Source of the DNA: Pseudobdellovibrionaceae bacterium
Lineage (GTDB): Bacteria > Bdellovibrionota > FAC87 > UBA2466 > JACKAF01
Assembly (NCBI GenBank): GCA_020635235.1
Contig: JACKAF010000003.1
Coordinates: 76,051-140,050 of the forward strand
DNA length: 64,000 nucleotides
Reading direction: 5' to 3'
Part shown: one piece after another, positions 1 to 64,000 of the stretch
Layout of the letters: each line of letters starts with the position of its first letter
Numbering within the stretch: position 1 is the first letter of the stretch
Program-made: the position numbers and the translations under genes
Notes under the pieces: generated by a model
The model's database searches: none
Seen by the model: only the letters and a program-made list of their open reading frames with translations
Told to the model about the DNA's origin: nothing

Positions 1-155
1 TGGAGCGCAAGAAAGTCGGACTTTCCAAGTCTTGTTGCATCCACAAACGGAAAAAGCATGGAAAGAAAGTGACGCCGTCGGCCCAGATCAATATTAGAAC
101 AGTACTTCTTAGTCACGTTACGAAAACTGAGAACCGTCGTGGGTTTAGACGACAT
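1..155 (-). CDS. ABC transporter ATP-binding protein, N-terminal fragment (polysaccharide exporter Wzt/TagH/KpsT-like); continues beyond left edge
   Basis: Own translation of the minus strand from ATG at 155 gives MSSKPTTVLSFRNVTKKYCSNIDLGRRRHFLSMLFPFVDATRLGKSDFLAL. This is the usual N-terminus of glycan-exporter ATPases; Walker A would lie off-window. The ATG overlaps the stop of the upstream permease. Confidence 0.6.
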   Translation of the reverse strand, partial: MSSKPTTVLSFRNVTKKYCSNIDLGRRRHFLSMLFPFVDATRLGKSDFLAL

Positions 156-927
156 AATCCAATGCCGCCTTTCTAGATGATCGATAGAAGACAAATCCTA
201 GGGCAAACGCGATCAACGCAAACACTACCGAAGCCAGTACCTCAGGGGCGTGCTGTACAGCCACGGCCGCGGCCCAGTTTCGTGGCGTGTTAATCAAATA
301 CGTGAGCGGATTGTATTGGTTGATTGTATGGAGCAATCCGTCGCTCGGTGTTTGGTATAAAATGGGGGCACTCCACATAAGTGCTTGGCCTAGAAAACCA
401 ACTCCGTAGCGAACGTCCTGATAGATCGTCCCTACACTCATGAAGGGCAAACCTAGGCCGAGGCCCAACATCATGAGCATCGGGAGAAAGAGCAAAGAAA
501 GCAGGAAAGACGGGCGAAACCAAACCCCAAAGGCAATCATCACAATCGCAATTAGCGTCAACTTGACGACAAAGTTGATGAGGATTGCCCAGCACGTCGC
601 AAATATCATCGTCATGTTGCCGATGGGAACCCGCTTCAGGAGTTGACGGGTTTTAAAGGCGACGTCCATGGGAGTGATGACGGCGTCCCAGAAGACCCCC
701 CAGAAGAGAACTCCACAAAGGGCGTGGACTTCATAAGGGAGATGGGAGTCAGGGCTTCCGAAATTAAATTGTTTGCCCACGAAGATTAGAGGTATTGCAG
801 AGGCGAGTGAATTGACAATGTTCCACCCATAGCCGAAAAAAGTCAGCCTGGCCCTGAACTGGAGTTCACGGTAGAAAAGAAACCAGCCTCGATGAAACTC
901 CATCTTGATCCGATCAAGAAAGTTCAA
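145..927 (-). CDS. ABC-2 type transporter permease (Wzm/TagG/KpsM-like polysaccharide exporter)
   Basis: 260-aa ORF with multiple hydrophobic spans. The N-terminal FYRELQFRARLTFFGYGWNIVN pattern is typical of ABC-2 permeases. It is coupled to the ATPase fragment downstream. Confidence 0.75.
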   Translation of the reverse strand: MNFLDRIKMEFHRGWFLFYRELQFRARLTFFGYGWNIVNSLASAIPLIFVGKQFNFGSPDSHLPYEVHALCGVLFWGVFWDAVITPMDVAFKTRQLLKRVPIGNMTMIFATCWAILINFVVKLTLIAIVMIAFGVWFRPSFLLSLLFLPMLMMLGLGLGLPFMSVGTIYQDVRYGVGFLGQALMWSAPILYQTPSDGLLHTINQYNPLTYLINTPRNWAAAVAVQHAPEVLASVVFALIAFALGFVFYRSSRKAALDYVV

Positions 928-946
928 TGTTCTCTGCTCTCTTTAG

Positions 947-1984
947 CTAATGGATTTGGCTTCCAGCGTTTGTCTCACCCAAGATTCTTTTGCCTACTTT
1001 TCGGCGAAGCCTAGTCCAAACAGAAGGCTGCGGTGGTGGCTCCTGAAGGTCATCACGCTGTGTCTCGGGCGTAGTCAGGGAAGGGGTGCCATTGGGCTCC
1101 CAAACGAGCAAGGTTGTTGCGTTCTTCAAAAGAATTGAACAAAAGTGTTTCCGTACGCGCGTCAGTCGAATGCTTCCCTCTAGCTCCATGGATCGCAGGA
1201 TCGGATAAAGATTTAGATTTTGATCGCGTTTTGTTGCAAACGCTCGGTTGAGACTATCGATGTACTCCATTCGGTCCGGTCGCACATTCTCAAGCCATGT
1301 CGCTCCGGGTACTTGGAAACCGACAGGTTCCAAGTGAACGACGCGGATCAATCCCGGTATGCCTTTGATGGCTTCAAAAAGCCTTTCCCCTACGCTAGGT
1401 ATCTGTTCCAAGCTGTGGTGGCTGAAAACCACGGTCGGCTTTGCCTCGGCGAACATAGAAAAATCGGGCCGGTAGTAGTCAAAGGCGTGCGTGAAAAACG
1501 GCATCTTAGGGGCCGCCGACTGGGCGACGCGCTTGGCCAGATTCCGCGCCTCAGGCGTCAGCTCCAGGGCGTGGTATTCCGCATCCAGGGGAGCGCCATA
1601 GAGCCAGAGCTTAAAGAGGTTTTTTCCCCAGCCCGCTCCCAGCTCGACGATGCGTTCGGCTCCGCGGGTTAGCTCCATCAAAGTGCGCATCTTGAGGGCT
1701 TCGATCATGAGTGTGGCGGTCGGCGAATCCACCTCCACGCTACGAATGTGTTGGCGATCCAGGATGAACCCAGTCTTTCTCCGTTCTAAGTCTCGTTCTT
1801 GATTTTTCTTAATGAGAACGGGGTCGCTGAAATCGGCACCGAAGTCGCGCCGCATCATTAAAATGATTCTGTTGAGTTCGGTTTCACCCGCGCCTAAAAG
1901 CCCTTCCGCTTTTTCAGCCGTTTTGGCCCAAAGATGGCCATACTGTGACAAAACCAAGGCTTCTCGTTCAGGAGTTGGATTCAT
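947..1984 (-). CDS. class I SAM-dependent methyltransferase
   Basis: ORF 947..2014 carries SAM motif I-like VELGAGWGKN. The ATG at 1984 (MNPTPERE) is preceded by AAGAGGAA, so I prefer it to the longer ORF start. Confidence 0.6.
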   Translation of the reverse strand: MNPTPEREALVLSQYGHLWAKTAEKAEGLLGAGETELNRIILMMRRDFGADFSDPVLIKKNQERDLERRKTGFILDRQHIRSVEVDSPTATLMIEALKMRTLMELTRGAERIVELGAGWGKNLFKLWLYGAPLDAEYHALELTPEARNLAKRVAQSAAPKMPFFTHAFDYYRPDFSMFAEAKPTVVFSHHSLEQIPSVGERLFEAIKGIPGLIRVVHLEPVGFQVPGATWLENVRPDRMEYIDSLNRAFATKRDQNLNLYPILRSMELEGSIRLTRVRKHFCSILLKNATTLLVWEPNGTPSLTTPETQRDDLQEPPPQPSVWTRLRRKVGKRILGETNAGSQIH

Positions 1985-2013
1985 TGCTAAATTCCTCTTT
2001 AAAAGCAGCCCCA

Positions 2014-2042
2014 ATTAGAGTGCTGAAGGGGGAATACGTCAA
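2014..2042 (-). promoter_or_regulatory. sigma-70-like promoter candidate for the 947..1984 operon
   Basis: Minus strand reads TTGACG, 17 nt, TCTAAT, about 25 nt upstream of the ATG at 1984. Confidence 0.35.
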
Positions 2043-2062
2043 GGGTTCCGCGGGCGAGCGGC

Positions 2063-2090
2063 TTGACAGTTGCGGCCTGCTATAGATACT
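2063..2090 (+). promoter_or_regulatory. sigma-70-like promoter candidate for the plus-strand glycan genes
   Basis: TTGACA (2063-2068), 16 nt, GATACT (2085-2090). It is divergent from the promoter candidate at 2014..2042. Confidence 0.35.
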
Positions 2091-2123
2091 CAGATTTTTG
2101 TCCTTTTTTTAGGGATAGCATAC

Positions 2124-3161
2124 GTGGACGACAAGCGGAGAAGACTACAAGTCAGGCCAAGTTTGAAGTGGGAGACGCTTTCGGGGTGTCCAAACTGCGG
2201 CGGGCGTGCGACGCGTCCCTGGTGCGACGGCTCCGATCGCCTCCACCGAATGGCGGACGAGCGGTTTCACTTCGAGCGCTGTTCAAGTTGCCACGTGTCT
2301 TTCATGTCCCCCCGGCCGGAGGAAGAAAATATTGGCCGTTTTTATCCCGAGGACTACGGTCCCTACGTGCCGTCGGGCGGTGAGCCCAGAAAGGCGGTCC
2401 CCGCTCGGAAAAAGCCCCCCAAATCACCCAGATGGAAACGCGTGGTGTTGGGAGGGGTGCGCCGTCTCAATCGGGCAGCGGACGTGGTTTGGCCAAATCC
2501 TTTGAAAGGCACTCTGGATGAAACTTACGGGGAGGGCAACGGCCGCAGTTTTCTGGATTTTGGTTGCGGCTCAGACGCCTTTTTGAATCTTATGCGCAAG
2601 AAGGGTTGGACTACGACTGGAATGGACGTTTCCAGCACGACGGTCGACTTCGTTGTTAGAAGCGGGCACCGTGGGATCTTGGTAAACAGCGAATGCTGGA
2701 CACAAATCGAGGATGAATCCTTGGATCTGGTTCGAATGAACCATGTCTTGGAGCACCTATATCGGCCAAAGGCGGTCTTGCGCGAGTTGCGCAGAAAGCT
2801 GCGTCGGGGTGGAGTGTTACATATCGCCGTTCCCAATCCCGCCAGCTTCGGGGCCCAGGCCTTCAAATCGGCGTGGTATCCGTTGGAATGCCCTAGGCAC
2901 ATCATATTTTACCCCCCGGGCGCGCTTCGGACGCTGTTGGAATCCGAGGGGTTTGCTGACGTTGAGGTTTTTCAGGAGGCCTTGGGCAAGGATCTGGCGC
3001 GCAGTATTGGCTACTTCCTTCAGGAACGGGGCAAAATGATCCATTGGCACGTAGAGGATTTTCGAAAGAGCCCCTATTTTCAGGAAGCTTTGCACATCCC
3101 TGGTCTTCTTCTGTCCAGCGTGCAGAAGTCGGACCGCATCCACGCCTTTGCGAAAGCCTAA
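2124..3161 (+). CDS. SAM-dependent methyltransferase with N-terminal Cys4 zinc-ribbon
   Basis: ORF 2070..3161 has CPNCGG...CSSCH and SAM motif I LDFGCGSDAF. The TTG at 2070 sits inside the predicted promoter, so GTG 2124 (AGGGA upstream) or TTG 2163 is more likely; the start is uncertain. Confidence 0.6.
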   Translation: MDDKRRRLQVRPSLKWETLSGCPNCGGRATRPWCDGSDRLHRMADERFHFERCSSCHVSFMSPRPEEENIGRFYPEDYGPYVPSGGEPRKAVPARKKPPKSPRWKRVVLGGVRRLNRAADVVWPNPLKGTLDETYGEGNGRSFLDFGCGSDAFLNLMRKKGWTTTGMDVSSTTVDFVVRSGHRGILVNSECWTQIEDESLDLVRMNHVLEHLYRPKAVLRELRRKLRRGGVLHIAVPNPASFGAQAFKSAWYPLECPRHIIFYPPGALRTLLESEGFADVEVFQEALGKDLARSIGYFLQERGKMIHWHVEDFRKSPYFQEALHIPGLLLSSVQKSDRIHAFAKA

Positions 3162-3167
3162 AGGAGA

Positions 3168-4127
3168 ATGGTGAAGCACACAGTTTTCATACACACAAAT
3201 CGTCAACAGCTGGTGGGTGCCAAGGTCGCCACGCACGCCTTAAAGAAATTTTCACCGACTCCGGAGCGATTCGATGTCCGAATTATCTGCTTGGATGATT
3301 TCCCCCACCTGACAAAACGGGAAGGCCAGGAGTACCTGAGAAAAGGGACCACGGTTCGCTGGAACAACCGCGATCTGCAGTCGTTTAGTCCTCTACGGTT
3401 TCTTCCGCCGCAATTGATGAACTACGAGAAAAGAGCGGTGGTGATGGATCCAGACGTGTTCGCTGTCGCCGACATCTGCGAGCTGCTCGAACGCGACATG
3501 GGCGGCAAGAGTGTTCTTTGTCGTTATGTCGACTCCGGGAGGTACGCCACTAAGCGCCCGTTTTGGGCAACCAGCGTGATGTTGTTGGAGTGTTCCCGTT
3601 TAAGGCATTGGAACTGGGATCGACAGATCGATGAGATGTTCGATAAGAAATTCGACTATGGGGATTGGATAAATCTGCGCCTTGAGGATCCGGCGACTCT
3701 CTCTAAACTTGAAGAGTGCTGGAATTCGTTTGATCATCTAAATGGGGAAACCAAACTACTTCACACAACGGAAAGAAGCACGCAGCCGTGGAAAACAGGA
3801 TTACCCGCGGACTTTGACATGAACTACGAGCGGTCGATTCGCATTGCGGGGCGCAATTTTGTTCCGGGTTATTGGTTGCGCAAGCTGGGCGGTTGGACCC
3901 CATTCGGAAATCACTCTCAAAAAGCCTATCTCCCTCATCCGGATCCGAACCAGGAACGGCTCTTCTTCTCGCTTTTGCGTGAATGTTTGGAAAATGGAAC
4001 GGTTGATGAAGCATTTCTCAGGTCTGAAATGAAAAGTAACCATGTCCGCAAAGACGCATTCAGTCTGGTTGACCGTTCATCTAGCTGGAATTTTGGGGCT
4101 TCAGTTTTGGGAGGAATTCATCCATGA
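3168..4127 (+). CDS. GT-A fold glycosyltransferase, GT8-like (module copy 1, gene A)
   Basis: AAGGAG lies upstream of the ATG. It has a DxD-like VVMDPDVFAV and an SFSPLRFLPPQL motif resembling GT8 enzymes. It is a clear paralog of 4985..5908. Confidence 0.5.
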   Translation: MVKHTVFIHTNRQQLVGAKVATHALKKFSPTPERFDVRIICLDDFPHLTKREGQEYLRKGTTVRWNNRDLQSFSPLRFLPPQLMNYEKRAVVMDPDVFAVADICELLERDMGGKSVLCRYVDSGRYATKRPFWATSVMLLECSRLRHWNWDRQIDEMFDKKFDYGDWINLRLEDPATLSKLEECWNSFDHLNGETKLLHTTERSTQPWKTGLPADFDMNYERSIRIAGRNFVPGYWLRKLGGWTPFGNHSQKAYLPHPDPNQERLFFSLLRECLENGTVDEAFLRSEMKSNHVRKDAFSLVDRSSSWNFGASVLGGIHP

Positions 4128-4960
4128 AAAGCGTTGCCGAGCTCAACAATCTGCACCCAGGTGCGGACATTTACGTTATCGGTACCGGAACCAGTTTTAG
4201 AGTCTTTCCCAAAGACTTTTTCGAGGGCAAGATCACTATTGGGCTGAACTTGGCGTGGCAGTTGCTCCCCGTAACCTATGGGCTGACGACGAGACCGGAA
4301 CTCAACATACCGGAGTTTATCGATCAGAAGGCCCCGAATGAAATTGTGTGGGTTACCAAGTATCACAAGCTAATTACGGAAGAACAACGCGAGCATGGGA
4401 AAAAGCATTTCTACTTTTTCAGATCCGACGGTCAAGCGAACACCCAGCCTCCGGGTGAGCCCAGCGATTCGGGAAAAGTACTAGACTGGGTAAGAAAAAG
4501 CACAGAGGACTACCTTTACTTATGGTCTTCTGTCTCGCAGACGGCAGCCAACCTGGCGGCCAATATGGGTGCACGAAACGTCATTCTGGTGGGTTGTGAC
4601 AACGGGGCACTTGTAGGCAACCACCACGCGCAAAATCAACACACCATGTGGAAGGGGGTAAACCCGGACCACCGCTATCGCCAGTACTATGATGGGTTGG
4701 TGGAAGTGAGGCAGGCGCTGCGCAGTCGAGGCGTAAATTTACTGAGCATGACACCGTTTGTCCATTTGCTGGAACCGACGTTGGACTTTCGTTCTTTGTG
4801 CAAGGAACTCAATTGCCCGGAGTGGATTAATAACTCTGACATCTCAAAAGAGGTCGACGAGATCTACAGTTTACGTGAGAAATTCGGACATTTTATTCAG
4901 CAGAAGCAGAAGTCCGCGCGTAGTAAGTTGAAAAGCTATCTATCTAGAGTCTCTTCTTAG
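4124..4960 (+). CDS. DUF115/MptE-like (Maf / sialyltransferase-like) putative glycosyltransferase (module copy 1, gene B)
   Basis: ATGA start/stop overlap with gene A. Motifs IYVIGTGTSF and AANLAANMGARNVILVGCDNG resemble the DUF115 pattern. It is a paralog of 5905..6708. Confidence 0.45.
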   Translation: MKSVAELNNLHPGADIYVIGTGTSFRVFPKDFFEGKITIGLNLAWQLLPVTYGLTTRPELNIPEFIDQKAPNEIVWVTKYHKLITEEQREHGKKHFYFFRSDGQANTQPPGEPSDSGKVLDWVRKSTEDYLYLWSSVSQTAANLAANMGARNVILVGCDNGALVGNHHAQNQHTMWKGVNPDHRYRQYYDGLVEVRQALRSRGVNLLSMTPFVHLLEPTLDFRSLCKELNCPEWINNSDISKEVDEIYSLREKFGHFIQQKQKSARSKLKSYLSRVSS

Positions 4961-4984
4961 AAACCAAGCTTTAGAAAAGACAGT

Positions 4985-5908
4985 GTGAGAAAACCGACCG
5001 TTTACATTCATACGAACGTCAAACAAATGATTGGCGCACGGCTGGCTGCCTATTCGATGAAAACCCGATCGCGGTCGCCAGACAGTTTTGATGTCGACGT
5101 TATTTGTGCGGAACACGTTGAGTTGCTTCAATCGTTTCACGGTCAGTCCTATTTGCGGGAAGGGCGCCGAGTTCGGTGGGACATCCACGACCTACAATCT
5201 TTCACGCCCCTGCGATTTTTGCCGCCACAGCTGAATGGCTATGAGGGGAGAGCGATCATCACGGATCCCGACGTGTTTGCAGTGGGCGATGTGATGGAAC
5301 TCTTGGCGCGGGACATGAAGGGCAAAAGCATTCTCTGCAAAAAGGTACCCGCTTCGGCGTCCGGGCCCGCCTATTTTGCTTCAAGCGTGATGCTTTTGGA
5401 TTGCTCCAAACTCAAGCACTGGCGGTGGGACGAACAGATTTACGAACTCTTCGACGGGAAGTTTGATTACCGTGACTGGGTCTCGTTGCGACTCGAAGAT
5501 CCTCAGACAATTGGGGAGCTGGAAGCCGAGTGGAACGATTTTGACAGACTAACGAGCGAAACGAGGTTGCTTCACAATACGGGGCGTTTCACACAGCCGT
5601 GGAAGACGGGCCTTCCTATAGACTTTGTTTCGGGCTCCCTTCCCAAGGCAAGTGACAGGAAGTGGGGCGTAGTCCCTAGGGGATGGATTTGGAAAGCAAA
5701 GTCCGTGCTGAAGGGCGAAGACTACCTTCCGCCCGACCGCTACCAAAGGCACCCGGATCCTGTGCAGGAGCGTTTTTTTATGCGCCTCCTTCGAGAGGGC
5801 CTTGAGAACGGAGTGGTTACGGAGGAGTTTTTAACTTCTGAGGTGGAACAAAAACACGTGCGGCCGGACATCTTTAAGGTCCTAAGGGACGTGGGGGCTA
5901 CGGCATGA
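4985..5908 (+). CDS. GT-A fold glycosyltransferase, GT8-like (module copy 2, gene A)
   Basis: Collinear with 3168..4127 (TVYIHTN, IITDPDVFAV, SFTPLRFLPPQL, TQPWKTGLP, HPDPVQERFF). About half of the positions look identical by eye. Confidence 0.5.
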   Translation: MRKPTVYIHTNVKQMIGARLAAYSMKTRSRSPDSFDVDVICAEHVELLQSFHGQSYLREGRRVRWDIHDLQSFTPLRFLPPQLNGYEGRAIITDPDVFAVGDVMELLARDMKGKSILCKKVPASASGPAYFASSVMLLDCSKLKHWRWDEQIYELFDGKFDYRDWVSLRLEDPQTIGELEAEWNDFDRLTSETRLLHNTGRFTQPWKTGLPIDFVSGSLPKASDRKWGVVPRGWIWKAKSVLKGEDYLPPDRYQRHPDPVQERFFMRLLREGLENGVVTEEFLTSEVEQKHVRPDIFKVLRDVGATA

Positions 5909-6708
5909 AGCGCGTCTCCGAACTTTATGGGAAGCACCAGGGAGACGCCATCTACGTAGTGGGTAGTGGTGCCAGTCTCCGAGTTTTTCCAGTGGATTTT
6001 TTGCGCGACAAGATCACCATCGGGCTCAACATGGCTTGGAAGTGGGCTCCGGTTCAGTATGGGATCACTATCCATCCCGAGTTGAACATTCCGGAGTTTC
6101 TGGGCGTGCGCCCGGACTCTCCCATTACATGGATCACAGGCCATGAAAAATGCAAAGGCGGACTGACGGCGGAGCAACTGAAGTTTGCTGAGGAAAACTT
6201 CTACTTTTTCAACTACCACGGAAAACTAAACACGCAACCGGCCAATGAACCTAGTGATTCTGGGCGTGTGCTGGAGTGGGTAGAAAAGCCTGCGGGGGAC
6301 AACCTCTATGTATGGTCCTCCATCGCGCAGGCGGGGGTGAATCTCGCGGCCAACATGGGCGCGCGCGAGATACTACTTGTGGGTTGCGACAATGGACCTT
6401 TGGCGAAGAACCACCACGCTGGTGAACAGCACACGCGTTGGAAAGGGGTGTCGCCGGAGCACCGTTACCGGCAATACCGTGTGGGTTTGCAAGAAATTCG
6501 AGACGTACTGGAAAAGCGCGGCATTACAGTGCTGAGCCTGACTCCATTTTTGGGACTGTCTTCGGCGGAAGAGGAATTTGAAGAGGCTTGTGTGAAAAAG
6601 GGTTTACCCCCTGTCGTAAAGAGTTTTGACATTTCTCCTAGACGTGGACTCAGCGGTTTGTGGGCAAAGATTTATTCCAGGATTAGGGGGCCACTTGGAA
6701 CTGATTAG
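5905..6708 (+). CDS. DUF115/MptE-like putative glycosyltransferase (module copy 2, gene B)
   Basis: Same ATGA overlap with its gene A as in copy 1. Collinear with 4124..4960 (IYVVGSGASLRVFP, KITIGLNMAW, HPELNIPEF, NLAANMGAREILLVGCDNG). Confidence 0.45.
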   Translation: MKRVSELYGKHQGDAIYVVGSGASLRVFPVDFLRDKITIGLNMAWKWAPVQYGITIHPELNIPEFLGVRPDSPITWITGHEKCKGGLTAEQLKFAEENFYFFNYHGKLNTQPANEPSDSGRVLEWVEKPAGDNLYVWSSIAQAGVNLAANMGAREILLVGCDNGPLAKNHHAGEQHTRWKGVSPEHRYRQYRVGLQEIRDVLEKRGITVLSLTPFLGLSSAEEEFEEACVKKGLPPVVKSFDISPRRGLSGLWAKIYSRIRGPLGTD

Positions 6709-7354
6709 CGCCGAACGCCCGTACGAATCTCGCAAGCTGAACCCTCAGCGATTGGAAGCGGTGAGAAAACATGGGGGTGAGTCGGTATTGGATGTCGGTT
6801 GTGGAAACGGAACCTACGTTTTCGCGCTGAAAAACGAGAAACAGATCCGTGGGGTGGACTACCGTTTCTATGAGGAATGGAAAACCGCTCCGGAGTTGTT
6901 TGAAGTTGCTGAGGCGGACGCGCTAAAAGAGTACGCAAACGATAGCATTGATACGATCGTTTCCTTTGAGACTCTCGAACATCTCCCTGATCCGGAGAAA
7001 GCTCTTCGAGAATACCATCGGGTGTGCCGCCACAATATCGTTGTAACGGTTCCCAACTGTGCGATCACCCCGGGAATTAAAAAAAGCAATTTGCTCTACT
7101 CCCACTGGAGCGATCCGTCCCATCTAAACTTTTTTACATTGGATTCTTTGAAAGCCCTCATTGAAAGTGCGGGTTTTTCCATAAAAGAAGCGCACTACAT
7201 TAACCGCTTGGACGTGAGGCCCTTCGTATTGGAAGCGTTCAAGCTGCGGGGACCTTTAGCGAAGGTCCTATCGAAGGTCCTGCGACTTCTGCCGTCCGAA
7301 TCTTATTTCATCACCTGCCTCGTTGTGGCGGAAAAGCGAGCCCAAGGTGCTTAA
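6695..7354 (+). CDS. class I SAM-dependent methyltransferase
   Basis: ORF 6626..7354 carries motif I VLDVGCGNGTY. The in-frame TTG at 6695 is preceded by AGGGGG, which avoids an 83-nt overlap with the previous gene. Confidence 0.65.
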   Translation: MELISAERPYESRKLNPQRLEAVRKHGGESVLDVGCGNGTYVFALKNEKQIRGVDYRFYEEWKTAPELFEVAEADALKEYANDSIDTIVSFETLEHLPDPEKALREYHRVCRHNIVVTVPNCAITPGIKKSNLLYSHWSDPSHLNFFTLDSLKALIESAGFSIKEAHYINRLDVRPFVLEAFKLRGPLAKVLSKVLRLLPSESYFITCLVVAEKRAQGA

Positions 7355-8402
7355 CTTGACGAAAAGAATCTTGGGAGCGCCCATTAAGCGGGTGCGCCCC
7401 GAGTTTGCCTACTTGCCGGCGCGAGCGATCAGTCGACTATACGGATCGGAACCCTCTGGGGTTCCCGTAGCTTTTGTGGTTCCTGAGGGTTCGCAGGGCT
7501 GGATTCTTGAAGGGATTTGCAGAGAAATTGCCCGCTACATGCCCGCGAGTAGTTATGTCTTTCATGACTCTCTTCGAAGGCTTCCGGATGCACAAAGTTA
7601 CTACGTGGCCCACTATGCACTTGTGCCCGAACTTCTGAAACTTAACCCGCGGGCCTGGAACCGGAGGATCTACACTTGGTTTACCCATCCGGACAAACGC
7701 TTGTGCCAAAGAGAAATGGTTTATTCGCTCAACTGTACAGAGAAAGTCTTCTGTACGAATACCGTGTTTGCACACCAGCTCAAACTTTCTGGAGTTGCGG
7801 AAGAAAAAATTGAAGTGGTTTTGGGCGGTGCCGATCCCGCGCGTTTCCGCCGGCATGAAAGAGGCTCCGGGCTCATCGGCCTCTGTACTGCCTATTACGA
7901 TCGCAAGCGCCCCGATCTCATGCTGCGCTTGATTCAGTCGATGCCACAGCAGCCATTTCTGCTGCTAGGAAAAGGCTGGCAGGAGTGGCCGGGCTTCCCG
8001 CACCTACTCGCGTTGCCGAATTTCAAATATGCCGAGGCCCAGTACGAAGATTACCCCAGTTACTACGATCAGATGGACGTTTTCCTAAGTGTGTCGGCGC
8101 TGGAGGGCGGGCCGATTCCGATGTTGGAAGCCATGATGAGCAACGTGGTCCCCGTCGTCAGCCGCACCGGATTTGCCCACGACATCATTAAACAAGGACG
8201 CAACGGCTTCATCTTTGATATAGAAGCGCCGCCTGAGGAAATCGCTTCTTTTATCAACCAGGCCTTGCAGCTCAAAGCGGACATCCGGTCCACGGTGATG
8301 CGCTACAGCTGGGAGGCTTTTTCCGCACAAATTCAACGGGCTCTGCACGTATTGCCCGAGCGTGTAGGCGCCCCTTCGGCTCCTCTTCCTCAAGGGATAT
8401 AG
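7323..8402 (+). CDS. GT-B fold glycosyltransferase (GT4/group 1-like)
   Basis: C-terminal EGGPIPMLEAMMSNVVPVVSRTGFAHDIIKQGRNGFIF matches the E-x7-E region of GT4 enzymes. The start is uncertain (7323, 7347 or 7356). Confidence 0.7.
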   Translation: MWRKSEPKVLNLTKRILGAPIKRVRPEFAYLPARAISRLYGSEPSGVPVAFVVPEGSQGWILEGICREIARYMPASSYVFHDSLRRLPDAQSYYVAHYALVPELLKLNPRAWNRRIYTWFTHPDKRLCQREMVYSLNCTEKVFCTNTVFAHQLKLSGVAEEKIEVVLGGADPARFRRHERGSGLIGLCTAYYDRKRPDLMLRLIQSMPQQPFLLLGKGWQEWPGFPHLLALPNFKYAEAQYEDYPSYYDQMDVFLSVSALEGGPIPMLEAMMSNVVPVVSRTGFAHDIIKQGRNGFIFDIEAPPEEIASFINQALQLKADIRSTVMRYSWEAFSAQIQRALHVLPERVGAPSAPLPQGI

Positions 8403-10030
8403 AAAGTTTCAAAGCGGCTATCTTGATATTGGAGTTCCGTGTGCTGTTTCAGGAATTCGCGGTACTCGACAGCGGTGGGTCCAGGCAGGCGCGTTTTGTC
8501 GAGAACAAGGTAGCGCAAGCCGGTCTTTTTCACGAGGGGCAGCTCGGCGGCATTCTTGGTTTTCAATAGCCGCAGGACGGTTTCTCGAAGTTGCTGGTTA
8601 TCAGGTGGCATGAAGCCCGCGTAGCCGTTTGCAATCGGGTGGTTGTGATCCAGGCTATAGTACATGTAGTCGGCTTCTGCTTCGTGCAGTCCTTCGTAAA
8701 TATAAAAAACGGGAAATCGATTCTCAGTAGCTTTTAGAAAAGCAGTATTCCCATTAAAATCCGGTACAAGCTGAATCGGTATCTGTACCTGCGTATCCAA
8801 CCAAAACACCAGGCCCAAAAGGAGTCCCGCTGCTGCTAGCTGCTTTTTGCTAAGTCTTTCGTTTAGCACGTAACCGCCATAGGCCGCTGCGATGGCGACG
8901 AGAAAAAGCAGCGACAAGCCGAATCTAGCGGGGACTCGAATCCCGCTCATGCCGGGGACAATATAGAAAAGCAGATTATAAAGGCCGGCATTGGTACCCC
9001 AAGCGAGCAAGGTCAAAAATACGGCGCTCGTCACACAAACCCTGAACCAGTAGCGCGCCTCGGGGCTATGTCTTGAGTATTGTCGGAACTTTCTAAAGCC
9101 TAGAAACGCCAACAGAAAGACGCTGAATCCAAAGAATAAACACTTCTCGTGACGCGCACCCTCCTGGTAGCGGATGAAGGGCGCAAAAACACCTGCGTAG
9201 CGGTGGCGTTCAGGAACGACCAGAAAACCTTTGATGTTCGTGCTGTAGGGCCGCGCCTCACCCACGGACCGTTTCCAATTGTTGTCTTTGCTGACGCGGT
9301 AGTAGGAATAGGAAATAGGCAGGCTTACGGCTGCAAAGCTTGCGATGGCAAGCGCATAACCCTTCGCCTTGCGCCAGTCTCGTTCTTTCAGTAAGGAGTG
9401 GAGCTCAAAAGCCGCGAGGGGAAGAATGCTGAGCATCAACATCAATCCTAAATTGACGCTGAAATAGAACTGCAAGGCCAGACAGGTCCCTACAGAAAAG
9501 GCATAAGACCATTTTCTGGTCTCTTGGAACTTAAAAAGAGCATAGAAAAAAAACGGAAATCCAAATTGGGGGATCATGTGGGCGTGCCCAATCTGAGAGA
9601 GGCGGCTGAGGCTGAAAGCGAACACCGTCGCGGCAATGGCCGCTGCGTACTCATTTAGGAACAACTTCACAAAAAAGAACATGCAGCGGTAGTTCAGCCA
9701 AAAAAGAAAAAGAATAGTCAGGTTGTAAGAAAGGGCTCTATTCTGAACCAATAAGAAAAACGCGTGGTAGATCAGCGAACAGCCGAAAGTGGTTTCTGAG
9801 GAAAGCAGGCTCTCCGTATAGGGATAAAAGGCTCTCCCATCAAAAAGGGGGTTATCCGAAAAGAAGTTGCCGCTAAGCCGATCCCAAATCCAAATGAAGG
9901 AAAGCTCATCCGGAAGGATATCGCCGATAAGAGCTGTTCCCAGGTGTGTCCAAGACCCAACCGGCGCAAGAAATAGAGCGATCCCCAGCAAGGGAGGAAC
10001 CCAAAGGAGGAGAGTCGTTCTGAGTCTCAT
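8390..10030 (-). CDS. polytopic inner-membrane protein, possible GT-C-type glycosyltransferase
   Basis: 546 aa with many hydrophobic spans over the first ~400 aa and a soluble C-terminal domain. It overlaps the next GT-C-like gene by 4 nt. Confidence 0.45.
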   Translation of the reverse strand: MRLRTTLLLWVPPLLGIALFLAPVGSWTHLGTALIGDILPDELSFIWIWDRLSGNFFSDNPLFDGRAFYPYTESLLSSETTFGCSLIYHAFFLLVQNRALSYNLTILFLFWLNYRCMFFFVKLFLNEYAAAIAATVFAFSLSRLSQIGHAHMIPQFGFPFFFYALFKFQETRKWSYAFSVGTCLALQFYFSVNLGLMLMLSILPLAAFELHSLLKERDWRKAKGYALAIASFAAVSLPISYSYYRVSKDNNWKRSVGEARPYSTNIKGFLVVPERHRYAGVFAPFIRYQEGARHEKCLFFGFSVFLLAFLGFRKFRQYSRHSPEARYWFRVCVTSAVFLTLLAWGTNAGLYNLLFYIVPGMSGIRVPARFGLSLLFLVAIAAAYGGYVLNERLSKKQLAAAGLLLGLVFWLDTQVQIPIQLVPDFNGNTAFLKATENRFPVFYIYEGLHEAEADYMYYSLDHNHPIANGYAGFMPPDNQQLRETVLRLLKTKNAAELPLVKKTGLRYLVLDKTRLPGPTAVEYREFLKQHTELQYQDSRFETFYIP

Positions 10031-11547
10031 TTCCTAAGCCAGAAGTAGGAATTGGGGAGTTTGTGTCCCCAAACCACCGTAAAACCTTCCACATCTTTTA
10101 CTTGAAAAGAGACACCTTCGGCGCGTAAACGATCCAAAAAAGCCTGCACGTGCTCAGGTTTTTCGGAAAAGAAAATCTCAGCCCGATCGGGATCGGCATC
10201 TACCGCCTCGCGGTATTTGTGATAGCGCTCTTGCTCCGGGTTTCGGGAAACCACAATAGGATCTTCATCAAAGAGATAGGTGAGCTGATACGCTACCCAA
10301 TAGTCGGACAGGGCGTGGTGGATATTATTGGCGGTCAGAAAATCCTCAAGCGCCGCGACTCGTTTACCAAAGTGCCGTTGAACGGGTGGGTAACAAACCC
10401 AGATGATGGCACCCACCGTCAGGCTAAACCAGGAAAAGACAGCAGCGAATCTTAGTCGGCCAATCTTCCAGGCGACTGGGGCGAGAAGAAACGGAGCCCC
10501 CCAATAGATAGGCGTCATGTAGCGCGACGACCACATGTCGACGGCAACTGGAGATCCTGCGGTAGCAAGAATGCTGGTGAATATCGAGAGGCCGCCGAAA
10601 ATTCCGATGCGGCGCAGACCCTCCGGCAGAGTCTTATCCCGCCAGCATAGGTACAGGCCATAGAAGAACCCGGCGAAGAGTACGAGCCCGGTAAGCGTCA
10701 GTAATATCCCCCAAGCCAGACGCTCCCGCGTTCCCGGGATGAGGTTCCAGTTGAGGCCCATGATATGCACAAAGGCCGAGTAGAAAACTTCATAGTGTTT
10801 GGCACTGAAGAGAGTTTTTAGAGAAAAAGTCAGCGGCGCCTTCTGGGCTAAAGACATACGAACCAGGAGTAAGAGAATTCCACCGGAGCCAAATCCGTAG
10901 AGAAACGGTAGAGCTGGCTTGTAATTAGAGAGTTTTCGCCGGTCCTCTACCAGGCAAAGAGCGGCGTAGACGAAAGTCGCCGCTAAGAACTGAATGGCAT
11001 AGAAGTCGAGGTAGTGGGCGAACGCAATCAAACAACCTGCAAAAAAGAGGCTTCCTTTCCTGGGTGCTTGGGCATTTCGTTCCAAGATTAGGACAGAAAG
11101 AAACATGACAGTGATCGACCATTGCCGGAAGGGGTACAGGTTAATGGTCAGTACATCCTCGGGCACGAAGATATAAAACAGGCAGAGGAAGAAGCAGGTT
11201 ACGGGATCCAGGTAGCGTCGGAAGAGGGCTAGACTGATAGTAATCAGTGCAATGAGTCCCAGGAGTGGCTCCATCATCAGCACGACGGGCGAGTCTCCAA
11301 ATACCTTGAATAGGGCCCCGATGGCGAGAGGCTCCACAACCCCTTGATAGGAGGATCCCCAGAGGTGCCAAAACCATTCCCCCGCCCACATTCTTTTGGC
11401 CTGTAGGGCGAGGAAGGCGAAGTCCGAGTTCACCTCGGCGGCATTCATCAAAAACGGGAGTCGGTAAATAAGGATAAGCGCTACGACCAGAATCCAGATG
11501 GGCAGCCAAGATCGAGAAAGCAGAGGGTTCGATTGGCGTGTTTGCAT
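10027..11547 (-). CDS. GT-C family glycosyltransferase (ArnT/PMT-like)
   Basis: 506 aa, polytopic. The N-terminal region (IYRLPFLMNAAEVNSDFAFLALQAKRM...) resembles ArnT/PMT_2 enzymes. Confidence 0.5.
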   Translation of the reverse strand: MQTRQSNPLLSRSWLPIWILVVALILIYRLPFLMNAAEVNSDFAFLALQAKRMWAGEWFWHLWGSSYQGVVEPLAIGALFKVFGDSPVVLMMEPLLGLIALITISLALFRRYLDPVTCFFLCLFYIFVPEDVLTINLYPFRQWSITVMFLSVLILERNAQAPRKGSLFFAGCLIAFAHYLDFYAIQFLAATFVYAALCLVEDRRKLSNYKPALPFLYGFGSGGILLLLVRMSLAQKAPLTFSLKTLFSAKHYEVFYSAFVHIMGLNWNLIPGTRERLAWGILLTLTGLVLFAGFFYGLYLCWRDKTLPEGLRRIGIFGGLSIFTSILATAGSPVAVDMWSSRYMTPIYWGAPFLLAPVAWKIGRLRFAAVFSWFSLTVGAIIWVCYPPVQRHFGKRVAALEDFLTANNIHHALSDYWVAYQLTYLFDEDPIVVSRNPEQERYHKYREAVDADPDRAEIFFSEKPEHVQAFLDRLRAEGVSFQVKDVEGFTVVWGHKLPNSYFWLRK

Positions 11548-11563
11548 GAGTGGTTCCTATCTC

Positions 11564-12133
11564 CTAATCGGATGCGCCCGATCCCGCTTTTTCCAGTGAC
11601 TCGGCGAGATCCAAAAGATTCGGGAAAGCTTTGTAAGCCGTGTTCTCGGCGCCAAGTTTTTCCTTAGTTTTATTGCCTTCGCCGGTCAGCACTAGAAAGG
11701 ACGTCATCCCTAAGTTGGACCCTAGTTCTAAATCACTTAGTTTGTCGCCCACCATGAAGCTTTGGCCATGGGGGCTCTGGCGCAGATAGCTTTCGACCAG
11801 TCCGGTTGCCGGCTTGCGGCAGCTGCACCCATCATCAGGGTGGTGGAAACAATACAGGTACTGATCGATCCGAATGCCGGCCTCGGCAAGTAGGGTGTTG
11901 AACCGGGCGTGTACCGCTCGGAACTGATTGCGAGAAATGATCCCGCGGCCAACGCCTGCCTGGTTACTGACGACGACGAGGCGGTAGCCTTTTTTGCGTA
12001 GCAGTCTTAGACCCTCAGATGCATTGGGACATAGGGAGACGATAGAAGGATCTCGGGGGTAGCCGGTATCCTCCATAATGGTTCCGTCTCGATCCAAAAA
12101 AGCTGTTGGACCGTTAAGATTAATTTCATCCAT
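11564..12133 (-). CDS. gmhB: D-glycero-D-manno-heptose 1,7-bisphosphate phosphatase (HAD-IIIA)
   Basis: FLDRDGTI, VVVSNQAGVGRG, the zinc-site-like CFHHPDDGCSCRKP, and MVGDKLSDLE. Confidence 0.8.
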   Translation of the reverse strand: MDEINLNGPTAFLDRDGTIMEDTGYPRDPSIVSLCPNASEGLRLLRKKGYRLVVVSNQAGVGRGIISRNQFRAVHARFNTLLAEAGIRIDQYLYCFHHPDDGCSCRKPATGLVESYLRQSPHGQSFMVGDKLSDLELGSNLGMTSFLVLTGEGNKTKEKLGAENTAYKAFPNLLDLAESLEKAGSGASD

Positions 12134-12148
12134 CGATTACGGGTCCCG

Positions 12149-13054
12149 TTAAGTATTTGGAAGAAGGCGCGGTTGGGAACCTACCAGTTTTCGAATCTCC
12201 AGAAGTTGCCGCACAAACGTTCCGGCGTGTTCGAGATAAAAGGCGTTCGGTCCATCACTCTTTGCCCGCGAAGGATCGGGGTGGCATTCCATGAAGAGAC
12301 CATCCGCGCCTGCCGCAATGGCAGCGCGTGCGAGGACCTCGATATTTTCGCGCTTCCCGCCGGTAGTTGTGCCGCCAGCGCCGGCGCCGGGTGACTGAAC
12401 AGAGTGGGTGGCGTCGTAAATTACCGGTGCTCCCAGTTTCTGGATGGTTTGGAAAGCGCTCATGTCGACGATGAGCGTATTGTACCCGAAAGAAACCCCT
12501 CGTTCGGTTATCCAGTACCAGTTCTTGTCAGACGGGGAAAAATCTTCTGCAACCTGATCTAATTTTTGGACGATGTTCTTGGCATCCCACGGAGCTAGAA
12601 ACTGCCCTTTCTTAACGTTGATTTTCTTTCCGCGTTTGAGCACGGCCTGTGCTCCCGCAACGATCATGTCGGTCTGGCGGCAAAGGAAAGCCGGTACCTG
12701 CAAGAAGTCCACGACCTCGGCGACCGGCTCCGCTTGCTCCGGCAAATGGTAGTCGGTTACTAGCTGAACACCGCTGCGTGCTTTAGCTTTAGCGAGGATG
12801 GCGAGGCCTTCCTCAAGTCCGGGACCCCGAAAGCTCTTGATGGACGTTCGGTTGGCCTTATCAAAGGAGGCCTTGAAATAGAAATCGATGGGTAGCCCTT
12901 CGAACTGGCGCTTTAATTCCGCCGCTGTTTCCAATATCAGCCCCTCGTCTTCAATGACGCAAGGGCCCGCAAGAACGATCATTCTTTGGTCTCCACTAGT
13001 TATGGGGGTTGGTGCCATCGGCACTAAGGTAGTCCTTGGTCCGGGCAAAAGCAA
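12149..13054 (-). CDS. kdsA: 3-deoxy-8-phosphooctulonate (KDO-8-P) synthase
   Basis: LAGPCVIE, FKASFDKANRTSIKSFRGPGLEEGL, VPAFLCRQTD, INVKKGQF and DATHSVQ are collinear with E. coli KdsA. The true start is probably ATG 13018. Confidence 0.9.
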   Translation of the reverse strand: MLLPGPRTTLVPMAPTPITSGDQRMIVLAGPCVIEDEGLILETAAELKRQFEGLPIDFYFKASFDKANRTSIKSFRGPGLEEGLAILAKAKARSGVQLVTDYHLPEQAEPVAEVVDFLQVPAFLCRQTDMIVAGAQAVLKRGKKINVKKGQFLAPWDAKNIVQKLDQVAEDFSPSDKNWYWITERGVSFGYNTLIVDMSAFQTIQKLGAPVIYDATHSVQSPGAGAGGTTTGGKRENIEVLARAAIAAGADGLFMECHPDPSRAKSDGPNAFYLEHAGTFVRQLLEIRKLVGSQPRLLPNT

Positions 13055-13207
13055 TTAACCGTGTGCAGCGAGAAGATTTCGTGCGGGTTGTCGCAAAGCG
13101 TCTTTGATTTCAGTAGTTTAGGCTACAGATCCGAGCTCCTATACCCGATAGGTAATATAGGAACACTCGCTTCTCACCGCCACGCTAATAGCAGACAAGG
13201 AGACTCA

Positions 13208-13507
13208 ATGGCCACGAAGAAAAAGACTTCCGGAAAATCTTCTCACGGAAGAAAAACCCAGGCGGAATTGCACGCAATGGTAAAGGTAATCGTGGCCGAA
13301 AAGAAAAAGCAGGGTCTGCTCAGCGGTGACAACAGTCGAAAGATTCGCCCGTACAGCCCGAAGGTCCGTTTTGACTACGGCGATCGGATCGAACACCCGC
13401 AATTCGGCTCCGGCGTAGTGAGCCAACTCATAAACACCCAAAAAATCGAAGTCGCGTTTCCTGATAGAACGCGCGTTCTGATACACGCCCTTCCCAAAGC
13501 AGCTTAA
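13208..13507 (+). CDS. small basic hypothetical protein
   Basis: ATG at 13208 is preceded by AAGGAG (MATKKKTSGKSS...). The longer ORF start at 13061 has no support. Confidence 0.45.
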   Translation: MATKKKTSGKSSHGRKTQAELHAMVKVIVAEKKKQGLLSGDNSRKIRPYSPKVRFDYGDRIEHPQFGSGVVSQLINTQKIEVAFPDRTRVLIHALPKAA

Positions 13508-15681
13508 TAGCGCGTGAACCACTCCAGGAAGCTGGACATCGGCGTACTCTGACTGGTTTCGTCTAGATCTAGCTCCGTCGAAACTGCCCAATTTTTTCCT
13601 ATTCTTCTTCGCAAGCCGATTCTGTTTGGACCGGATCCGGTGCCGGTTGCGCTGATTACCGTTTTGTCACCCAAACGAACTCGTACCGTGATCCCTTTGG
13701 TGTTCGGATTGTAGCTCACACTTTGGATTGGAGTTTTTGCAAAGAAATAAAGCGAAGCCAACCCAATGCTCCGCTCGGCAAGAGCGGCGTCCATGTTTTG
13801 GATAGATTCGTTCTTGTCAAAATCCAGGCCTGCCGGAACCTCTCCAAAGAGTAGCAACGCAATGATTTCGCGCTGGGAAAGCGGCGGGGAACTCTGCAGG
13901 TTTACGCGAGGCGACTTCGACGAACCGGATATCTTGATATCGACCGAGTAATCCGGGTACTCCACGTTGAGTAGTCCCTCAATGTCGAGCAGGGTCTGAT
14001 CCGAACGCTCTTTGAGCAAGGTCGCACGAAAGTTTTTCACGGTGGCAGTCCGTCGAAACAGTTCTAGTTCCAAGGGCAAAAGCTGAATGTAACCCGCCGG
14101 TGGAGCGTCAGAGGCGAGGGCCATCTCCGTTTTAAGACGAATCGGCTTAGCCGTAAGGTTGCTGCGCAAGCGGACGACGCTACTTTCCCGTGTGCTCAAT
14201 TTCACGCGCCAAGGAAACGCGGGAGCCGTTTCTGTTTCTTTGGGGGGCTCGTATTTGGCGGCGCTGCCGATGCGTGGATCGGGAGCCAGTTGCGGCGGTT
14301 CACTGAGCGTCAACGGTGGCAGATCTAGCACCACATCCTTTAGGTCGGAATCAACATCCAGCGCATAGTCTGCATTCGGTAAGCACCCGCCCATTCGAAA
14401 GCTTCCCTTTACCTCGGTAATGAGTTTCTGGGTTTTTGAGATCAACTCGGTCTGCAGTGAGATAGGGAAGGTAATTCGAGAGTCCTCCTTTTGGATGCCC
14501 TCGGCGTTAAGGAATACTTTCCCGTGGAGGGTATTGAGCGGGGCCGGAATGGCCCATTGGGTTCTACTGAGCGCATTCACAATATCTTGGTACTCCGAGA
14601 GTTCGAAACGTAGCGAGCTAGAGGGGCGAACATCAAGAGCCACACCGTCTTTACATGGAGAAAAGTCCGCCTCGATGGTGCCTTTGGCGGTAAGACTCTT
14701 TGCGCCCGACGCATCGATTTGTATTTTCGCATTTCCCTTCCGCTCGATAAGGTGCAGGCGGCCTTCAACAGAGAGGTCCATCTTGATATCGATGTTTTTG
14801 ACAGTGCGTACAATGGGAGAGAGTTTGCAGTGCTCGATGCCCAGGGTATCCCCTCGGAAACCGGAGATTTTGCAACGTTCGACACCTAGTTTTATCGGTA
14901 AAGGAGTGTCGGAGCGAATGTCTCCAGTAAACTCAAGCGAGTCGTACTCATTTTCCAAGTGGCCGTCGATATTGACGTGCTTCATAGGGATATTGGGATC
15001 CTTGAGCGTGGCCTCGATCTTTATGTCGCCGGCGAGACGATCCCTTGGTTTTAGTAATTTGAATGCCACTCTCAGGTTGGTTTTTTGTTCTACCTCGCGC
15101 AGCGCCAGGGTGAGGGCTCCTGAACAACGCAGTTGATCTGCTTGCTCGGGCGTACACTGGATCGAGGCGTTTGCCTGGGTGAGTTCGCCATTTGTCGAGG
15201 GCGCTTCAAGAAGGAACTGCTCTACCTGCACACGACCTATAGTCGTTATCCAGGACGGAAGCTGGAATCCGGGATCGGATTCGGGGCTGTCGGATGCGTT
15301 TGTTGGCGAGGTGGGCTCGAGCTTTAGTTTCGCGTCAGCGACGTCCAGGTTGCGGATCTCCAGAATGTCGAACGGAAACAACTGGAGTTGACCGTCGACG
15401 TGGGCCTTGTTTAGGCAAAGTTCTTCGATACCTTCGGTGCGAAGGCAGAAGTGTTCTAGACTTAGATCTACATTCAGTTTCGCCCACCCGGACCAGCTCA
15501 ACTTGCCGCTCTGCAGTTTGTAATCCAGGTGAACTCCCGCAGAGTCTAGGTACGTGTTCACTCGATTCAGAACCGTTGGGCGCAGTAGCCAACTAGGAAA
15601 AGCCAATAAATAAAGGAGGACCAGGAGGGCGACCGCCAAGGTAATTCCGGTCACACGTCGAAATAGAGCGGATCGGAACAT
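13504..15681 (-). CDS. tamB: TamB-like translocation and assembly module protein (DUF490-like C-terminus)
   Basis: ATG 15681 overlaps the stop of the Omp85 gene (TAATG). It has an N-terminal anchor ITLAVALLVLLYLLAF and a long beta-rich body. It sits directly downstream of the TamA-like gene. Confidence 0.55.
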   Translation of the reverse strand: MFRSALFRRVTGITLAVALLVLLYLLAFPSWLLRPTVLNRVNTYLDSAGVHLDYKLQSGKLSWSGWAKLNVDLSLEHFCLRTEGIEELCLNKAHVDGQLQLFPFDILEIRNLDVADAKLKLEPTSPTNASDSPESDPGFQLPSWITTIGRVQVEQFLLEAPSTNGELTQANASIQCTPEQADQLRCSGALTLALREVEQKTNLRVAFKLLKPRDRLAGDIKIEATLKDPNIPMKHVNIDGHLENEYDSLEFTGDIRSDTPLPIKLGVERCKISGFRGDTLGIEHCKLSPIVRTVKNIDIKMDLSVEGRLHLIERKGNAKIQIDASGAKSLTAKGTIEADFSPCKDGVALDVRPSSSLRFELSEYQDIVNALSRTQWAIPAPLNTLHGKVFLNAEGIQKEDSRITFPISLQTELISKTQKLITEVKGSFRMGGCLPNADYALDVDSDLKDVVLDLPPLTLSEPPQLAPDPRIGSAAKYEPPKETETAPAFPWRVKLSTRESSVVRLRSNLTAKPIRLKTEMALASDAPPAGYIQLLPLELELFRRTATVKNFRATLLKERSDQTLLDIEGLLNVEYPDYSVDIKISGSSKSPRVNLQSSPPLSQREIIALLLFGEVPAGLDFDKNESIQNMDAALAERSIGLASLYFFAKTPIQSVSYNPNTKGITVRVRLGDKTVISATGTGSGPNRIGLRRRIGKNWAVSTELDLDETSQSTPMSSFLEWFTRY

Positions 15682-17450
15682 TAGAACTCCTCCCCAAGCC
15701 CGATGTAGAATTGCCAGTGCGGGTTGATAGTCAGTGGGCCGCTTCCCCAAACTATGCCATGAGCCAGAGTACTTCGAATCACGCCGATGGGAGAGTCCCA
15801 ACGTAGCCCGAAACCTGGAGAGCCAAAAACCTGACTTCCCAGGCTAAAGGGCTGAAATCCCGCCGCACCAAAATCCATAAACACCAAGGGCTGCAGTTTC
15901 CATGGAAGCAAGTTGAGCAGGCGTTGCTCCAACCCAAAGTAAAGGCTCGTTTGGGCGGCCTGTCCCGGACCTGGTAGTTCTAAGCGCGAAAACCCCCTCA
16001 GGGAGTCCGATCCACCTAAGAAGAACCGGTAGATATCTGACAGTGTACCTCCCCAGTGGGCCGTGGTGCCAAACGCGAAACGTACACCGAACACATACTT
16101 TGCAGGCTTTAGCCCTCCCAGATTCCAGAGTTTTTTCCCAAGGAGCTGCAGTCTAAGAAACGACACGTCCGAAAACAGTTTTTGATCTGAATAGGAAAGG
16201 CTGAGCTGCCCGAGTGTTCCTTCCGTTGGTTTATCGAGTGCCAGCTCGAGATCATGTGTCAAATAGCCCAGCGAAAGTTTGAGCATGGGCAACAGAAAAA
16301 GTCCGACTCCGGATCCGCGGACAGTTTTGGTGAGTTCTACGGACGGCCCGAGGCTAAAGCGGATTCTTTCGTTACGGGTATCCCAGCTATAAGAAGGCAA
16401 TATCGACGCCAACAGCGTATAACTCTCATAATGTTGTTCACTGTTGCGCCTAAACTCCAAATCGGGTTGCAGGTAAAACCTTGGGTGAGCTTCAAAAAGG
16501 AACCAGTTCATACTTCCTTTGAAGGACTGGAGGTATTTTGAGGCAAGCAAACTAAATTCCAAAGAGGAAGCGTTGTCGCCAAGGCGCGCGTGCCGCCAAG
16601 AAGCCCGTACCTTGAAAATCCCTTCGGTGTCGACTCCCATTCCTATCGTGGTCAGTCGAGGTGGGCTTATTGAACCTCGTAGCTGCAGCTCAGATAGCTT
16701 TCTCTTCGAACAGCCGCTCAGAAAGTAGCCAGAGTCCACGATTCCCGATTGCTCCATGCGCTGCGTGGAGAGGTTAAGTAGATCCTCATCAAACTCCTGA
16801 CCATCCTCAAAAGCGTAATAACGCGACAGCATTCTCTTGGAGTAGGCTATTTCTAATTCCGGCGACAGCGTGACGCGCTCGTAAAAGAGCAGGCTCTTCT
16901 CGCCCGGAGTTACATCAACAAAGACCTGACCGTCCGCAGGGTTGGGAACCGTGGCGCGCGCCTCCGCGCACGGGTAGCCACGCTTTTGCAGCTCTTCTCC
17001 GGCGGATTTCTCTATTTCATCCAGTATCTCAGGAGTGATGGCCCGCCCCAGCCAGTTCCATTGGATCTGAGGAATGCGGACTTCTCCCGCAAGCCGCATG
17101 GTGATGTTTTGAACTCTGGAGATCGGGCCGGGAAAAATGATCAAGTCTCCCTCTGGAGAAGTTCGAAACACGGGCTGGTTGTAGCCGCGGGCTTGCAGGA
17201 ATCGGATAAGGTGAAAACGTCTTTGGCTCGGAGGTATGCGGCTCCAGGCTCCCTCTTTTTCGCTCGGACAGACCAGACTCTTTTCGTTCTTAGCGAGTGG
17301 TGGGTCAATCGGAGACAGAAAGTGGAGCCCGTGACATGGGTCCTCGGCCCGCACAATGGCGCTGCCAATCATTAGGCCGACCACAGATAGAAATCCCAGT
17401 CGATTTATGAGCTTGCGTGGGGGAAAACGCATTCCTACAACATACCTCAA
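15681..17450 (-). CDS. tamA: Omp85-family outer-membrane protein (TamA/BamA-like)
   Basis: Signal peptide, a POTRA-like N-terminal part, a barrel ending ...YIGLGEEF with terminal Phe, and pairing with the TamB-like gene. Confidence 0.7.
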   Translation of the reverse strand: MRYVVGMRFPPRKLINRLGFLSVVGLMIGSAIVRAEDPCHGLHFLSPIDPPLAKNEKSLVCPSEKEGAWSRIPPSQRRFHLIRFLQARGYNQPVFRTSPEGDLIIFPGPISRVQNITMRLAGEVRIPQIQWNWLGRAITPEILDEIEKSAGEELQKRGYPCAEARATVPNPADGQVFVDVTPGEKSLLFYERVTLSPELEIAYSKRMLSRYYAFEDGQEFDEDLLNLSTQRMEQSGIVDSGYFLSGCSKRKLSELQLRGSISPPRLTTIGMGVDTEGIFKVRASWRHARLGDNASSLEFSLLASKYLQSFKGSMNWFLFEAHPRFYLQPDLEFRRNSEQHYESYTLLASILPSYSWDTRNERIRFSLGPSVELTKTVRGSGVGLFLLPMLKLSLGYLTHDLELALDKPTEGTLGQLSLSYSDQKLFSDVSFLRLQLLGKKLWNLGGLKPAKYVFGVRFAFGTTAHWGGTLSDIYRFFLGGSDSLRGFSRLELPGPGQAAQTSLYFGLEQRLLNLLPWKLQPLVFMDFGAAGFQPFSLGSQVFGSPGFGLRWDSPIGVIRSTLAHGIVWGSGPLTINPHWQFYIGLGEEF

Positions 17451-17502
17451 TCCGCATCCCCCGACGCGCGCAATCTAACACAAACGACGGCGACGATGAA
17501 GC

Positions 17503-17976
17503 CTAGGAACGGGCGCTACACTCGCCGGGCGACACCCTGGCATTCCAGAGGGTTGCCTCTACCCGTCGGTTATACTGTTCAGCTAGTGGATCGGGCTCCT
17601 TTGTTGCTTTCTCGGAGACGACGAGCGTATCAATGTTTATCCGGCCCGGATCCACACCATTTTTCACAAAAGCGGCCGCGACCTCCAGCGCCCTTTTTTG
17701 GGCTAGCTCCTTCGCGCTTTGGTGCGCCTGCGAAGAAGCGTAGGCGGTGAGCGACAGGCGCAACCGGTCATCCGTTTTTAGAAGTTTTGCAAAAGACCGG
17801 ATCTTTTCTGCGCTCCATGGGTTTACCCGTGTTTCCTCGGGTTCAAAGTAGGCTACGGACTTTGTGATCAGATAATCAGATCCATCATCACACCTTTCTT
17901 CCAAATACTCTCGGTCGCGCGAGAGTATCTGCTTAATCCGGTTTTCAATTCGATTTAAGCGCGCCTTCCTATCCAT
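17503..17976 (-). CDS. OmpA-like (peptidoglycan-binding) domain protein
   Basis: The C-terminal half (LTAYASSQ...LAQKRALEVAAAFVKNGVDPGRI...NRRVE) resembles the OmpA_C/MotB domain. No obvious signal peptide. Confidence 0.5.
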   Translation of the reverse strand: MDRKARLNRIENRIKQILSRDREYLEERCDDGSDYLITKSVAYFEPEETRVNPWSAEKIRSFAKLLKTDDRLRLSLTAYASSQAHQSAKELAQKRALEVAAAFVKNGVDPGRINIDTLVVSEKATKEPDPLAEQYNRRVEATLWNARVSPGECSARS

Positions 17977-17984
17977 GATGCCTT

Positions 17985-18779
17985 CTAGCCTCCCTGACCT
18001 GCATTTTGAGTTCCGCGATCTTCAAAATAGTAGGCCAGGATTTCGGAATCCTTCCACTCCTGGATGTTTTCGGGCTTTGCGAATTCGGCGCTACGTACCA
18101 CACGCTCCGCGGGCAACAAAACGGAGAGCCGTCGATCGGCCCACTGAATAGAGGTCACCATGACCGTTGGCACAATACGCATTTCGCTCTTGAACCACGA
18201 CCCTGTGTTTACAACCAAATGGAGGAGATGACCGTTCTCAAGATCAAGGATCACATCCTCCACTTTTCCCACACGTTGACCGAGACCTTCCATGTGGTAC
18301 CCACAGATTTCATCCACGCTACGTAAGTGAGCCTCTTTCTTTTTTAGCCTCTTCTCCAAGGTCTCTGCGACCGGAACGGGCAAGTCTTCTCCGGGCATTC
18401 GATAGGGGTATAGGCGGATCGGGCTGATGGTGTCTGGGACCCAATATTGGGGCCAGCCATAATATCGGTGGAGTGCGTCCTCAAGCTGACGGGAAACCGG
18501 TTTTGCCATGTCAGCATTTGGGGCCGCCTGCACGTGCTCGGCGTTGAGTGCGAAGTCAATCACTCGGTCCGCTCTGTCAATTCCGCTCAGCGCGAGAGGG
18601 GAGAGCAGAACTTTTTTTCCCGGCAGCCATTTGTGGGTATCTACGACAAAGTAACGGGCCATCCAATGAATATCATCGAAGTAAATATCCTGAAGTTTAC
18701 CGAGAATTTTATTGTCGGACGTGCGGATATGGTAATCCCGAAGAGTCGAAAAAAACTCAATGTTCCTATTTTCGTACAT
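17985..18779 (-). CDS. PRC-barrel domain protein (two repeats)
   Basis: Two segments fit the PRC-barrel pattern: KLGKLQDIYFDDIHWMARYFVVDT and RVGKVEDVILDLENGHLLHLVVNT. AGGAGG lies upstream of the ATG. Confidence 0.6.
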   Translation of the reverse strand: MYENRNIEFFSTLRDYHIRTSDNKILGKLQDIYFDDIHWMARYFVVDTHKWLPGKKVLLSPLALSGIDRADRVIDFALNAEHVQAAPNADMAKPVSRQLEDALHRYYGWPQYWVPDTISPIRLYPYRMPGEDLPVPVAETLEKRLKKKEAHLRSVDEICGYHMEGLGQRVGKVEDVILDLENGHLLHLVVNTGSWFKSEMRIVPTVMVTSIQWADRRLSVLLPAERVVRSAEFAKPENIQEWKDSEILAYYFEDRGTQNAGQGG

Positions 18780-18824
18780 GGGCTGCGTCCTCCTAGTCTC
18801 TTAAGTTGTTCTGCCTTTCAAGAT

Positions 18825-18840
18825 TGCAAAGCGAGTGCCA
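18825..18840 (-). promoter_or_regulatory. sigma-54 promoter (-24/-12) for the PRC-barrel gene string
   Basis: Minus strand reads TGGCAC-TCGCT-TTGCA with exact GG-N10-GC spacing, about 45 nt upstream of the ATG at 18779. Confidence 0.6.
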
Positions 18841-18910
18841 CTGCGGCTGGAAAACTCAGGCACGGCCGTGCTACAGTTTGTGCCCTTTGGTTACGAGGAA
18901 GTTGCGCTTT

Positions 18911-18926
18911 GTAACCAATTTGTTAC
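18911..18926. promoter_or_regulatory. palindrome GTAAC-N6-GTTAC, candidate activator (UAS) site
   Basis: GTAACCAATTTGTTAC lies about 70-85 bp upstream of the 18825..18840 promoter, in the divergent region next to the activator gene. Confidence 0.25.
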
Positions 18927-18987
18927 AGTGGGCCCGTTTTTTAGCGATGGTGAAGGGCATTTCAGCGGTTTTTATGGAGGTAAGTGC

Positions 18988-20400
18988 TTGCCACCCTTAA
19001 ATATTTCCCAATATTCCGGTCAAATCCTTGTGGTTGACGATGATCCCATCGTTTCGAAGGCCATTGAAACAGAACTGGAAAAAGTTGGCTTTAGAGTAAG
19101 CCGCGCAAGTTCTTTCAGCGAAATGTGGGAGCGATTGGGTGAGCGCGTCTACGACGCTATTTTGCTCGATCTTTTTCTGGACGGGGAAGACGGCCTGCAA
19201 GAGTTGCCGGCGATAGTGCGAGAGTGTCCGTTTAGCAAAGTAGTGGTGATGTCCTCCTATGGCACTGTAGAGGTCGTAGTAGATGCAATGGAGATGGGTG
19301 CCACAACCTTTGTCAGTAAATCCGATGATCTGCGCGAAGTCGTTGCTTCGTTGAAAGAGCGCCTTTTGGGCAGTGTTCTTCCGGCCGACGAATATGTGAA
19401 CGTTGCCGATGGTACCCCACTTGGCATCATCGGTCGAAGCCCCGCCGTCCAAAAGCTGCTCGCGAAAATTAATCAGGTAAAAGATGTGGATTCTACGGTT
19501 CTGATAACGGGAGAATCGGGTACGGGCAAGGAGCTGGCAGCGCGCGCCATTCATCGCACCTCGATCCGGCACAAGAATCGCTTTGATGCGATCAACTGTG
19601 CTGCGATACCGGAAAATCTGCTGGAGTCTGAGCTCTTTGGGCACCGCCGGGGTGCCTTTACCGACGCAAAAACGGATCGCAAAGGGCTCTTCGAACTTTG
19701 CTCCGAAGGGACGCTGTTCTTGGACGAGGTAGGAGAGCTCCCGCTTCACCTGCAGGTTAAGTTGTTGCGTGCTCTCCAAGAGAAGGAAATTACCCCGCTC
19801 GGTTCAAGTACGTCTATTCCGGTAAACACACGAATTGTCGCAGCCACCAATAGACACCTTGTCGACCTTGTTCGCGACAGAATGTTCCGTGAAGATCTCT
19901 TTTATCGTCTAGCCGTCCTGCATATCGAATTGCCGCCCTTACGGGATCGGCGGGACGATATCCCGCTTCTGACGGAGCACTTTGTGCAAAAGTTTTGTAA
20001 GCGGTTTTCACGCAGGATTGCTCCCCCATCTGCAGAATTGCTTGCCCGTCTTCACGCCTACCACTGGCCCGGCAATGTACGTGAATTACAAAATGCCGTA
20101 GAGCGTGGGGTTGTTCTGGCGCGCACGGAAGATCTGCGATTTGAAGATATGTTCGACTCCGAGCTCCGTCCCGATCTCCGCGAGGCATCGGGAGCAGGCG
20201 GCGCGCAGCACCAGGAGGCGTTTTGGACGCACCCGCTTTCTGAAGCCAAGCAAGAATTCGAAAAAGAATACCTGAAGCATCTATTGGAGCAGACGCGGGG
20301 AAACATCTCCGAAGTCGCTCGCATCTCTGGTCGATACCGTACCGATGTCTACCGACTGCTATCCAAACACGGTGTTGATTGGGAAGACTTCCGTCCTTAG
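18988..20400 (+). CDS. sigma-54-dependent response regulator (NtrC family: REC + AAA+ + Fis-type HTH)
   Basis: REC (ILVVDDD...LLDLFL), Walker A GESGTGKE, sigma-54 contact loop GAFTDA (variant of GAFTGA), and a C-terminal HTH. The in-frame TTG at 18988 is preceded by GGAGG. The longer ORF start at 18835 would overlap the divergent sigma-54 promoter. Confidence 0.9.
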   Translation: MPPLNISQYSGQILVVDDDPIVSKAIETELEKVGFRVSRASSFSEMWERLGERVYDAILLDLFLDGEDGLQELPAIVRECPFSKVVVMSSYGTVEVVVDAMEMGATTFVSKSDDLREVVASLKERLLGSVLPADEYVNVADGTPLGIIGRSPAVQKLLAKINQVKDVDSTVLITGESGTGKELAARAIHRTSIRHKNRFDAINCAAIPENLLESELFGHRRGAFTDAKTDRKGLFELCSEGTLFLDEVGELPLHLQVKLLRALQEKEITPLGSSTSIPVNTRIVAATNRHLVDLVRDRMFREDLFYRLAVLHIELPPLRDRRDDIPLLTEHFVQKFCKRFSRRIAPPSAELLARLHAYHWPGNVRELQNAVERGVVLARTEDLRFEDMFDSELRPDLREASGAGGAQHQEAFWTHPLSEAKQEFEKEYLKHLLEQTRGNISEVARISGRYRTDVYRLLSKHGVDWEDFRP

Positions 20401-20407
20401 ACAGTCC

Positions 20408-20423
20408 TGGACTGGATCTTGCA
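20408..20423 (+). promoter_or_regulatory. sigma-54 promoter candidate for the 20449 gene
   Basis: TGGACT-GGATC-TTGCA with exact GG-N10-GC spacing, in the 48-nt gap after the activator gene. Confidence 0.45.
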
Positions 20424-20448
20424 AGTCCGTGACAAGTAGGAATTTGCA

Positions 20449-22335
20449 ATGGCTAACTTTAATAGTTTCAGGGTTCACGCCCGCAAATGGATTTTGGGAC
20501 TGGCATCAGCTTACTTATTGTACATAGCAGCGAGCGTGCTGTTACTGAATGGTGCATTTGTTCGTAACCAGGTAAACAATCACTGGAACGATGGCTATAT
20601 AGATTACCGCTGGGCCTGGTCACCGTTCCCGGGAGCTCTCGAGATTCATGGCTTTGAGCTGCGCCATGAAGATCAAAACGTTCATTGGCACCTGACAATG
20701 GATCGTCTTTGGACGGCAGTGGAGTTTAGCGACCTCCTATTTTCCAATCTAAGTTTTGAAGAAGTTATTGGGACGGATGTCGGCTTCCATTTTTACGAGA
20801 AGCGCTTGCGTAGTGATAAACGCTGGGCCAGATATTTGCCCTCGGTTCCCCCCGTCCCTGGTAGAAAGGCGTTTGTACCACCAAAGCACAAAAAGTACCC
20901 GCTCCCGGCGAATCCGTGGCAAGTACGTGTCAGAGGAATCAAACTCCGAGGCTTCAAAGAGCTATGGTTTGATCAGTTTCGTTACCGGGGGCAGCTAAAT
21001 ATTGGCGGTGAATTTGTACTTGCGCCACAAATACGTGTTGGAGTTGGGCCGGTAAAACTGGGTGCCCAATCAGGTGAGCTGTTCATCGGCGAGCGGCCCA
21101 TTGCTACCGGGATCGCGCTTGATCTATCCGGGAAAATTATTCCCTTTCCGGCCGATTGCGTGCCCGGCAACCGAATTTTTCACTATATTAATGCGAGGTC
21201 CGATCTTCTTGCTAATGGTGATTTGGCAAACGCCTTGAACCTTTACCTAAGTGGCAAGTGGCCAATGGTCGCGCATTCTGGCGAGGGGAAGCTCCAGGCG
21301 GGCGTGCTGATGGAAAGAGGGGAATTCAAGAATCCCAGCCGAGTGTCGTTTGCCTCAAAGGATATGGAGTTTTCCTTAGCCTCGGCCCGAATAATGGGGG
21401 AGGCGGAGTTTTTGTGGGAGGTAGAAAAGAATTTTGGGAGGTACCGCGTTGAATTTGCTGATTTTAAGATGGCAAACTGGCGCCGGAAGGCCGAACGCCC
21501 ACTTCTTTCCGGAAATTACCTCCACCTCAGCGGTAGCCATTTGGGCGTCTCGATGGAGAGCGGTTTCGCGCAGGGAGGGCGGCGAAAGCTGTTGCTTAAG
21601 AACGCCAAACTGGATTTGCAAGCGGTGCAGTCTTTCCTTCCTCGGCAAACCCCGGTCCAGTTTCTTGACGGGGATGCGCGACTGAACCTGGATATCCGTG
21701 GTGCCGCTGACGGATTGGACGAAGGAAGATTGGAACTCCAAGCAAGAAAAACCCAAGTGCAGTACAAGAAAACCCGGCTTGTCGGCGATTTGTCGCTAAA
21801 GACGGACATCATGGCGGATTCTTTGCCTTCGGGTGATTTGAGTCTTGGTAACCTTGAAGTTGGGGTGAATAATTTTTCCGTGCGGCAATCGCAGACGGAA
21901 ATGTCTTCCCGCTGGTGGGGCAAGGTCAACGTTATGGCGGGCGCCGTGAATCTTGGAAAGAAACCTGTAGTAGTGCTGCCTGCGAAGTTTGCCCTAAAAA
22001 ACGCTGCCCCGCTACTTGCGGTTTTTGGTTTGGACAACAAGATCCCTGGGTTTGTGGAAGACGCTTTGACTGAAGAAGGGCTTCGGGGCGCCGCAACCGT
22101 GAAAATTGACCACGATCTATTTTCAGTGAACGAGGCGTGGGTGAAGAATGAGCGCCTTGAGTTGCGAGGCCGCTACCAAAGTGCTCCTTGGGACACGCGC
22201 GGTGTCTTGCTAGCGAAGTGGGAACCGTTCGCTGTCGGGCTTGAGGTGGTCGGGAAACAAACCCACCTGGTGCTTAACGATGCCATCGATTGGTATAGAA
22301 AATACCCGCCTCTAAGCGAACCCAAAGTTGAGTAA
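20449..22335 (+). CDS. membrane-anchored large hypothetical protein (AsmA/DUF748-like N-terminus?)
   Basis: 628 aa with an N-terminal anchor WILGLASAYLLYIAASVLLL followed by a long beta-rich region. The family assignment is tentative. Confidence 0.5.
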   Translation: MANFNSFRVHARKWILGLASAYLLYIAASVLLLNGAFVRNQVNNHWNDGYIDYRWAWSPFPGALEIHGFELRHEDQNVHWHLTMDRLWTAVEFSDLLFSNLSFEEVIGTDVGFHFYEKRLRSDKRWARYLPSVPPVPGRKAFVPPKHKKYPLPANPWQVRVRGIKLRGFKELWFDQFRYRGQLNIGGEFVLAPQIRVGVGPVKLGAQSGELFIGERPIATGIALDLSGKIIPFPADCVPGNRIFHYINARSDLLANGDLANALNLYLSGKWPMVAHSGEGKLQAGVLMERGEFKNPSRVSFASKDMEFSLASARIMGEAEFLWEVEKNFGRYRVEFADFKMANWRRKAERPLLSGNYLHLSGSHLGVSMESGFAQGGRRKLLLKNAKLDLQAVQSFLPRQTPVQFLDGDARLNLDIRGAADGLDEGRLELQARKTQVQYKKTRLVGDLSLKTDIMADSLPSGDLSLGNLEVGVNNFSVRQSQTEMSSRWWGKVNVMAGAVNLGKKPVVVLPAKFALKNAAPLLAVFGLDNKIPGFVEDALTEEGLRGAATVKIDHDLFSVNEAWVKNERLELRGRYQSAPWDTRGVLLAKWEPFAVGLEVVGKQTHLVLNDAIDWYRKYPPLSEPKVE

Positions 22336-22339
22336 CAAT

Positions 22340-22355
22340 TGGTACCATCTTTGCA
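22340..22355 (+). promoter_or_regulatory. sigma-54 promoter candidate for the SOD-family gene
   Basis: TGGTAC-CATCT-TTGCA with exact spacing, about 55 nt upstream of ATG 22411. Confidence 0.45.
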
Positions 22356-22410
22356 ATATTACTCTGTAGAGATTGTAAAAATGTATCCAATTGCAACAAG
22401 GAGGTTCTAA

Positions 22411-23070
22411 ATGTCTTATGAGGCGCGTGACTACACGCATTTGCTTGGCAATCTTCCAGGATTCAGTGATGAACAGCTGAAAGCTCACCTCGAACTCTAC
22501 CGAGGCTATGTAAAAGGCACGAACGAAATTATCGACAAATTGGAAAACCGCGATAGAAAGGCGGCTGCCTACGCGTTTGGTGAGTACAGCGAGTTGAAGC
22601 GTCGGTTACCAGTGGCTTACAACGGCATGTGGTTGCACGAGTTGTACTTTGACAATCTAAAACCAGATGTCGATGACGATGGCAGCTTCAGAGAGGCAGT
22701 CCAGAAACAGTGGTCTAGTGTAAAAGATTGGAAAGAAGGTGTTGTTGCGACCGCCAAGACCGGGCCCGGTTGGGTGATTACAGCTCTGGAACAGACAACG
22801 CACCAACTGCGGACCGTCTTCGTTGCCGAACACCATATAGGATGGATGGCTAACCACACACCAATCATGGTTCTCGATATGTGGGAACACGCCTACATGA
22901 TCGATTTTGGGATAGAAAAAACGGCCTACCTAAATGCTTTCATGGAGAACCTAAATTGGGAGATTCTTGACCGGCGCTACAGAGCTGCCGCGGCGGAGGT
23001 TCACAAAAACGTCAGTGACGCCCCGAGAAATCTAAACTACGTTCACGCGGCAGGAGGCGGAATAGGCTAA
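22411..23070 (+). CDS. Fe/Mn-family superoxide dismutase
   Basis: Metal-ligand contexts KAHLELY, WLHELYF and DMWEHAY. AAGGAGG lies upstream of the ATG. Confidence 0.8.
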   Translation: MSYEARDYTHLLGNLPGFSDEQLKAHLELYRGYVKGTNEIIDKLENRDRKAAAYAFGEYSELKRRLPVAYNGMWLHELYFDNLKPDVDDDGSFREAVQKQWSSVKDWKEGVVATAKTGPGWVITALEQTTHQLRTVFVAEHHIGWMANHTPIMVLDMWEHAYMIDFGIEKTAYLNAFMENLNWEILDRRYRAAAAEVHKNVSDAPRNLNYVHAAGGGIG

Positions 23071-23071
23071 T

Positions 23072-24133
23072 ATGGCGCGATCTAATAGTCAGGCACCAAA
23101 CAATCATATCTTTGCTCAGCGGGTGGGACTGGGGATCTTTTTTGTAATCCTACTTTTCCTCACCCGTGAGTTTCTGGCTCCTTTGGCGGTCGGAGCGATC
23201 TTTACCGTCGTTTTCTTTCCGCTCTATGAGCGTCTCCGGAAAAAGTTTAAGGAAGGTCCAAGGCAACGTCGCCTGGCTTCGGCTCTTACGACCGCACTCT
23301 TTTGTTTAAGCGTGCTGTTGCCCCTGGGGGGGATGATTTTTGCAGGTGCGGACGCCGGACTGGATCAACTCGAGGCGCTCAAAAAGACTTCGGAACAAAA
23401 TGGTGGGGATCTATCGAGTTGGATGGATTCTTTGCACATTGCTGAGAAAATTTCGCAGTGGTTACCCATGGAGGAAGAACAGCTTAACGAGTCTTTGAAG
23501 GCCGGGCTTGGCGCCGTCGCCGGAGGACTCGCCAAACTCCTGCAAGCGGTACTGGCTCAAATTCCGTACGTACTGGTTTCGGGTTTGGTAGTTTTGCTGG
23601 CGGTCTATTTTCTGCTCATAGACGGCGAGCGAAGTGTGCAGCTGATACAGGAACGTTCTCCGTTCCCAAAACGCCAAACGTCTATCGTCCTTAAGTCTGT
23701 GCGGGCCTCATGCAATTCGGCGATCTTGGCCTCGCTGGTAACTGGCCTCATTCAAGCGCTGTTGATGGTGCTTGCCGCCATAATTTTTGGCGTACCCAAC
23801 GTGGTGTTGATCGGACTAGGCACCTTTATTTCTTCGCTCGTCCCACTTCTCGGAACTGCGCCGATCACGCTGGGCATTGCCTTAATGTTTTTTATTGAGG
23901 GCGCGAGTGGCAAAGCCATCGGAATCCTTCTGGTAGGTGTTTTTGTCGGGATTGTTGATAATTTTGTTCGTCCTCAGTTGGTGCGAAGCGGGACCCGCAT
24001 CCACCCATTGAGCGCGTTTGTGTTTACGTTCGGTGCGGTGAGTACCATCGGTTTTTATGGGCTCTTTATTGGGCCGGTCGCTGCAGGGATTCTATCAGCG
24101 ATGATCCGTTCGTGGCGGGAAAACGGGGCTTGA
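23072..24133 (+). CDS. AI-2E family transporter (PerM/UPF0118)
   Basis: 353 aa with about 8 TM spans. The C-terminal motif ...DNFVRPQLV... is typical of the family. Confidence 0.8.
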   Translation: MARSNSQAPNNHIFAQRVGLGIFFVILLFLTREFLAPLAVGAIFTVVFFPLYERLRKKFKEGPRQRRLASALTTALFCLSVLLPLGGMIFAGADAGLDQLEALKKTSEQNGGDLSSWMDSLHIAEKISQWLPMEEEQLNESLKAGLGAVAGGLAKLLQAVLAQIPYVLVSGLVVLLAVYFLLIDGERSVQLIQERSPFPKRQTSIVLKSVRASCNSAILASLVTGLIQALLMVLAAIIFGVPNVVLIGLGTFISSLVPLLGTAPITLGIALMFFIEGASGKAIGILLVGVFVGIVDNFVRPQLVRSGTRIHPLSAFVFTFGAVSTIGFYGLFIGPVAAGILSAMIRSWRENGA

Positions 24134-24167
24134 GGGGACTTGCCCCTCAAGCTCAAAACCGTCTGAT

Positions 24168-24359
24168 TTAGTGGCTTTCACCGGTGGCTTCGTCCATTTC
24201 TTCACCGGCGGCTTCGCCCGCTTCCTTCATGGCGTCGCCGGCTTCTTCAACGGCATTCTCCATATGTTCTTCCGCTTTTTCGGCCGGACTCTTCTTCACG
24301 CAAGCCGGAAAAGCAGAAAGGAATAACAGACCAACTAGGCTAACCAGAACCATCTTCAT
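24168..24359 (-). CDS. small acidic secreted protein / probable lipoprotein
   Basis: ATG 24359 is preceded by AGGAGG. Sequence is MKMVLVSLVGLLFLSAFPAC followed by an E/A-rich tail; 63 aa. Confidence 0.55.
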   Translation of the reverse strand: MKMVLVSLVGLLFLSAFPACVKKSPAEKAEEHMENAVEEAGDAMKEAGEAAGEEMDEATGESH

Positions 24360-24652
24360 AAGTAGTAACCTCCTAATAGTAGCCCTTAAGCAAACTGGTT
24401 TTGCACAAGGAGCGCACATTCTATATCACGTTTTTTCATCGATGAAAGAGACATTCTGAGACCATCGAGGTCCCATTTGGTTCTCGGGCGTGTCCGATTT
24501 CCTAAGCCGCAGAGACTGGCTTGGCCTTAGGCCCAAGGATTGACAACCTGAGTCGATCCACGCTCTCATCAAGGTAGCCGTTCAACTTGAAAATCGGTCG
24601 GGAGCGCGAGGTTGTCGTGATGCGCCCCGGTCGGGCACTACCAGGGGGACTC

Positions 24653-26101
24653 ATGCGTCTGCTTTCGCGTTTGTTGTTTGTAGCTTTGTGCTTTGGTGCG
24701 TTTGCACCTCTGCTCCGGGCACAGAATGCCGCCCGCGAGTTTTACAGCGAATATAGTCGTCCCAACGACGATCGTTTCCAAAATGCTGCGGGTGGATCGG
24801 GAGAGCCTTACGAAGTTTCGCGAATTCGCATCACACTCGTTGCTACCCCTACCAATAATGGCCACCAATTAAGTCTGCGTTGGGTCTCCAAGATGGTGAC
24901 CGGCCGACACGTCGAGGCCGGTAAGCACGTGGTGCTGCGGGAGTCTCGCAGCAGCCTGAAAGGTGAAACCGAGATCTTGGATCCCGGAAGGCGCAAAGAA
25001 GAAGTTATCCGAGACCTTGAGATCGTTTACCCGAAGGGAGTGGACGCCAACTCATCAATTGAGGACAAGATTGGGAGCGAGCTGAAAACCTCGCTCGTTT
25101 TGGGTGAAGTGACCGAGGACGGCGAATACTCTGGCGATCTTCAAATGCGTACCCGCGCTTCTCAGAAGGGAGATTTGATTACAGAGAGCTCACAAGGTGT
25201 AACCCATTTTGTCGGACAGAAGGTTTCCGTATTTCACAACATTAGCTGGAAGGTAAAAATTGAAAACGGCAAGGCAATTGACGGCGAGGTTAAGGCCGCC
25301 CGCCCGACCGTGCCGCAACTGAAGCTTGTGGATAGCAACTGCTTGTATTGTGATTCGGAACTCAAAGAAAATCAGCCCTACCCCAAGCAGCCCAAAGCCG
25401 CCAAGTGCAAAAGCGAAACCGTAGGGCACAAGGGCGAAGAGATTGCGGAAGAGACCGAGTATGACAAGTTACAAAAGCGTATGGCCAAGCTGATCGACGC
25501 CGCGGGGTGCACCAACTGCCACGGTGAGGGGAGTGCGGCTAATTTTCGCTTTTGTGACGACGGGACTCCAATCTACCCGAAAGAGGATGCCCATAACATT
25601 TACGCGCTACTCACCAACGCCAAAGAAGTGAAGTGGGACCGCTATCCGTCTGGAATGAAGGAGGCAGTAGACGATTTGCGCGAGGCGGAAAAAGAGAGTC
25701 ACTCCATTTCTGCCTGGGCTTACAAGACCGGCGTAGCACCGGGTTTGGACGTGGTCTTCGCAAAAGGAGTGGTGTGTACCTATACCTTGCGGTTTTCTAC
25801 GCTTAGTGGAAAGGCGGTTTACGAAGCGGCAATGGACGCTCCACCTAGCGAGGGGGACTTTAACTCCGCGCTATCGAAATCCTGTTCGGACTGCCTACGC
25901 CAGCTACGCAATAAGAAAATCGAGCTTTTGGACAAGGGAATCTCGTTTGCGTCCTATGGATGCGTTCTCACGCGGGAAAGTTGCCAGGACGCAGCAGCCG
26001 GAACGCGTTTCACAATTGGGTCGCGGTCTTTGCGCAAAGCGCTCGCTAGCGTTGCGGACGAAAACACGGACTTGATTAGCTATTGTCGGACGGACGAATA
26101 A
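24653..26101 (+). CDS. secreted CXXCH-motif protein (paralog A), unknown function
   Basis: ATG 24653 is preceded by AGGGGGA. It has a signal peptide (LLFVALCFGAFAPLLRA) and a single CTNCH motif. It is collinear with 32803..34206. Confidence 0.7.
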   Translation: MRLLSRLLFVALCFGAFAPLLRAQNAAREFYSEYSRPNDDRFQNAAGGSGEPYEVSRIRITLVATPTNNGHQLSLRWVSKMVTGRHVEAGKHVVLRESRSSLKGETEILDPGRRKEEVIRDLEIVYPKGVDANSSIEDKIGSELKTSLVLGEVTEDGEYSGDLQMRTRASQKGDLITESSQGVTHFVGQKVSVFHNISWKVKIENGKAIDGEVKAARPTVPQLKLVDSNCLYCDSELKENQPYPKQPKAAKCKSETVGHKGEEIAEETEYDKLQKRMAKLIDAAGCTNCHGEGSAANFRFCDDGTPIYPKEDAHNIYALLTNAKEVKWDRYPSGMKEAVDDLREAEKESHSISAWAYKTGVAPGLDVVFAKGVVCTYTLRFSTLSGKAVYEAAMDAPPSEGDFNSALSKSCSDCLRQLRNKKIELLDKGISFASYGCVLTRESCQDAAAGTRFTIGSRSLRKALASVADENTDLISYCRTDE

Positions 26102-26270
26102 GTAGGTTCGTGGAATCTTTCCTAGAGTCGGTGAACCAGTCCGATGTTTGCGAGAGAGCTTTGTTTGATACCGCTCCCAGAAAGTAATGGGTTTTGTCTT
26201 TCTCCGCGGCTTCTAGTGAGAACGGAGTGGACATCGCCGCCCAACAGAGCAAAACCAACAAAACTTTCAT
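26076..26270 (-). CDS. small secreted hypothetical protein
   Basis: ATG 26270 follows GGGGG. Signal peptide MKVLLVLLCWAAMSTPFSLEA. It overlaps the 3' end of paralog A convergently; weak call. Confidence 0.3.
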   Translation of the reverse strand: MKVLLVLLCWAAMSTPFSLEAAEKDKTHYFLGAVSNKALSQTSDWFTDSRKDSTNLLIRPSDNS

Positions 26271-26359
26271 TTTTTCCCCCATTGAAAAAGTGTACCCCCC
26301 GTGTGCCGGGGATACAAAAATTCTTTCTCTTTTCAAGCATACCAGTGTAACTCCATTGG

Positions 26360-27292
26360 ATGGGGGAAAAAGACGCCATTCTGATTAGTAAAGAACTCAA
26401 AAAGAATTACGGCAAACTCGTCGCTGTAGACGGGGTTTCGCTTGAAATTCAACCGGGCCAGTGTGTCGGGCTTTTGGGGCCCAACGGCGCAGGAAAATCG
26501 ACATTTATAGGCATGGTCTACGGGGCGACACCCCGCTCCGGTGGCGAACTAAGTGTTTTTGGTTTGGATCCTCAGACAAATAGCCGCGACATCAAGAAGC
26601 GAGTCGGGGTCGTAACGCAAGAAGACTGCTTGGACGAGGCCATGACCGTTCAAGAAAACATGTCAATGTTTGCCCGCTTTAGCGGCGTCCCAAGCCACGA
26701 GATAGAAAGGCGGGTGCGCAAGCTCTTGGAGTTTATGGCGCTTGATCACAAGAGAGACGCTTCCATTCGGGCGCTCTCAGGTGGAATGAAGCGGCGCTTG
26801 GTCTTTGTGCGAGCGTTGCTGGCGCAGCCTGAGCTCATTATTCTAGATGAACCCACTACGGGTCTCGATCCGGCGGTAAGGCACTTGCTTTGGGAAAAAG
26901 TGTTGGAGCTCAAAGAGGCCGGCACCACTATCCTATTGACGACGCATTATATGGATGAGGCAGAAAGGCTTTGTGAGCGGCTCATAATTATGGACCAAGG
27001 CAAGATTCGTGAAGACGCTCCCCCGCGGGAACTGATTGAGCGGCATTGTCCCGGATACGTGGCTCATTTCAGGAATCGGGAAGTGGGCAACACGCTACAC
27101 CATTACCTGAGTGAGCACCCGGAAGGTGTCGTGTACGAAGATTCTGCTGGGGTCGGTGTAAGAGGTCCAGACTTACCTTGGATTAGTGCAATGGTTTCAA
27201 AAATTGAAACCGCACCCGAAGTAGTACGTCCCGCGAATTTGGAGGATGTTTTTTTGAAAATTACTGGAAGAGGGCTTGGCAGCCATGCTTGA
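26360..27292 (+). CDS. ABC transporter ATP-binding protein (ABC-2/DrrA/NodI-like)
   Basis: Walker A GPNGAGKST, signature LSGGMKRR, Walker B IILDEPTTGLD. Confidence 0.9.
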   Translation: MGEKDAILISKELKKNYGKLVAVDGVSLEIQPGQCVGLLGPNGAGKSTFIGMVYGATPRSGGELSVFGLDPQTNSRDIKKRVGVVTQEDCLDEAMTVQENMSMFARFSGVPSHEIERRVRKLLEFMALDHKRDASIRALSGGMKRRLVFVRALLAQPELIILDEPTTGLDPAVRHLLWEKVLELKEAGTTILLTTHYMDEAERLCERLIIMDQGKIREDAPPRELIERHCPGYVAHFRNREVGNTLHHYLSEHPEGVVYEDSAGVGVRGPDLPWISAMVSKIETAPEVVRPANLEDVFLKITGRGLGSHA

Positions 27293-28052
27293 GACCTTCT
27301 CACTGTCGTGGCGGGTTGCTGTTCGTCACTGGTTGATCTTTCGCAAGGATCTCTTTGCGAATGTTTCTCCCACCATTATTGATCCGACACTCTTTCTGAT
27401 TTGTTTAGGATTGGGTCTCGGAGCTTACGTTAACCAAGTAGAAGGGCTCAGTTACGCCAGATACGTGGCACCCGGCTTAGCAGTCTCTACTGCGCTTTTC
27501 ACCGCTTTTTTTGAGTGCTCTTATAACTTCTATGTCCGCTTGACCTTCGAAAATATTTACAAGGCTATCCTTACGACACCCATTGGTCCGCGCGAGATAC
27601 TTTTTGGTGAATTTATCTGGATAGTGCTCAAAGGAATGGGGATGACCTCGATGGTTACGCTTTGGTTGGTTGTTTTCGGCTTTTGCCATTGGGAGTATGC
27701 GCTGCTGATGCCGATTCTAGGAGGACTCGTTTCTTTTGCCTGCGGGGCATTGGGGCTCATTGCGAGTTCGCTCGTAAAAAACATCAACCAGTTCCAAACA
27801 GTTTACAGCCTGGTTATCAGTCCGATGTTTTTCTTTTCGGGGATTTTCTTTCCCATCAAAGATCTCTTTTGGCCGCTGCGCTGGCTCGCCAATTTATCCC
27901 CGTTCTACCATGGTGTGAGTCTAGGTCAGCATATACTTTGGGCGCGTGAATTGGGTGTGGGTCTGGCCATTCACGGTTCCGCCCTGCTTGCCTTGTCGTT
28001 CTTGCTAGGCGCCATTGCGTACCGGCGTGTGCACCCGCTACTGTACAAATAG
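27285..28052 (+). CDS. ABC-2 type transporter permease (NodJ/YadH-like)
   Basis: ATG 27285 overlaps the ATPase stop. It has 6 hydrophobic spans. Confidence 0.8.
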   Translation: MLETFSLSWRVAVRHWLIFRKDLFANVSPTIIDPTLFLICLGLGLGAYVNQVEGLSYARYVAPGLAVSTALFTAFFECSYNFYVRLTFENIYKAILTTPIGPREILFGEFIWIVLKGMGMTSMVTLWLVVFGFCHWEYALLMPILGGLVSFACGALGLIASSLVKNINQFQTVYSLVISPMFFFSGIFFPIKDLFWPLRWLANLSPFYHGVSLGQHILWARELGVGLAIHGSALLALSFLLGAIAYRRVHPLLYK

Positions 28053-28177
28053 AGGCGGCTCCGCCAGCGCTTATCTAATATGCCGAGCTTACTAGGTTTT
28101 TACTTCTACCTCCCTTTTTGAAGACTTCGCTAACGAACCGCGTTAGGGTGGGTCCGTTGAGCTACCAACGACGAAAA

Positions 28178-29170
28178 ATGAAACTATTCTTGCTGGTTCT
28201 AATTTTTTTGGGGATCTTGGGCGTAGGCTTTTTCGCGGGTCACTATACGGCCAATTTGGGGAAACCGGCCGATCGCCACCCGGTCCGAATTGCGGAGGTC
28301 GGCATTCCGGAAGGCGCGCTGCTTTACGTAGCGTATGCCAAGGACTTTTTCGACAGTGAGGGAAATGCAGTAACGCTTACTCCCTATGTTGCGGGTAGGG
28401 ATGCGCTCCAGGCGCTTGTGGAAGGCAAGGCGGATGTTGCAACTGTTGCCAACACGCCGATTGTTCACAATGCGCTCGAGGGCAAGCGGTTCAAGGTGCT
28501 CGCTACATTGGGGACGTCCCGGGTAATGGGAATTATGGCCGACCGCAAGTTGGTTGCCAGTCCCGCGGATCTGATTGGGAAAAGAATTGGGGTTCCATTT
28601 GATACAGCAGGCGAATATTTTTTGGATCTGCTTCTGGCTCGCTACAATATCCCGGCTGAAAAAGTCTTCCGAGTGAACGTGGATCCGAACGGCATGTTGA
28701 GTGCCCTGCTGCAGAATAGAATTCAGGCTGCCGTGACATGGAATCCCTACATCAGCCAAATCCGCCAGGCCTTTGGCAAAGGTTACGCTTTTTATTCCGG
28801 CGATGAATTTTACGTCCTCTCTTGGAACTTGGTCGCCACTGAAGCCTTTGCCTCAGATACGCGCAGATCAAGCAGTTTGTTAAGAGCTTTTGATCGTGCG
28901 CGCGAGTTTATGGAAAGCTCGCCAGAGGAAGCCAAAATTTTGGTTTCCAACGCTTTGCGAGTTGAAAATCGACTTTTGGATCCTTACTGGCCCGATATGG
29001 AATTTGATACAACCCTCGATCAAAGCTTGATTCTAGCGATGGAAGCGCAAGCCCGATGGTATGCGCAGAAAGAACGCTACAAAGGTCAGGCCGTTCCCAA
29101 CTTTCTGGATTACCTGAGTTTAGATCCCCTGACACAGGTCAGTCCCGAAAAAGTAGGTGTGATTCGTTAG
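28178..29170 (+). CDS. membrane-anchored periplasmic solute-binding-like protein (NMT1/SsuA/PhnD-type fold)
   Basis: ATG 28178 (MKLFLLVLIFLGILGVGFF). An alternating alpha/beta SBP-like pattern (GRDALQALVEGKADVATVANTP..., GKRIGVPFDTAGEYF). The stop lies 2 nt before the kinase start. Confidence 0.65.
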   Translation: MKLFLLVLIFLGILGVGFFAGHYTANLGKPADRHPVRIAEVGIPEGALLYVAYAKDFFDSEGNAVTLTPYVAGRDALQALVEGKADVATVANTPIVHNALEGKRFKVLATLGTSRVMGIMADRKLVASPADLIGKRIGVPFDTAGEYFLDLLLARYNIPAEKVFRVNVDPNGMLSALLQNRIQAAVTWNPYISQIRQAFGKGYAFYSGDEFYVLSWNLVATEAFASDTRRSSSLLRAFDRAREFMESSPEEAKILVSNALRVENRLLDPYWPDMEFDTTLDQSLILAMEAQARWYAQKERYKGQAVPNFLDYLSLDPLTQVSPEKVGVIR

Positions 29171-29172
29171 CT

Positions 29173-31467
29173 ATGAGACACTTGGGGCGCACAATTGATT
29201 CCAAGCTGCGGTACGCGACTGCACTCATCCTTGTCCTCGCGCTCACGTCGATAGGGTTGATGTATGTCTCTCTGCACTCCCTTTCTGAAGAGCGACAGCG
29301 AGTAAGCACGGCGAGGCGGATCACTAAAGGGGTCTTCGAACTTACCATTTTGGCGAAGGATTATATTACCAGCCCCTCTGAGCGGGCTGCGAAGCAGTGG
29401 AACGATCGGGTAAATTCCATCCAGCACTTGGTGGAACGCACGCGATCTTTCCCCGGTAGCCAGAGGGTTGGCGATAGACTTCGGGATGGCCTCTTAGAAA
29501 TGAACTCAGCATTCAGTGAACTGAAGTTTCTTTCTAAGAAAGTTTCTGCGGCCGAGTCGGGATCCGGGGCGGCGGCGCGGCTTGCGCAACTCGAAATCTC
29601 TTTGGTTTACATGGGGCACCGAACGTCGGGTCTTGCAAAGCAGATCGCCGATGCCACCGAGGAGAGAGCGGAGGCGCTTGAAGGCCAGGCATTTTATGTA
29701 GTTGTTTTGACATCCCTGCTCCTGTCCGCGTTCATCGTGGCTCTGCTTCTAGTGATTCGTTTTCGTCTCAGGGACTCTTTCGCGGCGCTGCTTGAGTCCA
29801 TTCAAATGGTTACCGATGGCAAGTCGTCGAGGCGACAACGATGGGAGTTTGGTGAGGACGAAATCGGCACGTTGTTCAGCAAGTTTCAGGAGATGTCCGA
29901 AAAAATCGAATCCCGCTACTCGAAATTGGTTTTGGAATTGAGGGAAGCGAAACAGAAGGCCGACGCTGCAAACCAGGCCAAAAGCAATTTTCTCGCAAAT
30001 ATCAGCCACGAAATTAGGACTCCTCTGTCTGTTATCGATGGCTATTCCACCCTGCTTAGGGAAGGCAACGACGACGAAAAGACCGAAAGCTTGGCCAAGA
30101 TCCATTGGAACGTTCGCTACGCTACCAACCTTATCAACGATATTCTAGACCTCGCTAAAATTGAGTCGGGAAAGCTAAAGGTACTCAAAGAAAGTGTCGT
30201 CCTAAAACGCGAGCTTCCAATAATATTAAGTAGCTTGCGCGATCGCGCGATGGCGAAGGGACTGGTTTTCAGAGCCTCGGTGGAAGGAACCATCCCGGGG
30301 ACCATCTTCACCGATAAGATGAAGTTGGAACAGATCCTCCTAAACCTCGTTGGAAATGCCATCAAATTCACCGAAAAAGGCGAAGTGACTGCAGTGTTTT
30401 CGTTGGACGAGGAAGGCAAGCTACGGGTTCTAGTCTCGGATACGGGCATAGGACTAACCCCCGAGCAGGCCAAATGCCTTTTTGCGCCGTTTTCACAGGC
30501 CGATCCCTCTATTACCCGACGGTTTGGTGGAACTGGATTGGGGTTGGTTCTCTCGAGGCGAATGGCACGTCTATTGGGTGGGAACGTTAGCCTGGTGAGA
30601 AGCGAACCCGGCGAAGGCTCCTCATTTTTGTTCGAGCTCGATCCAGGGAGCCTCGAGGGCGTCGAAGGTATTACGGAATTGAGTGAGGACCTTAGTTACG
30701 TCAAGACGGAAAGACGTCCAGATGAAGGAGAACTCTATGGCTTGAGACTTTTACTGGCCGAAGACAACGAAGACCTACGGGATTTGTTTCGTGTGCGGCT
30801 GGAGTCCGCGGGGGCTAGTGTTCTTATTGCAACAAATGGTCGTGAAGCTGCTGAAGCAGCGATGGATCCTACGCGTAATTTTGATCTTATCTTGATGGAT
30901 ATTCAGATGCCTGAGATGGATGGTTACACAGCGACAAAGTTGCTGCGGGAAAGTGGAGTTCAGATACCTATCGTTGCGTGTACGGCAAGATTGATGAAGG
31001 AAGAGCGCATACGTGGGGCGGAGGTAGGAATGTCCGCGTATCTAGAAAAGCCGGTTCAGGTGGATCAGCTGATATCTCTCTGCAGACGCCTGACTCTCGG
31101 GGCTGGGGATGACTCGGCGACATCCAATAAGCTTAGTAGCTATTCCGATTTCCACGGCAATGCTAAGCTACACCCTCTACTGATACAGTTTGCGCGCAGA
31201 GTTCCGGCGTACGAAAAGGAAATTCGAGAAAGTTCCAAGGTAGGAAGCTTGGCCTTTATCCATTCGTTGGATCGCTGTCGCGGGGTGCTCTCAAGTTTTG
31301 GATTTTACGCCGTGGCGGATCGGGTGGCAGAAATAGAGAGTCTGCTGGAAGGCAATCAATCCTCAGAGAGTATTGAAGAACTCGTTCAGCGAATTAGCCT
31401 GGATCTTCAAGCCATCTACAAGACTTACGCCATGGACGAGCGAGGGGCGTCTAACCTGACGCACTAA
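29173..31467 (+). CDS. hybrid sensor histidine kinase (2 TM + HAMP + HisKA + HATPase_c + REC + HPt-like)
   Basis: ATG 29173. H-box SHEIRTPL, N/G boxes (LNLVGNAIKFT, DTGIGL, GGTGLGL), receiver DLILMDIQMPEMDGY, and a C-terminal helical HPt-like tail. Confidence 0.9.
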   Translation: MRHLGRTIDSKLRYATALILVLALTSIGLMYVSLHSLSEERQRVSTARRITKGVFELTILAKDYITSPSERAAKQWNDRVNSIQHLVERTRSFPGSQRVGDRLRDGLLEMNSAFSELKFLSKKVSAAESGSGAAARLAQLEISLVYMGHRTSGLAKQIADATEERAEALEGQAFYVVVLTSLLLSAFIVALLLVIRFRLRDSFAALLESIQMVTDGKSSRRQRWEFGEDEIGTLFSKFQEMSEKIESRYSKLVLELREAKQKADAANQAKSNFLANISHEIRTPLSVIDGYSTLLREGNDDEKTESLAKIHWNVRYATNLINDILDLAKIESGKLKVLKESVVLKRELPIILSSLRDRAMAKGLVFRASVEGTIPGTIFTDKMKLEQILLNLVGNAIKFTEKGEVTAVFSLDEEGKLRVLVSDTGIGLTPEQAKCLFAPFSQADPSITRRFGGTGLGLVLSRRMARLLGGNVSLVRSEPGEGSSFLFELDPGSLEGVEGITELSEDLSYVKTERRPDEGELYGLRLLLAEDNEDLRDLFRVRLESAGASVLIATNGREAAEAAMDPTRNFDLILMDIQMPEMDGYTATKLLRESGVQIPIVACTARLMKEERIRGAEVGMSAYLEKPVQVDQLISLCRRLTLGAGDDSATSNKLSSYSDFHGNAKLHPLLIQFARRVPAYEKEIRESSKVGSLAFIHSLDRCRGVLSSFGFYAVADRVAEIESLLEGNQSSESIEELVQRISLDLQAIYKTYAMDERGASNLTH

Positions 31468-31469
31468 TT

Positions 31470-32219
31470 TTAGTAAAAAGTTCCCGCAACAAAGCGCTTC
31501 AACGGAGAAGGTCGGTGTATAGAGTTTCGGTCGAATCCCCCCTCGTATTCCGAGCGGCTGATCGTAACCCCTGCATAGGGATCGGCGACCAGATCAAAGT
31601 CAGGGAGATACACCCATAAATGCCGACCGACTTCTTCGATTTCTCCGTCCTGCAGTATTGCTTCGATCCCAAGATCATTCAGTAGCCCTGCAAGGATGGA
31701 AGCCCGGTGTCGGCAGTTACCCCGATTGGTGTTGTTTGAGTTCAAGTAGTCTGAGGCGTAGCGGGTTTTTGGAAACCAGCGCCAGTCACCATCTTCATCA
31801 CCGTCCGTGCCGCCGAGCTTTTTCGTGAACATGTCAATGACCGCTCGTGGGTTCTCATCTCGGTTATCTAGGATTTGTAGCTCTTCGTCGTTGAGGCCGC
31901 TGCGGATATTGCCCCAATCCAAATAGATGCCATGACCGACGTGCTCGACGCCAGTCACTTCGCTCTTCACATTGTGATAAACCGCAGGTGAGAGGTAGCC
32001 CAAGGTGATGGCACCTACCGCAGCGAGTGAAATAAGAAATCCGCAACTTCCAAAACGCTTCTTGTTCTTTTTTGTCGGCTTAGTTGGAGCGGTTTTGAGT
32101 TCGATGATCTGACTTTGGGTGGATTCCAAAGTCGCCGGATAAGTTGCGGCGACGACAGAAGTCGGCCGGAACAGGACGCAAAGCGCCCACAAAAGAAGAT
32201 TAAGTTTTCTTGCCCCCAT
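31470..32219 (-). CDS. transglutaminase-like (Cys-His-Asp) domain protein, secreted or membrane-anchored
   Basis: Core triad context GNCRHRASILAGLLNDLGIEA ... GRHLWVYL ... DLVADP. It has an N-terminal signal/anchor. The start is uncertain (32219 or 32246). Confidence 0.55.
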   Translation of the reverse strand: MGARKLNLLLWALCVLFRPTSVVAATYPATLESTQSQIIELKTAPTKPTKKNKKRFGSCGFLISLAAVGAITLGYLSPAVYHNVKSEVTGVEHVGHGIYLDWGNIRSGLNDEELQILDNRDENPRAVIDMFTKKLGGTDGDEDGDWRWFPKTRYASDYLNSNNTNRGNCRHRASILAGLLNDLGIEAILQDGEIEEVGRHLWVYLPDFDLVADPYAGVTISRSEYEGGFDRNSIHRPSPLKRFVAGTFY

Positions 32220-32264
32220 ACCTACGAACCAGCAAGCCACGGGCACTGCGGCTTGTCAATGGGT

Positions 32265-32696
32265 TCAATCGAGCAAAGGGACCTCTATGGGCAGAGCACC
32301 GGCAACTCGGTAGCGTACATCTGTAGGATCAATGAAGAGTTTGTGTGAGTGGCCTGCTACCTCATCTGTTTGTACGTACACGCGCTTAAGTTGCTTGAGG
32401 TCAGCAAAATGTTCTGGAAGCAGAACGAACCGGTGGTTTCGCCCGCCGTGCCCGTGCCAAAATTCCATCTCTACGGGTTCGTTCGCCAGTATGTATTCGA
32501 CCCGTACGATTCCGGTCTTGGGGCCTAGTCCGCCGTCAAAGTACAGCGCCATGGCGTGGGTATCGTAAAGCGTGACTGTACCCTCATGCAGTCCAAATAG
32601 CGTCGATACCTTGGAAGTGTCGTTGCCGCAGCGGTTTAATCCCACGACAACAAATCCAAAACCAATGGCGCGTTTTACGAAGGTGCGTCGGTTCAT
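32265..32696 (-). CDS. Tat-signal small His-rich protein, unknown function
   Basis: ATG 32696 follows GGAG. Twin-arginine motif MNRRTFVKRA. His clusters FWHGHGGRNHRF and AGHSHKLF. Confidence 0.55.
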   Translation of the reverse strand: MNRRTFVKRAIGFGFVVVGLNRCGNDTSKVSTLFGLHEGTVTLYDTHAMALYFDGGLGPKTGIVRVEYILANEPVEMEFWHGHGGRNHRFVLLPEHFADLKQLKRVYVQTDEVAGHSHKLFIDPTDVRYRVAGALPIEVPLLD

Positions 32697-32802
32697 ATGA
32701 GGCTCCACGGAAAGAGAAATGCAGGTTATCTAATGATGATAGACCGTGCGGTGGAGCCCGTCGGTAGGGCGTGTGTAGCTTATCTTAACAGTTGTTACTA
32801 AA

Positions 32803-34206
32803 CTACTCTATGCGGCACAGGGTCGCCGCCTCAGGCTCGTCCAGAGTTGCCAAAGCCCGGCGCAATTCTTTTGGGCTTACCGAGTAGGCTACCCCGTCTG
32901 ATTTGGCAACACAGGCCTCACGTGGCAAAACACATGCGTAGGTCAAAAAAGTACTCGATTCGGATTCCGTGAGTATTTTCTTTTTCTGTTGCAACAACTC
33001 ATTGACACAGTTTCGACAACTCTGAGCGACCGCTTTGGTGATTGTATCTTCGGTTGGGACCGCGTTAAGCCCGGCCTCGTAAAAAACTCTGCCGCTAAGA
33101 TTTCTGAAAACGAGGTTAAAGTCGCACGCTATGCCATCTTTGAAGTTGAAATTTGGGCCAGGAGAGACTCCGTGCTTAAATGCCCATTTAGAGATGACAC
33201 CGCTGTTCTTTTCACTAGCGGTTAGGCGTTCAATGGCGCGCTTCATTCCAGTCGGGTAGTTATCCCAGTTGGTTTCACTTGGGTTAGTAATCAGAGAAAA
33301 AATATTGTGTGAATCTGTTTCCGGAAATATTGGTGTCCCATCGTCGCAAAATCTGAAGTTGTTTTCATTCCCCTCAGCATGGCAGTCGAGGCAACCCGCA
33401 TCCGAGATTAAAGGGGCGAGCTGTTCTGTAAGTTTTTCGATCTCGGTTTTTTTTGTTTCGAGAGTTTCTCCTTCTTTACCCACGATTTCTGATTTGCATT
33501 TGGCCGCTTTTGGTTGATCGGGGTAGGGCTGATTCTCTCGCCTGGTAGAGTCCACCCGAAGCCAGTTGCTCTCGACAAGTCGCATGAGCGGTTCCACAAA
33601 ACGTTGGCACTCAACATTTGCTGAGCGTACCTTCCCATCCACAATCTCGACCCGCCACCGGGCAGTTTGGAAGGCGGAGGCGTTTCGTCCCGTCAGCTGG
33701 CCAATCCCTTGAGTGTTTTCTGCTTCGGTGGATACCCCCTTGCTGCGGATTTGGAGTTCGCCCGCATAGGTTCCGTCCCTTTCTATGGTTCCTAAATCTA
33801 GTTCGGCCGACAGAATGCTGCCTACCTTCCTTTCGACAGAAGATTGGGCGGTGGCGCCTTTCGGATAAATTATTTTGAGATCGACAGAACGTCCGGCCCG
33901 CACGCCGGCAAGATCGGTTTTGTTTTCGAAAAGATGGAAGTAGGAACCAGCCTCAACGTGGCGGCCCGTCGTCATGGACGCCGCCCATTTGAACTTAAGC
34001 TTTACACTGTTGGCGTTCTCCTCGGCATCCAGTGTGACTCGGATACGCGAAACTTCGTAAGGTTCTCCGCTCGCCCCGGCCGCATTTTGAAAGCGGTCAT
34101 CATTGGGGCGACTATAGACGTTGTAGAATTCTTTTGCCGCCGCAGTCGATTGAAAAGAAATACATAAGAATAGAGTGAGATACCCCACCAACCCAAAAAC
34201 GCGCAC
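32803..34206 (-). CDS. secreted CXXCH-motif protein (paralog A'), unknown function
   Basis: GTG start follows AGGGGG. It has a signal peptide and a CLDCH motif. Blocks shared with paralog A: EFY..YSRPNDDRFQNAAG.SGEPYEVSRIR, NQPYP.QPKAAKCKSE, NFRFCDDGTPI. Confidence 0.7.
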   Translation of the reverse strand: MRVFGLVGYLTLFLCISFQSTAAAKEFYNVYSRPNDDRFQNAAGASGEPYEVSRIRVTLDAEENANSVKLKFKWAASMTTGRHVEAGSYFHLFENKTDLAGVRAGRSVDLKIIYPKGATAQSSVERKVGSILSAELDLGTIERDGTYAGELQIRSKGVSTEAENTQGIGQLTGRNASAFQTARWRVEIVDGKVRSANVECQRFVEPLMRLVESNWLRVDSTRRENQPYPDQPKAAKCKSEIVGKEGETLETKKTEIEKLTEQLAPLISDAGCLDCHAEGNENNFRFCDDGTPIFPETDSHNIFSLITNPSETNWDNYPTGMKRAIERLTASEKNSGVISKWAFKHGVSPGPNFNFKDGIACDFNLVFRNLSGRVFYEAGLNAVPTEDTITKAVAQSCRNCVNELLQQKKKILTESESSTFLTYACVLPREACVAKSDGVAYSVSPKELRRALATLDEPEAATLCRIE

Positions 34207-34348
34207 CCCCGGCCCCCTAACGACGACTATAGTCCAGCATTCCGATGCCGCGGAAATCTGAACATGCCTAAGTCAATACTTTGAGAATTTGCGACCCAAC
34301 GCGATTTGTCAACGGGGCGCGGCATGGAGCGCGGCTTTTGGCGGGCAT

Positions 34349-34390
34349 AAAAAAAGCCCTCTTACAACGCCTTGTAAGAGGGCTTTTTAT
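34349..34390. terminator. strong bidirectional intrinsic terminator not attached to any CDS
   Basis: A7, a 13-bp perfect stem AGCCCTCTTACAA/TTGTAAGAGGGCT with a 4-nt loop, then T5. Both flanking genes are transcribed away from it. Confidence 0.7.
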
Positions 34391-34653
34391 TGCAACTAGG
34401 AGTCATGGAATCTAACGATTTCTTATATTCTCTCAGGCTTGCCTCTCGATCGGCACCCATAGGAGTGACGCGAAAGCGCCTTTCAGTAAGTATTTGAAAT
34501 TGCTTGTATAATGCGGTTTCCGCTCGTGGGGAGCGCCCGGTGCCGGCCTTGGGAGAAGGGAAATCCCTGGTGGAGGGCCCCAATACGGTGTATTAACAGA
34601 GATTAAGCCCGAAGTTTTGCAGTTAATCGCCTTTATCCAAGAGGACAAATACT

Positions 34654-35136
34654 TTGAGTATCAAAAAAAATTCTGTGGTTTCGATCTCCTACGTTCTCAC
34701 CAATGATGCTGGTAAGCAGCTGGACGCCTCTCCGAAGGACGAACCGCTTACCTACCTCCACGGAGCGGGCAATATTATTAGAGGACTGGAGACGGCCCTG
34801 GAGGGTCAAACCAAGGGCGAAAAAATGAAGATCAGTGTCCCTCCTGAAGAGGCCTATGGTCTTCGCGATGAGGCATTAGTGCAGTCCATCCCGCGGGATC
34901 GGTTTCCCGATGCCAGCGAAGTCAAAATTGGGGCCCAATTCCAGGCAAGTACTGAGAACGGTCCCGTCTTGCTCACCGTTACGGACATTCGGGACAACCA
35001 GGTGACGGTTGATGCCAACCACCCGCTTGCCGGTTCCACGCTTCATTTCAACGTGGAAATCGTAGAGATTCGGGAAGCCACGGCTGAGGAGCTGCAGCAC
35101 GGTCACGTCCACGGACCCGACGGCCACCACCACTAG
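34654..35136 (+). CDS. slyD: FKBP-type peptidyl-prolyl isomerase / metallochaperone SlyD
   Basis: Collinear with E. coli SlyD (YLHGAGNIIRGLETALEG, VDANHPLAGSTLHFNVEIVEIREAT). His-rich tail HGHVHGPDGHHH. TTG start follows AAGAGGA. Confidence 0.85.
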   Translation: MSIKKNSVVSISYVLTNDAGKQLDASPKDEPLTYLHGAGNIIRGLETALEGQTKGEKMKISVPPEEAYGLRDEALVQSIPRDRFPDASEVKIGAQFQASTENGPVLLTVTDIRDNQVTVDANHPLAGSTLHFNVEIVEIREATAEELQHGHVHGPDGHHH

Positions 35137-35243
35137 ACGGCGTCTGACAAATTTTCCCAATTCGTATTCCGTGCCTTGCCAGAATTCGGCGGGCCTGCGC
35201 GGCGACGTTGTCGTTTGACGCCGCTTGGGCTAAGTTTACACCC

Positions 35244-35669
35244 ATGCGTGGTCCGCACTTTCTTTTTGCAGCCTGGGTTTTGAGTGCAATGGGTACATTT
35301 GGCAGCCTTTTTTTTAGCGAGGTCATGCAGTTTGCTCCTTGTACGCTGTGCTGGTACCAGCGCATCTTTATGTACCCGTTGGTTGTTACCCTCGCTGTAG
35401 GCTATGCGTGCCAGGATCCCCGGGTGTACCGTTATAGTATGCCGCTCGTTCTTTTGGGATTGATCGTTGCCGTTTATCACAACCTTTTGTTTTACGGAGT
35501 CATTCCTGCAAGCTTGGCGCCCTGTACGCAGGGAGTTTCCTGTACGGAAGCGCAGCTGGAAGGTTTTGGTTTCGTTAGTATCCCGCTGCTTTCTTTGGTG
35601 GGATTTGTCTGTTTGGCTACACTCCTGCAACTCTTTAAGAATCGAGGAACGTCATGGGCTCTAAACTAA
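35244..35669 (+). CDS. dsbB: disulfide bond formation protein B (BdbC-type)
   Basis: GSLFFSEVMQFAPCTLCWYQRIFMYPL is the CxxC region typical of BdbC/DsbB. It has 4 TM spans. The start is 35208 or 35244. Confidence 0.75.
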   Translation: MRGPHFLFAAWVLSAMGTFGSLFFSEVMQFAPCTLCWYQRIFMYPLVVTLAVGYACQDPRVYRYSMPLVLLGLIVAVYHNLLFYGVIPASLAPCTQGVSCTEAQLEGFGFVSIPLLSLVGFVCLATLLQLFKNRGTSWALN

Positions 35670-36301
35670 AACCTGTTTTGCTGACAACCGTGTTGCTGGT
35701 TGCGGTCTTTGCCGGCGGCAGCCTTTGGTACAAAGCTTCGCAGCAGGCAAAGCGCGAAAAGGCCATCGCAGAAACCAAAGATCTACTCGAACGACCGGAA
35801 AGCCCTTTTATGGGCCCTTCCGATGCACCGGTGCGCGTGGTGGAGTTCTTGGATCCAGAGTGCGAAGCCTGCGCCGCGTTTTATCCGGTAGTGAAGATGG
35901 TTCTAAAGGACTATCCGAACCAGATTAAATTGATTGTCCGCTACCTTCCGCTGCACGGGAACTCGGCCTACGCGGCGTCCATTTTGGAAGTCTTGCGTGC
36001 GAGAGGGAAGTTTTGGGAAGGTCTGGAGATGTTCTTCGCAAAGCAACCGGAGTGGGGAGACCATCAGACCCCGAAACCGGAGCTCCTCAAAACCTACGCG
36101 GCGGCATTGGGTGTGAGCAACGAAGAGCTCGAGGCGGCGCTTAAGGATTCTATGTACATGAACCATGTGAAACAGGATCATTCTGACGCTCGGGCTTTGG
36201 GTGTTCGGCGTACGCCCACCTTTTTTGTAAACGGCAAGCCACTAGAAGATCTCAGCTACAAGGCCTTGAAAGAAATGATTGGTCGAGAACTAGCGGAATA
36301 G
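35654..36301 (+). CDS. DsbA-family thiol:disulfide oxidoreductase (BdbD-like)
   Basis: N-terminal anchor and thioredoxin-fold active site FLDPECEACAAFYP. It overlaps the dsbB end. Confidence 0.8.
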   Translation: MGSKLKPVLLTTVLLVAVFAGGSLWYKASQQAKREKAIAETKDLLERPESPFMGPSDAPVRVVEFLDPECEACAAFYPVVKMVLKDYPNQIKLIVRYLPLHGNSAYAASILEVLRARGKFWEGLEMFFAKQPEWGDHQTPKPELLKTYAAALGVSNEELEAALKDSMYMNHVKQDHSDARALGVRRTPTFFVNGKPLEDLSYKALKEMIGRELAE

Positions 36302-36317
36302 GTTTGAGGGGTTTTTT

Positions 36318-36923
36318 ATGATTAGAATCTTTATCCTTTCTCTTTTTCTTTTACCGGCTAGTGGCCTTGCGGCCAACTTTTCCGACAAAGAGCCTATTGA
36401 GTTAAAAAAGTACCTTGGCCTGTGGTACGAACTGGCGCGTACCCCAAACGACAACCAAGACAATACTCCAACCATTGATGGAAAAAAGTTTTCGATTTGC
36501 TACGAGACCACCGCGACCTACTCCAGTGGAGACGAAGGCTACGTGAACATACGAAACGTGTGCAACCGTTATGCGGAAGATGGCACACGCTTTGAGGATG
36601 CCATTACAGGTGCCGCGAAGATTTTTGAGGATCCCACGCAAAGAAAACTAGGAATTGCTTTTGGATCCGGATTCGCGCAGTTTTTTCAGCGCCTGATTTC
36701 CGGAGGGGGATTTGACTACTGGATTTATCAAGTTGGGCCCGAGACTCCCGAAGGGCTCTATAGCTGGGCCTTGGTAAGTGGGGAATCACGCAATTACCTT
36801 TTTGTACTTGGGCGCACCCCCACATTAAGCGCCGGCGAAAAAGCGAAGATCCTTAAGGCGGCTGAGGAAGAGGGCCTACCCGTTTCGAAACTGGTCTTTG
36901 TTCAGCAATATCCAAAAAAATAA
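36318..36923 (+). CDS. blc: bacterial lipocalin (Blc-like)
   Basis: Signal peptide plus the lipocalin signature YLGLWYELARTPN. Confidence 0.8.
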   Translation: MIRIFILSLFLLPASGLAANFSDKEPIELKKYLGLWYELARTPNDNQDNTPTIDGKKFSICYETTATYSSGDEGYVNIRNVCNRYAEDGTRFEDAITGAAKIFEDPTQRKLGIAFGSGFAQFFQRLISGGGFDYWIYQVGPETPEGLYSWALVSGESRNYLFVLGRTPTLSAGEKAKILKAAEEEGLPVSKLVFVQQYPKK

Positions 36924-37024
36924 CCACACTCTGCTAGTGTTTTGGCTCCGCAACAAAAAGCTAGGGACCGGGTTTACGACGTGATTCAACGCGTGGCACC
37001 TTAGAGGAAATCTTGGGAGTGCAT

Positions 37025-38533
37025 ATGCTTGTTCGAAAGTCGTTTCTGGCTTGGGCTTTTTCTCTCTTTTTCTTGTTGCAGTTACCGGGTCTCTCCGCTG
37101 AAAAACCGGAAAAGTGTGAACTTGCTGTCATTGGTGGGGGGCCGGCGGGTGTGTACCTGAGCTACCGTTTGGCGGATAGCTATGGGCGCGGCCTCTGCTT
37201 GTTTGAGATAAGTGACCACCTGGGTGGCCGTATGACGGACGAGGAGCTTGGCGGTGCTTTCGTAGGTACCGGCGCACGCCGGGTCAATGAAAAGCAAGAC
37301 TATGTGATTGAATTGGCTAGGGAGCTTGGCGTGACCTTGGAAGCCGTTCCCCAGCGAAGCCAATTGATTTTTTACAAAGGTGTTCATGGCTACGCCTCTA
37401 AGGACTTCGTTGCGCTCTACCCTCGACTAAAGGCATTTGGTCCACTTGATGACGATCCGAATACCGCACTGGACGACGAGTTGTGGTCGCTCCTGTCGAG
37501 CTCCATTAAGCAGGATCCAGAACTTGGTAAGAAGTATCCGCTCCTCAACGACTATATCCTGCACGTTTTTGAAGCGCGGTTTAAGGACAGAAACACAGCC
37601 GAGGACGCCTTTTCTTACTTCCGGGGAATGAACCGATTTCAGGCCGAGTTCAAACTTCCAACTGCGACAGCCAACTACTTCGAATACATTGAGAAGGAAA
37701 ACGAAACGGGTCCCGAAAATTTCTACCCTAAGGGCGGCATGCACACATTCGTAAAACGAATGGACGAAGCTGTTCACGACAAGATCCGCATTTTTCTGAA
37801 AGAAGGACTTAAACAGCTTGAGAAAGCGCCGGAAGGTTATGAGCTAAGAACTACCGCCGGTAATGTGTTCGTGGCCGGCAAAGTGGTTTTGGCCATTCCC
37901 AAGGTTAGCTTGAGTAAGGTCGGAGGGGGATTGATAGCGGAGATTCGAAAGGCCCCGCAATTTGAGAGTATCCTCCCCGTTCCCATTGTGGTTATTAACC
38001 AATTATGGAAAGACGCGTGGTGGGAAAAGGCAAAGGATCCAAACAATACCAGCGCTTCAGGGCAGGTGTGGCGTGCGTGGAGCAGCGACTCGTGCGTGAA
38101 TCACGTTGAAATTCCTCAGGAGGCCTACCTTTCCGAAAGAGAGAAAAAACCAACGCGTTCGGTTTACAGTGATGATCCTAACTGTAATGCGCTTTGGACC
38201 AAACTTTTTTATGAAAAGGGAATTGCTGGCGTTGAAGAGGAAGTCGTAAAAGGGCTTCAGGAAGTCTTCAATCATCCAAAACACCCACTCAAAGTTCCAA
38301 AACCACTCGCGACGACGTTTCACTACTGGCCCGCTGGTTGGTACTATGCCCACAAGAACTCCAAGTATAGCAACGCCGAGATTGCCGAGTGGTCGCGTCA
38401 ACCGCTTAAAGATCACCCAGATTTGATGCTCGTCGGGGAAGGTTATTGGCTCGATAGACCAGGTTGGAGCGAGGGTGCCTATTTTTCTGCCGATGCGCTA
38501 ATAGAGTCTCGAAAACTGAAAAGGCAAAAGTAG
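37025..38533 (+). CDS. secreted FAD-dependent oxidoreductase (amine-oxidase-like)
   Basis: Signal peptide and dinucleotide-binding motif AVIGGGPAGVYLSYRL...FEISDHLGGR. Confidence 0.65.
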   Translation: MLVRKSFLAWAFSLFFLLQLPGLSAEKPEKCELAVIGGGPAGVYLSYRLADSYGRGLCLFEISDHLGGRMTDEELGGAFVGTGARRVNEKQDYVIELARELGVTLEAVPQRSQLIFYKGVHGYASKDFVALYPRLKAFGPLDDDPNTALDDELWSLLSSSIKQDPELGKKYPLLNDYILHVFEARFKDRNTAEDAFSYFRGMNRFQAEFKLPTATANYFEYIEKENETGPENFYPKGGMHTFVKRMDEAVHDKIRIFLKEGLKQLEKAPEGYELRTTAGNVFVAGKVVLAIPKVSLSKVGGGLIAEIRKAPQFESILPVPIVVINQLWKDAWWEKAKDPNNTSASGQVWRAWSSDSCVNHVEIPQEAYLSEREKKPTRSVYSDDPNCNALWTKLFYEKGIAGVEEEVVKGLQEVFNHPKHPLKVPKPLATTFHYWPAGWYYAHKNSKYSNAEIAEWSRQPLKDHPDLMLVGEGYWLDRPGWSEGAYFSADALIESRKLKRQK

Positions 38534-38543
38534 CCGATCCGTA

Positions 38544-39197
38544 CTACAGTTTTTCCAAGATATAGACCGTCTCCTTCGATTGAACCGCCGCCAGTTTGGG
38601 TTCTTTTGCGAGACGGGTTTCGATCGTTTTGATCGAAAATCTTTGCGAATATAGGGTTTCAATGTCTTTGGTAGACACACTAAACGGCGGCCCTTCCATC
38701 TTGCTTTGATCATAGTCAAAGGAGATGAGGAGTTGTTTGCCTCCTGGTTTTAGCGCGGCCGTCAGCTTATCCACATAGCTTCTACGCATTTCTTTGGGAA
38801 GCGCGACAAGGGCGGCTCTGTCATAAATGAAATCGTACTGCTCTATTTCAGCGAACTCGAAAAAGTCTCCACAACTGAGTTCGAGGTCTCCCGAGACGTA
38901 GTCCGTAAACACTCCCCTCTTTTTGGGTTCGGGTTTGGGTAGCGTATTCTCATCAAAGAAGGCCTCTATCGCCTTTTCATACAGCTCAAAACCGTGAACC
39001 TTCAGTCCCGCCTGACGTAGCCAGAGAAGGTCCAGGCTTTTCCCGCACAGCGGGACCAGGACTCTCTGACCAGGCTGTGCACCCAACTTACTCCAGTACT
39101 TCACCAGAAATTCGTGAAAGTCTTTTTGGTGAAAGGCTGTACTGCCTTCCTCCCACCGCTCTATCCAAAACTTAGGTTCCATGTTTGAATTGTACAA
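38544..39197 (-). CDS. tpm: thiopurine S-methyltransferase family protein
   Basis: FWIERWEEGSTAFHQ and VLVPLCGKSLDLLWL are typical TPMT motifs. Confidence 0.8.
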   Translation of the reverse strand: MYNSNMEPKFWIERWEEGSTAFHQKDFHEFLVKYWSKLGAQPGQRVLVPLCGKSLDLLWLRQAGLKVHGFELYEKAIEAFFDENTLPKPEPKKRGVFTDYVSGDLELSCGDFFEFAEIEQYDFIYDRAALVALPKEMRRSYVDKLTAALKPGGKQLLISFDYDQSKMEGPPFSVSTKDIETLYSQRFSIKTIETRLAKEPKLAAVQSKETVYILEKL

Positions 39198-39254
39198 GAT
39201 AACGCCGATTACTACCTGCCGGCAATCGCCCCTTGGACTAACGGAGGAAAACCC

Positions 39255-39476
39255 ATGATGGAACTGCTCTCGCGGTTACCTTGGAAACTCATCATCCTGC
39301 TGTGCCTGACCTTGGGACTCGCCCCTTTCAGGCCGCCCCATATCGTTGAAAAACTCGGTATGCTCTTTCGCGGCGAGCTTAGCCGTCCCATCGACTGGTT
39401 CGACCTGTTCTTGCACGGGACTCCTTGGATCTTGCTGTTCTTGAAGGCTGTAACGGCAATAAAGAAGAATGGGTGA
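39255..39476 (+). CDS. small membrane protein, unknown function
   Basis: GGAGG lies upstream of the ATG. 73 aa with two hydrophobic spans. Confidence 0.5.
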   Translation: MMELLSRLPWKLIILLCLTLGLAPFRPPHIVEKLGMLFRGELSRPIDWFDLFLHGTPWILLFLKAVTAIKKNG

Positions 39477-39481
39477 GAAAG

Positions 39482-39554
39482 TGGAGGCGAGGGGGATCGA
39501 ACCCCTGACCCCTAGCTTGCAAAGCTAGTGCTCTCCCAGCTGAGCTACGCCCCC
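39482..39554 (-). tRNA. tRNA-Ala (anticodon TGC)
   Basis: Reverse complement GGGGGCGTAGCTCAGCTGGGAGAGCACTAGCTTTGCAAGCTAGGGGTCAGGGGTTCGATCCCCCTCGCCTCCA folds as a cloverleaf with a G3:U70 pair. No encoded CCA. Confidence 0.9.
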
Positions 39555-39683
39555 ACAGTGAGTCTCCCTGCTCACGAGAAACAGAGATACTTAAGTGGTT
39601 CCCATTAGTTAATTCAGGCAAGCCTCTTTGTCCAGCTTTGTTGCTTCCAGTGGAGGGCACTTTGTGCTATCTCCGGCAGGGTC

Positions 39684-40541
39684 ATGAGACAGATACTCGG
39701 CTCTTTGGGCTTGTTTTTTGTAGTGGTTGGCGCCTTCGGGTGCCCGGATGGGGACGATTTTGCCCGGGCGGGCTTTTCCGAGGTGTATGCGCGCATCCAT
39801 GCGGCCACACTAGCGCGTCTTCAGGAGATGGATCCCAGGATTGTTGGGGTGCGCCCATTTGATGCCCAGGAGACGGTCGTCAAGGTAGAGATCGACTACG
39901 GCAACGAAAAAAAAGTTTTAGTGCACACCTATTTTATGGGCTTTGCCGACAAACACCTACTCTCCTACGACGTCCAGGTGGATGAAGGCTTCAGAGAGCG
40001 CGGCCTTTCCAAGCTCATGCTGGCCCACTTTCTTCTTACCCGCCCTGACGTGGCCCACGCGGAGGCTCAGCTTCTTGAAACCAGTGAAGTGGCTTTTCTT
40101 GTGGCCGTCCAAGAAAAAAGAACCGGAAGAGATCTTATAGATAGGGTGAAAAGAATCGACCCGAATGGGCCCGAGGTAACCGCCCTCCGAAGAAGCTTCA
40201 TACGTGCCAACATCCGTTTTAGCGAAGTCGATGATGTGGCTAAGACGAGAGAGAACATTTTGATCGCGGCGCTGGATAACCCACTCACCCACGCACAGAT
40301 CGCCGTCGGGATGGGCAGGCTAAAGCGTGTTATTGTCGCGATGCCGGACAACGAGGAGCGCAACCTCGACATCCGCCTCGAATTCGATCGGGGCGTCTTG
40401 GCGGAAGGGGATCATGGCAAAGTAGAAGTGATCCTTGCCGAACTTGGAAGCCACGAAACTATCCGTGGCCCCTCGGTACCCTTCTTGCGATTGCTACCAT
40501 CTGGACTCATCCAGCAGGGCATTGAACAGCTGCTCCGCTAA
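39684..40541 (+). CDS. hypothetical protein with lipoprotein-like signal
   Basis: MRQILGSLGLFFVVVGAFGC. The internal FRERGLSKLMLAHFL vaguely resembles GNAT motif A, which is not enough to call. Confidence 0.45.
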   Translation: MRQILGSLGLFFVVVGAFGCPDGDDFARAGFSEVYARIHAATLARLQEMDPRIVGVRPFDAQETVVKVEIDYGNEKKVLVHTYFMGFADKHLLSYDVQVDEGFRERGLSKLMLAHFLLTRPDVAHAEAQLLETSEVAFLVAVQEKRTGRDLIDRVKRIDPNGPEVTALRRSFIRANIRFSEVDDVAKTRENILIAALDNPLTHAQIAVGMGRLKRVIVAMPDNEERNLDIRLEFDRGVLAEGDHGKVEVILAELGSHETIRGPSVPFLRLLPSGLIQQGIEQLLR

Positions 40542-40559
40542 GGGCAGTTTCTGAAAAAC

Positions 40560-41699
40560 CTAATGGATGCCTAGAACTCTTCGTCCTATTTTTTGAAAAC
40601 GTCGTTCGACCACTTCGTAATATACAACCGACACCAGCAGATTCCCCGCGATGAAAAGCGCACCGGGCAGTAGCGGGCTAGCTACTAGAGCCCTGTGGTA
40701 GCTATCGGGTAAGAGTCTGTCGAGAACCATGTGAAAAATATAAAGGGCGTAGCTTGCGTTGCCTAAGACGACGAGTGGTCGAGAGCCAAAAAATCTGGCC
40801 AGGACGGTATCCGGAAACATCGAGACCATCAACAATAGAATTGCCGCCAAAGGGGCCATCAGGCCGTTGTGAAGAAGAAAATACGGGATTTGTGGACTCA
40901 CCGAGCAGATGCCCACGATTAAGCCTGCGGAAAGCCATTGAAGAGCGCTGCCAATACGTTCTGAGAAAAAGGCGAGCTCTGTTCTTAATGTCAAAAAGCG
41001 GCTTGCAAGCAGACCAATCAGGAACTCGTGAAGATGCATCACCGGAAAGAACTTTACGAATTCTGTGGAGAAGTCGCCCAGCGTGGAATTTGCCGCAAGA
41101 TATTCGCTGAGCGGTTTATTATGAAGGAAAACCAGAGTTTCGCTGAGTCCGAGACAATAGAGAACAAGTATCAAAAGAACGATTCGCCCCGGCCTTTGCA
41201 CGCGAAGCACCGATCCCGCAACAAAAGGGAATAGCATGTAAAAGAACGCTTCTACCGACAGGGACCAGGCCGGTGGATTCCAAAGCATGGCGATTGGAGG
41301 GTACCAGCTCTGGCCTAGAGCGAGGGCCAAGCTTGCGCCGCCAAAGGCCCTAGGATTGAATGCACCGGATGAAAGCTGGAACCAAATGAAGGCTACGAGT
41401 CCGGGAAGGATACTGATGAAGTAGCTCGGGTAGATGCGCAGCAGACGTGCCTTCCAAAACCGTCGGCGCGCCTTCGGAAGCGGTAGCTGCCCCAAATAGG
41501 AGTAGCCAATCACAAAGCCTGAAAGCACGAAAAAAAAACTGACGCCCGTGTAGCCGGCGCCTACCCAATTTCGCAGCCATTCATTCTCCACCAATTTTCC
41601 TGCCTGGAAAGTGTGGAATGCTATGACATGAAAAGCCGCAAAAAAACGTAGGCCGGAAACGGCTCTCAGAAAAGGCCTAACGGTAGATGCTCCCAACAT
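40560..41699 (-). CDS. acyltransferase family 3 (OafA-like O-acyltransferase)
   Basis: About 10 TM spans, with FAAFHVIAFH and GVSFFFVLSGFVI motifs. Confidence 0.8.
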   Translation of the reverse strand: MLGASTVRPFLRAVSGLRFFAAFHVIAFHTFQAGKLVENEWLRNWVGAGYTGVSFFFVLSGFVIGYSYLGQLPLPKARRRFWKARLLRIYPSYFISILPGLVAFIWFQLSSGAFNPRAFGGASLALALGQSWYPPIAMLWNPPAWSLSVEAFFYMLFPFVAGSVLRVQRPGRIVLLILVLYCLGLSETLVFLHNKPLSEYLAANSTLGDFSTEFVKFFPVMHLHEFLIGLLASRFLTLRTELAFFSERIGSALQWLSAGLIVGICSVSPQIPYFLLHNGLMAPLAAILLLMVSMFPDTVLARFFGSRPLVVLGNASYALYIFHMVLDRLLPDSYHRALVASPLLPGALFIAGNLLVSVVYYEVVERRFQKIGRRVLGIH

Positions 41700-41766
41700 A
41701 AGTATCCGTAAGCTCGAAAAGAGTAGAGTGTTTTTATTGTACTTGCTACGGTGCTGGGGCGAAACA

Positions 41767-42048
41767 CTATTCCACAGGTTTCGTGCTGGGTCCTTCGTCT
41801 TCCAAAGAAGTGATGAACTTCAGAGTTTCCTCGGGGCTCAACTCTAAACCCAGAACAATCCGGCGCACGGACGAAATGGAAAGAGCGGTTTTTCCGGACA
41901 TGATTCTGGAGAGTGACGCCGCACTGAGCTCCAAATCCCGGGCCAAGGCTCGCAAGGAATAGTGCGGGTTCCTCTCTTTGCGACGACCTAGCTCCTGCAT
42001 CAATACCATTCGATAGAATTTATTTTCTTTTTCCACCTTTAGCTCCAA
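41767..42048 (-). CDS. short HTH DNA-binding protein (resembles only the N-terminal HTH of longer TIGR02147-like proteins)
   Basis: YSLRALARDLELSAASLSRIMSGKTALSISSVRRIVLGLELSPEE is a helix-turn-helix pattern; 93 aa. Confidence 0.55.
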   Translation of the reverse strand: MELKVEKENKFYRMVLMQELGRRKERNPHYSLRALARDLELSAASLSRIMSGKTALSISSVRRIVLGLELSPEETLKFITSLEDEGPSTKPVE

Positions 42049-42148
42049 CTTCTGCCGCCTGCCCAGTCTCCAGTATAGCTAGCGTCTGTTGCATTTAAAC
42101 ACCCATGGAGTTGTCGCGAAAGATAGTATTCGGGCTGTCTTCGGCTTT

Positions 42149-42216
42149 GTTACAAAACCGAAAGTGCTAGTTACAACTCAGAAACAAAGTCGCGGGAGTT
42201 GTTACGATTCGGAAAC
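42149..42216. repeat. three direct 16-bp repeats GTTACrAnnCrGAAAs upstream of the HTH gene (candidate operator array)
   Basis: GTTACAAAACCGAAAG (42149), GTTACAACTCAGAAAC (42170) and GTTACGATTCGGAAAC (42201). Start-to-start spacing is 21 and 31 bp. Confidence 0.5.
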
Positions 42217-42223
42217 AAATGGG

Positions 42224-42259
42224 ATAGAAAAAAAGGAAAGGGGCGGCCTTAGCCGCCCC
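42224..42259 (-). terminator. intrinsic terminator of the 42268..42792 gene
   Basis: Minus strand reads GGGGCGGC-taag-GCCGCCCC followed by TTTCCTTTTTTTCT. Confidence 0.65.
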
Positions 42260-42267
42260 GGAAGGAA

Positions 42268-42792
42268 TTAGTGACTGGAAACTGCTTGATGGGTCAATGC
42301 GTTTAGCTGACCGATCAATTGGTAGGCAATAAGCTTTAGGTGTTCTTGCTCAGGCGTTACGTGCAGATGCGCCCAGCAACCTCGCTGAGTCTGTACCTGA
42401 CGAAGTTCACCTGTGAATCCAATCTCCCGATCGTAGCCGGAACGCACAGAAAGATCTTCAGAGGGGCCCGGAGGTGCGATCATCATGCAAACAATATCCT
42501 GTCTTCGAATGTCTAGTTTGGCGTTGCTGAGTTGAATGCTTTCAAAAAGCATTTTTGTGTAGAGCTCATCGGTGAGCGAAACCCGGATAGTATCTTGGGT
42601 GATCACATCTTCTTGAAACAGGTTTGCGTTCTGCACCAAGTGAGTCGAGATGATGAGTTCGCGGTTGTCATCAAGCTGGGTGATGGCATAACGATCGTAA
42701 CTCAACTTTACAGGCAACTGGGCAATTGTCTGTGCGAAAACATTGTTGGAAAATCCGACTAGGATGAAGAGAGAAAAAACAAACTGCTTCAT
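42268..42792 (-). CDS. secreted hypothetical protein
   Basis: AGGAG lies upstream. Signal peptide MKQFVFSLFILVGFSNNVFA. Confidence 0.6.
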   Translation of the reverse strand: MKQFVFSLFILVGFSNNVFAQTIAQLPVKLSYDRYAITQLDDNRELIISTHLVQNANLFQEDVITQDTIRVSLTDELYTKMLFESIQLSNAKLDIRRQDIVCMMIAPPGPSEDLSVRSGYDREIGFTGELRQVQTQRGCWAHLHVTPEQEHLKLIAYQLIGQLNALTHQAVSSH

Positions 42793-43001
42793 GGCAAAAA
42801 CTCCTAAAAAATCTTGCCGCGTGTTTGCGGCTTGAGTCCTTTATAGGCCTGCTCGAACATAATCAAAAATTATTAGTTCTCATGTCGGGTGATTAATTTT
42901 TCTTCTGATATGTGGGACGAGTTTGGCACCGGTTCCAGATTGGCGGGGCCAAAACGCGCCGGGTCAAGTTCGTTTCGTGCGTGGCGATCGGGAATTTTCG
43001 T

Positions 43002-43017
43002 TGGCATCGTATTTGCT
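43002..43017 (+). promoter_or_regulatory. sigma-54 promoter for the 43068 gene
   Basis: TGGCAT-CGTAT-TTGCT with exact spacing, about 50 nt upstream of ATG 43068. Confidence 0.6.
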
Positions 43018-43067
43018 TTTTGGCCTATGCGTTCCCGCTAACGGGAAAAATTTTTAGGAGAACGAAA

Positions 43068-43577
43068 ATGAAGAAACTTGGATTACTAGCAATTAGCTTG
43101 AGCGTTTTGGCCAGTGCAACATCTTTTGGAATCTATGATCCCACTTGGGAGCGTCCGGTTCAGCGTGCTGGCTTGAATGAAGCCTTCACACACGAAGCTT
43201 TCGAGTATCCGGTCGCGAGCGAATTGACCTTGCACAAACGTGATGGACAGCGCAAGGCCACCGTTTTCTCTCTAACGGAAGATACAGGGATACGTTGCGT
43301 AATGGCGCCTTGCCCATCTTTCAAAACTTCACTCTTTCAGATCGTTGGCGTTCGTAGAGTTGATCGCCTTCGCGTCGAATACAAAGCAGTCGAACTGCCG
43401 CGCGTTGAAGACAATGGGAAAATCGTGAATGGCGGCCGTAGTTTGGATGTCGTCGACTTCGCTGGTTTTCAACAGCAGTGGAATGTACGCGTCAGAGGGA
43501 TCGAAGGCCGTAGCCGCAACTATGTCGGGTATCCCGAAGCGGTGGTTACCATTCAATCACTCGAAGCGGGCGAGTAA
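43068..43577 (+). CDS. secreted hypothetical protein
   Basis: ATG 43068 follows TAGGAG. Signal peptide MKKLGLLAISLSVLASATSFG. The longer ORF start at 42912 would include the promoter. Confidence 0.6.
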   Translation: MKKLGLLAISLSVLASATSFGIYDPTWERPVQRAGLNEAFTHEAFEYPVASELTLHKRDGQRKATVFSLTEDTGIRCVMAPCPSFKTSLFQIVGVRRVDRLRVEYKAVELPRVEDNGKIVNGGRSLDVVDFAGFQQQWNVRVRGIEGRSRNYVGYPEAVVTIQSLEAGE

Positions 43578-43594
43578 GTCTCTCGCGTTATTCC

Positions 43595-43630
43595 AAAAGC
43601 CGATCCTCTCTGCGAGGATCGGCTTTTTTC
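43595..43630. terminator. bidirectional intrinsic terminator between convergent genes
   Basis: AAAA-GCCGATCCTC-tctgc-GAGGATCGGC-TTTTTT. Confidence 0.7.
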
Positions 43631-43634
43631 TTTT

Positions 43635-44096
43635 CTAGGCGACCTTCTTTTTTCCGTGCATGTTACGCCGGAAAAGTTTCTCGTTGTGTGCGGTAGAGAC
43701 GACGGACAGTTGAGCCAGTTCATGAGCGAGCAACTCGAAAACGTCGGCCATGGATACCATGCCTACCGGTCTATTCTTCTTGTCGATTATTACTAAGCGG
43801 CGGATCTCCTTCTCTTTCATTTTCTCGGTGAGCTCGAGGATTGAAGCTTCTTCACTGATGGTTTGGACGGGAGAGGACATGATATCTTGGGCGCTAACGC
43901 CTTCGCAGTCGACTTCGTCGCTGAGACAGCGGACAACGAGGTCTCGATCGGTGATAAATCCGATGGCCTCGGGGCCCTCCATGACGACGACCGCACCGAC
44001 TTTTTCCTTCTTCATCAAACGGGCAATATCAGTCCCCGTTGCGGTAGGTTTGCAAGAGATTATCTCCAAATTTTCGACAAAGTTTTTCAAAGACAC
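43635..44096 (-). CDS. CBS-pair domain protein
   Basis: GTG 44096 follows AGGAGG. Two CBS repeats (VGAVVVMEG.EAIGFITDRDLV ; IRRLVIIDKKNRPVGMVSMADV). Confidence 0.75.
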   Translation of the reverse strand: MSLKNFVENLEIISCKPTATGTDIARLMKKEKVGAVVVMEGPEAIGFITDRDLVVRCLSDEVDCEGVSAQDIMSSPVQTISEEASILELTEKMKEKEIRRLVIIDKKNRPVGMVSMADVFELLAHELAQLSVVSTAHNEKLFRRNMHGKKKVA

Positions 44097-44133
44097 AGTA
44101 GACCTCCTAGAAAATGGTTCTAGGTCTTTAATT

Positions 44134-44149
44134 TGCAAACTTTGTACCG
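44134..44149 (-). promoter_or_regulatory. sigma-54 promoter candidate for the CBS gene
   Basis: Minus strand reads CGGTAC-AAAGT-TTGCA with exact spacing. The first T is replaced by C and the leader is short. Confidence 0.3.
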
Positions 44150-44261
44150 CCGCCAGAAAGAATATAGGCGTTCTGAAGGTTGATTCTGTCCTCGAACTGA
44201 TACAAAGCGCCTCAAAAAGTAACAACAACAATCCACTCTTCTGTGGATTAAGGTGGATTGT

Positions 44262-44528
44262 TTAGGGCGTTGATGTCTTCGGCTTGGTTTCTGTGATCGA
44301 TTTGGGCTTATCGGCAGGCATGGGTAGCGTGCCCAGGGCGAACCCCGCAATGAGACCCGCCAGAAAGGCGAAGAAAAGTAGGTAGAGTTTGGGGACTTCT
44401 AAAAAGGTCCAAAAAAGAACGCGTACGTTTGCGGGCTCCAAGTTTTGCAGGCCGATGATCAGGAGCATCAGGCACAGGAAAAGGATGGCTGTGAGTTTAG
44501 GGCCCAATAATTTGAAAAACTTCTTCAT
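44262..44528 (-). CDS. small membrane protein (LapA/DUF1049-like)
   Basis: Two TM spans (LTAILFLCLMLLIIGL ; LYLLFFAFLAGLIAGFALG). The start is uncertain. Confidence 0.45.
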   Translation of the reverse strand: MKKFFKLLGPKLTAILFLCLMLLIIGLQNLEPANVRVLFWTFLEVPKLYLLFFAFLAGLIAGFALGTLPMPADKPKSITETKPKTSTP

Positions 44529-44635
44529 AGATATGCGGCACACCGTATCACTGCCCGAGAGGCGGATCTACTGTTTTTGTATCGACCCAAGTTCTTGATG
44601 TTTGAGGGTTTTTCCCGCACTATGGGAGCTTGGCG

Positions 44636-45109
44636 ATGAAAAAGAAGAAAGAAAAACAGCTGATTGGCTGGCGCGAATGGATTGCGCTGCCCGACCTGGG
44701 GATCGAGAAGCTTAAGGTCAAGGTGGATTCCGGTGCCCGTACTTCAGCACTGCACGCCACCGACATCGAGTACTATGAGCGAGCGGGTCAGCCGATGGTG
44801 CGATTCAAGGTGTCCCCACTTCAGGACACTTCGCGGGGGCAAAAGCTCGTCCACGCCCATTTGGTCGGCAAGAAGGTGGTCAAGAGCTCCATCGGCATCA
44901 GCACACGACGCCCGACCATCCTGACAAGTGCTCGGATCGGCGAGCGGAAGTTTGAAATCCACGTCACCCTCATCAACCGCGACATGATGGGTTTCCGGAT
45001 GCTTTTGGGGAGAGAGGCCTTGCGCGGGCGGTTTTTGATTGATACTGAGCAATCATTCCTGCAGAACCCGGAGCGCAAGAAGAAGCTTCGAAAAAGAGGG
45101 TCCAAATGA
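44636..45109 (+). CDS. RimK-associated retropepsin-like protease (DUF785, 'ATP-dependent zinc protease')
   Basis: [32 protein letters not shown] is the DUF785 signature. It is directly coupled to rimK. Confidence 0.75.
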
Positions 45110-46011
45110 AGATTATCGTGATGTCCCGGAACCGGAACCTGTATTCCACGCGCCGGCTCGTGGAAGCCGGGGAGGTCCGAGGGCACGAGATGGTGGTGGT
45201 CGATCCGCTCAAGTGCTACATGAACATCACCTCCCACCGGCCGATGGTGCATTATAAAGACCTTACGTTGGAAAATGTGGACGCCGTCATTCCCCGCATC
45301 GGGGCTTCGGTTACCTTTTACGGAACGGCGGTTCTTAGGCAGTTTGAGATGATGGGAAGTTTTTCGCTAAATGAGTCGGTGGCGATTACGCGTTCCCGCG
45401 ATAAACTTCGTTCCCTACAAATTCTCGCAAAAAAAGGGATCGGCTTGCCGGTCACCGGCTTCGCACATTCCACGAAAATGACGGACGATCTGATCAAGAT
45501 GGTTGGCGGGGCGCCGCTTATCATCAAGTTGCTTGAAGGCACGCAGGGAAAAGGCGTCGTTTTGGCCGAAACTCATAAGGCGGCAGAAAGCGTAATTGAC
45601 GCGTTTAGGAACCTGAGTGCGCATTTTCTTGTGCAGGAGTTCATCAAAGAATCTGCGGCAACTGATATCCGAGCTTTTGTGATCGGCGACAAAGTCGTGG
45701 CGGCGATGAAGCGCACCGGCAAAGAAGGCGAGTTTCGGTCCAATTTGCACCGAGGGGGCACTGCTGAAGTCATCAAAATTTCTCCGGAAGAGCGCTCTAC
45801 GGCCATACGCGCTTGCAAAGGCATGGGGCTAAACGTTGCGGGCGTGGATATCATGCGCTCAAATCATGGGCCCCTCGTATTGGAAGTGAATTCCTCGCCG
45901 GGTCTAGAAGGCATAGAACGCGCCACCAAGAAAGACGTAGCCGGCATGATTGTAGGCTATTTGGAAAAAAATGCCGTACGGGGCAAAACCAAAACAAAAG
46001 GCAAGGGTTGA
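45106..46011 (+). CDS. rimK: ribosomal protein S6 / alpha-L-glutamate ligase RimK (ATP-grasp)
   Basis: [22 protein letters not shown]..., with ATP-grasp motifs and [18 protein letters not shown] overlap with the upstream gene. Confidence 0.9.
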
Positions 46012-47024
46012 TGGGGGAGATTCGAATAGGCGATACCGCCATAGCCTTGGGGGAAAGTAAGACTGCCAACCTTTTTGTCGCGCGTCTTTATGATTATACC
46101 GACGTCAGTATTCCGATCCGGGTGATACGAGGGCGCGAAGATGGCCCGGTGCTTTTCGTCTCTGCCGCGCTTCACGGAGATGAACTCAATGGCGTGGAAA
46201 TCATTAAGCGCTTACTAAGAAGCCCGTCTTTGAAAAAAATTTGTGGAACGCTCATTGCTGTTCCTATCGTCAACGTTTTTGGATTTAACAACCGCTCTCG
46301 ATATTTGCCGGACAGACGCGATCTCAACAGATCGTTTCCGGGGCGCGATGACGGTTCCTTGGCCTCGCAAATTGCGTATCTTTTTAGAACTGAAGTTGTG
46401 GAAAAGTGCACGCACGGCTTGGACTTGCATACGGGCGCCTTACACCGCACAAACTTGCCGCAAATCCGTACTAACTTCCAAGACAAGGAGCTGGTAAAGC
46501 TTGCCAAAGCATTCGGGGCCCCGGTGGTGTTGGACGCCTCTTTGCCAGACGGCTCGTTGCGGGCAACTTCAGGGAAAGTTCCGGTGCTTCTGTATGAAGG
46601 CGGTGAAGCGCTTCGTTTTGATGAATTCGCCATCAAGGCGGGCCTGGCAGGCACGATCCGCTTAATGCGCCATCTGAAAATGTTACCGCCTTCGACGAAG
46701 CCAAAGCCCACACGTCGCAGTTTCCTTGCTCAGTCGAGTTACTGGGTGCGTGCTCCGCAGAGCGGAACGTTGAGGGTCTTGCGGCATATTGGCGATTGGG
46801 TGCGCAAAGATTCGTTACTGGGCGTGATTTCCAACCCGTTCGGGGAAGACTCCGTAAAGATTTTCTCTAAAGAGGCCGGTGTAGTTATCGGAAAAACTAA
46901 TATTCCTCTCGTCAACAGAGGGGATGCACTCTTTCACCTAGCAACGGCAGACAAGATAGATCCGAGGATAATGGACTTTCCAGGTTTTGCGGATCTGGCG
47001 GTGGAGCAGCAGTTCGACGATTAG
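46011..47024 (+). CDS. succinylglutamate desuccinylase/aspartoacylase (AstE/AspA) family zinc hydrolase
   Basis: ATG 46011 overlaps the rimK stop (TGATG). Motifs SAALHGDELNG and DLHTG. Confidence 0.8.
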   Translation: MGEIRIGDTAIALGESKTANLFVARLYDYTDVSIPIRVIRGREDGPVLFVSAALHGDELNGVEIIKRLLRSPSLKKICGTLIAVPIVNVFGFNNRSRYLPDRRDLNRSFPGRDDGSLASQIAYLFRTEVVEKCTHGLDLHTGALHRTNLPQIRTNFQDKELVKLAKAFGAPVVLDASLPDGSLRATSGKVPVLLYEGGEALRFDEFAIKAGLAGTIRLMRHLKMLPPSTKPKPTRRSFLAQSSYWVRAPQSGTLRVLRHIGDWVRKDSLLGVISNPFGEDSVKIFSKEAGVVIGKTNIPLVNRGDALFHLATADKIDPRIMDFPGFADLAVEQQFDD

Positions 47025-47278
47025 TCTCTGCTAAGAGGTTCGAGGAACGGCGGAATGGAGTGTCGCTCCATTCGCCGCCTCAATTCTTCAAGGGAGATCC
47101 CCAATCGGTGGGCAGCGGCCTCCAGATTGAACTCGGTGCTTCTGAGCGTTTTCACCAAATGAACACACTCCACTTCATCGAGTGTTTTCTGTGCTCCGCC
47201 CGTAAGGGCCCGATTGGGATTGATCTTAATCGACAAAGTAAATCCGATGCTACGCACGGCCCGGTTTGCGGGGTGCAT
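47021..47278 (-). CDS. orphan Fis-type (HTH_8) DNA-binding ORF without AAA+ domain
   Basis: KTLDEVECVHLVKTLRSTEFNLEAAAHRLGISLEELRRRMERH resembles the C-terminus of the neighbouring activator (MTLDEVECIHIVRILEAMNFNVSKAAEALGIDRGTLYRKAEKY). The start is unclear because the frame stays open up to about 47390. Confidence 0.5.
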   Translation of the reverse strand: MHPANRAVRSIGFTLSIKINPNRALTGGAQKTLDEVECVHLVKTLRSTEFNLEAAAHRLGISLEELRRRMERHSIPPFLEPLSRD

Positions 47279-47396
47279 TGCTATTAGGCGTTCCCTTTTG
47301 ATTGTTGGTCGATTGCGGGAACGGCTGGTTCTTTTGCTGATTTGTATTCGGGGTTGTATTGGTTTTTTCTGCTTTAGGTTTATTCTGGGATTTCAT
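47250..47396 (-). CDS. 48-aa N/Q/T/P/K-rich small protein (not in ORF track)
   Basis: Own translation gives MKSQNKPKAEKTNTTPNTNQQKNQPFPQSTNNQKGTPNSNAPRKPGRA. The ATG is preceded by AAGGAGG at 6-nt spacing and by a consensus sigma-54 promoter. Confidence 0.5.
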   Translation of the reverse strand: MKSQNKPKAEKTNTTPNTNQQKNQPFPQSTNNQKGTPNSNAPRKPGRA

Positions 47397-47453
47397 GATT
47401 AGCCTCCTTATGGCTTTAGAAGATTGGGTATTGCGAATTCTGTAGATTTCTTA

Positions 47454-47469
47454 TGCAACGGCGGTGCCA
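47454..47469 (-). promoter_or_regulatory. sigma-54 promoter downstream of the activator gene
   Basis: Minus strand reads TGGCAC-CGCCG-TTGCA with exact spacing, about 58 nt upstream of ATG 47396. Confidence 0.6.
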
Positions 47470-47527
47470 GCGGCATTACGTGCCTGTGGAGTCAGAGCCG
47501 AGTGTGAAAAATCGCCACAGCGTTTGA

Positions 47528-47540
47528 TTTTGCCACACTC
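47528..47540 (-). promoter_or_regulatory. 13-mer GAGTGTGGCAAAA, candidate activator-binding site
   Basis: The identical 13-mer occurs at 49024..49036 (+). Each lies about 50-70 bp upstream of a sigma-54 promoter. A related TGTGGCGATTTTTCACACTC follows at about 47500-47519. Confidence 0.35.
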
Positions 47541-48918
47541 AGGAGGCGCTTTTTTTTAGGGAGATCTTATATTTCTCGGCCTTACGGTACAGCGTTCCGC
47601 GATCAATTCCCAAAGCCTCAGCGGCCTTGGAAACGTTGAAGTTCATAGCTTCCAGGATGCGAACGATGTGGATGCATTCTACTTCGTCCAGAGTCATCGC
47701 GGACGAGGGTGTCTCTAACAACTCGGCTGGCGCCGAATGTTTTACCGATTCAAGGATTTCGGCAGGAAAGTCTTCGGGAAAAAGCACGGGAGTTGTCGTC
47801 ATGGAAACAGCGTGACTGATGGCGTGTTCTAGTTCTCGCACATTCCCCGGCCAGTGGTACGCTTTCAAGAGTGCAATGGCTTCATCGGAGACGTAGTTTA
47901 CAGTCTTATTCTCGTCAGACGCCTGGCGGAACAAAAAGTGGTACACGAGTTCTTCGATGTCGTCCACGCGCTCCCGCAAGGGTGGGATCTTCACTGTGAT
48001 GACACGCAGTCGATACAAAAGATCATCGCGGAATAGATTCTTGCGCACAAGTGATTGAAGGTCGCGGTGGGTGGCGCTGATTACGCGGACATCCACCGAG
48101 CGGTTTTCCGATGAGCCCACACGGCGCACCTCACCTTCTTGAAGCACCCGCAAAAGTTTTACCTGTAGACTCGGGCTTATGTCCCCGATCTCATCTAGAA
48201 AAAGCGTGCCGCCGTCGACCTCTTCAAAAAAGCCCTTCTTGTCTGTGGTTGCTCCGGTAAAGGCCCCTTTTTCGTGACCAAATAGTTCAGACTCGAGCAA
48301 AGTGTCAGTCAGAGAAGAACAGTTGATGGCGAGAAACTTTTTCGATTTCCTACGGCTATTGCTGTGGATCGCACGTGCGATTAGCTCTTTGCCGGTGCCT
48401 GTTTCCCCAAGAATCAGGACGTCTTTGTCAGAAGCTGTAGCTTTGGCAACGGCCCGGTAGACTTCTAGCATTCCCGGAGACGTTCCAACGAGAACTTTGG
48501 GGGCGGACGGTACTCCTCTCAAGACTGGCGCATTCTGTTTTGAGTGGCTTGCAAGCGCCGAATAGCGCGCCTCTGCCCGGTGGGCAGTCGCGAGCAAGTC
48601 ACTAAGCGCGAAAGGTCGAGTCAGGTAGTCAAAGGCCCCGCAACTTACTGCTTCGATGGCCGCTTCCAAGCTCCCCACTCCTGCGAGCAGTATCACCATC
48701 GCAAACGGGTCCACTTCTTTTGCCGCGCGAATCAACTCGAAGTTTGCTTCGTGTGCCGGTTCGATATCGCTGATGATGAGCGGGGGCGCTTCGCGTGTGA
48801 GCTCGCCGATTGCTTCTTGGCGCGAAGTTGCACGCACTACGCGAAATCCCTCGTGTTCAAAAAACTGCGCAAGTTCTTTGAGCCGGGAAGCGTCGGGATG
48901 AACAATCAAAACAAGCAA
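47539..48918 (-). CDS. sigma-54-dependent activator (atypical REC + AAA+ + Fis-type HTH)
   Basis: Walker A GETGTGKE, GAFTGA loop, C-terminal HTH. The receiver keeps the Asp (IISDIEP) but lacks the usual acidic pair, Thr/Ser and Lys (HPD, LLAGVG, LTRPF). Confidence 0.9.
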   Translation of the reverse strand: MLVLIVHPDASRLKELAQFFEHEGFRVVRATSRQEAIGELTREAPPLIISDIEPAHEANFELIRAAKEVDPFAMVILLAGVGSLEAAIEAVSCGAFDYLTRPFALSDLLATAHRAEARYSALASHSKQNAPVLRGVPSAPKVLVGTSPGMLEVYRAVAKATASDKDVLILGETGTGKELIARAIHSNSRRKSKKFLAINCSSLTDTLLESELFGHEKGAFTGATTDKKGFFEEVDGGTLFLDEIGDISPSLQVKLLRVLQEGEVRRVGSSENRSVDVRVISATHRDLQSLVRKNLFRDDLLYRLRVITVKIPPLRERVDDIEELVYHFLFRQASDENKTVNYVSDEAIALLKAYHWPGNVRELEHAISHAVSMTTTPVLFPEDFPAEILESVKHSAPAELLETPSSAMTLDEVECIHIVRILEAMNFNVSKAAEALGIDRGTLYRKAEKYKISLKKSAS

Positions 48919-49023
48919 GAGAAAATCTCTAATAATGTTGGGACGTTAAAGACTACCACGGGCGTTCTTTATTTAAAAGTCCTTTGCGTCAACGTTGTGG
49001 AAAGCTGCTACAAGACAACGGGG

Positions 49024-49036
49024 GGAGTGTGGCAAA
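49024..49036 (+). promoter_or_regulatory. 13-mer GAGTGTGGCAAAA, candidate activator-binding site
   Basis: Identical to the minus-strand 13-mer at 47528..47540 and 49 nt upstream of the -24 GG at 49085. A related TGTGGAAAGC lies at 48996. Confidence 0.35.
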
Positions 49037-49083
49037 AACCCCCAAAACATCCAAATATTTGAATGCTTTAGCCTCAGAGTTCC

Positions 49084-49099
49084 TGGCATCGGCTTTGCT
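49084..49099 (+). promoter_or_regulatory. sigma-54 promoter divergent from the activator gene
   Basis: TGGCAT-CGGCT-TTGCT with exact spacing, about 50 nt upstream of ATG 49148. Confidence 0.6.
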
Positions 49100-49147
49100 T
49101 TACTAATGGGTGAGTAGTGAACTCGATCCCTTAGGAGGATTTTGGGA

Positions 49148-49399
49148 ATGCAAAAGCGATCGTATCTTATCGTACTTGGTTTGGCGGTTTTGATCGGCGT
49201 GGGCGTTAGCGTTCGCGCGCAACACAACGCAGCAAGCAACTTCGGCCAAAATGGGTATTTGGTAGCCGAGTCAGATGGCTATGATGATGCTTACGGATCC
49301 GATTCCTCCACGAGCGAGGACTCGGGAACAACGACGACCGACACCGGCACGACCGACTCCGGCACGTCGAACGACGACTATTCTTCCGAAGACTTTTAG
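49148..49399 (+). CDS. small secreted, strongly acidic D/S/T/G-rich protein
   Basis: AGGAGG lies upstream. Signal peptide MQKRSYLIVLGLAVLIGVGVSVRA. Mature part includes ...SDGYDDAYGSDSSTSEDSGTTTTDTGTTDSGTSNDDYSSEDF. Confidence 0.55.
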   Translation: MQKRSYLIVLGLAVLIGVGVSVRAQHNAASNFGQNGYLVAESDGYDDAYGSDSSTSEDSGTTTTDTGTTDSGTSNDDYSSEDF

Positions 49400-49436
49400 T
49401 CCTCGGTGAAACCCTAAACCCCTGAAGGAGATTCAA

Positions 49437-49730
49437 ATGAACTGGTTCTTGAAACTTGCCTTGCTAGCGTCCCTAGTGATGGTCGTCGCGCCCGTGATGG
49501 CCGATGATTCTGAATGGAACGAAGAGCCCGCCATGGAAGAAGGCGTGGATACCGCCCCTCCGGCCGCCCAGGCGCCCGAAGCGGCCAAGCCGAAAAAAGC
49601 TCGTGCTAAAACGGCCAAGGCAGCCAAAAAAGTCAGCCACAAATTGGCCAAGAAAGAATGTTTGAAGGAAAACCCGAAGCTTAAAGGCAAAGCGCTGAAA
49701 GAGTGCATCAAAGGCAAACGCGCTTCCTAA
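49437..49730 (+). CDS. small secreted protein with acidic N-part and Lys/Ala-rich basic C-part
   Basis: AAGGAG at 6-nt spacing. Signal peptide MNWFLKLALLASLVMVVAPVMA. The basic part reads ...AAKPKKARAKTAKAAKKVSHKLAKKECLKENPKLKGKALKECIKGKRAS. Confidence 0.6.
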   Translation: MNWFLKLALLASLVMVVAPVMADDSEWNEEPAMEEGVDTAPPAAQAPEAAKPKKARAKTAKAAKKVSHKLAKKECLKENPKLKGKALKECIKGKRAS

Positions 49731-49752
49731 TAAGCAAAGTTTTGCTGTAAGG

Positions 49753-49785
49753 ACCCAGGCGTCTTCGGATGCCTGGGTTTTTTAT
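49753..49785 (+). terminator. intrinsic terminator of the two-gene small-protein operon
   Basis: ACCCAGGC-gtcttcggat-GCCTGGGT followed by TTTTTTATTTT. Confidence 0.7.
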
Positions 49786-50804
49786 TTTCTGGAAGCTGTT
49801 CTCTTTTCTTTTAGAAGGTGATCGTAGAGGAATTGCGCGTAGGCCCGGTTCATTTCTGCCTTCGGGTGCCCGTCCGGTTGGCGATCCAAGGATAAACTCC
49901 GCTCAGCGGCCACGTTTGGAAGAGCGTCTACCGCCGATATGAAATCCAAGTTCCTGGCGCGCAACGCGGGCTCAAAGCTACTTGGAAGTTTGCCATCCAA
50001 ATGAAGCAGCAATACCGGGGCAGGGGCGTAGGCGACCGCCTGGGCCAAGATTGCGGGTCCCAGTTTTTCGCGACAATGCTGGCGTTGGAAGCTAAGCGGG
50101 AGTTGGGCGCCAAGGGCGTATACTCGAGAATGGCTCAATAGTGTCTTAAGGCCGCCGGTCACCCAAGCAAAGAAATTCTGATTCTCCAAAAAAACTGCGC
50201 GCCTTGATTTCGCCGGTATTCCCTCCAAACTTAATTCTCCGCCTCGCTGTTTGAAGTAGGGTTTTCGAAACTGGAAAGAGAAGTCTGTGCAGCTCCTATC
50301 GAGATCATCCGCGATGAATCCAAATACGATGCGCTCAGGGTGATACGCCGGGAGTATATGAGTGGTAACCAAAGCGGCTTGATCTATGCCGAACCCTTGT
50401 ACGCCGAAATTCAGTACTTCATATTCGGTTCCAAGCTTTTCCTGTAGAAAGTGGGGTAGGGTTTCTTCGTTCGCGACGCCCACTCCAAACACGAACGAGT
50501 CGCCCACAAAAGCAATGCGCCGTTTGGAACTTCGCAACGCGGGTTCTCGCTGCTGGCGCCAACCGTTCTCCGTGACGCCGCTTTCCACTTTGTTGCGCCA
50601 GCCCAGAAGGGGGTCCTGATTCTTGTCTTCCGGGGGAGCCTCCGTTAATGAAAAAAAGTAAGGGGCTTCCGCAGAAAATCTGTGGACCAGAAAAACGGTG
50701 TCGATGGGGTACGCAAGCGCAAAAAGTGCCAAAAAGCCTTCTGAGATAGCCGCGCCCAGCGCTGCCGACAGACATCCGAATAAGATTTTCTTGGAAGTTT
50801 TCAT
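49782..50804 (-). CDS. SGNH/GDSL-family hydrolase, membrane-anchored
   Basis: N-terminal anchor and block I motif IAFVGDSFVFGVGV. Confidence 0.6.
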   Translation of the reverse strand: MKTSKKILFGCLSAALGAAISEGFLALFALAYPIDTVFLVHRFSAEAPYFFSLTEAPPEDKNQDPLLGWRNKVESGVTENGWRQQREPALRSSKRRIAFVGDSFVFGVGVANEETLPHFLQEKLGTEYEVLNFGVQGFGIDQAALVTTHILPAYHPERIVFGFIADDLDRSCTDFSFQFRKPYFKQRGGELSLEGIPAKSRRAVFLENQNFFAWVTGGLKTLLSHSRVYALGAQLPLSFQRQHCREKLGPAILAQAVAYAPAPVLLLHLDGKLPSSFEPALRARNLDFISAVDALPNVAAERSLSLDRQPDGHPKAEMNRAYAQFLYDHLLKEKRTASRK

Positions 50805-50839
50805 GAGAAGCGCTTGCTTCTCAAATTATAGCCTAGAGG

Positions 50840-51823
50840 CTAGGGAGGATCGATCCGGAATCGCTCACCGTTTTGCACGGACGCGCCCGCACCTAGACGG
50901 GCCAGCGGGAGGACTTCCTGATAGAGGAAGCTGCCCAAAGTCATTTCGGCGTAGGTGCCGCCGACCGCGGGGCCATCCAGTCCGTTTGCGAAAGTTCGCG
51001 AGTTTTCAAGCAATCTGAGGAGTGCCACCGCAAAAACTCTGTCAAAGCGCTCCATTTGGGTTTCATCGGCGCGCTTCAGAAAATCGCGAATTTTGCCAAA
51101 GCTGTCTCCGATGAGTGCTCCTTCTACAAGGCCTTCGCGCTCGGCGGCGTCTGAAACGCTCCCATCCGAGTCGGCCTCGTACAAAACTCGCCAGAGCCCG
51201 TTTGGGATTTTTCCTTTTCCGTCCCCGGTTGCTAGTTCTGTGCGGACTACGGATCCGAGTGAGGCAAGTGTCGGAAGTAATTTGGCCTGGTCGAATTCTC
51301 CAGCTGGGTTTTCAAACGTCTTTACCTTTTGACTCATCACCAATTGGGCCGTCGCCACTTGGGTTTCGTCGTAGGCTACGAGCTTTTTCTCGACCGAAAT
51401 CTGATCCGCCAAGGGGTGTTCGCCACCCCCGAGAAAAAAAGCGCCGACTATACCGACGGAAACAAAGGCGAGTACGCAGGTGTAGAGCACCTTGGTGGCG
51501 CGCCGTTGGCTTCGCCGGTCGTCTGCTGCCTTCTGCACTTCTTCAAAAAGTCTTCGGTTGTTTGCTTCTGTTCCTTCGTGGTAACGGGAGAGCTCGTCAC
51601 GCATTTCCCGCAGTACCCGATCCGCGTTCTTTTCTTTGGTCGAACCGTCTCGCTGTTGCTCCCCGTCCGCTACCGGTTTTTCTGTTTCTCCGGAGCGTTC
51701 GGCGGGCTCATCGGGCAACAAGTGATCCCAGTCTTCAGAGGCCCGAAGAGGGTGAGGCAGTAATAGGACCAAAAGGAGCGCCCATGTCACACCCGTGCTT
51801 AGTTTTTGCCGCATTGCGCACAT
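50840..51823 (-). CDS. hypothetical secreted/membrane protein
   Basis: Signal peptide (WALLLVLLLPHPLRA), a charged region, and an internal TM span (LYTCVLAFVSVGIVGAFFL). No recognisable domain. Confidence 0.5.
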   Translation of the reverse strand: MCAMRQKLSTGVTWALLLVLLLPHPLRASEDWDHLLPDEPAERSGETEKPVADGEQQRDGSTKEKNADRVLREMRDELSRYHEGTEANNRRLFEEVQKAADDRRSQRRATKVLYTCVLAFVSVGIVGAFFLGGGEHPLADQISVEKKLVAYDETQVATAQLVMSQKVKTFENPAGEFDQAKLLPTLASLGSVVRTELATGDGKGKIPNGLWRVLYEADSDGSVSDAAEREGLVEGALIGDSFGKIRDFLKRADETQMERFDRVFAVALLRLLENSRTFANGLDGPAVGGTYAEMTLGSFLYQEVLPLARLGAGASVQNGERFRIDPP

Positions 51824-51964
51824 CGCGGCCTAGCGATTAACAAGTATTTGGGATTGGAACAAGAGGAAAACCTAATATTTATAGCAATTTAACACCATCT
51901 TTACTGCTTCTTAACACGCCGCTGCTACCTACTGCCCTGAGTCATAGACTTTGCGGTGGAGTGA

Positions 51965-53053
51965 ATGACCTTTTCAAAACTTGTATTTCTTTCCCTCATT
52001 TTGAGCGTCTCGGCGTATGCCCTCACGCGTGAGCCGGGTCTGGATTTGAGTCTGGAGTTCGAGGGGCGTTGGGTGGAAGAAACATTTCATCGCGCTCAGA
52101 CAGGTGGCCTTGATGTCGGAGCGCAGTTCGATCACAACCTTTCTGACTCCTTAACCGTTTCGATTGATGCCATCGGGCGATTGCAAACGGGTGCCTACGT
52201 TTCCTCGTTTGTGGATGAGTATGGCGCGCAACAGGGTTTGGTTTTACGAGAGGCTTCGATGCGGTGGACGCCCTTCGTGCCGCTTCAGCTGCGTTGGGGC
52301 GTTCTCCCTCACAACACTTTGCCGACCTTGATCCATGACAAGGCCTTTACTGGGGTGGGTGAGCGGCTCAGTCTGGACGCAGGTGCCTGGCGCTTTTCCA
52401 TTGATGCCGAGCAAAGCTTCGCGTCGAGCCCGAGTCGGACTCTATTTCCCACGTTTGCAAATTCGCAGTTTCCAGCCTTCCTGAAGGAGGCGGCCTCTGT
52501 GAACTACTGGTGGCAGGACGGAAGCGCAGGCCTGTATGTCCAGCACTTTGCCTTCTTGAACCTAAGTCGCGAGGTGGAGTACCGCAGCCGGTTCTTCGGA
52601 AACTCCGGTACAGGATCGACTCGCGAGAACGCTTCGCTTTCTTACAATTTCCACGGAATTGCACTTGGGGGTAACTGGGAAGCCCGTTGGGGCAGCCTCC
52701 GGTCAAACTTACAGTTCGATGCGCACCGAAATTTCGATCCGCCCCCTGGAAAAAGGGATGCGTTACTCGGTACCGTGGGCCTCGCTTGGCAGTGGTCTCC
52801 AGCAGTGGTTTCCGGTCTCACTGTCAGTCTGTTTCACATCGAATCCGATGCTGGACCTGGCTTTTATTCCAACAAGTTCTTGGGGCATAACAACCGTCGG
52901 GGATTAGGCGCCTCAGTGTACTTGGATTTCCCGACAACTCCTCTGCGCGTAGAGCTTGGCTATACCAATGCGGAGCCGATCGATGCGAACGCGTTTCAGA
53001 ATCGTTTCCAACAGGCTTTCTTATTATTCGAGACGTCTTATGACTTACTCTAG
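51965..53053 (+). CDS. putative outer-membrane beta-barrel protein
   Basis: Signal peptide MTFSKLVFLSLILSVSAYA and alternating-hydrophobicity strands throughout. The C-terminus is not the canonical aromatic residue. Confidence 0.4.
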   Translation: MTFSKLVFLSLILSVSAYALTREPGLDLSLEFEGRWVEETFHRAQTGGLDVGAQFDHNLSDSLTVSIDAIGRLQTGAYVSSFVDEYGAQQGLVLREASMRWTPFVPLQLRWGVLPHNTLPTLIHDKAFTGVGERLSLDAGAWRFSIDAEQSFASSPSRTLFPTFANSQFPAFLKEAASVNYWWQDGSAGLYVQHFAFLNLSREVEYRSRFFGNSGTGSTRENASLSYNFHGIALGGNWEARWGSLRSNLQFDAHRNFDPPPGKRDALLGTVGLAWQWSPAVVSGLTVSLFHIESDAGPGFYSNKFLGHNNRRGLGASVYLDFPTTPLRVELGYTNAEPIDANAFQNRFQQAFLLFETSYDLL

Positions 53054-55454
53054 GCTTATACAGATTCTTACTTTGGCGGTGGTCTTGTCGGCCTGTACGC
53101 CCGCCAGCAAACAGACACCGGTCCCTCCGGGACGTGCTGCTACCGGCGCTGAGGCGAGTGTTCAGAGCGGACAATACGATCCCTCGCAGGTAGGTTTCTA
53201 TTTTGACGAAGACAAGACCCAGATCCTCAGAAAACCCATTCCCTCGTCCGATAAGCCGGCCTATGAGAGAGAAACTCACCTGGTTTTTCGAATTTGCCTG
53301 AAAAATATTTACGATACGGCTTTGCAGCAGGGAACTTACGAGGTCGCTTTTGAATCGGATCCCTCAAAATTTACCGTCTTAGAGGAGGGCGTGCCCCAGC
53401 GTGACGGTTGTTTCCACACGAGTAAAGAGGTCGTACTCAAGCACAACGTAGATGAAACTGAGAATTACCGCTCCTATTTCTTAGTCGTCCGCGACAAGAA
53501 CGCGCCCGATCGCAAAGTGGCGCTGAAAAAAGATCTGAACGTCTTTCAGGCAGGCAAACTCTTTGAGTGGGATGCCCGCAACGGGGCGCCTGTCGCTGCA
53601 GTACCGACGGGTCCCGTGCTGCGCCTTGGGATCGACAAGCTTTCCTATTTTTATCCCGGACAGAAGGCGGACTACGAAATTGATACCTGGGCCCACCTTA
53701 CCCTTAAGCAGTTTTCCAGATTCCGTTTTACTCCCAAACTGAAAAGGCAGTTGAGCTTTACTTTGCAGGGGCAGCCACAACAGGTTGAGGATAAATTGTG
53801 GCCTGGGATGAAGCTCAATGTGCGCGTCGTCTTTGTAGCGAGTGAAATGAGCCAGTCGGAGCTGGCCACGAAGAAGATAAGCGATAAGCTTGTACACTTG
53901 CGATTTCTGAGCGAGTACGAGACCGAAGCGACGGTAGGGCAGTGGGGTGAGGTCGATATTCCAGTAGGCTTTGCCTACGACTTTAGCGAAGGTCCACTCT
54001 TGGAAACCTTCACGCAGGTGTTTTTGGAAATCCGGTCTGTTGAAAGCCGAGCGGTGGGATCGTTCGTCGGAGTTTTCCCCTTCGCCGCTGTAGATGGAGA
54101 CTCCAAGGAAGTTGGCGTTACTGACATGACAGATGACGATCCAGAGTTGCTTAAGAATTTAGAGCGCGAATTGGTAACGGCAAACGATCGCAGCCTAAAG
54201 GAATTGAAGTTCTCGGAAAAGAAGCTTGCAAGCCTCTTGCCCACCAAAGTTCCGGCCACACACCAGCTGCGCAAACCGCGACGTCCGGAACCGATGGATC
54301 CAGATACGCATCTCAAGTACAGTCCGACCGATTATTTCATCGCGTCCGCTGCTGGGATTCCCAAGAATGTGCTTAACCTTTCCCTTTCCAGCTCGGAGTG
54401 GGAAAAACGTTGGCCCTCTGATTTGAACAAGGATCTTCACCGACTTCTTTCCAACCGCCTTGGGCGCAAAGACCTCTTTTATCCGCTCAATGAAAAAGAC
54501 CTTAAGCCTCTAACCAAACAGGAAGAAGCGCTTCGCCGACAACTTCGATCCCCCCACGGAATCTACCGCGCCTTTGCTCCGCTTGTTGGATATTTTTGTA
54601 GTTATTTTTACGAGGGGGAACAGTCGAAAGCGTGCACCGCCTCGAGAGACAAGACACCCTTTGAGTTCATAGGTATGGAGGTTTTGGAGTTTATTAATGG
54701 CCCTCCGACTGTTGAAAAGAAGTTTGATGAGCTCGACATGTTTCAGGCGATGGCAGAATACTTTCGTGAAGATCTCACTTCGCTGAAGACCTCTGAAGGG
54801 CAGCAGCGCACAACTACAAAGCGTGCTGAGAGCGGGTGGGACGCTTCGCCGAAGTTTTTTGGAATTGGTGGAGGTATGGGGGGCGGCTGGAGCTATAACA
54901 ACGGCCAGTACTGGCACTCGGATTTTGCCCATGTTTTGGATGAGCGCGTTCGGGGGCGTACGCGCCAGTTTGGTCAGCTCTTTGTCCAGATAGCCAAGTT
55001 ATACCTCTCTGCCGACGTCAGCACTTGCTTGCTGGTTTCACCAAAAAAAATGAAGACCCCCAACAAGGGACTGCTCTTTTGTTTTGATCAGCACAAAGAC
55101 GGTATTGAGCACAACTGGTACTACGTCGATCAAGAGCAGCAGTACCGCGGTTTCTTTAGACCCTCGTCGCGCAATCAGGGCGACCGAAAGTGGCTGAAGA
55201 TCATGCGCGGAAAAGAATTCTACGACAGACTCAAGAGGTTGATGAAGGCCCGTGTAGTACTCATTTTGCGCCAATCAGATGGCTCTATCAACGGCGTGGA
55301 TCACATCATCAGCGGGGCCTTGTCCGAGCTCGACCAACTGACTTTTCAGACGCACTCGCTCGGGAAGCATCGGGATTCCGGGATTTATCCGGGAGTTGTT
55401 TTCTATCGAGATGTGGAACGGGTGTACGACGATCTCCTGACGCCGGAGAATTAG
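53040..55454 (+). CDS. large (804 aa) lipoprotein, unknown function
   Basis: ATG 53040 overlaps the barrel gene end by 14 nt. Canonical lipobox LAVVLSAC. No recognisable domain. Confidence 0.6.
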   Translation: MTYSRLIQILTLAVVLSACTPASKQTPVPPGRAATGAEASVQSGQYDPSQVGFYFDEDKTQILRKPIPSSDKPAYERETHLVFRICLKNIYDTALQQGTYEVAFESDPSKFTVLEEGVPQRDGCFHTSKEVVLKHNVDETENYRSYFLVVRDKNAPDRKVALKKDLNVFQAGKLFEWDARNGAPVAAVPTGPVLRLGIDKLSYFYPGQKADYEIDTWAHLTLKQFSRFRFTPKLKRQLSFTLQGQPQQVEDKLWPGMKLNVRVVFVASEMSQSELATKKISDKLVHLRFLSEYETEATVGQWGEVDIPVGFAYDFSEGPLLETFTQVFLEIRSVESRAVGSFVGVFPFAAVDGDSKEVGVTDMTDDDPELLKNLERELVTANDRSLKELKFSEKKLASLLPTKVPATHQLRKPRRPEPMDPDTHLKYSPTDYFIASAAGIPKNVLNLSLSSSEWEKRWPSDLNKDLHRLLSNRLGRKDLFYPLNEKDLKPLTKQEEALRRQLRSPHGIYRAFAPLVGYFCSYFYEGEQSKACTASRDKTPFEFIGMEVLEFINGPPTVEKKFDELDMFQAMAEYFREDLTSLKTSEGQQRTTTKRAESGWDASPKFFGIGGGMGGGWSYNNGQYWHSDFAHVLDERVRGRTRQFGQLFVQIAKLYLSADVSTCLLVSPKKMKTPNKGLLFCFDQHKDGIEHNWYYVDQEQQYRGFFRPSSRNQGDRKWLKIMRGKEFYDRLKRLMKARVVLILRQSDGSINGVDHIISGALSELDQLTFQTHSLGKHRDSGIYPGVVFYRDVERVYDDLLTPEN

Positions 55455-56143
55455 TTGGGCGGGAGTTTTCCTGCATAGCTTCGGAAAAGCCGGCTGGATC
55501 GTGCTTGATACCGACGGCGCAGCCGTGCGATTTCCGCTTCACTCAGATCACCGCCGAGCCCAAGCGCTTGACGCCGCTCATGGACCACGTATAGAGCCAG
55601 AGCCGCAGCCACCGAAACGTTGAAGCTGCGGGTAAAGCCATACATCGGAATATGGAAGCGGTAATCCGCCAGTTTTAACGCTGCCGGCGAAACGCCGTCC
55701 TTTTCATTTCCAAAAATCAAAACAAGAGGGCGATCAAATGGAAGGTCCTCGATGGGAACGGAGTCCTCAAAGCTGGTGGCCGCAAGCGCGTAACCACGCG
55801 CTGATAGGGCCTGCAGGCACGCTTCAGTGTCGTTCCATCGCTGGATCTCCATCCATTGGTGCGCGCCCTGAGTGATACGCTTAGACGAACGGAAACGACG
55901 CATTTCTGCAATGATATGACATTCCAAAAACCCAAAGCTCTCCGCGCTTCGAAGCACCGCGCTGATATTTCCCACATCGTATATCTGGTCAAGGACCGGC
56001 ACTACCGAGCGTGTCCGCTGCGACAAGACCTTGTCTATGACCTGTCGACGCGATTCGGTTAGTAGTTCTGCCATGGTGGAATCGGCCGAAACGCGGGCGA
56101 AGCGCTTCAGAAGGCGGTGCAGGTGGCGGCGTTCGGCGTCCAT
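55451..56143 (-). CDS. trmH: SpoU/TrmH-family RNA 2'-O-methyltransferase
   Basis: VLDQIYDVGNISAVLRSAESFG, LIFGNEKDGVS and IPMYGFTRSFNVSVAAA are SPOUT motifs. Confidence 0.8.
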   Translation of the reverse strand: MDAERRHLHRLLKRFARVSADSTMAELLTESRRQVIDKVLSQRTRSVVPVLDQIYDVGNISAVLRSAESFGFLECHIIAEMRRFRSSKRITQGAHQWMEIQRWNDTEACLQALSARGYALAATSFEDSVPIEDLPFDRPLVLIFGNEKDGVSPAALKLADYRFHIPMYGFTRSFNVSVAAALALYVVHERRQALGLGGDLSEAEIARLRRRYQARSSRLFRSYAGKLPPN

Positions 56144-56190
56144 TAGGCTGTCCCCATGGCGGCTAGCTTAGCGGGACGGGAGGGCGGAGT

Positions 56191-56862
56191 CTATTCCTTC
56201 TCGAGGACGGTCCACACAAGGCGTTTGGACTCGGCGCCCGGTTGGTCTTTGGGATCCACGTTAAAGACGAAGGGGGCGCTAAAATCGATCCGAGGGCCAC
56301 ATACGATGTCCGCAGTAGAGGAGCCAAAGCCCAGTGTATTGCGTACCTGACTTCGATAGCTCGTCGGTAAATAATCTTCAAGAAGGCGTTTTTGTACGCG
56401 GTAGTAGGAGCTGTCGCGTACATCCTTTTGGAGCCGGGTCGCGGTCAAAGCCTTCTGGCCGTCATTGTGGTAGCTGAGGGCGTAGGCGTGCCGGGTTTGC
56501 TTTTCGCCCGTGATCTCACTGACCACCAGATAAAAGCAGGAGCGGTTTGAAGCGAAAGCGTTTGTTAGCCGGACAATGAGGCGGCGGGTTTCCTCAGACG
56601 AACACTGGCGTTGCCGGCACTCCAGGGCCGCGATACGGGCGATGAGCGGGACCGTGAGCGGCGTGACGACGGTTCTAAAGCCTTCCGACCAGACTTCGCG
56701 AGTCAGATCCCGGTCCATGACATCTACAGGGACTCCCGGGAGGTTTGCCGGGCGCAGGAACGCCGCCCGCGACGGGCGTTCTGCGAGTAGCAGCTCCGGA
56801 GGAACGGAAGCGCAGGCTCCCAGCAAAGCTATCGCAGAGAGAAATATGAGCTGTCTGAACAT
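56191..56862 (-). CDS. lipoprotein, unknown function
   Basis: ATG 56862 gives MFRQLIFLSAIALLGAC, a canonical lipobox. The longer ORF start is unsupported. Confidence 0.55.
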   Translation of the reverse strand: MFRQLIFLSAIALLGACASVPPELLLAERPSRAAFLRPANLPGVPVDVMDRDLTREVWSEGFRTVVTPLTVPLIARIAALECRQRQCSSEETRRLIVRLTNAFASNRSCFYLVVSEITGEKQTRHAYALSYHNDGQKALTATRLQKDVRDSSYYRVQKRLLEDYLPTSYRSQVRNTLGFGSSTADIVCGPRIDFSAPFVFNVDPKDQPGAESKRLVWTVLEKE

Positions 56863-57046
56863 ACCGGTCTTTCCTAGCATAGGTGGTCCTTTAAAAGAAG
56901 GGGCGCTGGTCTCTTTCGGGGCCCTAATCGCTAAACGCGCGGCGGGTCGGGCTTGTGACATCGGCCTCGGGTGTCCAGGCCGTTTACAGTCCCTCTTTTC
57001 CGCCATAGGCCTGCGATCCAGAGTCGGATAGTGCTATACTACCTCT

Positions 57047-57391
57047 ATGCGTCAATTAATGCTTGTGGGCCTGTTGCTCACCCTCACCCAGTGTGCGCAC
57101 CCTCGGGTGGCACGGTACCGATCCACCATTGAACCGCACCTGAATAAGAGCAAGAAGGCGGAACTGGATGCTCTACTCGGCAGTCCCGTCTCCTGTGCGC
57201 CGGCCAAAGAAGGCCTGGAGCGCTGCGAATACCGGACGGCCAGTGAGAGGAACCAGAAAGTCCCAGAAATTTATCGACGCAACTCCGCCATGGGGCCGGA
57301 CGTTTCTCCGTATGAGTTTTTCGATGTCCTGCATCTCTATTACGATAGCTTCGGGACATTGAAAGAGTGGACCCCAGTTGTGGTTCACTGA
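57047..57391 (+). CDS. small secreted / lipoprotein-like hypothetical protein
   Basis: MRQLMLVGLLLTLTQC is a signal sequence. Confidence 0.5.
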   Translation: MRQLMLVGLLLTLTQCAHPRVARYRSTIEPHLNKSKKAELDALLGSPVSCAPAKEGLERCEYRTASERNQKVPEIYRRNSAMGPDVSPYEFFDVLHLYYDSFGTLKEWTPVVVH

Positions 57392-57975
57392 TTGGCGAAA
57401 AACTTGATCACGCGCCCAAAGTTCTTTTCCCGATATGGAATCACGTCGGGGATGCGGTAGAGCGCCACCTGATTGGGCCCCATTCGATTGAAGGCGATAT
57501 CGCCCCAACGGTAAAAGAGAGCGTGAGATCCCAATCTACCGCCGGTAGCTTCCTGCACCGGCTTGCCGAGTTGCCGGATCAAATCCTCTCGCCACGAATC
57601 CTGCCTCGCGAGTGAAAAACTGAACAACGGATCGTTGCGGCCAAGTATGTAACCGGGGAATGGGTCCTGGATTTCGATCAGCGTTACGAGCTGTCTTTTG
57701 AAATACACTTTTACCCCGATTTCGGGCATCTCCACGATTCGCTCTACGCCCAGGTTTTTGGCTGAGCTGTCGGAAGAAACGGCGACTTCGTTGAAGCGCC
57801 ATTTGCGACGCATGACTTGGCTTTCGTGTTCCCCTAGGTAGGCGACATCTGCAATCCCCGAATAAAGATTGATGTACATCGGGGGCAAGGAATTGAATTG
57901 TCGGCGGATACAGGACGACGTTAGTGCTGCGGTGCAAAAAATGAGGGCAAGCGTCCCCCGAAGTCGGAAAGGCAT
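57385..57975 (-). CDS. lipoprotein-like hypothetical protein
   Basis: MPFRLRGTLALIFCTAALTSSC is a signal sequence. Confidence 0.5.
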   Translation of the reverse strand: MPFRLRGTLALIFCTAALTSSCIRRQFNSLPPMYINLYSGIADVAYLGEHESQVMRRKWRFNEVAVSSDSSAKNLGVERIVEMPEIGVKVYFKRQLVTLIEIQDPFPGYILGRNDPLFSFSLARQDSWREDLIRQLGKPVQEATGGRLGSHALFYRWGDIAFNRMGPNQVALYRIPDVIPYREKNFGRVIKFFANQ

Positions 57976-58108
57976 GGAATTATTTTAGCATAGCCGCCAG
58001 AATGCCGTTGATCAGGGTAGGAGAAGTTCCACGGATATCCGTGACACGGGATTGAAACTTCGCCCATGACCGGCTATATAGACTCTTTGCTCTGATTATT
58101 GATGCAAT

Positions 58109-58181
58109 GGGCCGCTAGCTCAGTCGGTAGAGCACCTCCCTTTTAAGGAGGGGGCCGTTGGTTCGAGTCCAACGCGGCTCA
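58109..58181 (+). tRNA. tRNA-Lys (anticodon TTT)
   Basis: GGGCCGCTAGCTCAGTCGGTAGAGCACCTCCCTTTTAAGGAGGGGGCCGTTGGTTCGAGTCCAACGCGGCTCA folds as a cloverleaf with anticodon loop CTTTTAA. No encoded CCA. Confidence 0.9.
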
Positions 58182-58272
58182 CTTTAAAGTCTAAGTAGGG
58201 ACTCGTTCCCTTCGGGGTCGAGTCCAACGCGGCTCACTTTAAAGTCTAAGTAGGGACTCGTTCCCTTCGGGG
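58163..58272 (+). repeat. perfect 2 x 55-bp tandem repeat: last 19 nt of tRNA-Lys plus 36-nt trailer
   Basis: 58163-58217 and 58218-58272 are identical (tcgagtccaacgcggctcactttaaagtctaagtagggactcgttcccttcgggg). The unit starts at T-loop position 55. Confidence 0.95.
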
Positions 58273-58386
58273 TACCCAAGTTTCTCTCCCTTAACACATG
58301 TAACCTGCATTTTTGCTCTGGCGTGGTGTCTGCGCTGAAGAGCGTTTTTAATCATAATATAGAGGTCCAAAAAACTAGGGGGCGAT

Positions 58387-59172
58387 ATGCGATTCCTTTC
58401 GGTTGTGATGCTGTTTTTGGCGATTGGCGTTAATGCGCGGGCGGAGCGCGGCTTGGATGCGCTGCGCGGGGAATACCCAATTCTTGAGTATGATGGGGAC
58501 ACCTTAGCTTCTGGGTACGTGCAGATAATCTCCGATGAAAACGTGATCGGCGTGTACGTCAGTGGATTGGCTCTGGCTTCACGGCCAGCCCTCAACCTGA
58601 GCGTTCTTACCCCCTCAGCGAATACCGATGTCTCGGAGGACTCCGATCGGGTTACCCAGCGGTACAGTGATGGCCGCGGTTCTTCAAGAATAGAGTACAC
58701 GCGCCACACGGGTTATCTGGAGATCCAAACAGAAGTCTGCGTCGAAGGTGACGGCTGTGAACGCAATACGATCTTTGCGGGTCAAACCGGCTCTCCGGGG
58801 ACAGAAATCGATTACGATACGTTTTTTCTCGCGACGGCGGGGATGTACAAGATTCAATCGGCCGGCGGGGCACCTCCAAAACCGGAGAATGAAGGGGCCA
58901 TCGTCGACGGGAACTTCGGCTATCTTATGCTTCCCTACTGCGAACCAGGTGGCGCGTGCAATCCGGGATATATTTTTGTCGATCGAGCCTCCACCCGTTT
59001 CTTCCGTCGGGAAGGCACTGCCGGGACTCAGTTGGATATGGTGCTAAGCCAAAACGGAGCCGTTCGTTACTACAGTTGGACGGAGCGAGGGGACGGTGAA
59101 GTTTTGTTTCGGGATTTCCAGTACCGTCTAAACGAAGCCCGCGTCTGCATGGAGCACGTGCTCATCCGCTAG
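58387..59172 (+). CDS. secreted hypothetical protein
   Basis: Signal peptide MRFLSVVMLFLAIGVNARA. No recognisable domain. Confidence 0.55.
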   Translation: MRFLSVVMLFLAIGVNARAERGLDALRGEYPILEYDGDTLASGYVQIISDENVIGVYVSGLALASRPALNLSVLTPSANTDVSEDSDRVTQRYSDGRGSSRIEYTRHTGYLEIQTEVCVEGDGCERNTIFAGQTGSPGTEIDYDTFFLATAGMYKIQSAGGAPPKPENEGAIVDGNFGYLMLPYCEPGGACNPGYIFVDRASTRFFRREGTAGTQLDMVLSQNGAVRYYSWTERGDGEVLFRDFQYRLNEARVCMEHVLIR

Positions 59173-59174
59173 TT

Positions 59175-59639
59175 TTACCAGCGGTGGTAGGCGGGGTGTC
59201 CGGGCGTTACCGCAACGAAAACACCTTCGCACAAGGCACAGGTTTTTCCACCTGCGATTAACTCCGCTTTGATGGTTGCCTTGTCGTCGCTAGAGTCCAC
59301 CACACGAGAAACGAGTTCCACCTTGCCAGACGTTGGCGTCGGTCTAAGCAGCTTGATGCTATAGCTTGCGGTTACCGTACAAGGTGGTGTGGCGGCTTTT
59401 GTTTTTTGCATCAGGTGCCAAGCTGCGGTCCAGTTGGAATGGCAATCCAATAAGGCTCCAACGATCCCACCGTTCAGTACCCCCGGGAACGCCTCATATT
59501 TTTTTTGAGGGGACCACACCGCTCGGACCTCATCTCCCACAACAAAACTCTTTATTTGCAGGCCTTCCCCATTGGATGGGCCGCAGCCAAAACATTCGTT
59601 GTGAGGGGCATACTTGTCTTGAAGGGCTTGGTTTTCCAC
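59175..59639 (-). CDS. hotdog-fold thioesterase (PaaI-like) with N-terminal CxxC
   Basis: NECFGCGPSNGEGLQ and PGVLNGGIVGALLD are typical of PaaI/4HBT-type thioesterases. GTG start follows GGAG. Confidence 0.7.
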   Translation of the reverse strand: MENQALQDKYAPHNECFGCGPSNGEGLQIKSFVVGDEVRAVWSPQKKYEAFPGVLNGGIVGALLDCHSNWTAAWHLMQKTKAATPPCTVTASYSIKLLRPTPTSGKVELVSRVVDSSDDKATIKAELIAGGKTCALCEGVFVAVTPGHPAYHRW

Positions 59640-59666
59640 GATCTCCGCCCAGAAGGTTTGGGCAGG

Positions 59667-59759
59667 GAACGAATCACCGCCCTAAAAACTGGGCGGTAAG
59701 GGATTCGACCGCGAAGCGAACGAATCACCGCCCTAAAAACTGGGCGGTAAGGGATTCGA
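59667..59759 (-). repeat. 2 x 42-bp perfect direct repeat (51-bp period): last 19 nt of tRNA-Arg plus 23-nt trailer
   Basis: 59667-59708 and 59718-59759 are identical (plus strand gaacgaatcaccgccctaaaaactgggcggtaagggattcga), separated by a 9-bp spacer. In tRNA sense the unit starts at T-loop position 55. Confidence 0.95.
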
Positions 59760-59814
59760 ACCCCTGACCCCGTGGTTCGAAGCCACGTGCTCTATCCAAC
59801 TGAGCTAACCGCCC
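59741..59814 (-). tRNA. tRNA-Arg (anticodon TCG)
   Basis: Reverse complement GGGCGGTTAGCTCAGTTGGATAGAGCACGTGGCTTCGAACCACGGGGTCAGGGGTTCGAATCCCTTACCGCCCA has anticodon loop CTTCGAA. No encoded CCA. Confidence 0.9.
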
Positions 59815-59916
59815 GCCGTTTAAGAATCTACTTGATAGACCATCGTTGCGCCTAAGGCAAACATCTCCCAAGCCCGGTGACACTCGCACGGGAAAAATGT
59901 TAGTCTCGCGAGCCGT

Positions 59917-60498
59917 ATGGACGCGACAAGCACGCTTATTGCCCTGGGTGCGGGGGCCTACTTGATTGGGAGTTTCCCCACGGGAGTCGTACTCTCCCGC
60001 CGCAAGTATCGAATAGACGTCCGGGAAATGGGCAGTGGCAATATCGGAGCGACTAATGTCACGCGCGTTTTTGGCTGGTACGCAGGCGCGCTGACCCTGG
60101 TTGTCGACTTCGTAAAAGGCTTTGTCCCCATGTACCTTACCCGGCGCTATTTTCCGGGATTGGAGTGGGCGCCGACCGTGGTGGGCCTGGGCCTCGTCGT
60201 GGGGCACTGTTTTAGCGTCTACTTAGGCTTTCGGGGGGGGAAAGGGGTGGCCACCGGATTTGGCTGTGTCGCGGCCTTCGACCCGCTTTTTTCTTTGGGG
60301 TTGGCCGCAGTTTACGTCATTTTGCTCCTGGTGACGCGCATCAGTGCCGTGGGCTCCCTTGGCGGAGTGGCTGCGAGTCTCGCCTACCTCTTCATGAAAA
60401 AACCCGCCCCACCGTTTTCCTCAATGCTTTTAGGTATCTGTGGGATAATTCTGATTCGCCACGTCAAGAATATCCGGCGTCTGATCGGGTGGGAATGA
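59917..60498 (+). CDS. plsY: glycerol-3-phosphate acyltransferase PlsY
   Basis: GSGNIGATNV and GGKGVATGFG motifs; 193 aa polytopic. Confidence 0.9.
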   Translation: MDATSTLIALGAGAYLIGSFPTGVVLSRRKYRIDVREMGSGNIGATNVTRVFGWYAGALTLVVDFVKGFVPMYLTRRYFPGLEWAPTVVGLGLVVGHCFSVYLGFRGGKGVATGFGCVAAFDPLFSLGLAAVYVILLLVTRISAVGSLGGVAASLAYLFMKKPAPPFSSMLLGICGIILIRHVKNIRRLIGWE

Positions 60499-60595
60499 AC
60501 CCGAAAACTTCTGTTTAGCGCAGCGGAACTTTCTTAGTGAAATTAAAGATTTAAATGGGTTTTGCCGATGAGTTGTTCGGAGAGGTATCGTACGC

Positions 60596-62578
60596 GTGAG
60601 CGGACCGGACACACAAAAAGCGCAAGTACCCATCAAGTACAAATTCTTGGCGGTGTTATTTTCGATCATGATCACGTGTCTCAGTGTGTTCTTTTTCTAC
60701 GCCTTTCAAACCTTCTCCGAAGACAAGCGCATGTTCATCATGGACTTGAACCTTAGCTTGTTAAAAGCCGCAACTGCCGAAGTGCGATCCGGAATCGAAC
60801 ACCGTTTGGAAGCTGTGCAGGGTTTGATCCCTCGTGTCTACAACCGCGTCGGGGGATCCAACACCGATTCTGACATCTATGCCGGTTTACCCGAGAGTTT
60901 GAAAAGCGAAGTACTTGGGGTGAACTTCTATAGGGAAAACCAGCAGGGCGCTTTTGAATCTATTCGTTCGTACAACAATACCGAGCTACTTGGAAAACTC
61001 ACACTTCCCGCGAACTTTTCGCAGGTTTTGGATTCGCGGCTGCCACCACCGCTGCAACTTTTTAAGAACAAGAAGAATTTTGAACTCCTCAATCGTTCCA
61101 TCATGCTGGAGGTGGGCGGCAAACAAGTTAAGACGGGCGTCTTGACGGTTCTTTTTAGCGGGAAATTTATTGATAGAAACTCTACTGGGGTCGTAATTGT
61201 CGTCGATTTCGTGCAAGATTTCATCCGTAGCGTTTTGAATAAGTCCGGCGTAGCAGAAGTCTTCCTGATCCGTTCGGATGGCCGTGTTTTGGGACATCCA
61301 AATTTGGATACGCTCATCCAGTACGCCAACCAGGCGTTTCCTCATCCGGTGGTGTCTCGTTTGAAGTCTGCGACGTTCCCGCGTGAAAGTATTGAATTGG
61401 ATGTTAACGGAGAGGATTATCTTTGCAACATCGGTGAGTCCGGATTTCCTGACGTCTTTTTCATCTCACAAGTTCAAAAAAGGCAGGCGTTTGTTGCGCT
61501 TTATCACCTGGCGTCCCAGAGTTTGATGATCATGGGCATTCTCCTTTGCCTTTCGATTATAGCTAGTATCATTTTCACCAATCGCTTGACTGTGAATATT
61601 ACGAAGCTTCAAAGTGCGGCTGAAGAAATTGGCAAAGGTAATTTGAACCTTAGTCTAAACGTTAAATCCAACGACGAATTGCAGAGCGTTGCCGAGAGTT
61701 TCGAGTGGATGTCCTCGCGCTTGTCTGATCTAATTTTTGAAACCGCCAAAAAAGCACGCTTGGAAGGCGAGCTAAAGACCGCGCGATTAGTACAGTCGAC
61801 GTTACTGACGATCCCGCGAATTGCCACCGATGATGTGGAAGTTGATTCTCATTTGGTGCCGGCAACGGATTTAGGGGGCGACTTTTGGGACGCTTATCTC
61901 ACAGGCCGGACGCTGACCATCATTATCGGTGATGCCACTGGTCACGGGGCCCCAGCCGCCTTGGTGACGGCGATCGCAAAAAGTTGTTTTTCGACACTGA
62001 ATACCGTGTACCACGCTCACCCGCTGGAGCCCGAACAGGTCACCTCTGCTTTGAACTTCATTTTGCACAGCAGTTGCCAGGGAAAACTCCTGATGACCAT
62101 GTGTATCATCCAAATCAACTTAGATACCGGGGAGATAGGTATCTGTAATGCAGGACACGAGTCTCCGATGGTGCTCCGAGCAAGTTCCTCAAGCTCAGAT
62201 GGTACAGCATCCGATAAGAAGGCTAAGAAAGCTGAGATCCTTTTTGCACGAGGCGAACGCTTAGGTTTTTCTCCGGAGGCCGAGTTCAAGACTGTGAAAT
62301 TTCAGCTAAATCCCGGTGACACGCTCATGCTCTACACCGACGGCATTACGGAAGCGAAAAGTCGGCAGGGCAAAGAGTGGGGAGAGCGCCAGTTGAGGAA
62401 AGTGTTCTCTGCGGGGGGCGAGCGGGCGCTCAGCCAGATCAAGAAAGAGCTCGTTGGTGCGGTTGGTACTCACATGGGTGGAGCCGAACAGGAAGACGAC
62501 ATCACCTTTGTATTGATCAAGTGGCTTGGGAAGCACGCTAAAAAGGCGACTCCCCCGCTTCCAAAGAAGGTGGGATAG
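60596..62578 (+). CDS. membrane sensor PP2C-type phosphatase (periplasmic domain + HAMP + SpoIIE/RsbU-like)
   Basis: Two TM spans flank a ~270-aa extracytoplasmic region. HAMP region (ITKLQSAAEEIGKGNLN). PP2C motifs GGDFWDAY, GDATGHGAPAAL and YTDGITEA. Confidence 0.85.
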   Translation: MSGPDTQKAQVPIKYKFLAVLFSIMITCLSVFFFYAFQTFSEDKRMFIMDLNLSLLKAATAEVRSGIEHRLEAVQGLIPRVYNRVGGSNTDSDIYAGLPESLKSEVLGVNFYRENQQGAFESIRSYNNTELLGKLTLPANFSQVLDSRLPPPLQLFKNKKNFELLNRSIMLEVGGKQVKTGVLTVLFSGKFIDRNSTGVVIVVDFVQDFIRSVLNKSGVAEVFLIRSDGRVLGHPNLDTLIQYANQAFPHPVVSRLKSATFPRESIELDVNGEDYLCNIGESGFPDVFFISQVQKRQAFVALYHLASQSLMIMGILLCLSIIASIIFTNRLTVNITKLQSAAEEIGKGNLNLSLNVKSNDELQSVAESFEWMSSRLSDLIFETAKKARLEGELKTARLVQSTLLTIPRIATDDVEVDSHLVPATDLGGDFWDAYLTGRTLTIIIGDATGHGAPAALVTAIAKSCFSTLNTVYHAHPLEPEQVTSALNFILHSSCQGKLLMTMCIIQINLDTGEIGICNAGHESPMVLRASSSSSDGTASDKKAKKAEILFARGERLGFSPEAEFKTVKFQLNPGDTLMLYTDGITEAKSRQGKEWGERQLRKVFSAGGERALSQIKKELVGAVGTHMGGAEQEDDITFVLIKWLGKHAKKATPPLPKKVG

Positions 62579-62580
62579 CC

Positions 62581-63300
62581 GTGTTGGGTGCGCTTAAAAA
62601 GAAAAGGCCGCTCACCGCTTATGGTCTTTTTTCAAAGCCGGAAGCGGCGGAAAAGATTTTCGGTGGAGCCCGGCACGTGCATTCCTCGAACCTGGGTGCG
62701 CACGATCCGCTGGTTCAATTGACCGAGAGCGGAAATGGCCTGGGCGGGGAGTTCCGTTTCCCTTGGGAGTTGGCCGCCGAGGCAAGATACGTGGACGTGC
62801 AATCCGCAGAGGATCGGCACCGGGTTTTGAAAGATTTTTTGCATGGATTGGGCTCGGAGGTCCATCGAACGTTCAAGGACGTTGTGGGCACAGTATTGGA
62901 AGAGCTTATTAGCAATGCGATTTATCATGGTTTGAGGTTGGAGAACGGGGAGCGGAAGTTCGCAAGACTTCAAAAACCGCGGCTCCAGCCGAGTGAATAT
63001 ATAAAGGTAGGAACGGTGGCAGCACCTGACGGAGTTTATCTCAGGGTAGAGGACTCCGGTGGTCGCCTGGGTTTCGATGAAATCCGGGAGGCCTTTCACC
63101 GTTGTTATCAGCAAGGTGTGGATCAGATTCAGCAAAAGGAATGTGGAGCTGGTCTCGGACTTTATATGTCTTTCGAACAGGCGAGGCACCTGAGAATAGA
63201 TGTATGGCCTGGGAAGAAAACAGTGGTTTCATGCTGGATAAACCGAAAAAGAGTCCCTAACGAGGATAATTTTTCATTCAACTACTTTGAACGCACGTGA
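62581..63300 (+). CDS. GHKL ATPase-fold protein (RsbW/SpoIIAB-like kinase) with ~100-aa N-terminal extension
   Basis: N-box VLEELISNAIYHG, G1 EDSGGRLG, G2 GAGLGLYM. GTG start follows GAAGGTGGGA. Confidence 0.6.
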   Translation: MLGALKKKRPLTAYGLFSKPEAAEKIFGGARHVHSSNLGAHDPLVQLTESGNGLGGEFRFPWELAAEARYVDVQSAEDRHRVLKDFLHGLGSEVHRTFKDVVGTVLEELISNAIYHGLRLENGERKFARLQKPRLQPSEYIKVGTVAAPDGVYLRVEDSGGRLGFDEIREAFHRCYQQGVDQIQQKECGAGLGLYMSFEQARHLRIDVWPGKKTVVSCWINRKRVPNEDNFSFNYFERT

Positions 63301-63767
63301 ATATTACTAACGACAGATTCAAGATAGTCCGAGCGGAACACGAGGGCCGAATCGTATTCTATCTCCAGGGCGACATTGACGAGGACGCCGTCTTCGATCA
63401 AATCGCTCAGGAGTCGGGCGAGGTGATTATCAATTGGAAGGGCGTTACGTCCATCAACTCCTGTGGAGTGCGCAACTGGGTCAATTTCATCAAGACCGTG
63501 GCGGATCGTACGATTTACTACATAGAATGCCCGCCCCTAGTCGTGAAACAGATGAACATGATTCCCAGCTTTCTCGGGACGGCTACCGTTTATTCTGTTT
63601 ATGTCCCCTACGTCTGCGATAATTGCGACGCCGAAAAACTTGTACTCGTTACCGCGGAAAAATTTGGCTCGGTAGAGGAAACCATACAGTGCGATCAGTG
63701 CCAATCTCCTGAAATGGAGCTCGACGGGCATCCCAAGCACTACTTTACTTTTGGGAGGGCGAAATGA
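63297..63767 (+). CDS. STAS-domain (anti-sigma antagonist-like) protein fused to a C-terminal Cys4 zinc-ribbon
   Basis: FYLQGDID...INWKGVTSINSCGVRNW...PPLVVKQMNMIPSF fits the STAS pattern, including the phospho-acceptor-position Ser. The C-terminus has CDNC-x22-CDQC. Confidence 0.6.
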   Translation: MNITNDRFKIVRAEHEGRIVFYLQGDIDEDAVFDQIAQESGEVIINWKGVTSINSCGVRNWVNFIKTVADRTIYYIECPPLVVKQMNMIPSFLGTATVYSVYVPYVCDNCDAEKLVLVTAEKFGSVEETIQCDQCQSPEMELDGHPKHYFTFGRAK

Positions 63768-64000
63768 GTGCTGCTCCCAAATTTGATCCCAACGCCAATG
63801 ACCAGTTGATCTGTGGTCTATTCTCAAAAAAAGAAGCTGCGCAGCTTATTGCGGATGGGGGAACTCACATCCACTCGACGACAGAAGGTTATCGAGATGA
63901 GATGGCACGTTTCACCAATGCGCTTTTAAACGAAAAGAACCCGCAGCCCCACCCTTGGCAACTGTTACCGAACTGTCGTGAGGTTTCCCTCGCTTCAAGC
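63764..64000 (+). CDS. second GHKL-like protein, N-terminal fragment (paralog of 62581..63300); runs off the right edge
   Basis: ATGA overlap with the STAS gene. GLFSKKEAAQLIADGGTHIHSTT and PHPWQLL are parallel to GLFSKPEAAEKIFGGARHVHSSN and RFPWELA in 62581..63300. Confidence 0.5.
   Translation, partial: MSAAPKFDPNANDQLICGLFSKKEAAQLIADGGTHIHSTTEGYRDEMARFTNALLNEKNPQPHPWQLLPNCREVSLASS

Follow-up and report, generated by a model that had tools for sequence, protein, structure and literature searches.

The 64-kb stretch of DNA analyzed here (hereafter the window) contains two related genes that face each other across 6.7 kb. Paralog A (P0002, 482 aa; NCBI H6617_07215), found in the ORF list and by database identity, lies at 24653..26101 on the plus strand, and paralog B (P0001, 467 aa; NCBI H6617_07255), whose ORF gives a 100% match to P0001, lies at 32803..34206 on the minus strand. 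Both are annotated at NCBI as hypothetical proteins in a Bdellovibrionaceae MAG. AF2 models were made of paralog B first and of paralog A second (A: pLDDT 82.9, pTM 0.69); heme is not modelled by AF2. Based on the AF2 model, paralog A is divided into a signal peptide (aa 1-23), a beta domain (~aa 28-250), a cytochrome-c-like module (~aa 266-358), and a Cys-rich C-terminal domain (~aa 362-482). The corresponding parts of paralog B, delimited by the AF2 model and the alignment to A, are ~aa 1-24, ~aa 25-236, ~aa 252-344, and ~aa 348-467, respectively. The signal peptides proposed in the initial annotation were recognized by eye in both sequences as hydrophobic N-termini with AxA-type sites, and the AF2 model of paralog A has an N-terminal helix at residues 2-21.

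BLASTP aligned the two proteins with 45% identity over 477 columns (E 6e-151), far beyond chance, which confirms that they are collinear paralogs. The three shared blocks pointed out previously (EFY..YSRPNDDRFQNAAG.SGEPYEVSRIR, NQPYP.QPKAAKCKSE, and NFRFCDDGTPI) are found in both paralogs, and each protein has one CXXCH, as had been reported (CTNCH in A and CLDCH in B). The most conserved block, EFY..YSRPNDDRFQNAAG.SGEPYEVSRIR, is encoded at 24737-24843 (plus strand) in paralog A and at 34025..34131 (minus strand) in paralog B, and the two copies make up inverted repeat I1 (76% complementary); apart from such conserved coding blocks (75-76% complementary), the DNA of the region has no inverted repeats. 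In the first conserved block, the paralogs differ at 22 third positions vs 11 first and second positions, and codon analysis of the conserved blocks showed that only 41% of the identical residues share the same codon. The description of the DNA divergence as mostly synonymous-looking is therefore correct for the conserved blocks but not overall, where 55% of the residues differ (pN 0.37, pS 0.80, the latter saturated). Orthologs gave a pN of 0.10 vs a saturated pS of 0.83; purifying selection acts on the pair, in agreement with the earlier view that both copies are maintained. P0001, P0002, and P0003 form a clade in 179 of 200 bootstraps. Paralogs A and B are old, lineage-specific duplicates of one very rare Sec-exported envelope family.

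The rarity of this family is apparent from database searches, which found 9 matches among 5.8 billion clusters and 23 proteins in a set of 1.84 billion representatives; ~185,000 species genomes contained 5 loci, and 241 million metagenome records a single one. Pfam and NCBIfam contain no matching model. The family is centered on Bdellovibrionota and uncharacterized, and the bacteria that carry it are mostly predators of the Bdellovibrionota type.

Each of the two paralogs opens a gene string, and the two strings converge. On the plus strand, paralog A is followed after a gap of 258 bp by a NodI/NodJ-like ABC-2 exporter (26360..28052; ATPase, 26360-27292; permease, 27276-28052) with ABC_tran and ABC2_membrane matches in Pfam and NCBIfam, a membrane-anchored NMT1/SsuA-like binding protein (SBP; 28118-29170) assigned with the same two databases, and a hybrid histidine kinase with HisKA, HATPase_c, Response_reg, and weak Hpt matches. 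The kinase gene ends at 31467 and probably starts at 29173; the start was taken from an ortholog, as the match in locus L006 begins directly after the SBP gene. On the minus strand, 94 bp downstream of paralog B, lies the gene of a 147-aa Tat-signal (lipo)protein (Tat147; 32265..32708), for which 39 homologs were found and conserved columns were determined. The last gene of this string encodes a 258-aa secreted protein (31470..32246, minus strand). The initial identities of the exporter, SBP, hybrid kinase, and Tat-exported His-rich protein were reproduced. The proposed transglutaminase-like identity of the 258-aa protein comes from a Cys/His/Asp motif read by eye (GNCRH...GRHLWV...ADP), which resembles transglutaminase-like cores; neither Transglut_core nor any other match was obtained in Pfam, NCBIfam, or PDB.

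The paralogs and the 6.7 kb that they enclose had been interpreted as a single functional island, with a role in sensing redox state or metals in the periplasm or in modifying the envelope. All of the products are envelope-associated, each paralog heads its string, and the arrangement is kept in a second, sister MAG whose synonymous differences from the window have reached saturation. However, when all of the cassette proteins were compared with 16 loci by tblastn, matches were found only in the sister MAG, where the synteny also spans unrelated flanking genes (a sigma-54 regulator, a 628-aa protein, and SOD-like and AI-2E genes). Since it reaches the unrelated upstream genes equally, this synteny is not specific to the island genes. 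In seven other lineages that bear the family, the ABC, ABC-2, SBP, histidine kinase, transglutaminase-like, and Tat genes are absent within up to 10 kb of the family members, and the neighborhoods there are unrelated. The homologs are thus scattered without conserved neighbors, the outcome that the initial annotation itself had named as speaking against an island. In addition, the 258-bp gap separates paralog A from the ABC gene, the G+C content carries no signature of an island, and no DNA-level repeats other than the coding blocks bound the region. These results make a functional island very unlikely, and the genes between the paralogs are ordinary neighbors, not a co-inherited cassette.

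The initial annotation had also suggested that the CXXCH is a c-type heme site. In paralog A, the proposed covalent heme site is CTNCH (aa 286-290; 25508..25522, plus strand), with His290 as the proximal ligand and Met335 (25655-25657, plus strand) as the proposed distal ligand. The counterparts in paralog B are CLDCH (aa 272-276; 33379..33393, minus strand), in which C272, C275, and H276 are invariant columns, and Met321 (33244-33246, minus strand). The CXXCH is kept in 16/16 family members covering the region, and over 15 modules the only invariant columns are C, C, H, G, and M. The invariant Met (Met321 in P0001 numbering) is part of a 'YPxGM' element and lies 45 residues after His276. In P0009 and P0011, the two CXXCH cysteines are the only cysteines of the protein.

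Profile searches pointed in the same direction. Among the 58 PDB matches of the module profile at E<=10, 56 were c-type cytochromes, and the alignment with iso-1-cytochrome c was full-length, placing YPxGM within one residue of the Met80 loop. The modules of individual members matched Cytochrome_CBB3 (8/15) and Cytochrom_C (3/15) weakly (best E 0.0028), and the module consensus matched only PF00034 and PF13442, below the Pfam gathering thresholds (16.4 bits vs 21.3 and 12.4 vs 27). The whole paralog proteins had no Pfam match at E<=0.1. HHalign aligned the module with c551 around the helix-CXXCH stretch (E 7.5e-5), and its comparison with horse cytochrome c was insignificant. A PSCyt-type domain, suggested previously, was not supported, since no PSCyt family appeared among the profile matches even at E<=10. 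In the second AF2 model (paralog A), the module is confidently predicted (pLDDT 82-92) and consists of helix 269-283, the CXXCH, and helices 309-321 and 335-349; this helix order fits the cytochrome c fold. A Foldseek search with this model gave no cytochrome c in the top 50 matches, which were dominated by the beta domain, and nothing at E<1e-3. No Ccm/Ccs cytochrome c maturation genes were found within the window. Heme binding is well supported in silico because the CXXCH is present in 16/16 members, the Met is invariant, and the sub-threshold matches are almost only c-type cytochromes. The module is most likely a divergent class-I-like monoheme cytochrome c.

An alternative is that the CXXCH is a redox-active dithiol or a Zn/Fe motif in a helical linker, and that the paralogs are envelope proteins whose beta domain defines a binding, adhesion, or structural role rather than a redox one. 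This would accord with the sub-threshold matches to cytochrome c models and the lack of a cytochrome c fold among the Foldseek matches, with the richness of the proteins in other probable disulfides, with the DsbB-family and thioredoxin-like genes that adjoin, and with the occurrence of the beta domain alone elsewhere. However, the His and the Met at +45 are as invariant as both cysteines, and a disulfide would not need them, while a Zn site normally wants a fourth conserved ligand, which is not present. The weak matches are almost all c-type cytochromes, including the one full-length alignment. Moreover, the other cysteines are gained or lost in pairs, whereas the CXXCH is constant across the family: Cys237 and Cys287 (P0001) are both present in 12 members and both absent in 4, and are never mixed. 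We therefore consider the non-heme explanation unlikely. From the paired occurrence, Cys237 and Cys287 may form a disulfide that staples the preceding linker to the heme module in most members.

The other two domains show that the family is modular. The disulfide-rich alpha/beta accessory domain is C-terminal in paralogs A and B and N-terminal in other members, where it was detected by hmmsearch (E 6.5e-7 in P0010 and 1.1e-4 in P0004). The beta domain directly follows the signal peptide, and its hallmark is YSRPNDDxFQN...GEPYEV...TGRHVE, the motif to which the EFY..YSRPNDDRFQNAAG.SGEPYEVSRIR block corresponds. The R, N, D, D, and N of the hallmark are nearly invariant, including in the distant members that have the beta domain only. 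These distant relatives (P0020 and P0023-P0026) possess no CXXCH module, indicating that the activity of the beta domain is not always heme-dependent. Foldseek found no significant structural neighbors of the beta domain with either AF2 model; the domain is novel, with no detectable sequence or structural relatives.

The predatory hosts raise the question of whether the protein serves in predation or competition, with the beta domain as a secreted effector or toxin and the heme module as an accessory. The beta-domain-only protein P0024 begins with 'NLYEYARGQVTRASDPYGL', resembling the end of an RHS core, and the weak top Foldseek matches include beta-pore-forming leukocidins. On inspection, however, no RHS/YD gene or domain was present upstream of P0024, where the reading frame runs antisense to an NHL-repeat gene, and the leukocidin matches had TM values of 0.10-0.16 and probabilities <=0.2. 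A conserved immunity-like gene is absent, and no PADLOC-type or toxin family was matched (Pfam). A toxin role is highly improbable in view of these points. The assignment of the beta domain as an RHS/polymorphic-toxin C-terminal domain was rejected, as a DPxGL-type string (DPYGL-like) occurs in P0024 only and the beta domains of the window proteins start right after the signal peptide.

The module was compared with known cytochromes. Class I c-type cytochromes (PF00034 and PF13442; for example, the mitochondrial protein and c551 of Pseudomonas) were alone among families and structures in being reached by the module profile searches. They share with the module Sec-type export, a helix leading to a single CXXCH, a Gly/Pro element ~14-16 residues on, a Pro-preceded Met at +45 from the His, a C-terminal amphipathic helix, and a length of ~90 residues. 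Unlike these cytochromes, the module is sub-threshold in Pfam, is flanked by a novel beta domain of 210 residues and by a Cys-rich domain, and is tied to the upstream linker by a predicted extra disulfide, and no cytochrome c structure was among the Foldseek matches listed. A layout like the one proposed here is known from redox enzymes such as cytochrome-c-fused copper nitrite reductases and caa3 oxidase subunit II, in which a beta-sandwich precedes a C-terminal class I monoheme cytochrome c and receives electrons from it. In contrast to these fusions, the paralog family has neither a cupredoxin nor a copper-ligand motif, and no Pfam match. The gamma subunit of ethylbenzene dehydrogenase, a DOMON-like heme-b beta-sandwich (2ivf_C), was the top Foldseek match of the first model and rank 13 of the second, and likewise associates a beta-sandwich with heme; the match is not significant (E 0.03-0.04, TM 0.13-0.23, rmsd >11 A), and the conserved Met/Lys heme-b ligands are not identifiable in the paralog family.

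TfcP of Myxococcus xanthus is a noncanonical, non-respiratory periplasmic cytochrome c repurposed to stabilise PilY1, with a distal Cys ligand and a potential of about -310 mV (PMC8833165). It resembles the paralogs in having a Sec signal, one divergent single-CXXCH cytochrome c domain with an extra C-terminal region, and a predatory host, and in having been recognized only through weak similarity and modelling (PMC8833165). A TfcP-like noncanonical cytochrome c was nevertheless rejected, since the distal position of the paralog family is an invariant Met, not Cys; from this canonical ligand, a higher potential than that of TfcP is predicted. TfcP is also small, with no beta domain, and no pilus genes lie near the paralogs.

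Taken together, the results lead us to favor, with a probability of roughly 60%, a three-module envelope protein in which a novel beta domain, a class-I-type monoheme cytochrome c, and a disulfide-rich domain are combined, with A and B as ancient duplicates, electron transfer by a His/Met heme, and neighbors that do not form a cassette. The protein would be exported by Sec, and the heme would then be attached in the periplasm. The module would be built of an alpha-helix, the CXXCH providing the thioether bonds and the proximal His, the distal Met in 'YPxGM', and a C-terminal helix. Its heme may shuttle electrons one at a time between a partner, either soluble or part of the respiratory chain, and the ligand or target of the beta domain. 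The analyses themselves show the paralogy, the rarity, the module structure, the invariance of the motifs, the purifying selection, and the lack of conserved neighbors; from them we infer that the module binds heme with His/Met ligation, that the disulfide forms, and that electrons are transferred. Periplasmic electron transfer is most likely the role of the family. A bolder extension is that the YSRPNDD beta domain is a new catalytic or ligand-binding fold driven by the attached His/Met heme c. The protein would then be a new type of oxidoreductase or redox sensor in the periplasm, found essentially only in predatory Bdellovibrionota, and might act together with the Tat-exported five-His metallo-lipoprotein beside paralog B; we consider this reading unlikely.

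A narrower refinement, compatible with the favored three-module explanation, is that the cytochrome module of paralog B is the electron donor or acceptor of Tat147. The two genes are adjacent on the same strand, and the Tat147 family combines five invariant His (FWHGHGGxxH...HxH) with a Tat signal whose RR is nearly invariant, features typical of cofactor-carrying proteins. It fits the pattern of Tat-exported lipoproteins (twin-arginine, hydrophobic stretch, and lipobox Cys); most homologs have a lipobox-like L/V-x-x site directly before a Cys-Gly, and the window copy has an atypical 'LNRCG'. At locus L017, a Tat147 homolog sits among three unrelated CXXCH proteins: it overlaps one of 459 aa upstream, 5 nt separate it from one of 146 aa downstream, and the third lies in the vicinity, as does an SOD-like gene 50% identical to that of the window. 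On the other hand, the homologs at L018 and L019 have no CXXCH neighbor, Tat147 genes are absent from the neighborhoods of all other cytochrome-family members, Tat147 proteins are far more common than proteins of the cytochrome family, and the sample is only four loci. Tat147 is a possible metalloprotein partner of paralog B, although we regard the electron-transfer link as doubtful.

For genome scanning, the locus is a caution that an eye-catching inverted pair can consist of old paralogs that chance to head convergent strings, rather than marking an island, whether mobile or functional. Pending a phenotype, partner, or substrate, the practical value is modest. If heme binding is confirmed, the paralogs represent a c-type cytochrome family that is new and has no counterpart among the Pfam and NCBIfam models; in it, a divergent class I heme module is joined to a beta domain lacking detectable sequence or structural relatives and to a mobile disulfide-rich accessory domain. 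Its near-confinement to Bdellovibrionota-like bacteria, in which the envelope and periplasm are central to predation, could mark a lineage-specific redox process.

Paralog A (P0002) is a 482-aa ORF at 24653..26101 (+), and paralog B (P0001) is a 467-aa ORF at 32803..34206 (-), exactly the coordinates given in the initial annotation; database entries for the two proteins place the window in a Bdellovibrionaceae MAG. The two proteins align end to end with 45% identity (E = 6e-151), and every shared block quoted in that annotation was found in both. The description of mostly third-position divergence was also borne out (22 third-position versus 11 other differences in the first block), and the same codon is used for just 41% of the identical residues. 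Over the whole genes, pS is saturated (0.80) and pN is 0.37. P0003, the ortholog of P0002 in a sister MAG (locus L006), shows 83% identity to it, with a pN of 0.10 versus a pS of 0.83. The saturated pS and the low ortholog pN indicate that both copies are real genes maintained under purifying selection, as had been proposed, and that their duplication is old. P0001 grouped with P0002 and P0003 in 179 of 200 bootstraps of a neighbour-joining tree, and thus the duplication took place inside this lineage, earlier than the split of the two MAGs. At the DNA level, the two loci share no inverted repeats beyond their two best-conserved coding blocks (75-76% complementary), and the inverted-pair geometry carries no special meaning.

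The paralog family is real, rare, and unannotated, and is without demonstrated function. Pfam and NCBIfam scans with the whole P0001 and P0002 sequences gave no match. A word-indexed search of 5.8 billion clusters found nine proteins, both queries counted, and an exhaustive HMMER profile search of 1.84 billion representatives found 23. Five loci were detected in a scan of one genome per species across 185,579 species (from Bdellovibrionota and Pseudobdellovibrionaceae, from two MAGs labelled 'Pseudomonadota', and from a further MAG labelled 'Elusimicrobia'), and one locus was detected in 241 million metagenome records.

The initial annotation had regarded the single CXXCH motif as a possible c-type heme site. 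The motif is present in all 16 members covering the region, and in two of them (P0009 and P0011) its cysteine pair provides the sole cysteines of the protein. Over 15 divergent copies of the CXXCH module (module 2), the only invariant columns are the two cysteines and the histidine of the motif, one glycine, and one methionine, which lies 45 residues past the CXXCH histidine; a nearly invariant proline is found three residues N-terminal of this methionine. When the module 2 profile was compared with all PDB sequences, 56 of the 58 matches at E ≤ 10 were c-type cytochromes (best E = 0.009). The profile spans its full length on yeast iso-1-cytochrome c, with YPxGM placed over the Met80 loop. Weak Pfam matches were obtained to Cytochrome_CBB3 with 8 of the 15 modules (best E = 0.0028) and to Cytochrom_C with three (best E = 0.0046); these two families were also the only ones matched by the profile consensus, the PF00034 match covering model positions 4-78 of 90. 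All the cytochrome c family scores fell under the curated cut-offs (16.4 versus 21.3 bits), so that module 2 did not reach the Pfam threshold for class I cytochrome c membership. HHalign against single cytochromes aligned the helix-CXXCH stretch only (c551, E = 7.5e-5; horse cytochrome c, E = 0.015), and no cytochrome c appeared among the Foldseek matches listed. The proposal of a heme site is thus supported by the conservation of the motif and of the methionine and by the direction of the matches, all of them below cut-off. Judging from these sequence features, we put the probability that the CXXCH module binds heme at roughly 0.7-0.75, and conclude that module 2 is a putative class I-like His/Met monoheme cytochrome c.

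Another cysteine pair, Cys237 and Cys287 (P0001 numbering), behaves differently: both residues are present in 12 members and neither in 4, and never is only one retained. This pattern fits a predicted disulfide that staples the 'PYPxQPKAAxC' linker to the heme module. The pair is dispensable in four members, whereas the CXXCH cysteines never are.

A first AF2 model, built with nine sequences, was confident for the N-terminal beta-rich and C-terminal alpha/beta domains and poor around the CXXCH. In a second model of P0002 with 19 sequences (pLDDT 82.9, pTM 0.69), the CXXCH region was confident too, with a helix ahead of the motif and a further helix starting at the methionine. Foldseek searches of the PDB with the two models gave nothing at E < 1e-3 (best matches, E = 6e-3 with TM of 0.10-0.16), and a search of BFVD with the better model gave nothing. 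Matches to the DOMON-like ethylbenzene dehydrogenase gamma subunit and to leukocidin were rejected for their insignificant scores.

The beta-rich domain (module 1) starts directly after the signal peptide with YSRPNDDxFQN...GEPYEV, followed further on by TGRHVE. The near-invariance of R, N, D, D, and N in the first motif extends even to distant relatives comprising the beta domain only (P0020 and P0023-P0026). The domain has no significant structural counterpart in the PDB or BFVD. A profile search with the beta-domain-only alignment added a single sequence and no relative with an annotation, and Pfam searches with the consensus or sequence of the beta and C-terminal domains found nothing. One distant relative, P0024 (L012 10001..10726), opens with NLYEYARGQVTRASDPYGL, similar to the end of an RHS core, and contains the Cys-rich insertion CRRGLCPGCKGKCPGCG. 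The resulting RHS-toxin lead was not substantiated, there being no RHS gene upstream of P0024; the L012 contig contains many split genes, suggesting sequencing frameshifts. The Cys-rich domain (module 3) has six cysteines and is found at the C-terminus in the Bdellovibrionota trio alone. In P0010 (E = 6.5e-7) and P0004 (E = 1.1e-4), the N-terminal extension is homologous to it, indicating a movable accessory domain.

The genes between the paralogs had been interpreted as one functional island. Most of their assignments stood: a NodI/NodJ-like ABC-2 exporter, a membrane-anchored NMT1/SsuA-like binding protein, a BarA/TorS-like hybrid kinase, and, on the minus strand beyond P0001, a 147-aa Tat-signal protein (Tat147; 32265..32708 (-)). 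The 258-aa protein (31470..32246 (-)) has a Cys/His/Asp motif, but its transglutaminase-like label obtained no family support, and a PDB sequence search with it was empty. The genes are arranged as two convergent strings with a paralog at the head of each. The same arrangement is present in L006 together with unrelated upstream genes, so the sharing is no more than synteny. In seven other lineages (L001, L003, L004, L013, L015, L016, and L020), the neighbours resemble neither the cassette nor each other, which is the scattering that the initial annotation itself had named as evidence against the island, and the island hypothesis therefore fails. A conserved downstream gene near the distant homologs was also sought, and the 316-, 324-, and 289-aa neighbours were all unrelated. 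Composition showed no island signature, G+C being flat throughout the region. The hybrid kinase is a single ORF in the window (29173..31467), but at L006 14323..16616 it is broken into overlapping calls of 178 and 596 aa that lie in different frames; the split is a frameshift or assembly error in L006.

Tat147 belongs to a broader, uncharacterised family of 39 homologs whose members share a twin-arginine signal and, as a rule, a lipobox. Their five invariant histidines suggest a metal centre; a PDB sequence search with Tat147 gave nothing. At L017, a Tat147 homolog lies in a cluster of secreted single-CXXCH proteins: one of 459 aa (4632..6011) overlaps its upstream side, one of 146 aa (6461..6901) comes next, and a third of 433 aa (8143..9444) is nearby. 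No Pfam family matches the 459-aa protein, and despite its one CXXCH it is not a distant member of the paralog family (HHalign probability, 0.8%). Beside these genes is an Fe/Mn-SOD-like gene (7022..7666) whose product is 50% identical to that of window 22411..23070, upstream of paralog A. The window protein is atypical, with a strong Sod_Fe_C match and a weak N-terminal domain, and a one-mismatch sigma-54 site (22340..22354 (+)) lies ahead of its gene. The same two uncharacterised families thus accompany cytochrome-like genes in two distant genomes. Two other Tat147 homologs have no CXXCH neighbours, and a redox partnership between Tat147 and P0001 is a lead, not a finding.

Three genes lie just upstream of paralog B and divergent from it: 34654..35136 encodes a SlyD-like FKBP isomerase whose tail is rich in His, 35208..35669 a disulfide oxidoreductase of the DsbB family (BdbC-like), and 35654..36301 a thioredoxin-like lipoprotein containing CxxC. 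The disulfide-forming pair neighbours a protein for which four disulfides are predicted; the proximity may be coincidental.

Upstream of both paralogs and of the ortholog (window 24420..24652 and 34207..34653; L006 9708..10000) there is a shared GTTGACAA box, about 110-120 nt ahead of the start codon, which may be the -35 element of independent promoters. A sigma-70 promoter and terminator scan over the region performed no better than shuffles, no sigma-54 promoters were found upstream of the paralogs, and an Rfam and tRNA scan of the region gave nothing. Elsewhere, a perfect sigma-54 -24/-12 consensus, TGGCACTCGCTTTGC (18826..18840 (-)), lies just upstream of a PRC-barrel-like gene (17985..18779) and overlaps the start of a divergent sigma-54 activator gene (18835..20400 (+)). 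Two small ORFs flank paralog A. An 86-aa ORF (26076..26336 (-)) with an internal signal-peptide-like start, MKVLLVLLCWAAMSTPFSLEA, occupies the 258-bp gap before the ABC ATPase gene; this gap is just 58 bp in the sister MAG, so the ORF is probably unconserved. An 83-aa acidic lipoprotein-like ORF (24168..24419 (-); ...LSAFPAC..., Glu/Ala-rich tail) separates paralog A from the AI-2E transporter gene and has a conserved counterpart in the sister MAG (92% identity over 51 aa). Farther away, a two-gene module is tandemly duplicated at 3168..6708 (319 and 278 aa, then 307 and 267 aa), with clearly similar N-termini (MVKHTVFIHTN.. / VRKPTVYIHTN.. and MKSVAELNNLHPGADIYVIGTG.. / MKRVSELYGKHQGDAIYVVGSG..).

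The nearest known kind to the paralog family is the class I c-type cytochromes, and the nearest precedent is TfcP of the predatory bacterium Myxococcus, a divergent cytochrome c that is exported by Sec, has a single CXXCH, and plays a non-respiratory role (PMC8833165). TfcP has a distal cysteine and a very low potential (PMC8833165), whereas the paralog family keeps a methionine at this position. What is new in the family is that a cytochrome-c-like module is fused to a beta domain of no recognisable kind and to a Cys domain that has been shuffled.

Follow-up and report, generated by a model that had tools for sequence, protein, structure and literature searches.

Organization of the locus

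At this locus of an uncultured Bdellovibrio-like bacterium, a gene for a sigma-54 activator (47539..48918, minus strand) lies between two sigma-54 promoters, P1 and P2, each followed by two genes for mini-proteins. The whole stretch of DNA that was analyzed, 64 kb in length, is referred to here as the window. The activator has 459 amino acids and is an NtrC-type enhancer-binding protein (EBP) with the Pfam domain order Response_reg, Sigma54_activat, AAA_lid_14, and HTH_8. Its AAA+ domain (PF00158, E 1e-69) carries the Walker A motif GETGTGKE and a GAFTGA loop, both read in the translation, and a Fis-type helix–turn–helix (HTH) domain (PF02954, E 1.4e-11) occupies residues 409–450. The named EBP equivalogs of NCBIfam, including AtoC, NtrC, ZraR, GlrR, LuxO, and PspF, were rejected, as every score fell under its cutoff. 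The best was obtained with AtoC (397 bits, cutoff 714 bits), and the score on the ZraR model (343 bits) is far under the cutoff of 760 bits. A second EBP gene is present in the same window.

The receiver domain of the activator is degenerate. Its fold is still recognizable (PF00072, E 2e-12). However, in an alignment with E. coli NtrC as the reference row, VDDD is replaced by VHPD, T by A, and K by R. Three conserved phosphorylation residues are gone, which leaves the acceptor Asp and a single acidic residue. In a homolog with 57% identity (P0002), the acceptor itself is also lost (D to E). The receiver has apparently lost the capacity to accept a phosphoryl signal. Moreover, none of the ORFs tested around the activator (42.2–55.5 kb) has a HisKA or HATPase_c domain, and a kinase gene is likewise absent beside the activator in the related metagenomic contig L083. 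Because the key receiver residues are lost and a partner kinase is absent nearby, we propose that the activator is probably controlled by a protein partner or a ligand rather than by phosphorylation. No sigma-70 promoter for the activator gene was found at the threshold of the scan.

Two sigma-54 promoters flank the activator gene

A preliminary description of this region had placed a −24/−12 promoter on each side of the activator, and both are confirmed by a consensus scan and by conservation in relatives. P1 (TGGCATCGGCTTTGCT, 49084-49099, plus strand) is divergent from the activator and has 1 mismatch to TGGCAC-N5-TTGCW. P2 (TGGCACCGCCGTTGCA, 47454-47469, minus strand) has 0 mismatches and lies 70 nt 3′ of the activator stop codon. 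Each element is located 40–50 nt 5′ of a Shine–Dalgarno (SD) sequence and start codon.

The least demanding account of this arrangement is that the promoters are chance matches and the small ORFs downstream from them are spurious. Matches to the consensus with no more than 1 mismatch are expected about twice per 64 kb (2.1 expected and 6 found in the window), and low-complexity ORFs are often artefacts. Against this account, both promoters are kept in L083, where the counterpart of P1 is at 7644-7659, and P2 is also kept in contigs L087 and L088 amid diverging spacer. Thus, promoters are retained in up to three other genomes against a background with about 76% nucleotide identity, in which the long genes on either side show saturation at synonymous sites. 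Purifying selection is also evident in 4/4 small ORFs, as described below. We assign the chance explanation almost no probability and consider it refuted by these sequence comparisons. On the same comparative grounds, P1 and P2 are genuine sigma-54 promoter elements, with activity that is predicted.

The promoters share candidate enhancer motifs

Two candidate enhancer motifs (UAS) are found 45–90 bp 5′ of the −24 element at both promoters. The first is a 13-mer, GAGTGTGGCAAAA, which matches exactly between the upstream region of P1 (49025..49037, plus strand) and that of P2 (47528..47540, minus strand), where it overlaps the final two bases of the activator stop codon. The second is a dyad of the form TGTGG-N7-YYACA, represented by TGTGGAAAGCTGCTACA for P1 (48996..49012, plus strand) and by TGTGGCGATTTTTCACA for P2 (47503..47519, minus strand). 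The dyad pattern occurs 2 times in 64 kb, once 5′ of each promoter, and TGTGGCAAAA occurs 2 times in the window versus 0.24 expected. The sequence TGTGGCAAAATCAAACGCT in the P2 upstream region is invariant in 4/4 genomes, and the P2 dyad is shared with L083 and L088, though not with L087. At P1, the 13-mer is conserved in L083, and the half-sites of the dyad are exchanged symmetrically there (TGTAG...CCACA), as a dyad site predicts. For comparison, NtrC-type DNA-binding domains usually recognize a pair of cooperative sites located ~100 bp 5′ of the sigma-54 element (PMC11407668).

Since the motifs are common to both promoters and absent elsewhere in the 64 kb, they point to a single enhancer-binding protein that serves P1 and P2. 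From their placement we infer that the activator encoded between the two promoters is the protein that binds the TGTGG-type motifs. A different EBP might serve P1 and P2, with the proximity of the activator being incidental. Bacteria of this group have many EBPs, with the second one inside the window, and further consensus sigma-54 sites at 18825 and 43002 also precede genes. We regard this alternative as unlikely, given that a motif so rare lies 5′ of exactly the two promoters that flank the activator. In addition, the block formed by activator, UAS, and P2 is intact in four genomes, with a UAS that overlaps the activator stop codon.

The P1 operon encodes two predicted exported proteins

The first gene after P1 (49148..49399, plus strand) encodes an acidic protein of 83 amino acids with a signal-peptide-like N terminus. 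Its start is ATG 49148, located 9 nt after an SD sequence and called likewise in L083, and not TTG 49142. The mature part of 59 amino acids is rich in D, S, T, and G, and contains 13 D/E and zero basic residues (pI about 4). Compared with L083, the gene has a dN/dS of 0.095 and indels, of 6 and 3 nt, that preserve the reading frame. No Pfam or NCBIfam family matches the protein. An 80-amino-acid acidic protein of contig L001 was rejected as a homolog, as BLASTP gave E about 1 and the likeness is restricted to composition.

The second gene (49437..49730, plus strand) encodes a protein of 97 amino acids composed of a signal peptide, an acidic segment, a lysine/alanine-rich segment, and a C-terminal helical hairpin with two cysteines. 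AlphaFold predicts the hairpin at residues 68–96 (pLDDT 81–87) and disorder for the remainder. The dN/dS relative to L083 is 0.048, with an in-frame 6-nt indel, and four relatives of the protein (P0121–P0124) were found. Pfam, NCBIfam, and PDB sequence searches gave no match. A likeness of the cysteine motif to the PsiF repeat was considered but gained no support from any search.

The operon ends at an intrinsic terminator (49749..49792, plus strand) consisting of a hairpin with a 15-pair stem (49749-49782) and a T-run, and this terminator is conserved in L083. Predicted signal sequences, the two dN/dS values, and the terminator structure agree with the earlier reading of two secreted mini-proteins ahead of a clean terminator. 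Both products are predicted to be exported and are likely to be envelope effectors.

The P2 operon encodes a basic peptide and a Fis-type HTH protein

P2 is followed first by a gene (47250..47396, minus strand) for a peptide of 48 amino acids. A perfect SD sequence, AAGGAGG (47403..47409, minus strand), is located 6 nt before its ATG at 47396 and is conserved in L083 and L088. The peptide is strongly basic (pI 11.3), rich in N, Q, T, P, and K, and ends in an invariant RKPGRA. Orthologs of 44–47 amino acids occupy the same position in L083, L087, and L088. This gene is missing from the gene calls of the close relative L083. No Pfam or NCBIfam family matches the peptide, a phmmer search against 1.84 billion representative proteins returned the self-match only, and a literature search with RKPGRA gave nothing relevant.

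The position of P2 invites comparison with sigma-54 activators that have an adjacent small RNA target, as is the case for CbrB-crcZ and LuxO-qrr. In those systems too, the sigma-54 promoter adjoins or directly trails the activator gene. If the P2 transcript were a regulatory RNA of the crcZ or qrr1 kind, then the 48-amino-acid ORF would be incidental. The location right after the activator stop codon mimics cbrB-crcZ, and the region is A/C-rich. However, the peptide gene carries a strong coding signature. Its dN/dS relative to L083 is 0.048 with an in-frame 3-nt indel, its start, stop, and SD sequence are conserved among relatives, and all six codons of RKPGRA differ among four genomes at the third position only. 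These findings uphold the earlier proposal of a 48-amino-acid ORF after P2. Furthermore, a second protein gene follows on the same predicted transcript, so that the transcript, unlike crcZ or qrr, encodes two proteins under purifying selection. An Rfam scan of 44–52 kb gave no match at E up to 1, and membership in the sigma-54-dependent small RNAs (CrcZ, Qrr, GlmY/Z) was rejected. We therefore view a regulatory RNA as highly improbable.

The second gene (47021..47236, minus strand) encodes a Fis-type HTH protein of 71 amino acids with a TTG start. It had been described as an 85-amino-acid ORF that overlaps the peptide ORF. Its status as a gene holds (dN/dS 0.15 from TTG 47236), but the 14 codons upstream have a dN/dS of 3.8 and are non-coding. 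The start at TTG 47236, which is common to L087 and L088, is 13 nt past the peptide stop codon, so there is no overlap.

The HTH protein is a small stand-alone HTH_8 protein (PF02954, E 6e-10) that shares 44% identity over 50 amino acids with residues 403–452 of the activator (E 2e-12). Among about 200 EBPs, its best matches are those of the cognate activator orthogroup, and its best PDB sequence matches are structures of the NtrC4 DNA-binding domain. By these similarities, the protein is a paralog of the C-terminal DNA-binding domain of the activator. A metagenome search with the HTH alignment gave nine matches, and all were rejected as C termini of unrelated full-length EBPs. A single-sequence AlphaFold model has three helices at low confidence (pLDDT 60) and was used for helix positions only; the N-terminal ~20 residues form a short segment that is poorly predicted.

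In Fis, R85 and T87 contact DNA where the recognition helix begins. The corresponding R-x-T is conserved across the compared EBPs, which read GIDR(A/G)TL, whereas the four HTH orthologs carry an invariant GISLEEL. Thus, the conserved Arg/Thr contacts of the Fis family are replaced by L-E-E. From its relationship to the activator, the protein probably has a regulatory role, in feedback or in a relay.

Conservation of the locus in relatives

The entire module is syntenic in L083, and all four small genes show a dN/dS of 0.05–0.15 and in-frame indels in this comparison, as befits genuine genes. The chain formed by the activator 3′ end, UAS, P2, peptide gene, and HTH gene is found again in L087 and L088, which places the downstream operon in three other metagenomic contigs. 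The suggested co-occurrence of the small ORFs with activator orthologs was therefore observed for all four in L083 and for peptide and HTH also in L087 and L088, in a set of four closely related metagenomic sequences with little phylogenetic depth.

The activator is 93% identical to its ortholog in L083 and 87% identical to that in L087. The next relative is P0002 of contig L001, at 57%. The peptide–HTH operon is absent from L001, where sigma-54 promoters precede an MscS-like channel gene, a diadenylate cyclase (DAC) gene, and a cluster with glutaminase and glutamine synthetase. EBPs with ~50% identity were rejected as synteny comparators, as they have canonical DD receivers and belong to a different orthogroup; in the one examined in context (L002), a kinase gene is adjacent. 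A search of genome contigs with the activator was dominated by generic EBP motifs and yielded paralogs with 36%–45% identity that carried no synteny information.

Comparison with known systems

Sigma-54 regulons with small envelope proteins as local outputs are known from PspF/pspA-E, the phage-shock system, and ZraR/zraP, part of a two-component system; both belong to the envelope-stress responses, and the second is also a zinc system. PspA, a product of the Psp regulon, is a feedback anti-activator of PspF, and ZraP is a small periplasmic protein that is made from a sigma-54 promoter and modulates the Zra system (PMC4987338). As in Psp, the activator described here is divergent from a sigma-54 operon for small envelope-related proteins. 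Control of the activator without phosphorylation, as predicted from its degenerate receiver, would be a second likeness, and a regulon product that feeds back on the activator would be a third, if the P2 products have this role. In contrast, PspF lacks a receiver domain altogether, while a degenerate one persists in the present activator. Here, moreover, a second promoter lies downstream from the activator, and PspA, B, C, D, and G find no match among the four proteins. Membership in Psp was rejected on the finding that PspA/IM30 (or PspB/C) is not among the four small proteins according to Pfam and NCBIfam.

Common to the locus and ZraSR/ZraP are an NtrC-type regulator and sigma-54 promoters in divergent orientation, of which one serves the gene for a small protein destined for the periplasm. 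The locus differs in having no adjacent ZraS-like kinase and in its exported proteins, which are disordered or form a short hairpin and do not match ZraP, CpxP, or Spy. With both a ZraP (CpxP/Spy-like) match and a ZraS kinase absent at the locus, membership in ZraPSR was rejected as well. By analogy, the regulatory logic resembles that of PspF/PspA and ZraR/ZraP but appears to be built from different parts. The view that this is not a described sigma-54 regulon stands as far as membership in Psp or Zra is concerned; PspF/pspA-E and ZraR/zraP are precedents for the design. A literature search for Bdellovibrio together with sigma-54 or enhancer-binding proteins found nothing relevant.

An origin of Fis from the NtrC DNA-binding domain was proposed by Morett and Bork (1998), as cited in PMC7166090. 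The 71-amino-acid protein is similar to Fis in being a stand-alone HTH_8 protein homologous to an EBP C-terminal domain. It differs in that its gene lies ~300 bp away from the likely parent gene, which presumably controls it. Moreover, it has L-E-E in place of the recognition-helix R-x-T, and the dusB linkage is absent.

A proposed mechanism

On balance, we lean toward interpreting the locus as a self-contained sigma-54 module, in which an activator located between two promoters drives the expression of four mini-proteins. An orphan NtrC-family activator that has lost its receiver phosphorylation residues would respond to a partner or ligand, bind the paired TGTGG-type sites 5′ of P1 and P2, and switch both promoters on. 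P1 would then direct synthesis of two exported, largely disordered proteins acting at the envelope, one purely acidic and the other with acidic and polybasic parts in addition to the two-cysteine hairpin. P2 would yield the disordered basic peptide and the Fis-type HTH protein, the latter perhaps derived from the DNA-binding domain of the activator or of its ancestor. Most likely, the P2 products would feed back on the activator as an anti-activator or competitor, much as PspA acts on PspF. Alternatively, the P2 products might pass the signal on to additional promoters, in the way that Nac acts for NtrC.

It had been noted that no enzyme or transporter gene is attached and that the output of the activator looks like four very small proteins. 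Locally, both observations are accurate, and the four proteins have no described family beyond HTH_8 in Pfam and NCBIfam. The second cannot be extended beyond the local genes, as one of the four is an HTH regulator and the scan covered 64 kb. Because the HTH protein is probably regulatory, the real output could extend past these genes. The main targets of the activator, such as enzymes or transporters, may indeed lie elsewhere and be reached directly or through the HTH protein, with the four genes as the linked part of a larger regulon. This is possible, at a chance well short of even. The contig is at least 481 kb long, of which the window covers 64 kb; the outputs include an HTH protein; the 57% homolog is accompanied by sigma-54 promoters before channel, cyclase, and glutamine-related genes; and a relay of this kind is already established for NtrC and Nac. 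However, within the window the UAS motifs are confined to the two flanking promoters, and the site at 43002, a third nearby conserved sigma-54 promoter, does not have them. Loss of the conserved R-x-T from the HTH recognition helix also weighs against this reading.

A bolder version of the self-contained module is that an activator with a dead receiver is ruled by its own products, the HTH paralog and the RKPGRA peptide. In this version, the paralog, which has lost the canonical DNA-contact residues, might act by forming heterodimers that are inactive or by occupying sites. The whole would constitute a new type of built-in feedback for sigma-54 activators, together with the birth of a Fis-like protein from an EBP C terminus, and the exported disordered proteins, polyanionic and polycationic, would form a new class of effectors at the envelope. 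We offer this version as speculation that is rather unlikely to hold in full. Both the feedback role of the P2 products and a place for the module in envelope-stress physiology are what we infer from gene content and the parallels above.

Implications

What is understood of a sigma-54 activator usually comes from its sensory domain and from the enzymes or machines under its control. The local output of this module consists of mini-proteins of orphan families only, a type of gene that annotation pipelines overlook. At about 2.8 kb, the module is small enough for rebuilding in a heterologous host although the organism is uncultured. The known repertoire of feedback on sigma-54 activators comprises PspA, FleN, HrpV, and NifL. 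Regulation of the activator by the peptide and the domain-only paralog, if it occurs, would add a compact feedback design to this repertoire. If its proposed derivation is true, the HTH protein would be a living example of a Fis-like protein arising from an EBP gene, beside its parent.

Conserved sigma-54 promoters flank the activator gene

The window derives from an uncultured member of the Bdellovibrionaceae, and its activator is identical to a protein encoded on a 481-kb contig of an NCBI MAG. The activator gene (47539-48918, minus strand) encodes a 459-aa protein with Response_reg, Sigma54_activat (E 1e-69), AAA_lid_14 and HTH_8 domains, and GAFTGA is readable in its translation. The protein falls below every NCBIfam equivalog cutoff (the best, AtoC, gives 397 bits versus 714), which identifies it, at the level of sequence, as a generic NtrC-family enhancer-binding protein (EBP) without a specific equivalog name. 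A consensus search finds both sigma-54 promoters that the preliminary description placed around this gene. P2 (TGGCACCGCCGTTGCA, 47454-47469, minus strand) has no mismatches and lies 70 nt past the activator stop; P1 (TGGCATCGGCTTTGCT, 49084-49099, plus strand) has one mismatch and is divergent from the activator. Six consensus matches occur in the window where about two are expected, although this count matters less than the conservation of both promoters in relatives.

Searching with the 97-aa exported protein as query yielded a close syntenic relative, L083 (GCA_041391485.1), in which the entire gene order is kept: RimB-like, RimK, AstE-like, HTH, activator, 84-aa and 95-aa genes, then the genes that follow. 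With the HTH protein as query, the short contigs L087 and L088 were retrieved; both carry the activator 3′ end, promoter, a 44–45-aa ORF and the HTH gene. Nothing useful was gained from scanning GTDB genomes and JGI metagenomes, and after these searches the module is represented by just four sequences, all closely related.

Shared motifs suggest a common activator

An exact 13-mer, GAGTGTGGCAAAA, is common to the 220 nt upstream of each promoter, beginning 59 and 71 nt before TGGCA; by our own arithmetic, the chance of such sharing between two 220-nt stretches is ∼0.001. The motif TGTGGCAAAA occurs twice in 64 kb (0.24 expected), both times upstream of P1 or P2, and the only two TGTGG-N7-YYACA dyads in the window are at 48996-49012 (P1) and 47503-47519 (P2), but these counts are post hoc because the motifs were defined from the same sequences. 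In L083, the half-sites of the P1 dyad are swapped symmetrically (TGTGG..CTACA to TGTAG..CCACA), which is what a dyad site predicts. Moreover, TGTGGCAAAATCAAACGCT is invariant in four of four genomes, whereas the spacer between it and the −24 element has diverged. The site arrangement described for NtrC-type DNA-binding domains fits paired sites ∼65–105 bp upstream of the expected start (PMC11407668). From these shared sequences we infer that one EBP would serve both promoters, the simplest candidate being the EBP whose gene they flank.

Between the −24 element of P1 and its enhancer-like sites is an AT-rich block, AAATATTTGAAT (49053-49064), that is conserved in L083. By eye, the reverse complement of this block, ATTCAAATATTTG, differs from the IHF consensus WATCAANNNNTTR at a single position.

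Other sigma-54 sites are present in the window. A third conserved promoter, TGGCATCGTATTTGCT (43002-43017, plus strand; a perfect consensus at 1571-1586 in L083), precedes a gene (43068-43577, plus strand) that has a terminator-like hairpin at its end and encodes a secreted protein of 169 aa belonging to no known family. This promoter lacks the TGTGGCAAAA motif, so another activator probably serves it. A one-mismatch site, TGGTACCATCTTTGCA (22340-22355, plus strand), is located 56 nt upstream of ORF 22411-23070. In the region 17985-20400, ORF 18835-20400 (plus strand) contains another NtrC-type activator gene, whose product has a receiver with the canonical DD. Divergent from this gene, a perfect sigma-54 promoter (18825-18840, minus strand) precedes the gene for a 264-aa PRC-barrel protein.

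The receiver domain is degenerate

The receiver was aligned with canonical relatives and E. coli NtrC. In the activator, VHPD replaces VDDD, Ala replaces the conserved Thr and Arg replaces the conserved Lys. The acceptor Asp is also gone in the nearest distinct homolog, P0002, which is just 57% identical. Numerous homologs near 50% identity have canonical VDDD and SDIRM receivers, and in the one case viewed in context (L002) a histidine kinase gene lies alongside; these homologs form a different orthogroup. No kinase domain was found in any neighboring ORF tested in the window or in L083. This result, together with the degenerate receiver, makes control by phosphorylation unlikely. More likely sources of input are a partner protein, a ligand or the expression level.

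The four small ORFs are genes

DNA identity between the window and L083 is ∼76%, with saturation at the synonymous sites of the activator, RimK and GDSL-like genes. Between these two sequences, dN/dS is 0.048 for the 48-aa ORF, 0.095 for the acidic exported protein, 0.048 for the 97-aa exported protein and 0.154 for the HTH gene read from TTG 47236. All indels in the small ORFs are multiples of three. In the six RKPGRA codons of the 48-aa peptide, every third position varies among four genomes and no first or second position does. The possibility that these ORFs are spurious was rejected on this evidence, as was a P2 transcript acting as an sRNA, given the coding signatures and the lack of any Rfam family match in the region.

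Two gene starts required correction, while the observation as a whole was upheld. The first 14 codons of the 85-aa HTH ORF originally proposed have a dN/dS of 3.8, and in L087 and L088 the corresponding TTG, past the peptide stop, is the HTH start codon. This places the HTH gene at 47021-47236 (71 aa) and removes the overlap with the peptide gene once described. For the acidic protein, the start codon is ATG 49148, 9 nt past TAGGAGGA, in agreement with the L083 call.

Products of the two operons

The 83-aa P1 product has a signal-peptide-like N-terminus, and its mature part carries 13 acidic and no basic residues. In the 97-aa protein, a signal peptide is followed by an acidic stretch, a lysine/alanine-rich stretch and a C-terminal helical hairpin with two invariant Cys residues; the predicted structure has pLDDT 81–87 in the hairpin and is disordered elsewhere. 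P0124, a distant relative, is encoded without a sigma-54 promoter.

The 48-aa P2 peptide (pI 11.3, GRAVY −2.1) has no hydrophobic segment, and its conserved parts are an N-terminal MK-Q and C-terminal RKPGRA. It matches no Pfam or NCBIfam family, and no relative outside its own cluster was found among 1.84 billion representative proteins.

The HTH protein matches HTH_8, and its top PDB matches are NtrC4 DNA-binding domains. It is 44% identical to activator residues 403-452 over 50 aa, including TLDEVEC(V/I)H(L/I)V, and among about 200 EBPs it scores highest, by a small margin, with the cognate activator orthogroup. These similarities are consistent with a local partial duplication of the activator, and recall the origin of Fis from NtrC proposed by Morett and Bork (1998), as cited in PMC7166090. 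The recognition helix of the HTH protein opens with L-E-E, which is invariant, in place of the R-(A/G)-T present in every EBP compared, which argues that its DNA specificity is changed or lost.

No other stretch of the 16-kb syntenic block is as conserved in nucleotide sequence as the HTH gene (0.90–0.96 identity versus a background of ∼0.76), whose dS is 0.27 versus at least 0.85 or saturation in neighboring genes. Convergent on the HTH gene is a cluster (44630-47024, plus strand) of RimB-like zinc protease, RimK and AstE/AspA-family genes, an arrangement kept in L083 and, at the AstE end, in L087. The AstE-like stop overlaps the HTH stop. Just past the former, a stable plus-strand hairpin (about 47048-47079; z −2.9), not conserved in sequence in L087, may be the terminator of the AstE-like operon, lying antisense within the HTH coding sequence. 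No clear terminator was found downstream of the HTH gene, so P2 transcripts might run antisense into the RimB-RimK-AstE cluster.

The locus of the nearest homolog

The P0002 locus, L001, has two perfect sigma-54 promoters. An almost leaderless gene for a CdaA-like diadenylate cyclase comes after the promoter that lies directly past the activator stop. The other promoter stands upstream of a gene for a secreted acidic protein of 80 aa, with genes for glutaminase and glutamine synthetase next in line. The upstream intergenic region contains two outward-facing one-mismatch sites, one before an MscS-like channel gene. A 14-mer, TGTGTTTCGCTACA, is present in this region and again before the acidic-protein promoter (promoters and 14-mer fall at 291-459, 2933-2948 and 4180-4298). 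The 14-mer is similar to TAGTGTAATTCGCTAACT, a PspF site given in PMC4987338. Likeness between the 80-aa protein and the acidic protein of the window is limited to architecture and composition (BLASTP E about 1). This locus points tentatively to ions, osmotic conditions or nitrogen as a theme of the wider group, a theme that is not established for the window module.

A proposed compact sigma-54 module

The promoters and four small genes of the preliminary description stand, without the HTH overlap, and its interpretation is supported in part. The main uncertainty is that the true regulon may be larger, through distant targets or a relay via the HTH protein. PspF/PspA and ZraR/ZraP share the same regulatory logic (PMC4987338), but all tests of Psp and ZraPSR membership were negative for this module. 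The evidence best supports a compact sigma-54 module comprising two local operons, in which P1 would yield exported effectors and P2 would yield cytoplasmic mini-proteins with a probable role in feedback or relay.

Follow-up and report, generated by a model that had tools for sequence, protein, structure and literature searches.

A lineage-restricted sigma-54 bicistron beside the gene of its probable NtrC-type activator in a clade of Bdellovibrionota

Related HTH_8 proteins and the layout of the locus

Fis proper, a protein of ~98 residues, has an N-terminal β-hairpin arm and long helices that form an intertwined dimer. The helix-turn-helix (HTH) protein described here, the 71-residue product of gene 2, resembles Fis in being small and stand-alone and in carrying the HTH_8 motif, and several Fis entries superpose on its predicted model with an rmsd of 0.9 Å over 43 columns. 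However, neither the Fis arm nor the long dimerisation helices have a predicted counterpart in the gene 2 product, and the search of solved structures returned no full-length similarity to Fis. The gene 2 product further differs from Fis in being near neutral, in its predicted sigma-54 dependence and in its confinement to one small clade. It is no Fis ortholog.

The best sequence match among solved structures is NtrC1 of Aquifex aeolicus (PDB accession number 4L5E; E 0.0023). The best fold matches are NtrC1 and NtrC4 (PDB accession numbers 3E7L and 4FTH), which belong to the same HTH_8 family and align over 44–49 columns. Together with Fis entries, these structures head the Foldseek results, with probabilities of 0.99–1.0, rmsd of 0.9–1.8 Å, and E values that reach only 0.1–1 because the gene 2 domain is short. 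The NtrC1 and NtrC4 domains are C-terminal and tethered to an AAA+ ATPase, whereas the gene 2 product is a free polypeptide of 71 residues in which the terminal ~18 and ~12 residues are poorly predicted and the recognition helix has an acidic start. Other short or tandem HTH_8-only proteins occur in the representative library, and the product of a relative carries the generic NCBI name of a 'Fis family / helix-turn-helix domain-containing' protein. Gene 2 is set apart from such generic proteins by encoding the closest paralog of the neighbouring activator's domain, under that activator's presumed promoter and behind a conserved mini-peptide gene.

The features of the locus are listed below, with positions in the window, the whole stretch of 64,000 nucleotides that was analysed.

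47539..48918, minus strand: NtrC-type sigma-54 activator of 459 residues, assigned from Pfam domains
47500..47541, minus strand: presumed enhancer (UAS) beginning at the activator stop codon, assigned from conservation in four loci
47454..47469, minus strand: sigma-54 −24/−12 promoter TGGCACCGCCGTTGCA, assigned from pattern match and conservation
47403..47409, minus strand: Shine-Dalgarno sequence AAGGAGG, 6 nt ahead of ATG 47396
47250..47396, minus strand: gene 1, basic peptide of 48 residues, assigned from dN/dS
47237..47249, minus strand: intergenic spacer of 13 nt with a conserved GGA
47021..47236, minus strand: gene 2, stand-alone Fis/NtrC-type HTH protein of 71 residues with start codon TTG 47236, assigned from HTH_8 and dN/dS
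49025..49037, plus strand: the 13-mer GAGTGTGGCAAAA in its second occurrence, ahead of the divergent promoter
49084..49099, plus strand: second sigma-54 promoter TGGCATCGGCTTTGCT, divergent from the activator gene
49142..49399 and 49437..49730: two small ORFs behind the second promoter

The locus is a lineage-restricted sigma-54 bicistron of a Bdellovibrionota clade, situated next to an activator gene. Comparison of orthologous sequences indicates that genes 1 and 2 are very probably two separate, adjacent genes that share one sigma-54-dependent transcript directly downstream of the probable activator's gene. A search for terminator-like sites between the two genes found none. A single metatranscriptome contig (250 nt, 100% identical) spans 47115..47364 and bridges both genes but stops short of the 5' end of the transcript, and no such contig covers the flanks; as one contig from an RNA library, which could in principle derive from contaminating DNA, it is no proof of a single transcript. 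A convergent cluster of RimK, Zn_protease and AstE-like genes neighbours the locus. A link of the peptide to this cluster was considered and dropped, its sole support being adjacency in close kin.

The two reading frames and the start of gene 2

The gene 1 ORF runs on the minus strand from ATG 47396 to a TAG at 47252..47250 and encodes 48 residues behind an AAGGAGG at 6 nt, as the initial annotation had described. The AAGGAGG (47409..47403) is kept in three of the four orthologous loci and is AGGAG in the fourth. The peptide is rich in Asn, Gln and Lys, with a pI of 11.3, a GRAVY of −2.1 and no hydrophobic residues other than Met1 and one Phe, and is presumably disordered. Its dN/dS in pairwise comparisons of the orthologous loci is 0.05–0.22, and these pairwise statistics are not independent because three of the four loci are close kin. 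Substitutions in gene 1 fall at the third codon position in 15 of 19 cases between loci G000 and G001 (p 6e-5) and in 27 of 47 between L021 and L022 (p 6e-4), and indels among close relatives are multiples of three. Twenty of the 48 positions are invariant in the four loci, including the C-terminal RKPGRA.

From these comparisons we infer that selection acts on the peptide sequence itself, beyond mere translation. The ORF might instead be only a translated leader with a functionless product, which delivers ribosomes to the weak TTG of gene 2 or senses the supply of Asn, Gln and Lys. This would suit the strong Shine-Dalgarno sequence of gene 1, the weak one of gene 2 with its TTG start, the fixed 13-nt spacer, and a peptide rich in these three residues that belongs to no known family. 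It is nonetheless improbable given the low dN/dS and the invariant positions of the peptide. Moreover, no terminator- or antiterminator-like structure was seen: the fold of 47190–47300 is no more stable than that of shuffled sequences (z = −0.23), and Rfam gave no match at the locus. No Pfam or NCBIfam family matched the peptide, and no homologs were found beyond the four loci; a profile search recovered only the window's own protein, and a family-level genome search stayed within the same genus. The best match in a protein atlas, a 'putative stress-induced protein' (0.76), was under the atlas noise level and was discarded.

The +1 frame is also open, from 47393 to a stop at 47021, and ends in an HTH_8 domain (39.1 bits), in agreement with the initial annotation. 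A +1 stop requires an NTA or NTG codon, that is, T at codon position 2. Beyond Met1 the peptide is free of Leu, Ile, Val and Met, and its only codons with T at that position are those of Met1 and the one Phe (TTC), so the +1 frame is open across gene 1 because the composition of the peptide excludes +1 stops. Neither 20,000 codon shuffles nor 20,000 synonymous resamplings of the peptide closed it even once (100% open in both sets). The openness is thus no more than chance would give; it is a compositional necessity and not a gene.

The constraint on the two frames changes hands at the spacer. The peptide frame is conserved up to the spacer, and the HTH frame only after TTG 47236, where its dN/dS is 0.07–0.23; over the bases of the peptide ORF the HTH frame has a dN/dS of 1.7–3.9. 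The codon position favoured by substitutions switches exactly at the spacer (binomial p 8e-6 to 4e-3). The initial annotation had offered a single gene split by a +1 frameshift or indel as one reading. In this form a protein of ~125 residues would arise by a homopolymer sequencing error or by programmed frameshifting, in keeping with an HTH frame that is open from 47393, also across the peptide ORF in relatives. This reading has next to no probability: composition alone keeps the frame open, no constraint acts on the HTH frame ahead of the TTG, and relatives differ in the peptide frame by indels in multiples of three. The same relation between the frames, without an indel, recurs in four lineages and three independent assemblies. 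Contigs from three independent sludge or wastewater studies span 47021–47396 with 0 gaps, and the T6/A6 run that the initial annotation had proposed to resequence is identical and gapless in them. In the most distant ortholog, L022, a TAG stands in the HTH frame in the spacer, four codons upstream of the TTG, so that a fusion is impossible there.

The conserved start of gene 2, judged by the four loci compared, is TTG 47236, which lies 13 nt past the peptide stop and not within the peptide gene. The earlier proposal of two overlapping genes therefore holds for the two genes and fails for their overlap. A true overlap would require an HTH protein of 85 residues that starts at ATG 47278 and shares the final 29 nt of gene 1. 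Gene callers and the NCBI record of a relative use that ATG, which no other canonical start precedes in the frame and which three of the four loci (the close relatives) contain; databases hold 85-residue versions. Overlap is still quite improbable. The 14 extra codons from ATG 47278 to TTG 47236 have a dN/dS of 1.7–4.3. Between ATG 47278 and the stop, over 25 nt, three of three, five of five and six of seven substitutions (all but one) occupy position 3 of the peptide frame, equivalent to position 2 of the HTH frame. The overlap thus shows no constraint from both frames. Counted from the ATG, the closest purine-rich motif is 13 nt away, whereas the TTG is preceded at 6 nt by a conserved GGA (47245..47243), in a spacer that is otherwise ~50% divergent at every codon position between loci and measures 13 nt in both G000 and L022. 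L022 has a 44-residue ORF, its TAG, the 13-nt spacer and then the TTG; it lacks the ATG, with AAC GCT in place of AAT GCA, a change that is synonymous in the peptide frame.

ATG 47278 is thus best read as an accident of the Asn-Ala codons (AAT GCA) of the peptide. A minor 85-residue isoform may be made from it in the three close relatives, since these keep the ATG. Gene 2, with a weak conserved GGA before its TTG, is probably translated partly by coupling to gene 1.

The HTH protein and its relation to the activator

The gene 2 product matches HTH_8 (PF02954) over profile positions 1–41 of 42 with 39.1 bits against a cut-off of 22 (E 5.9e-10). HTH_8 is the sole domain of both the 71- and the 85-residue products and the AAA+ domain Sigma54_activat is absent from them, which bears out the earlier description of the frame as AAA-less. 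Built from an alignment of 11 rows, the AF2 model has moderate confidence (mean pLDDT 65) and predicts helices at residues 19–33, 38–45 and 49–59, with a core pLDDT of 74–82; residues 1–18 have no predicted secondary structure and a pLDDT of ~48. The model shows a product of the three-helix Fis/NtrC-type fold class. The 71-residue protein is near neutral, with a pI of 8.0 and 11 basic against 10 acidic residues. The genome contains a second short open frame, of 119 residues, that also matches HTH_8.

The neighbouring activator comprises Response_reg (47.8 bits), Sigma54_activat (233.8 bits), AAA_lid_14 and HTH_8 (44.3 bits) domains and contains the GAFTGA motif. It falls under every NCBIfam equivalog cut-off, and its receiver domain is atypical. 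Its C-terminal domain and the gene 2 HTH are 44% identical over 50 residues and have the motif LDEVEC.H.V in common, a likeness already remarked on in the initial annotation. Although 14 HTH_8 matches in the genome exceed the Pfam cut-off, the activator domain is the sole other match to gene 2 at E ≤ 0.01. The identity is unevenly distributed: 9 of 15 residues of helix 1 are identical, including an unusual Cys, compared with 3 of 11 in the recognition helix (manual count).

The recognition helix of gene 2 begins S-L-E-E-L-R-R-R, or S-L-E-E-L-L-Q-R in L022, against the consensus s-R-s-T-L-y-R-K. Here L and E stand in place of the consensus R and T; of the basic pair further along, three loci retain both residues and L022 one. 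In the activator this segment reads D-R-G-T, and its R-G-T is replaced by L-E-E in all four orthologs. The gene 2 HTH is intact and, plausibly, a diverged paralog of the DNA-binding domain of the activator. Duplication of that domain would have given rise to a small HTH protein in which helix 1 was kept and the recognition helix remodelled.

The position of gene 2 just downstream of the activator, and its 44% identity and common motif with this closest paralog, would also suit a decaying remnant of a duplicated activator 3' end, another of the earlier readings. Origin from the activator domain is the part of it that stands. Decay is extremely unlikely, as the frame is intact in four lineages with identity down to 59% and 40 invariant columns, its dN/dS is 0.07–0.23, and 12 of 15 substitutions in the HTH gene of a co-occurring strain variant are at third positions. 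The frameshift, pseudogene and true-overlap readings were thus rejected on the per-frame dN/dS, the TAG of L022 and the indel-free assemblies.

Promoters, distribution and proposed function

The sigma-54 promoter that had been placed ahead of the two frames is present as TGGCACCGCCGTTGCA at 47469..47454 on the minus strand and is conserved in four loci, all of which keep TGGCAC-N5-TTGCA. The site fits TGGCAC-N5-TTGCW with GG and GC 10 nt apart, and the sigma-54 pattern is matched at 2 places in the window, where 0.04 would be expected. The genome encodes an rpoN-type sigma-54 (Sigma54_DBD, PF04552, 212 bits). Besides the 13-mer GAGTGTGGCAAAA (47540..47528), the presumed enhancer at 47500..47541 includes another TGTGGC as well as an imperfect inverted arm, and TGTGGCAAAATCAAACGCT within this enhancer is invariant across the four loci. 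For the 13-mer, 2 occurrences in the window compare with an expected 0.14, and its 11-mer core has only 2 occurrences in the 2.6-Mb genome. One copy precedes the −24 element of its promoter by 59 nt and the other by 47 nt, and the genome has no further copy. At the second copy, TTTTGCCACAC is conserved in a same-genus genome, as is the second promoter TGGCATCGGCTTTGCT.

Of the loci of 18 other relatives, 17 lack both a sigma-54 promoter and the 13-mer, and no further orthologs were found beyond the four loci. A word-indexed protein search returned 4 proteins. An exhaustive representative search returned one true cluster, its other 31 matches being generic HTH_8 or coiled segments. A metagenome scan gave 9 loci, every one the C-terminus of a full-length activator with QKTLDEVER, and a scan of genome contigs gave a same-genus MAG only. 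The same-family genome G002 was rejected as an ortholog; its activator is another one, and flagellar rod genes come next. The source clade consists of uncultured Bdellovibrionota that recur in activated sludge, and the sequence of the locus is present in some 20 sludge and wastewater runs.

The activator would bind the GAGTGTGGCAAAA element at its two flanking sigma-54 promoters and drive both operons. The small HTH protein would most likely feed back on the activator, either as a poison subunit that pairs with the DNA-binding domain of the activator or through a site that differs from the activator's or overlaps it. A search of the literature on stand-alone HTH_8 antagonists of enhancer-binding proteins and on Bdellovibrio sigma-54 circuits found nothing relevant.

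The free HTH protein could bind the activator's own GAGTGTGGCAAAA sites and compete with it. The two have the same fold and a presumed common origin, and the promoter that drives the HTH gene carries the site, which would make a simple negative feedback loop. Such competition is possible but doubtful: it is weakened because the recognition-helix residues mostly differ, with 3 of 11 in common and L-E-E for R-G-T, and the protein is near neutral. Basic residues of LuxO helix 3 were found to be critical, and the N-terminal helices of NtrC-type DNA-binding domains have a role in the dimer (PMC11407668). Of the two basic residues in gene 2 that correspond to those of LuxO, L022 retains just one.

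A dedicated poison subunit, in which the pairing helix including its Cys is kept and the activator's DNA-reading residues are lost, is a rather unlikely candidate. Its production would be confined to times when the activator fires; it would heterodimerise with the activator's DNA-binding domain and pull the activator off the two enhancers, and the co-translated basic disordered peptide might be a third partner. Id-type HLH proteins are dominant-negative dimerisation partners without a working DNA-reading surface. They belong to an unrelated family, and the analogy to the conserved pairing helix and diverged DNA-reading helix of gene 2 would be functional only. To our knowledge, no Id-like antagonist has been described for any bacterial enhancer-binding protein. 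If correct, a poison subunit would make the module a self-limiting pulse circuit.

A general caution follows for gene annotation. A peptide ORF free of Leu, Ile, Val and Met necessarily has an open +1 frame, so a long 'dual-coding' appearance over low-complexity hydrophilic genes needs no explanation, and calling genes by the longest ORF over-extends the downstream gene here, as in the public 85-residue record. The selected 48-residue peptide, presumably disordered, would be another real small protein of the kind often missed by gene callers. The locus forms a compact, self-contained sigma-54 module with a probable activator, two flanking promoters with a genome-unique element and four tiny products, in which a putative paralog of a DNA-binding domain, under the presumed control of its parent, can be tested as a candidate feedback regulator.

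Two adjacent genes behind a sigma-54 promoter

The initial annotation described two open frames over one stretch, and its description was accurate: the promoter, the AAGGAGG, the 48-codon ORF, the open +1 frame and the HTH_8 domain were all recovered. The sigma-54 promoter pattern of TGGCACCGCCGTTGCA has 2 matches in the window versus 0.04 expected, and the 3' part of the +1 frame scores 39.1 bits against HTH_8 (cut-off 22). ATG 47278, the earliest canonical start in the +1 frame, yields an ORF of 85 aa with a 29-nt overlap with the peptide ORF.

Features of the locus
48918..47539, minus strand: NtrC-type activator, 459 aa (receiver domain, AAA+ with GAFTGA, HTH_8)
From the activator stop codon onward, minus strand: conserved element with GAGTGTGGCAAAA (sequence conservation)
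47469..47454, minus strand: sigma-54 promoter TGGCACCGCCGTTGCA, consensus (pattern match)
6 nt 5' of ATG 47396, minus strand: AAGGAGG
ATG 47396 to TAG 47252..47250, minus strand: peptide ORF, 48 codons
47393 to stop at 47021, minus strand: open +1 frame, last ~70 codons an HTH_8 domain
49025..49037, plus strand: second copy of the 13-mer, 47 nt upstream of the second sigma-54 promoter
49084..49099, plus strand: second sigma-54 promoter TGGCATCGGCTTTGCT (consensus match), divergent from the activator gene

The same arrangement was found in three further loci: a same-genus genome (G001, recovered again as L032, a Bdellovibrionota MAG), a 681-bp ENA contig (L021) and a 1945-bp Logan contig that is more distantly related (L022). 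The whole region was aligned across the loci, substitutions were tallied per codon position, and dN/dS was calculated by the Nei-Gojobori method per segment and frame. Within the peptide ORF, 15 of 19 substitutions between the window's genome and G001 (binomial p 6e-5) and 27 of 47 between L021 and L022 (p 6e-4) fall on position 3 of the peptide frame. The supposed overlap behaves likewise, with 3/3, 5/5 and 6/7 substitutions at peptide-frame position 3, which is HTH-frame position 2. Downstream of TTG 47236 the bias moves to HTH-frame position 3. The 13–14 nt between the two genes show ~50% divergence at all positions alike, as in non-coding spacer; despite the divergence of the remaining spacer, a GGA core 6–7 nt upstream of the TTG is kept in all four loci. 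Indels between close relatives in the peptide frame are multiples of three.

L022 is decisive on the anatomy of the gene pair. Its peptide ORF (44 aa) ends in the same RKPGRA-stop, and it lacks the ATG, having AAC GCT in place of AAT GCA, a change synonymous for the peptide. Its HTH frame carries a TAG four codons upstream of the TTG matching TTG 47236 in the alignment, and its spacer is 13 nt, as in the window.

These comparisons separate the three readings offered initially. Over the bases of the peptide ORF, dN/dS is 0.05–0.22 in the peptide frame and 1.7–3.9 in the HTH frame; the latter value and the TAG in L022 refute one gene split by a +1 frameshift. From TTG to stop the HTH frame has a dN/dS of 0.07–0.23, which refutes a decayed activator duplicate. 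Of the reading as two overlapping genes, the two genes stand and the overlap falls, since between ATG 47278 and TTG 47236 the 14 codons have an HTH-frame dN/dS of 1.7–4.3 and L022 lacks the ATG; the apparent overlap is created by longest-ORF calling. Alignment of orthologs, suggested as a check, thus finds the peptide frame kept over the peptide ORF and the HTH frame only after TTG 47236. The locus is a pair of ordinary small genes lying side by side in a sigma-54 operon.

The open +1 frame follows from the peptide itself. A stop in that frame must start with T at position 2 of a peptide-frame codon. Such a codon must be NTA or NTG, encoding Leu, Ile, Val or Met, with A or G as the next base. 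In the peptide, T stands at that position in just two codons, Met1 and a single Phe (TTC), and the TGA bounding the +1 frame is formed by Met1's ATG-A. The +1 frame remained open in every one of 20,000 codon shuffles of the peptide ORF and 20,000 synonymous redraws from the activator's codon usage, versus just 2–3% of the same trials for the +2 frame. Its openness is forced by peptide composition and therefore says nothing about coding; the striking part of the observation is a compositional necessity.

The peptide has a pI of 11.3 and a GRAVY of -2.1 and is rich in N, Q, K, P and T. Twenty of its 48 positions are invariant, including the initial residues and RKPGRA at the C-terminus. It matches no Pfam or NCBIfam family, and no relative was found beyond the four loci.

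Assembly, transcription and convergent neighbours

The stretch was found in ~20 activated-sludge and wastewater runs, and contigs of three different studies span 47021–47396 with no gap, which rules out an assembly artefact there and covers the T6/A6 run proposed initially for resequencing. Just one indel turned up: at 47550, close to the 3' end of the activator gene, one sludge assembly (run X2) is a base short in an A8 tract, which would change the last few activator codons. Other assemblies match the window's base count, and the indel reflects strain variation or else a homopolymer error. Within the HTH gene, a co-occurring strain variant differs at 15 sites, 12 of them third codon positions (p 3e-4; counted from the difference positions).

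The locus is probably transcribed. In a wastewater metatranscriptome, a single contig of 250 nt is 100% identical to 47115..47364 and runs from the peptide ORF across the spacer and through the first third of the HTH gene; the 5' end lies outside it. The same library has nothing on the flanking 1.1 kb. The contig fits a bicistronic RNA that is short and relatively abundant; DNA carry-over is another possible source.

The stop codons of the HTH gene (minus strand) and a convergent AstE/AspA-like gene (plus strand) overlap as TTAG/CTAA at 47021–47024, leaving no room for a terminator there; the overlap is also 4 nt in G001 and is 10 nt in L022. Judging from this layout, each of the two transcripts must extend into the opposite gene. 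The AstE/AspA-like ORF as listed (403 aa, plus strand) has its start, in the 45813–46020 region, at a TTG within the RimK gene. A relative's ORF begins at the Met-Gly-Asp-Ile-Arg position, and therefore the true start is probably an internal ATG near 46008, right at the rimK end.

The HTH protein and its kinship to the activator

The 71-aa protein is predicted to form a three-helix bundle (helices 19–33, 38–45 and 49–59), with a core pLDDT of 74–82 and disordered ends. The best fold matches of the model are the DNA-binding domains of NtrC4 and NtrC1, and Fis; among solved structures, 4L5E comes closest in sequence. The family is tiny: when 1.8 billion representatives were searched exhaustively, a single true cluster came back. 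The window's genome has 14 HTH_8 matches above Pfam's cut-off, and among its HTH_8 domains that of the adjacent activator alone resembles the protein at E <= 0.01 (44% identity over 50 residues). Another HTH_8 match, outside the window in a short open frame of 119 codons (G000:C6:230770-230877), may represent a second stand-alone Fis-type protein.

By alignment, the likeness to the activator domain is uneven. Helix 1 has 9 of 15 residues in common, including a Cys that is Arg in other activators; the recognition helix (helix 3) has 3 of 11, reading D-R-G-T-L-Y-R-K in the activator versus S-L-E-E-L-R-R-R in the protein. Each version shows little or no variation among its own orthologs. NtrC-type domains pair via N-terminal helices, and in LuxO Ser423, Ile425, Tyr426, Arg427, Lys428 and Leu429, which match the later part of the recognition helix compared here, are critical for function (PMC11407668).

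A candidate feedback circuit

The 13-mer GAGTGTGGCAAAA occurs twice in the window versus 0.14 expected, and its 11-mer core has only two copies in the whole 2.6-Mb assembly (79% complete). The first copy lies 59 nt 5' of the -24 element at 47469. The second promoter (49025–49730 region, plus strand) is followed by two small ORFs, 85 aa and 97 aa long; neither matches a Pfam or NCBIfam family. G001 keeps both the second 13-mer site and the second promoter in a like layout, and sigma-54 is encoded in the window's genome. Exact matches to TGGCAY-N5-TTGCW total 4 in the window versus 0.16 expected; the further two, at 18825–18840 (minus strand) and 43002–43017 (plus strand), have no 13-mer nearby. 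The activator's receiver domain (48760–48918, minus strand) is a weak match (Response_reg, 47.8 bits) and reads H-P-D at the usual acidic-pair position; no histidine kinase gene adjoins the activator.

The activator would bind the 13-mer element and drive both flanking operons, and the small HTH protein would be made only while the activator is active and feed back on it. With its pairing helix conserved and its reading helix remodelled, the protein would more likely pair with the activator's domain, or recognise a different sequence, than merely compete at one shared site. Moderate interest is retained by the 48-aa peptide, which is presumably disordered and genuinely selected, and by a DNA-binding-domain paralog that would be under its parent's control.
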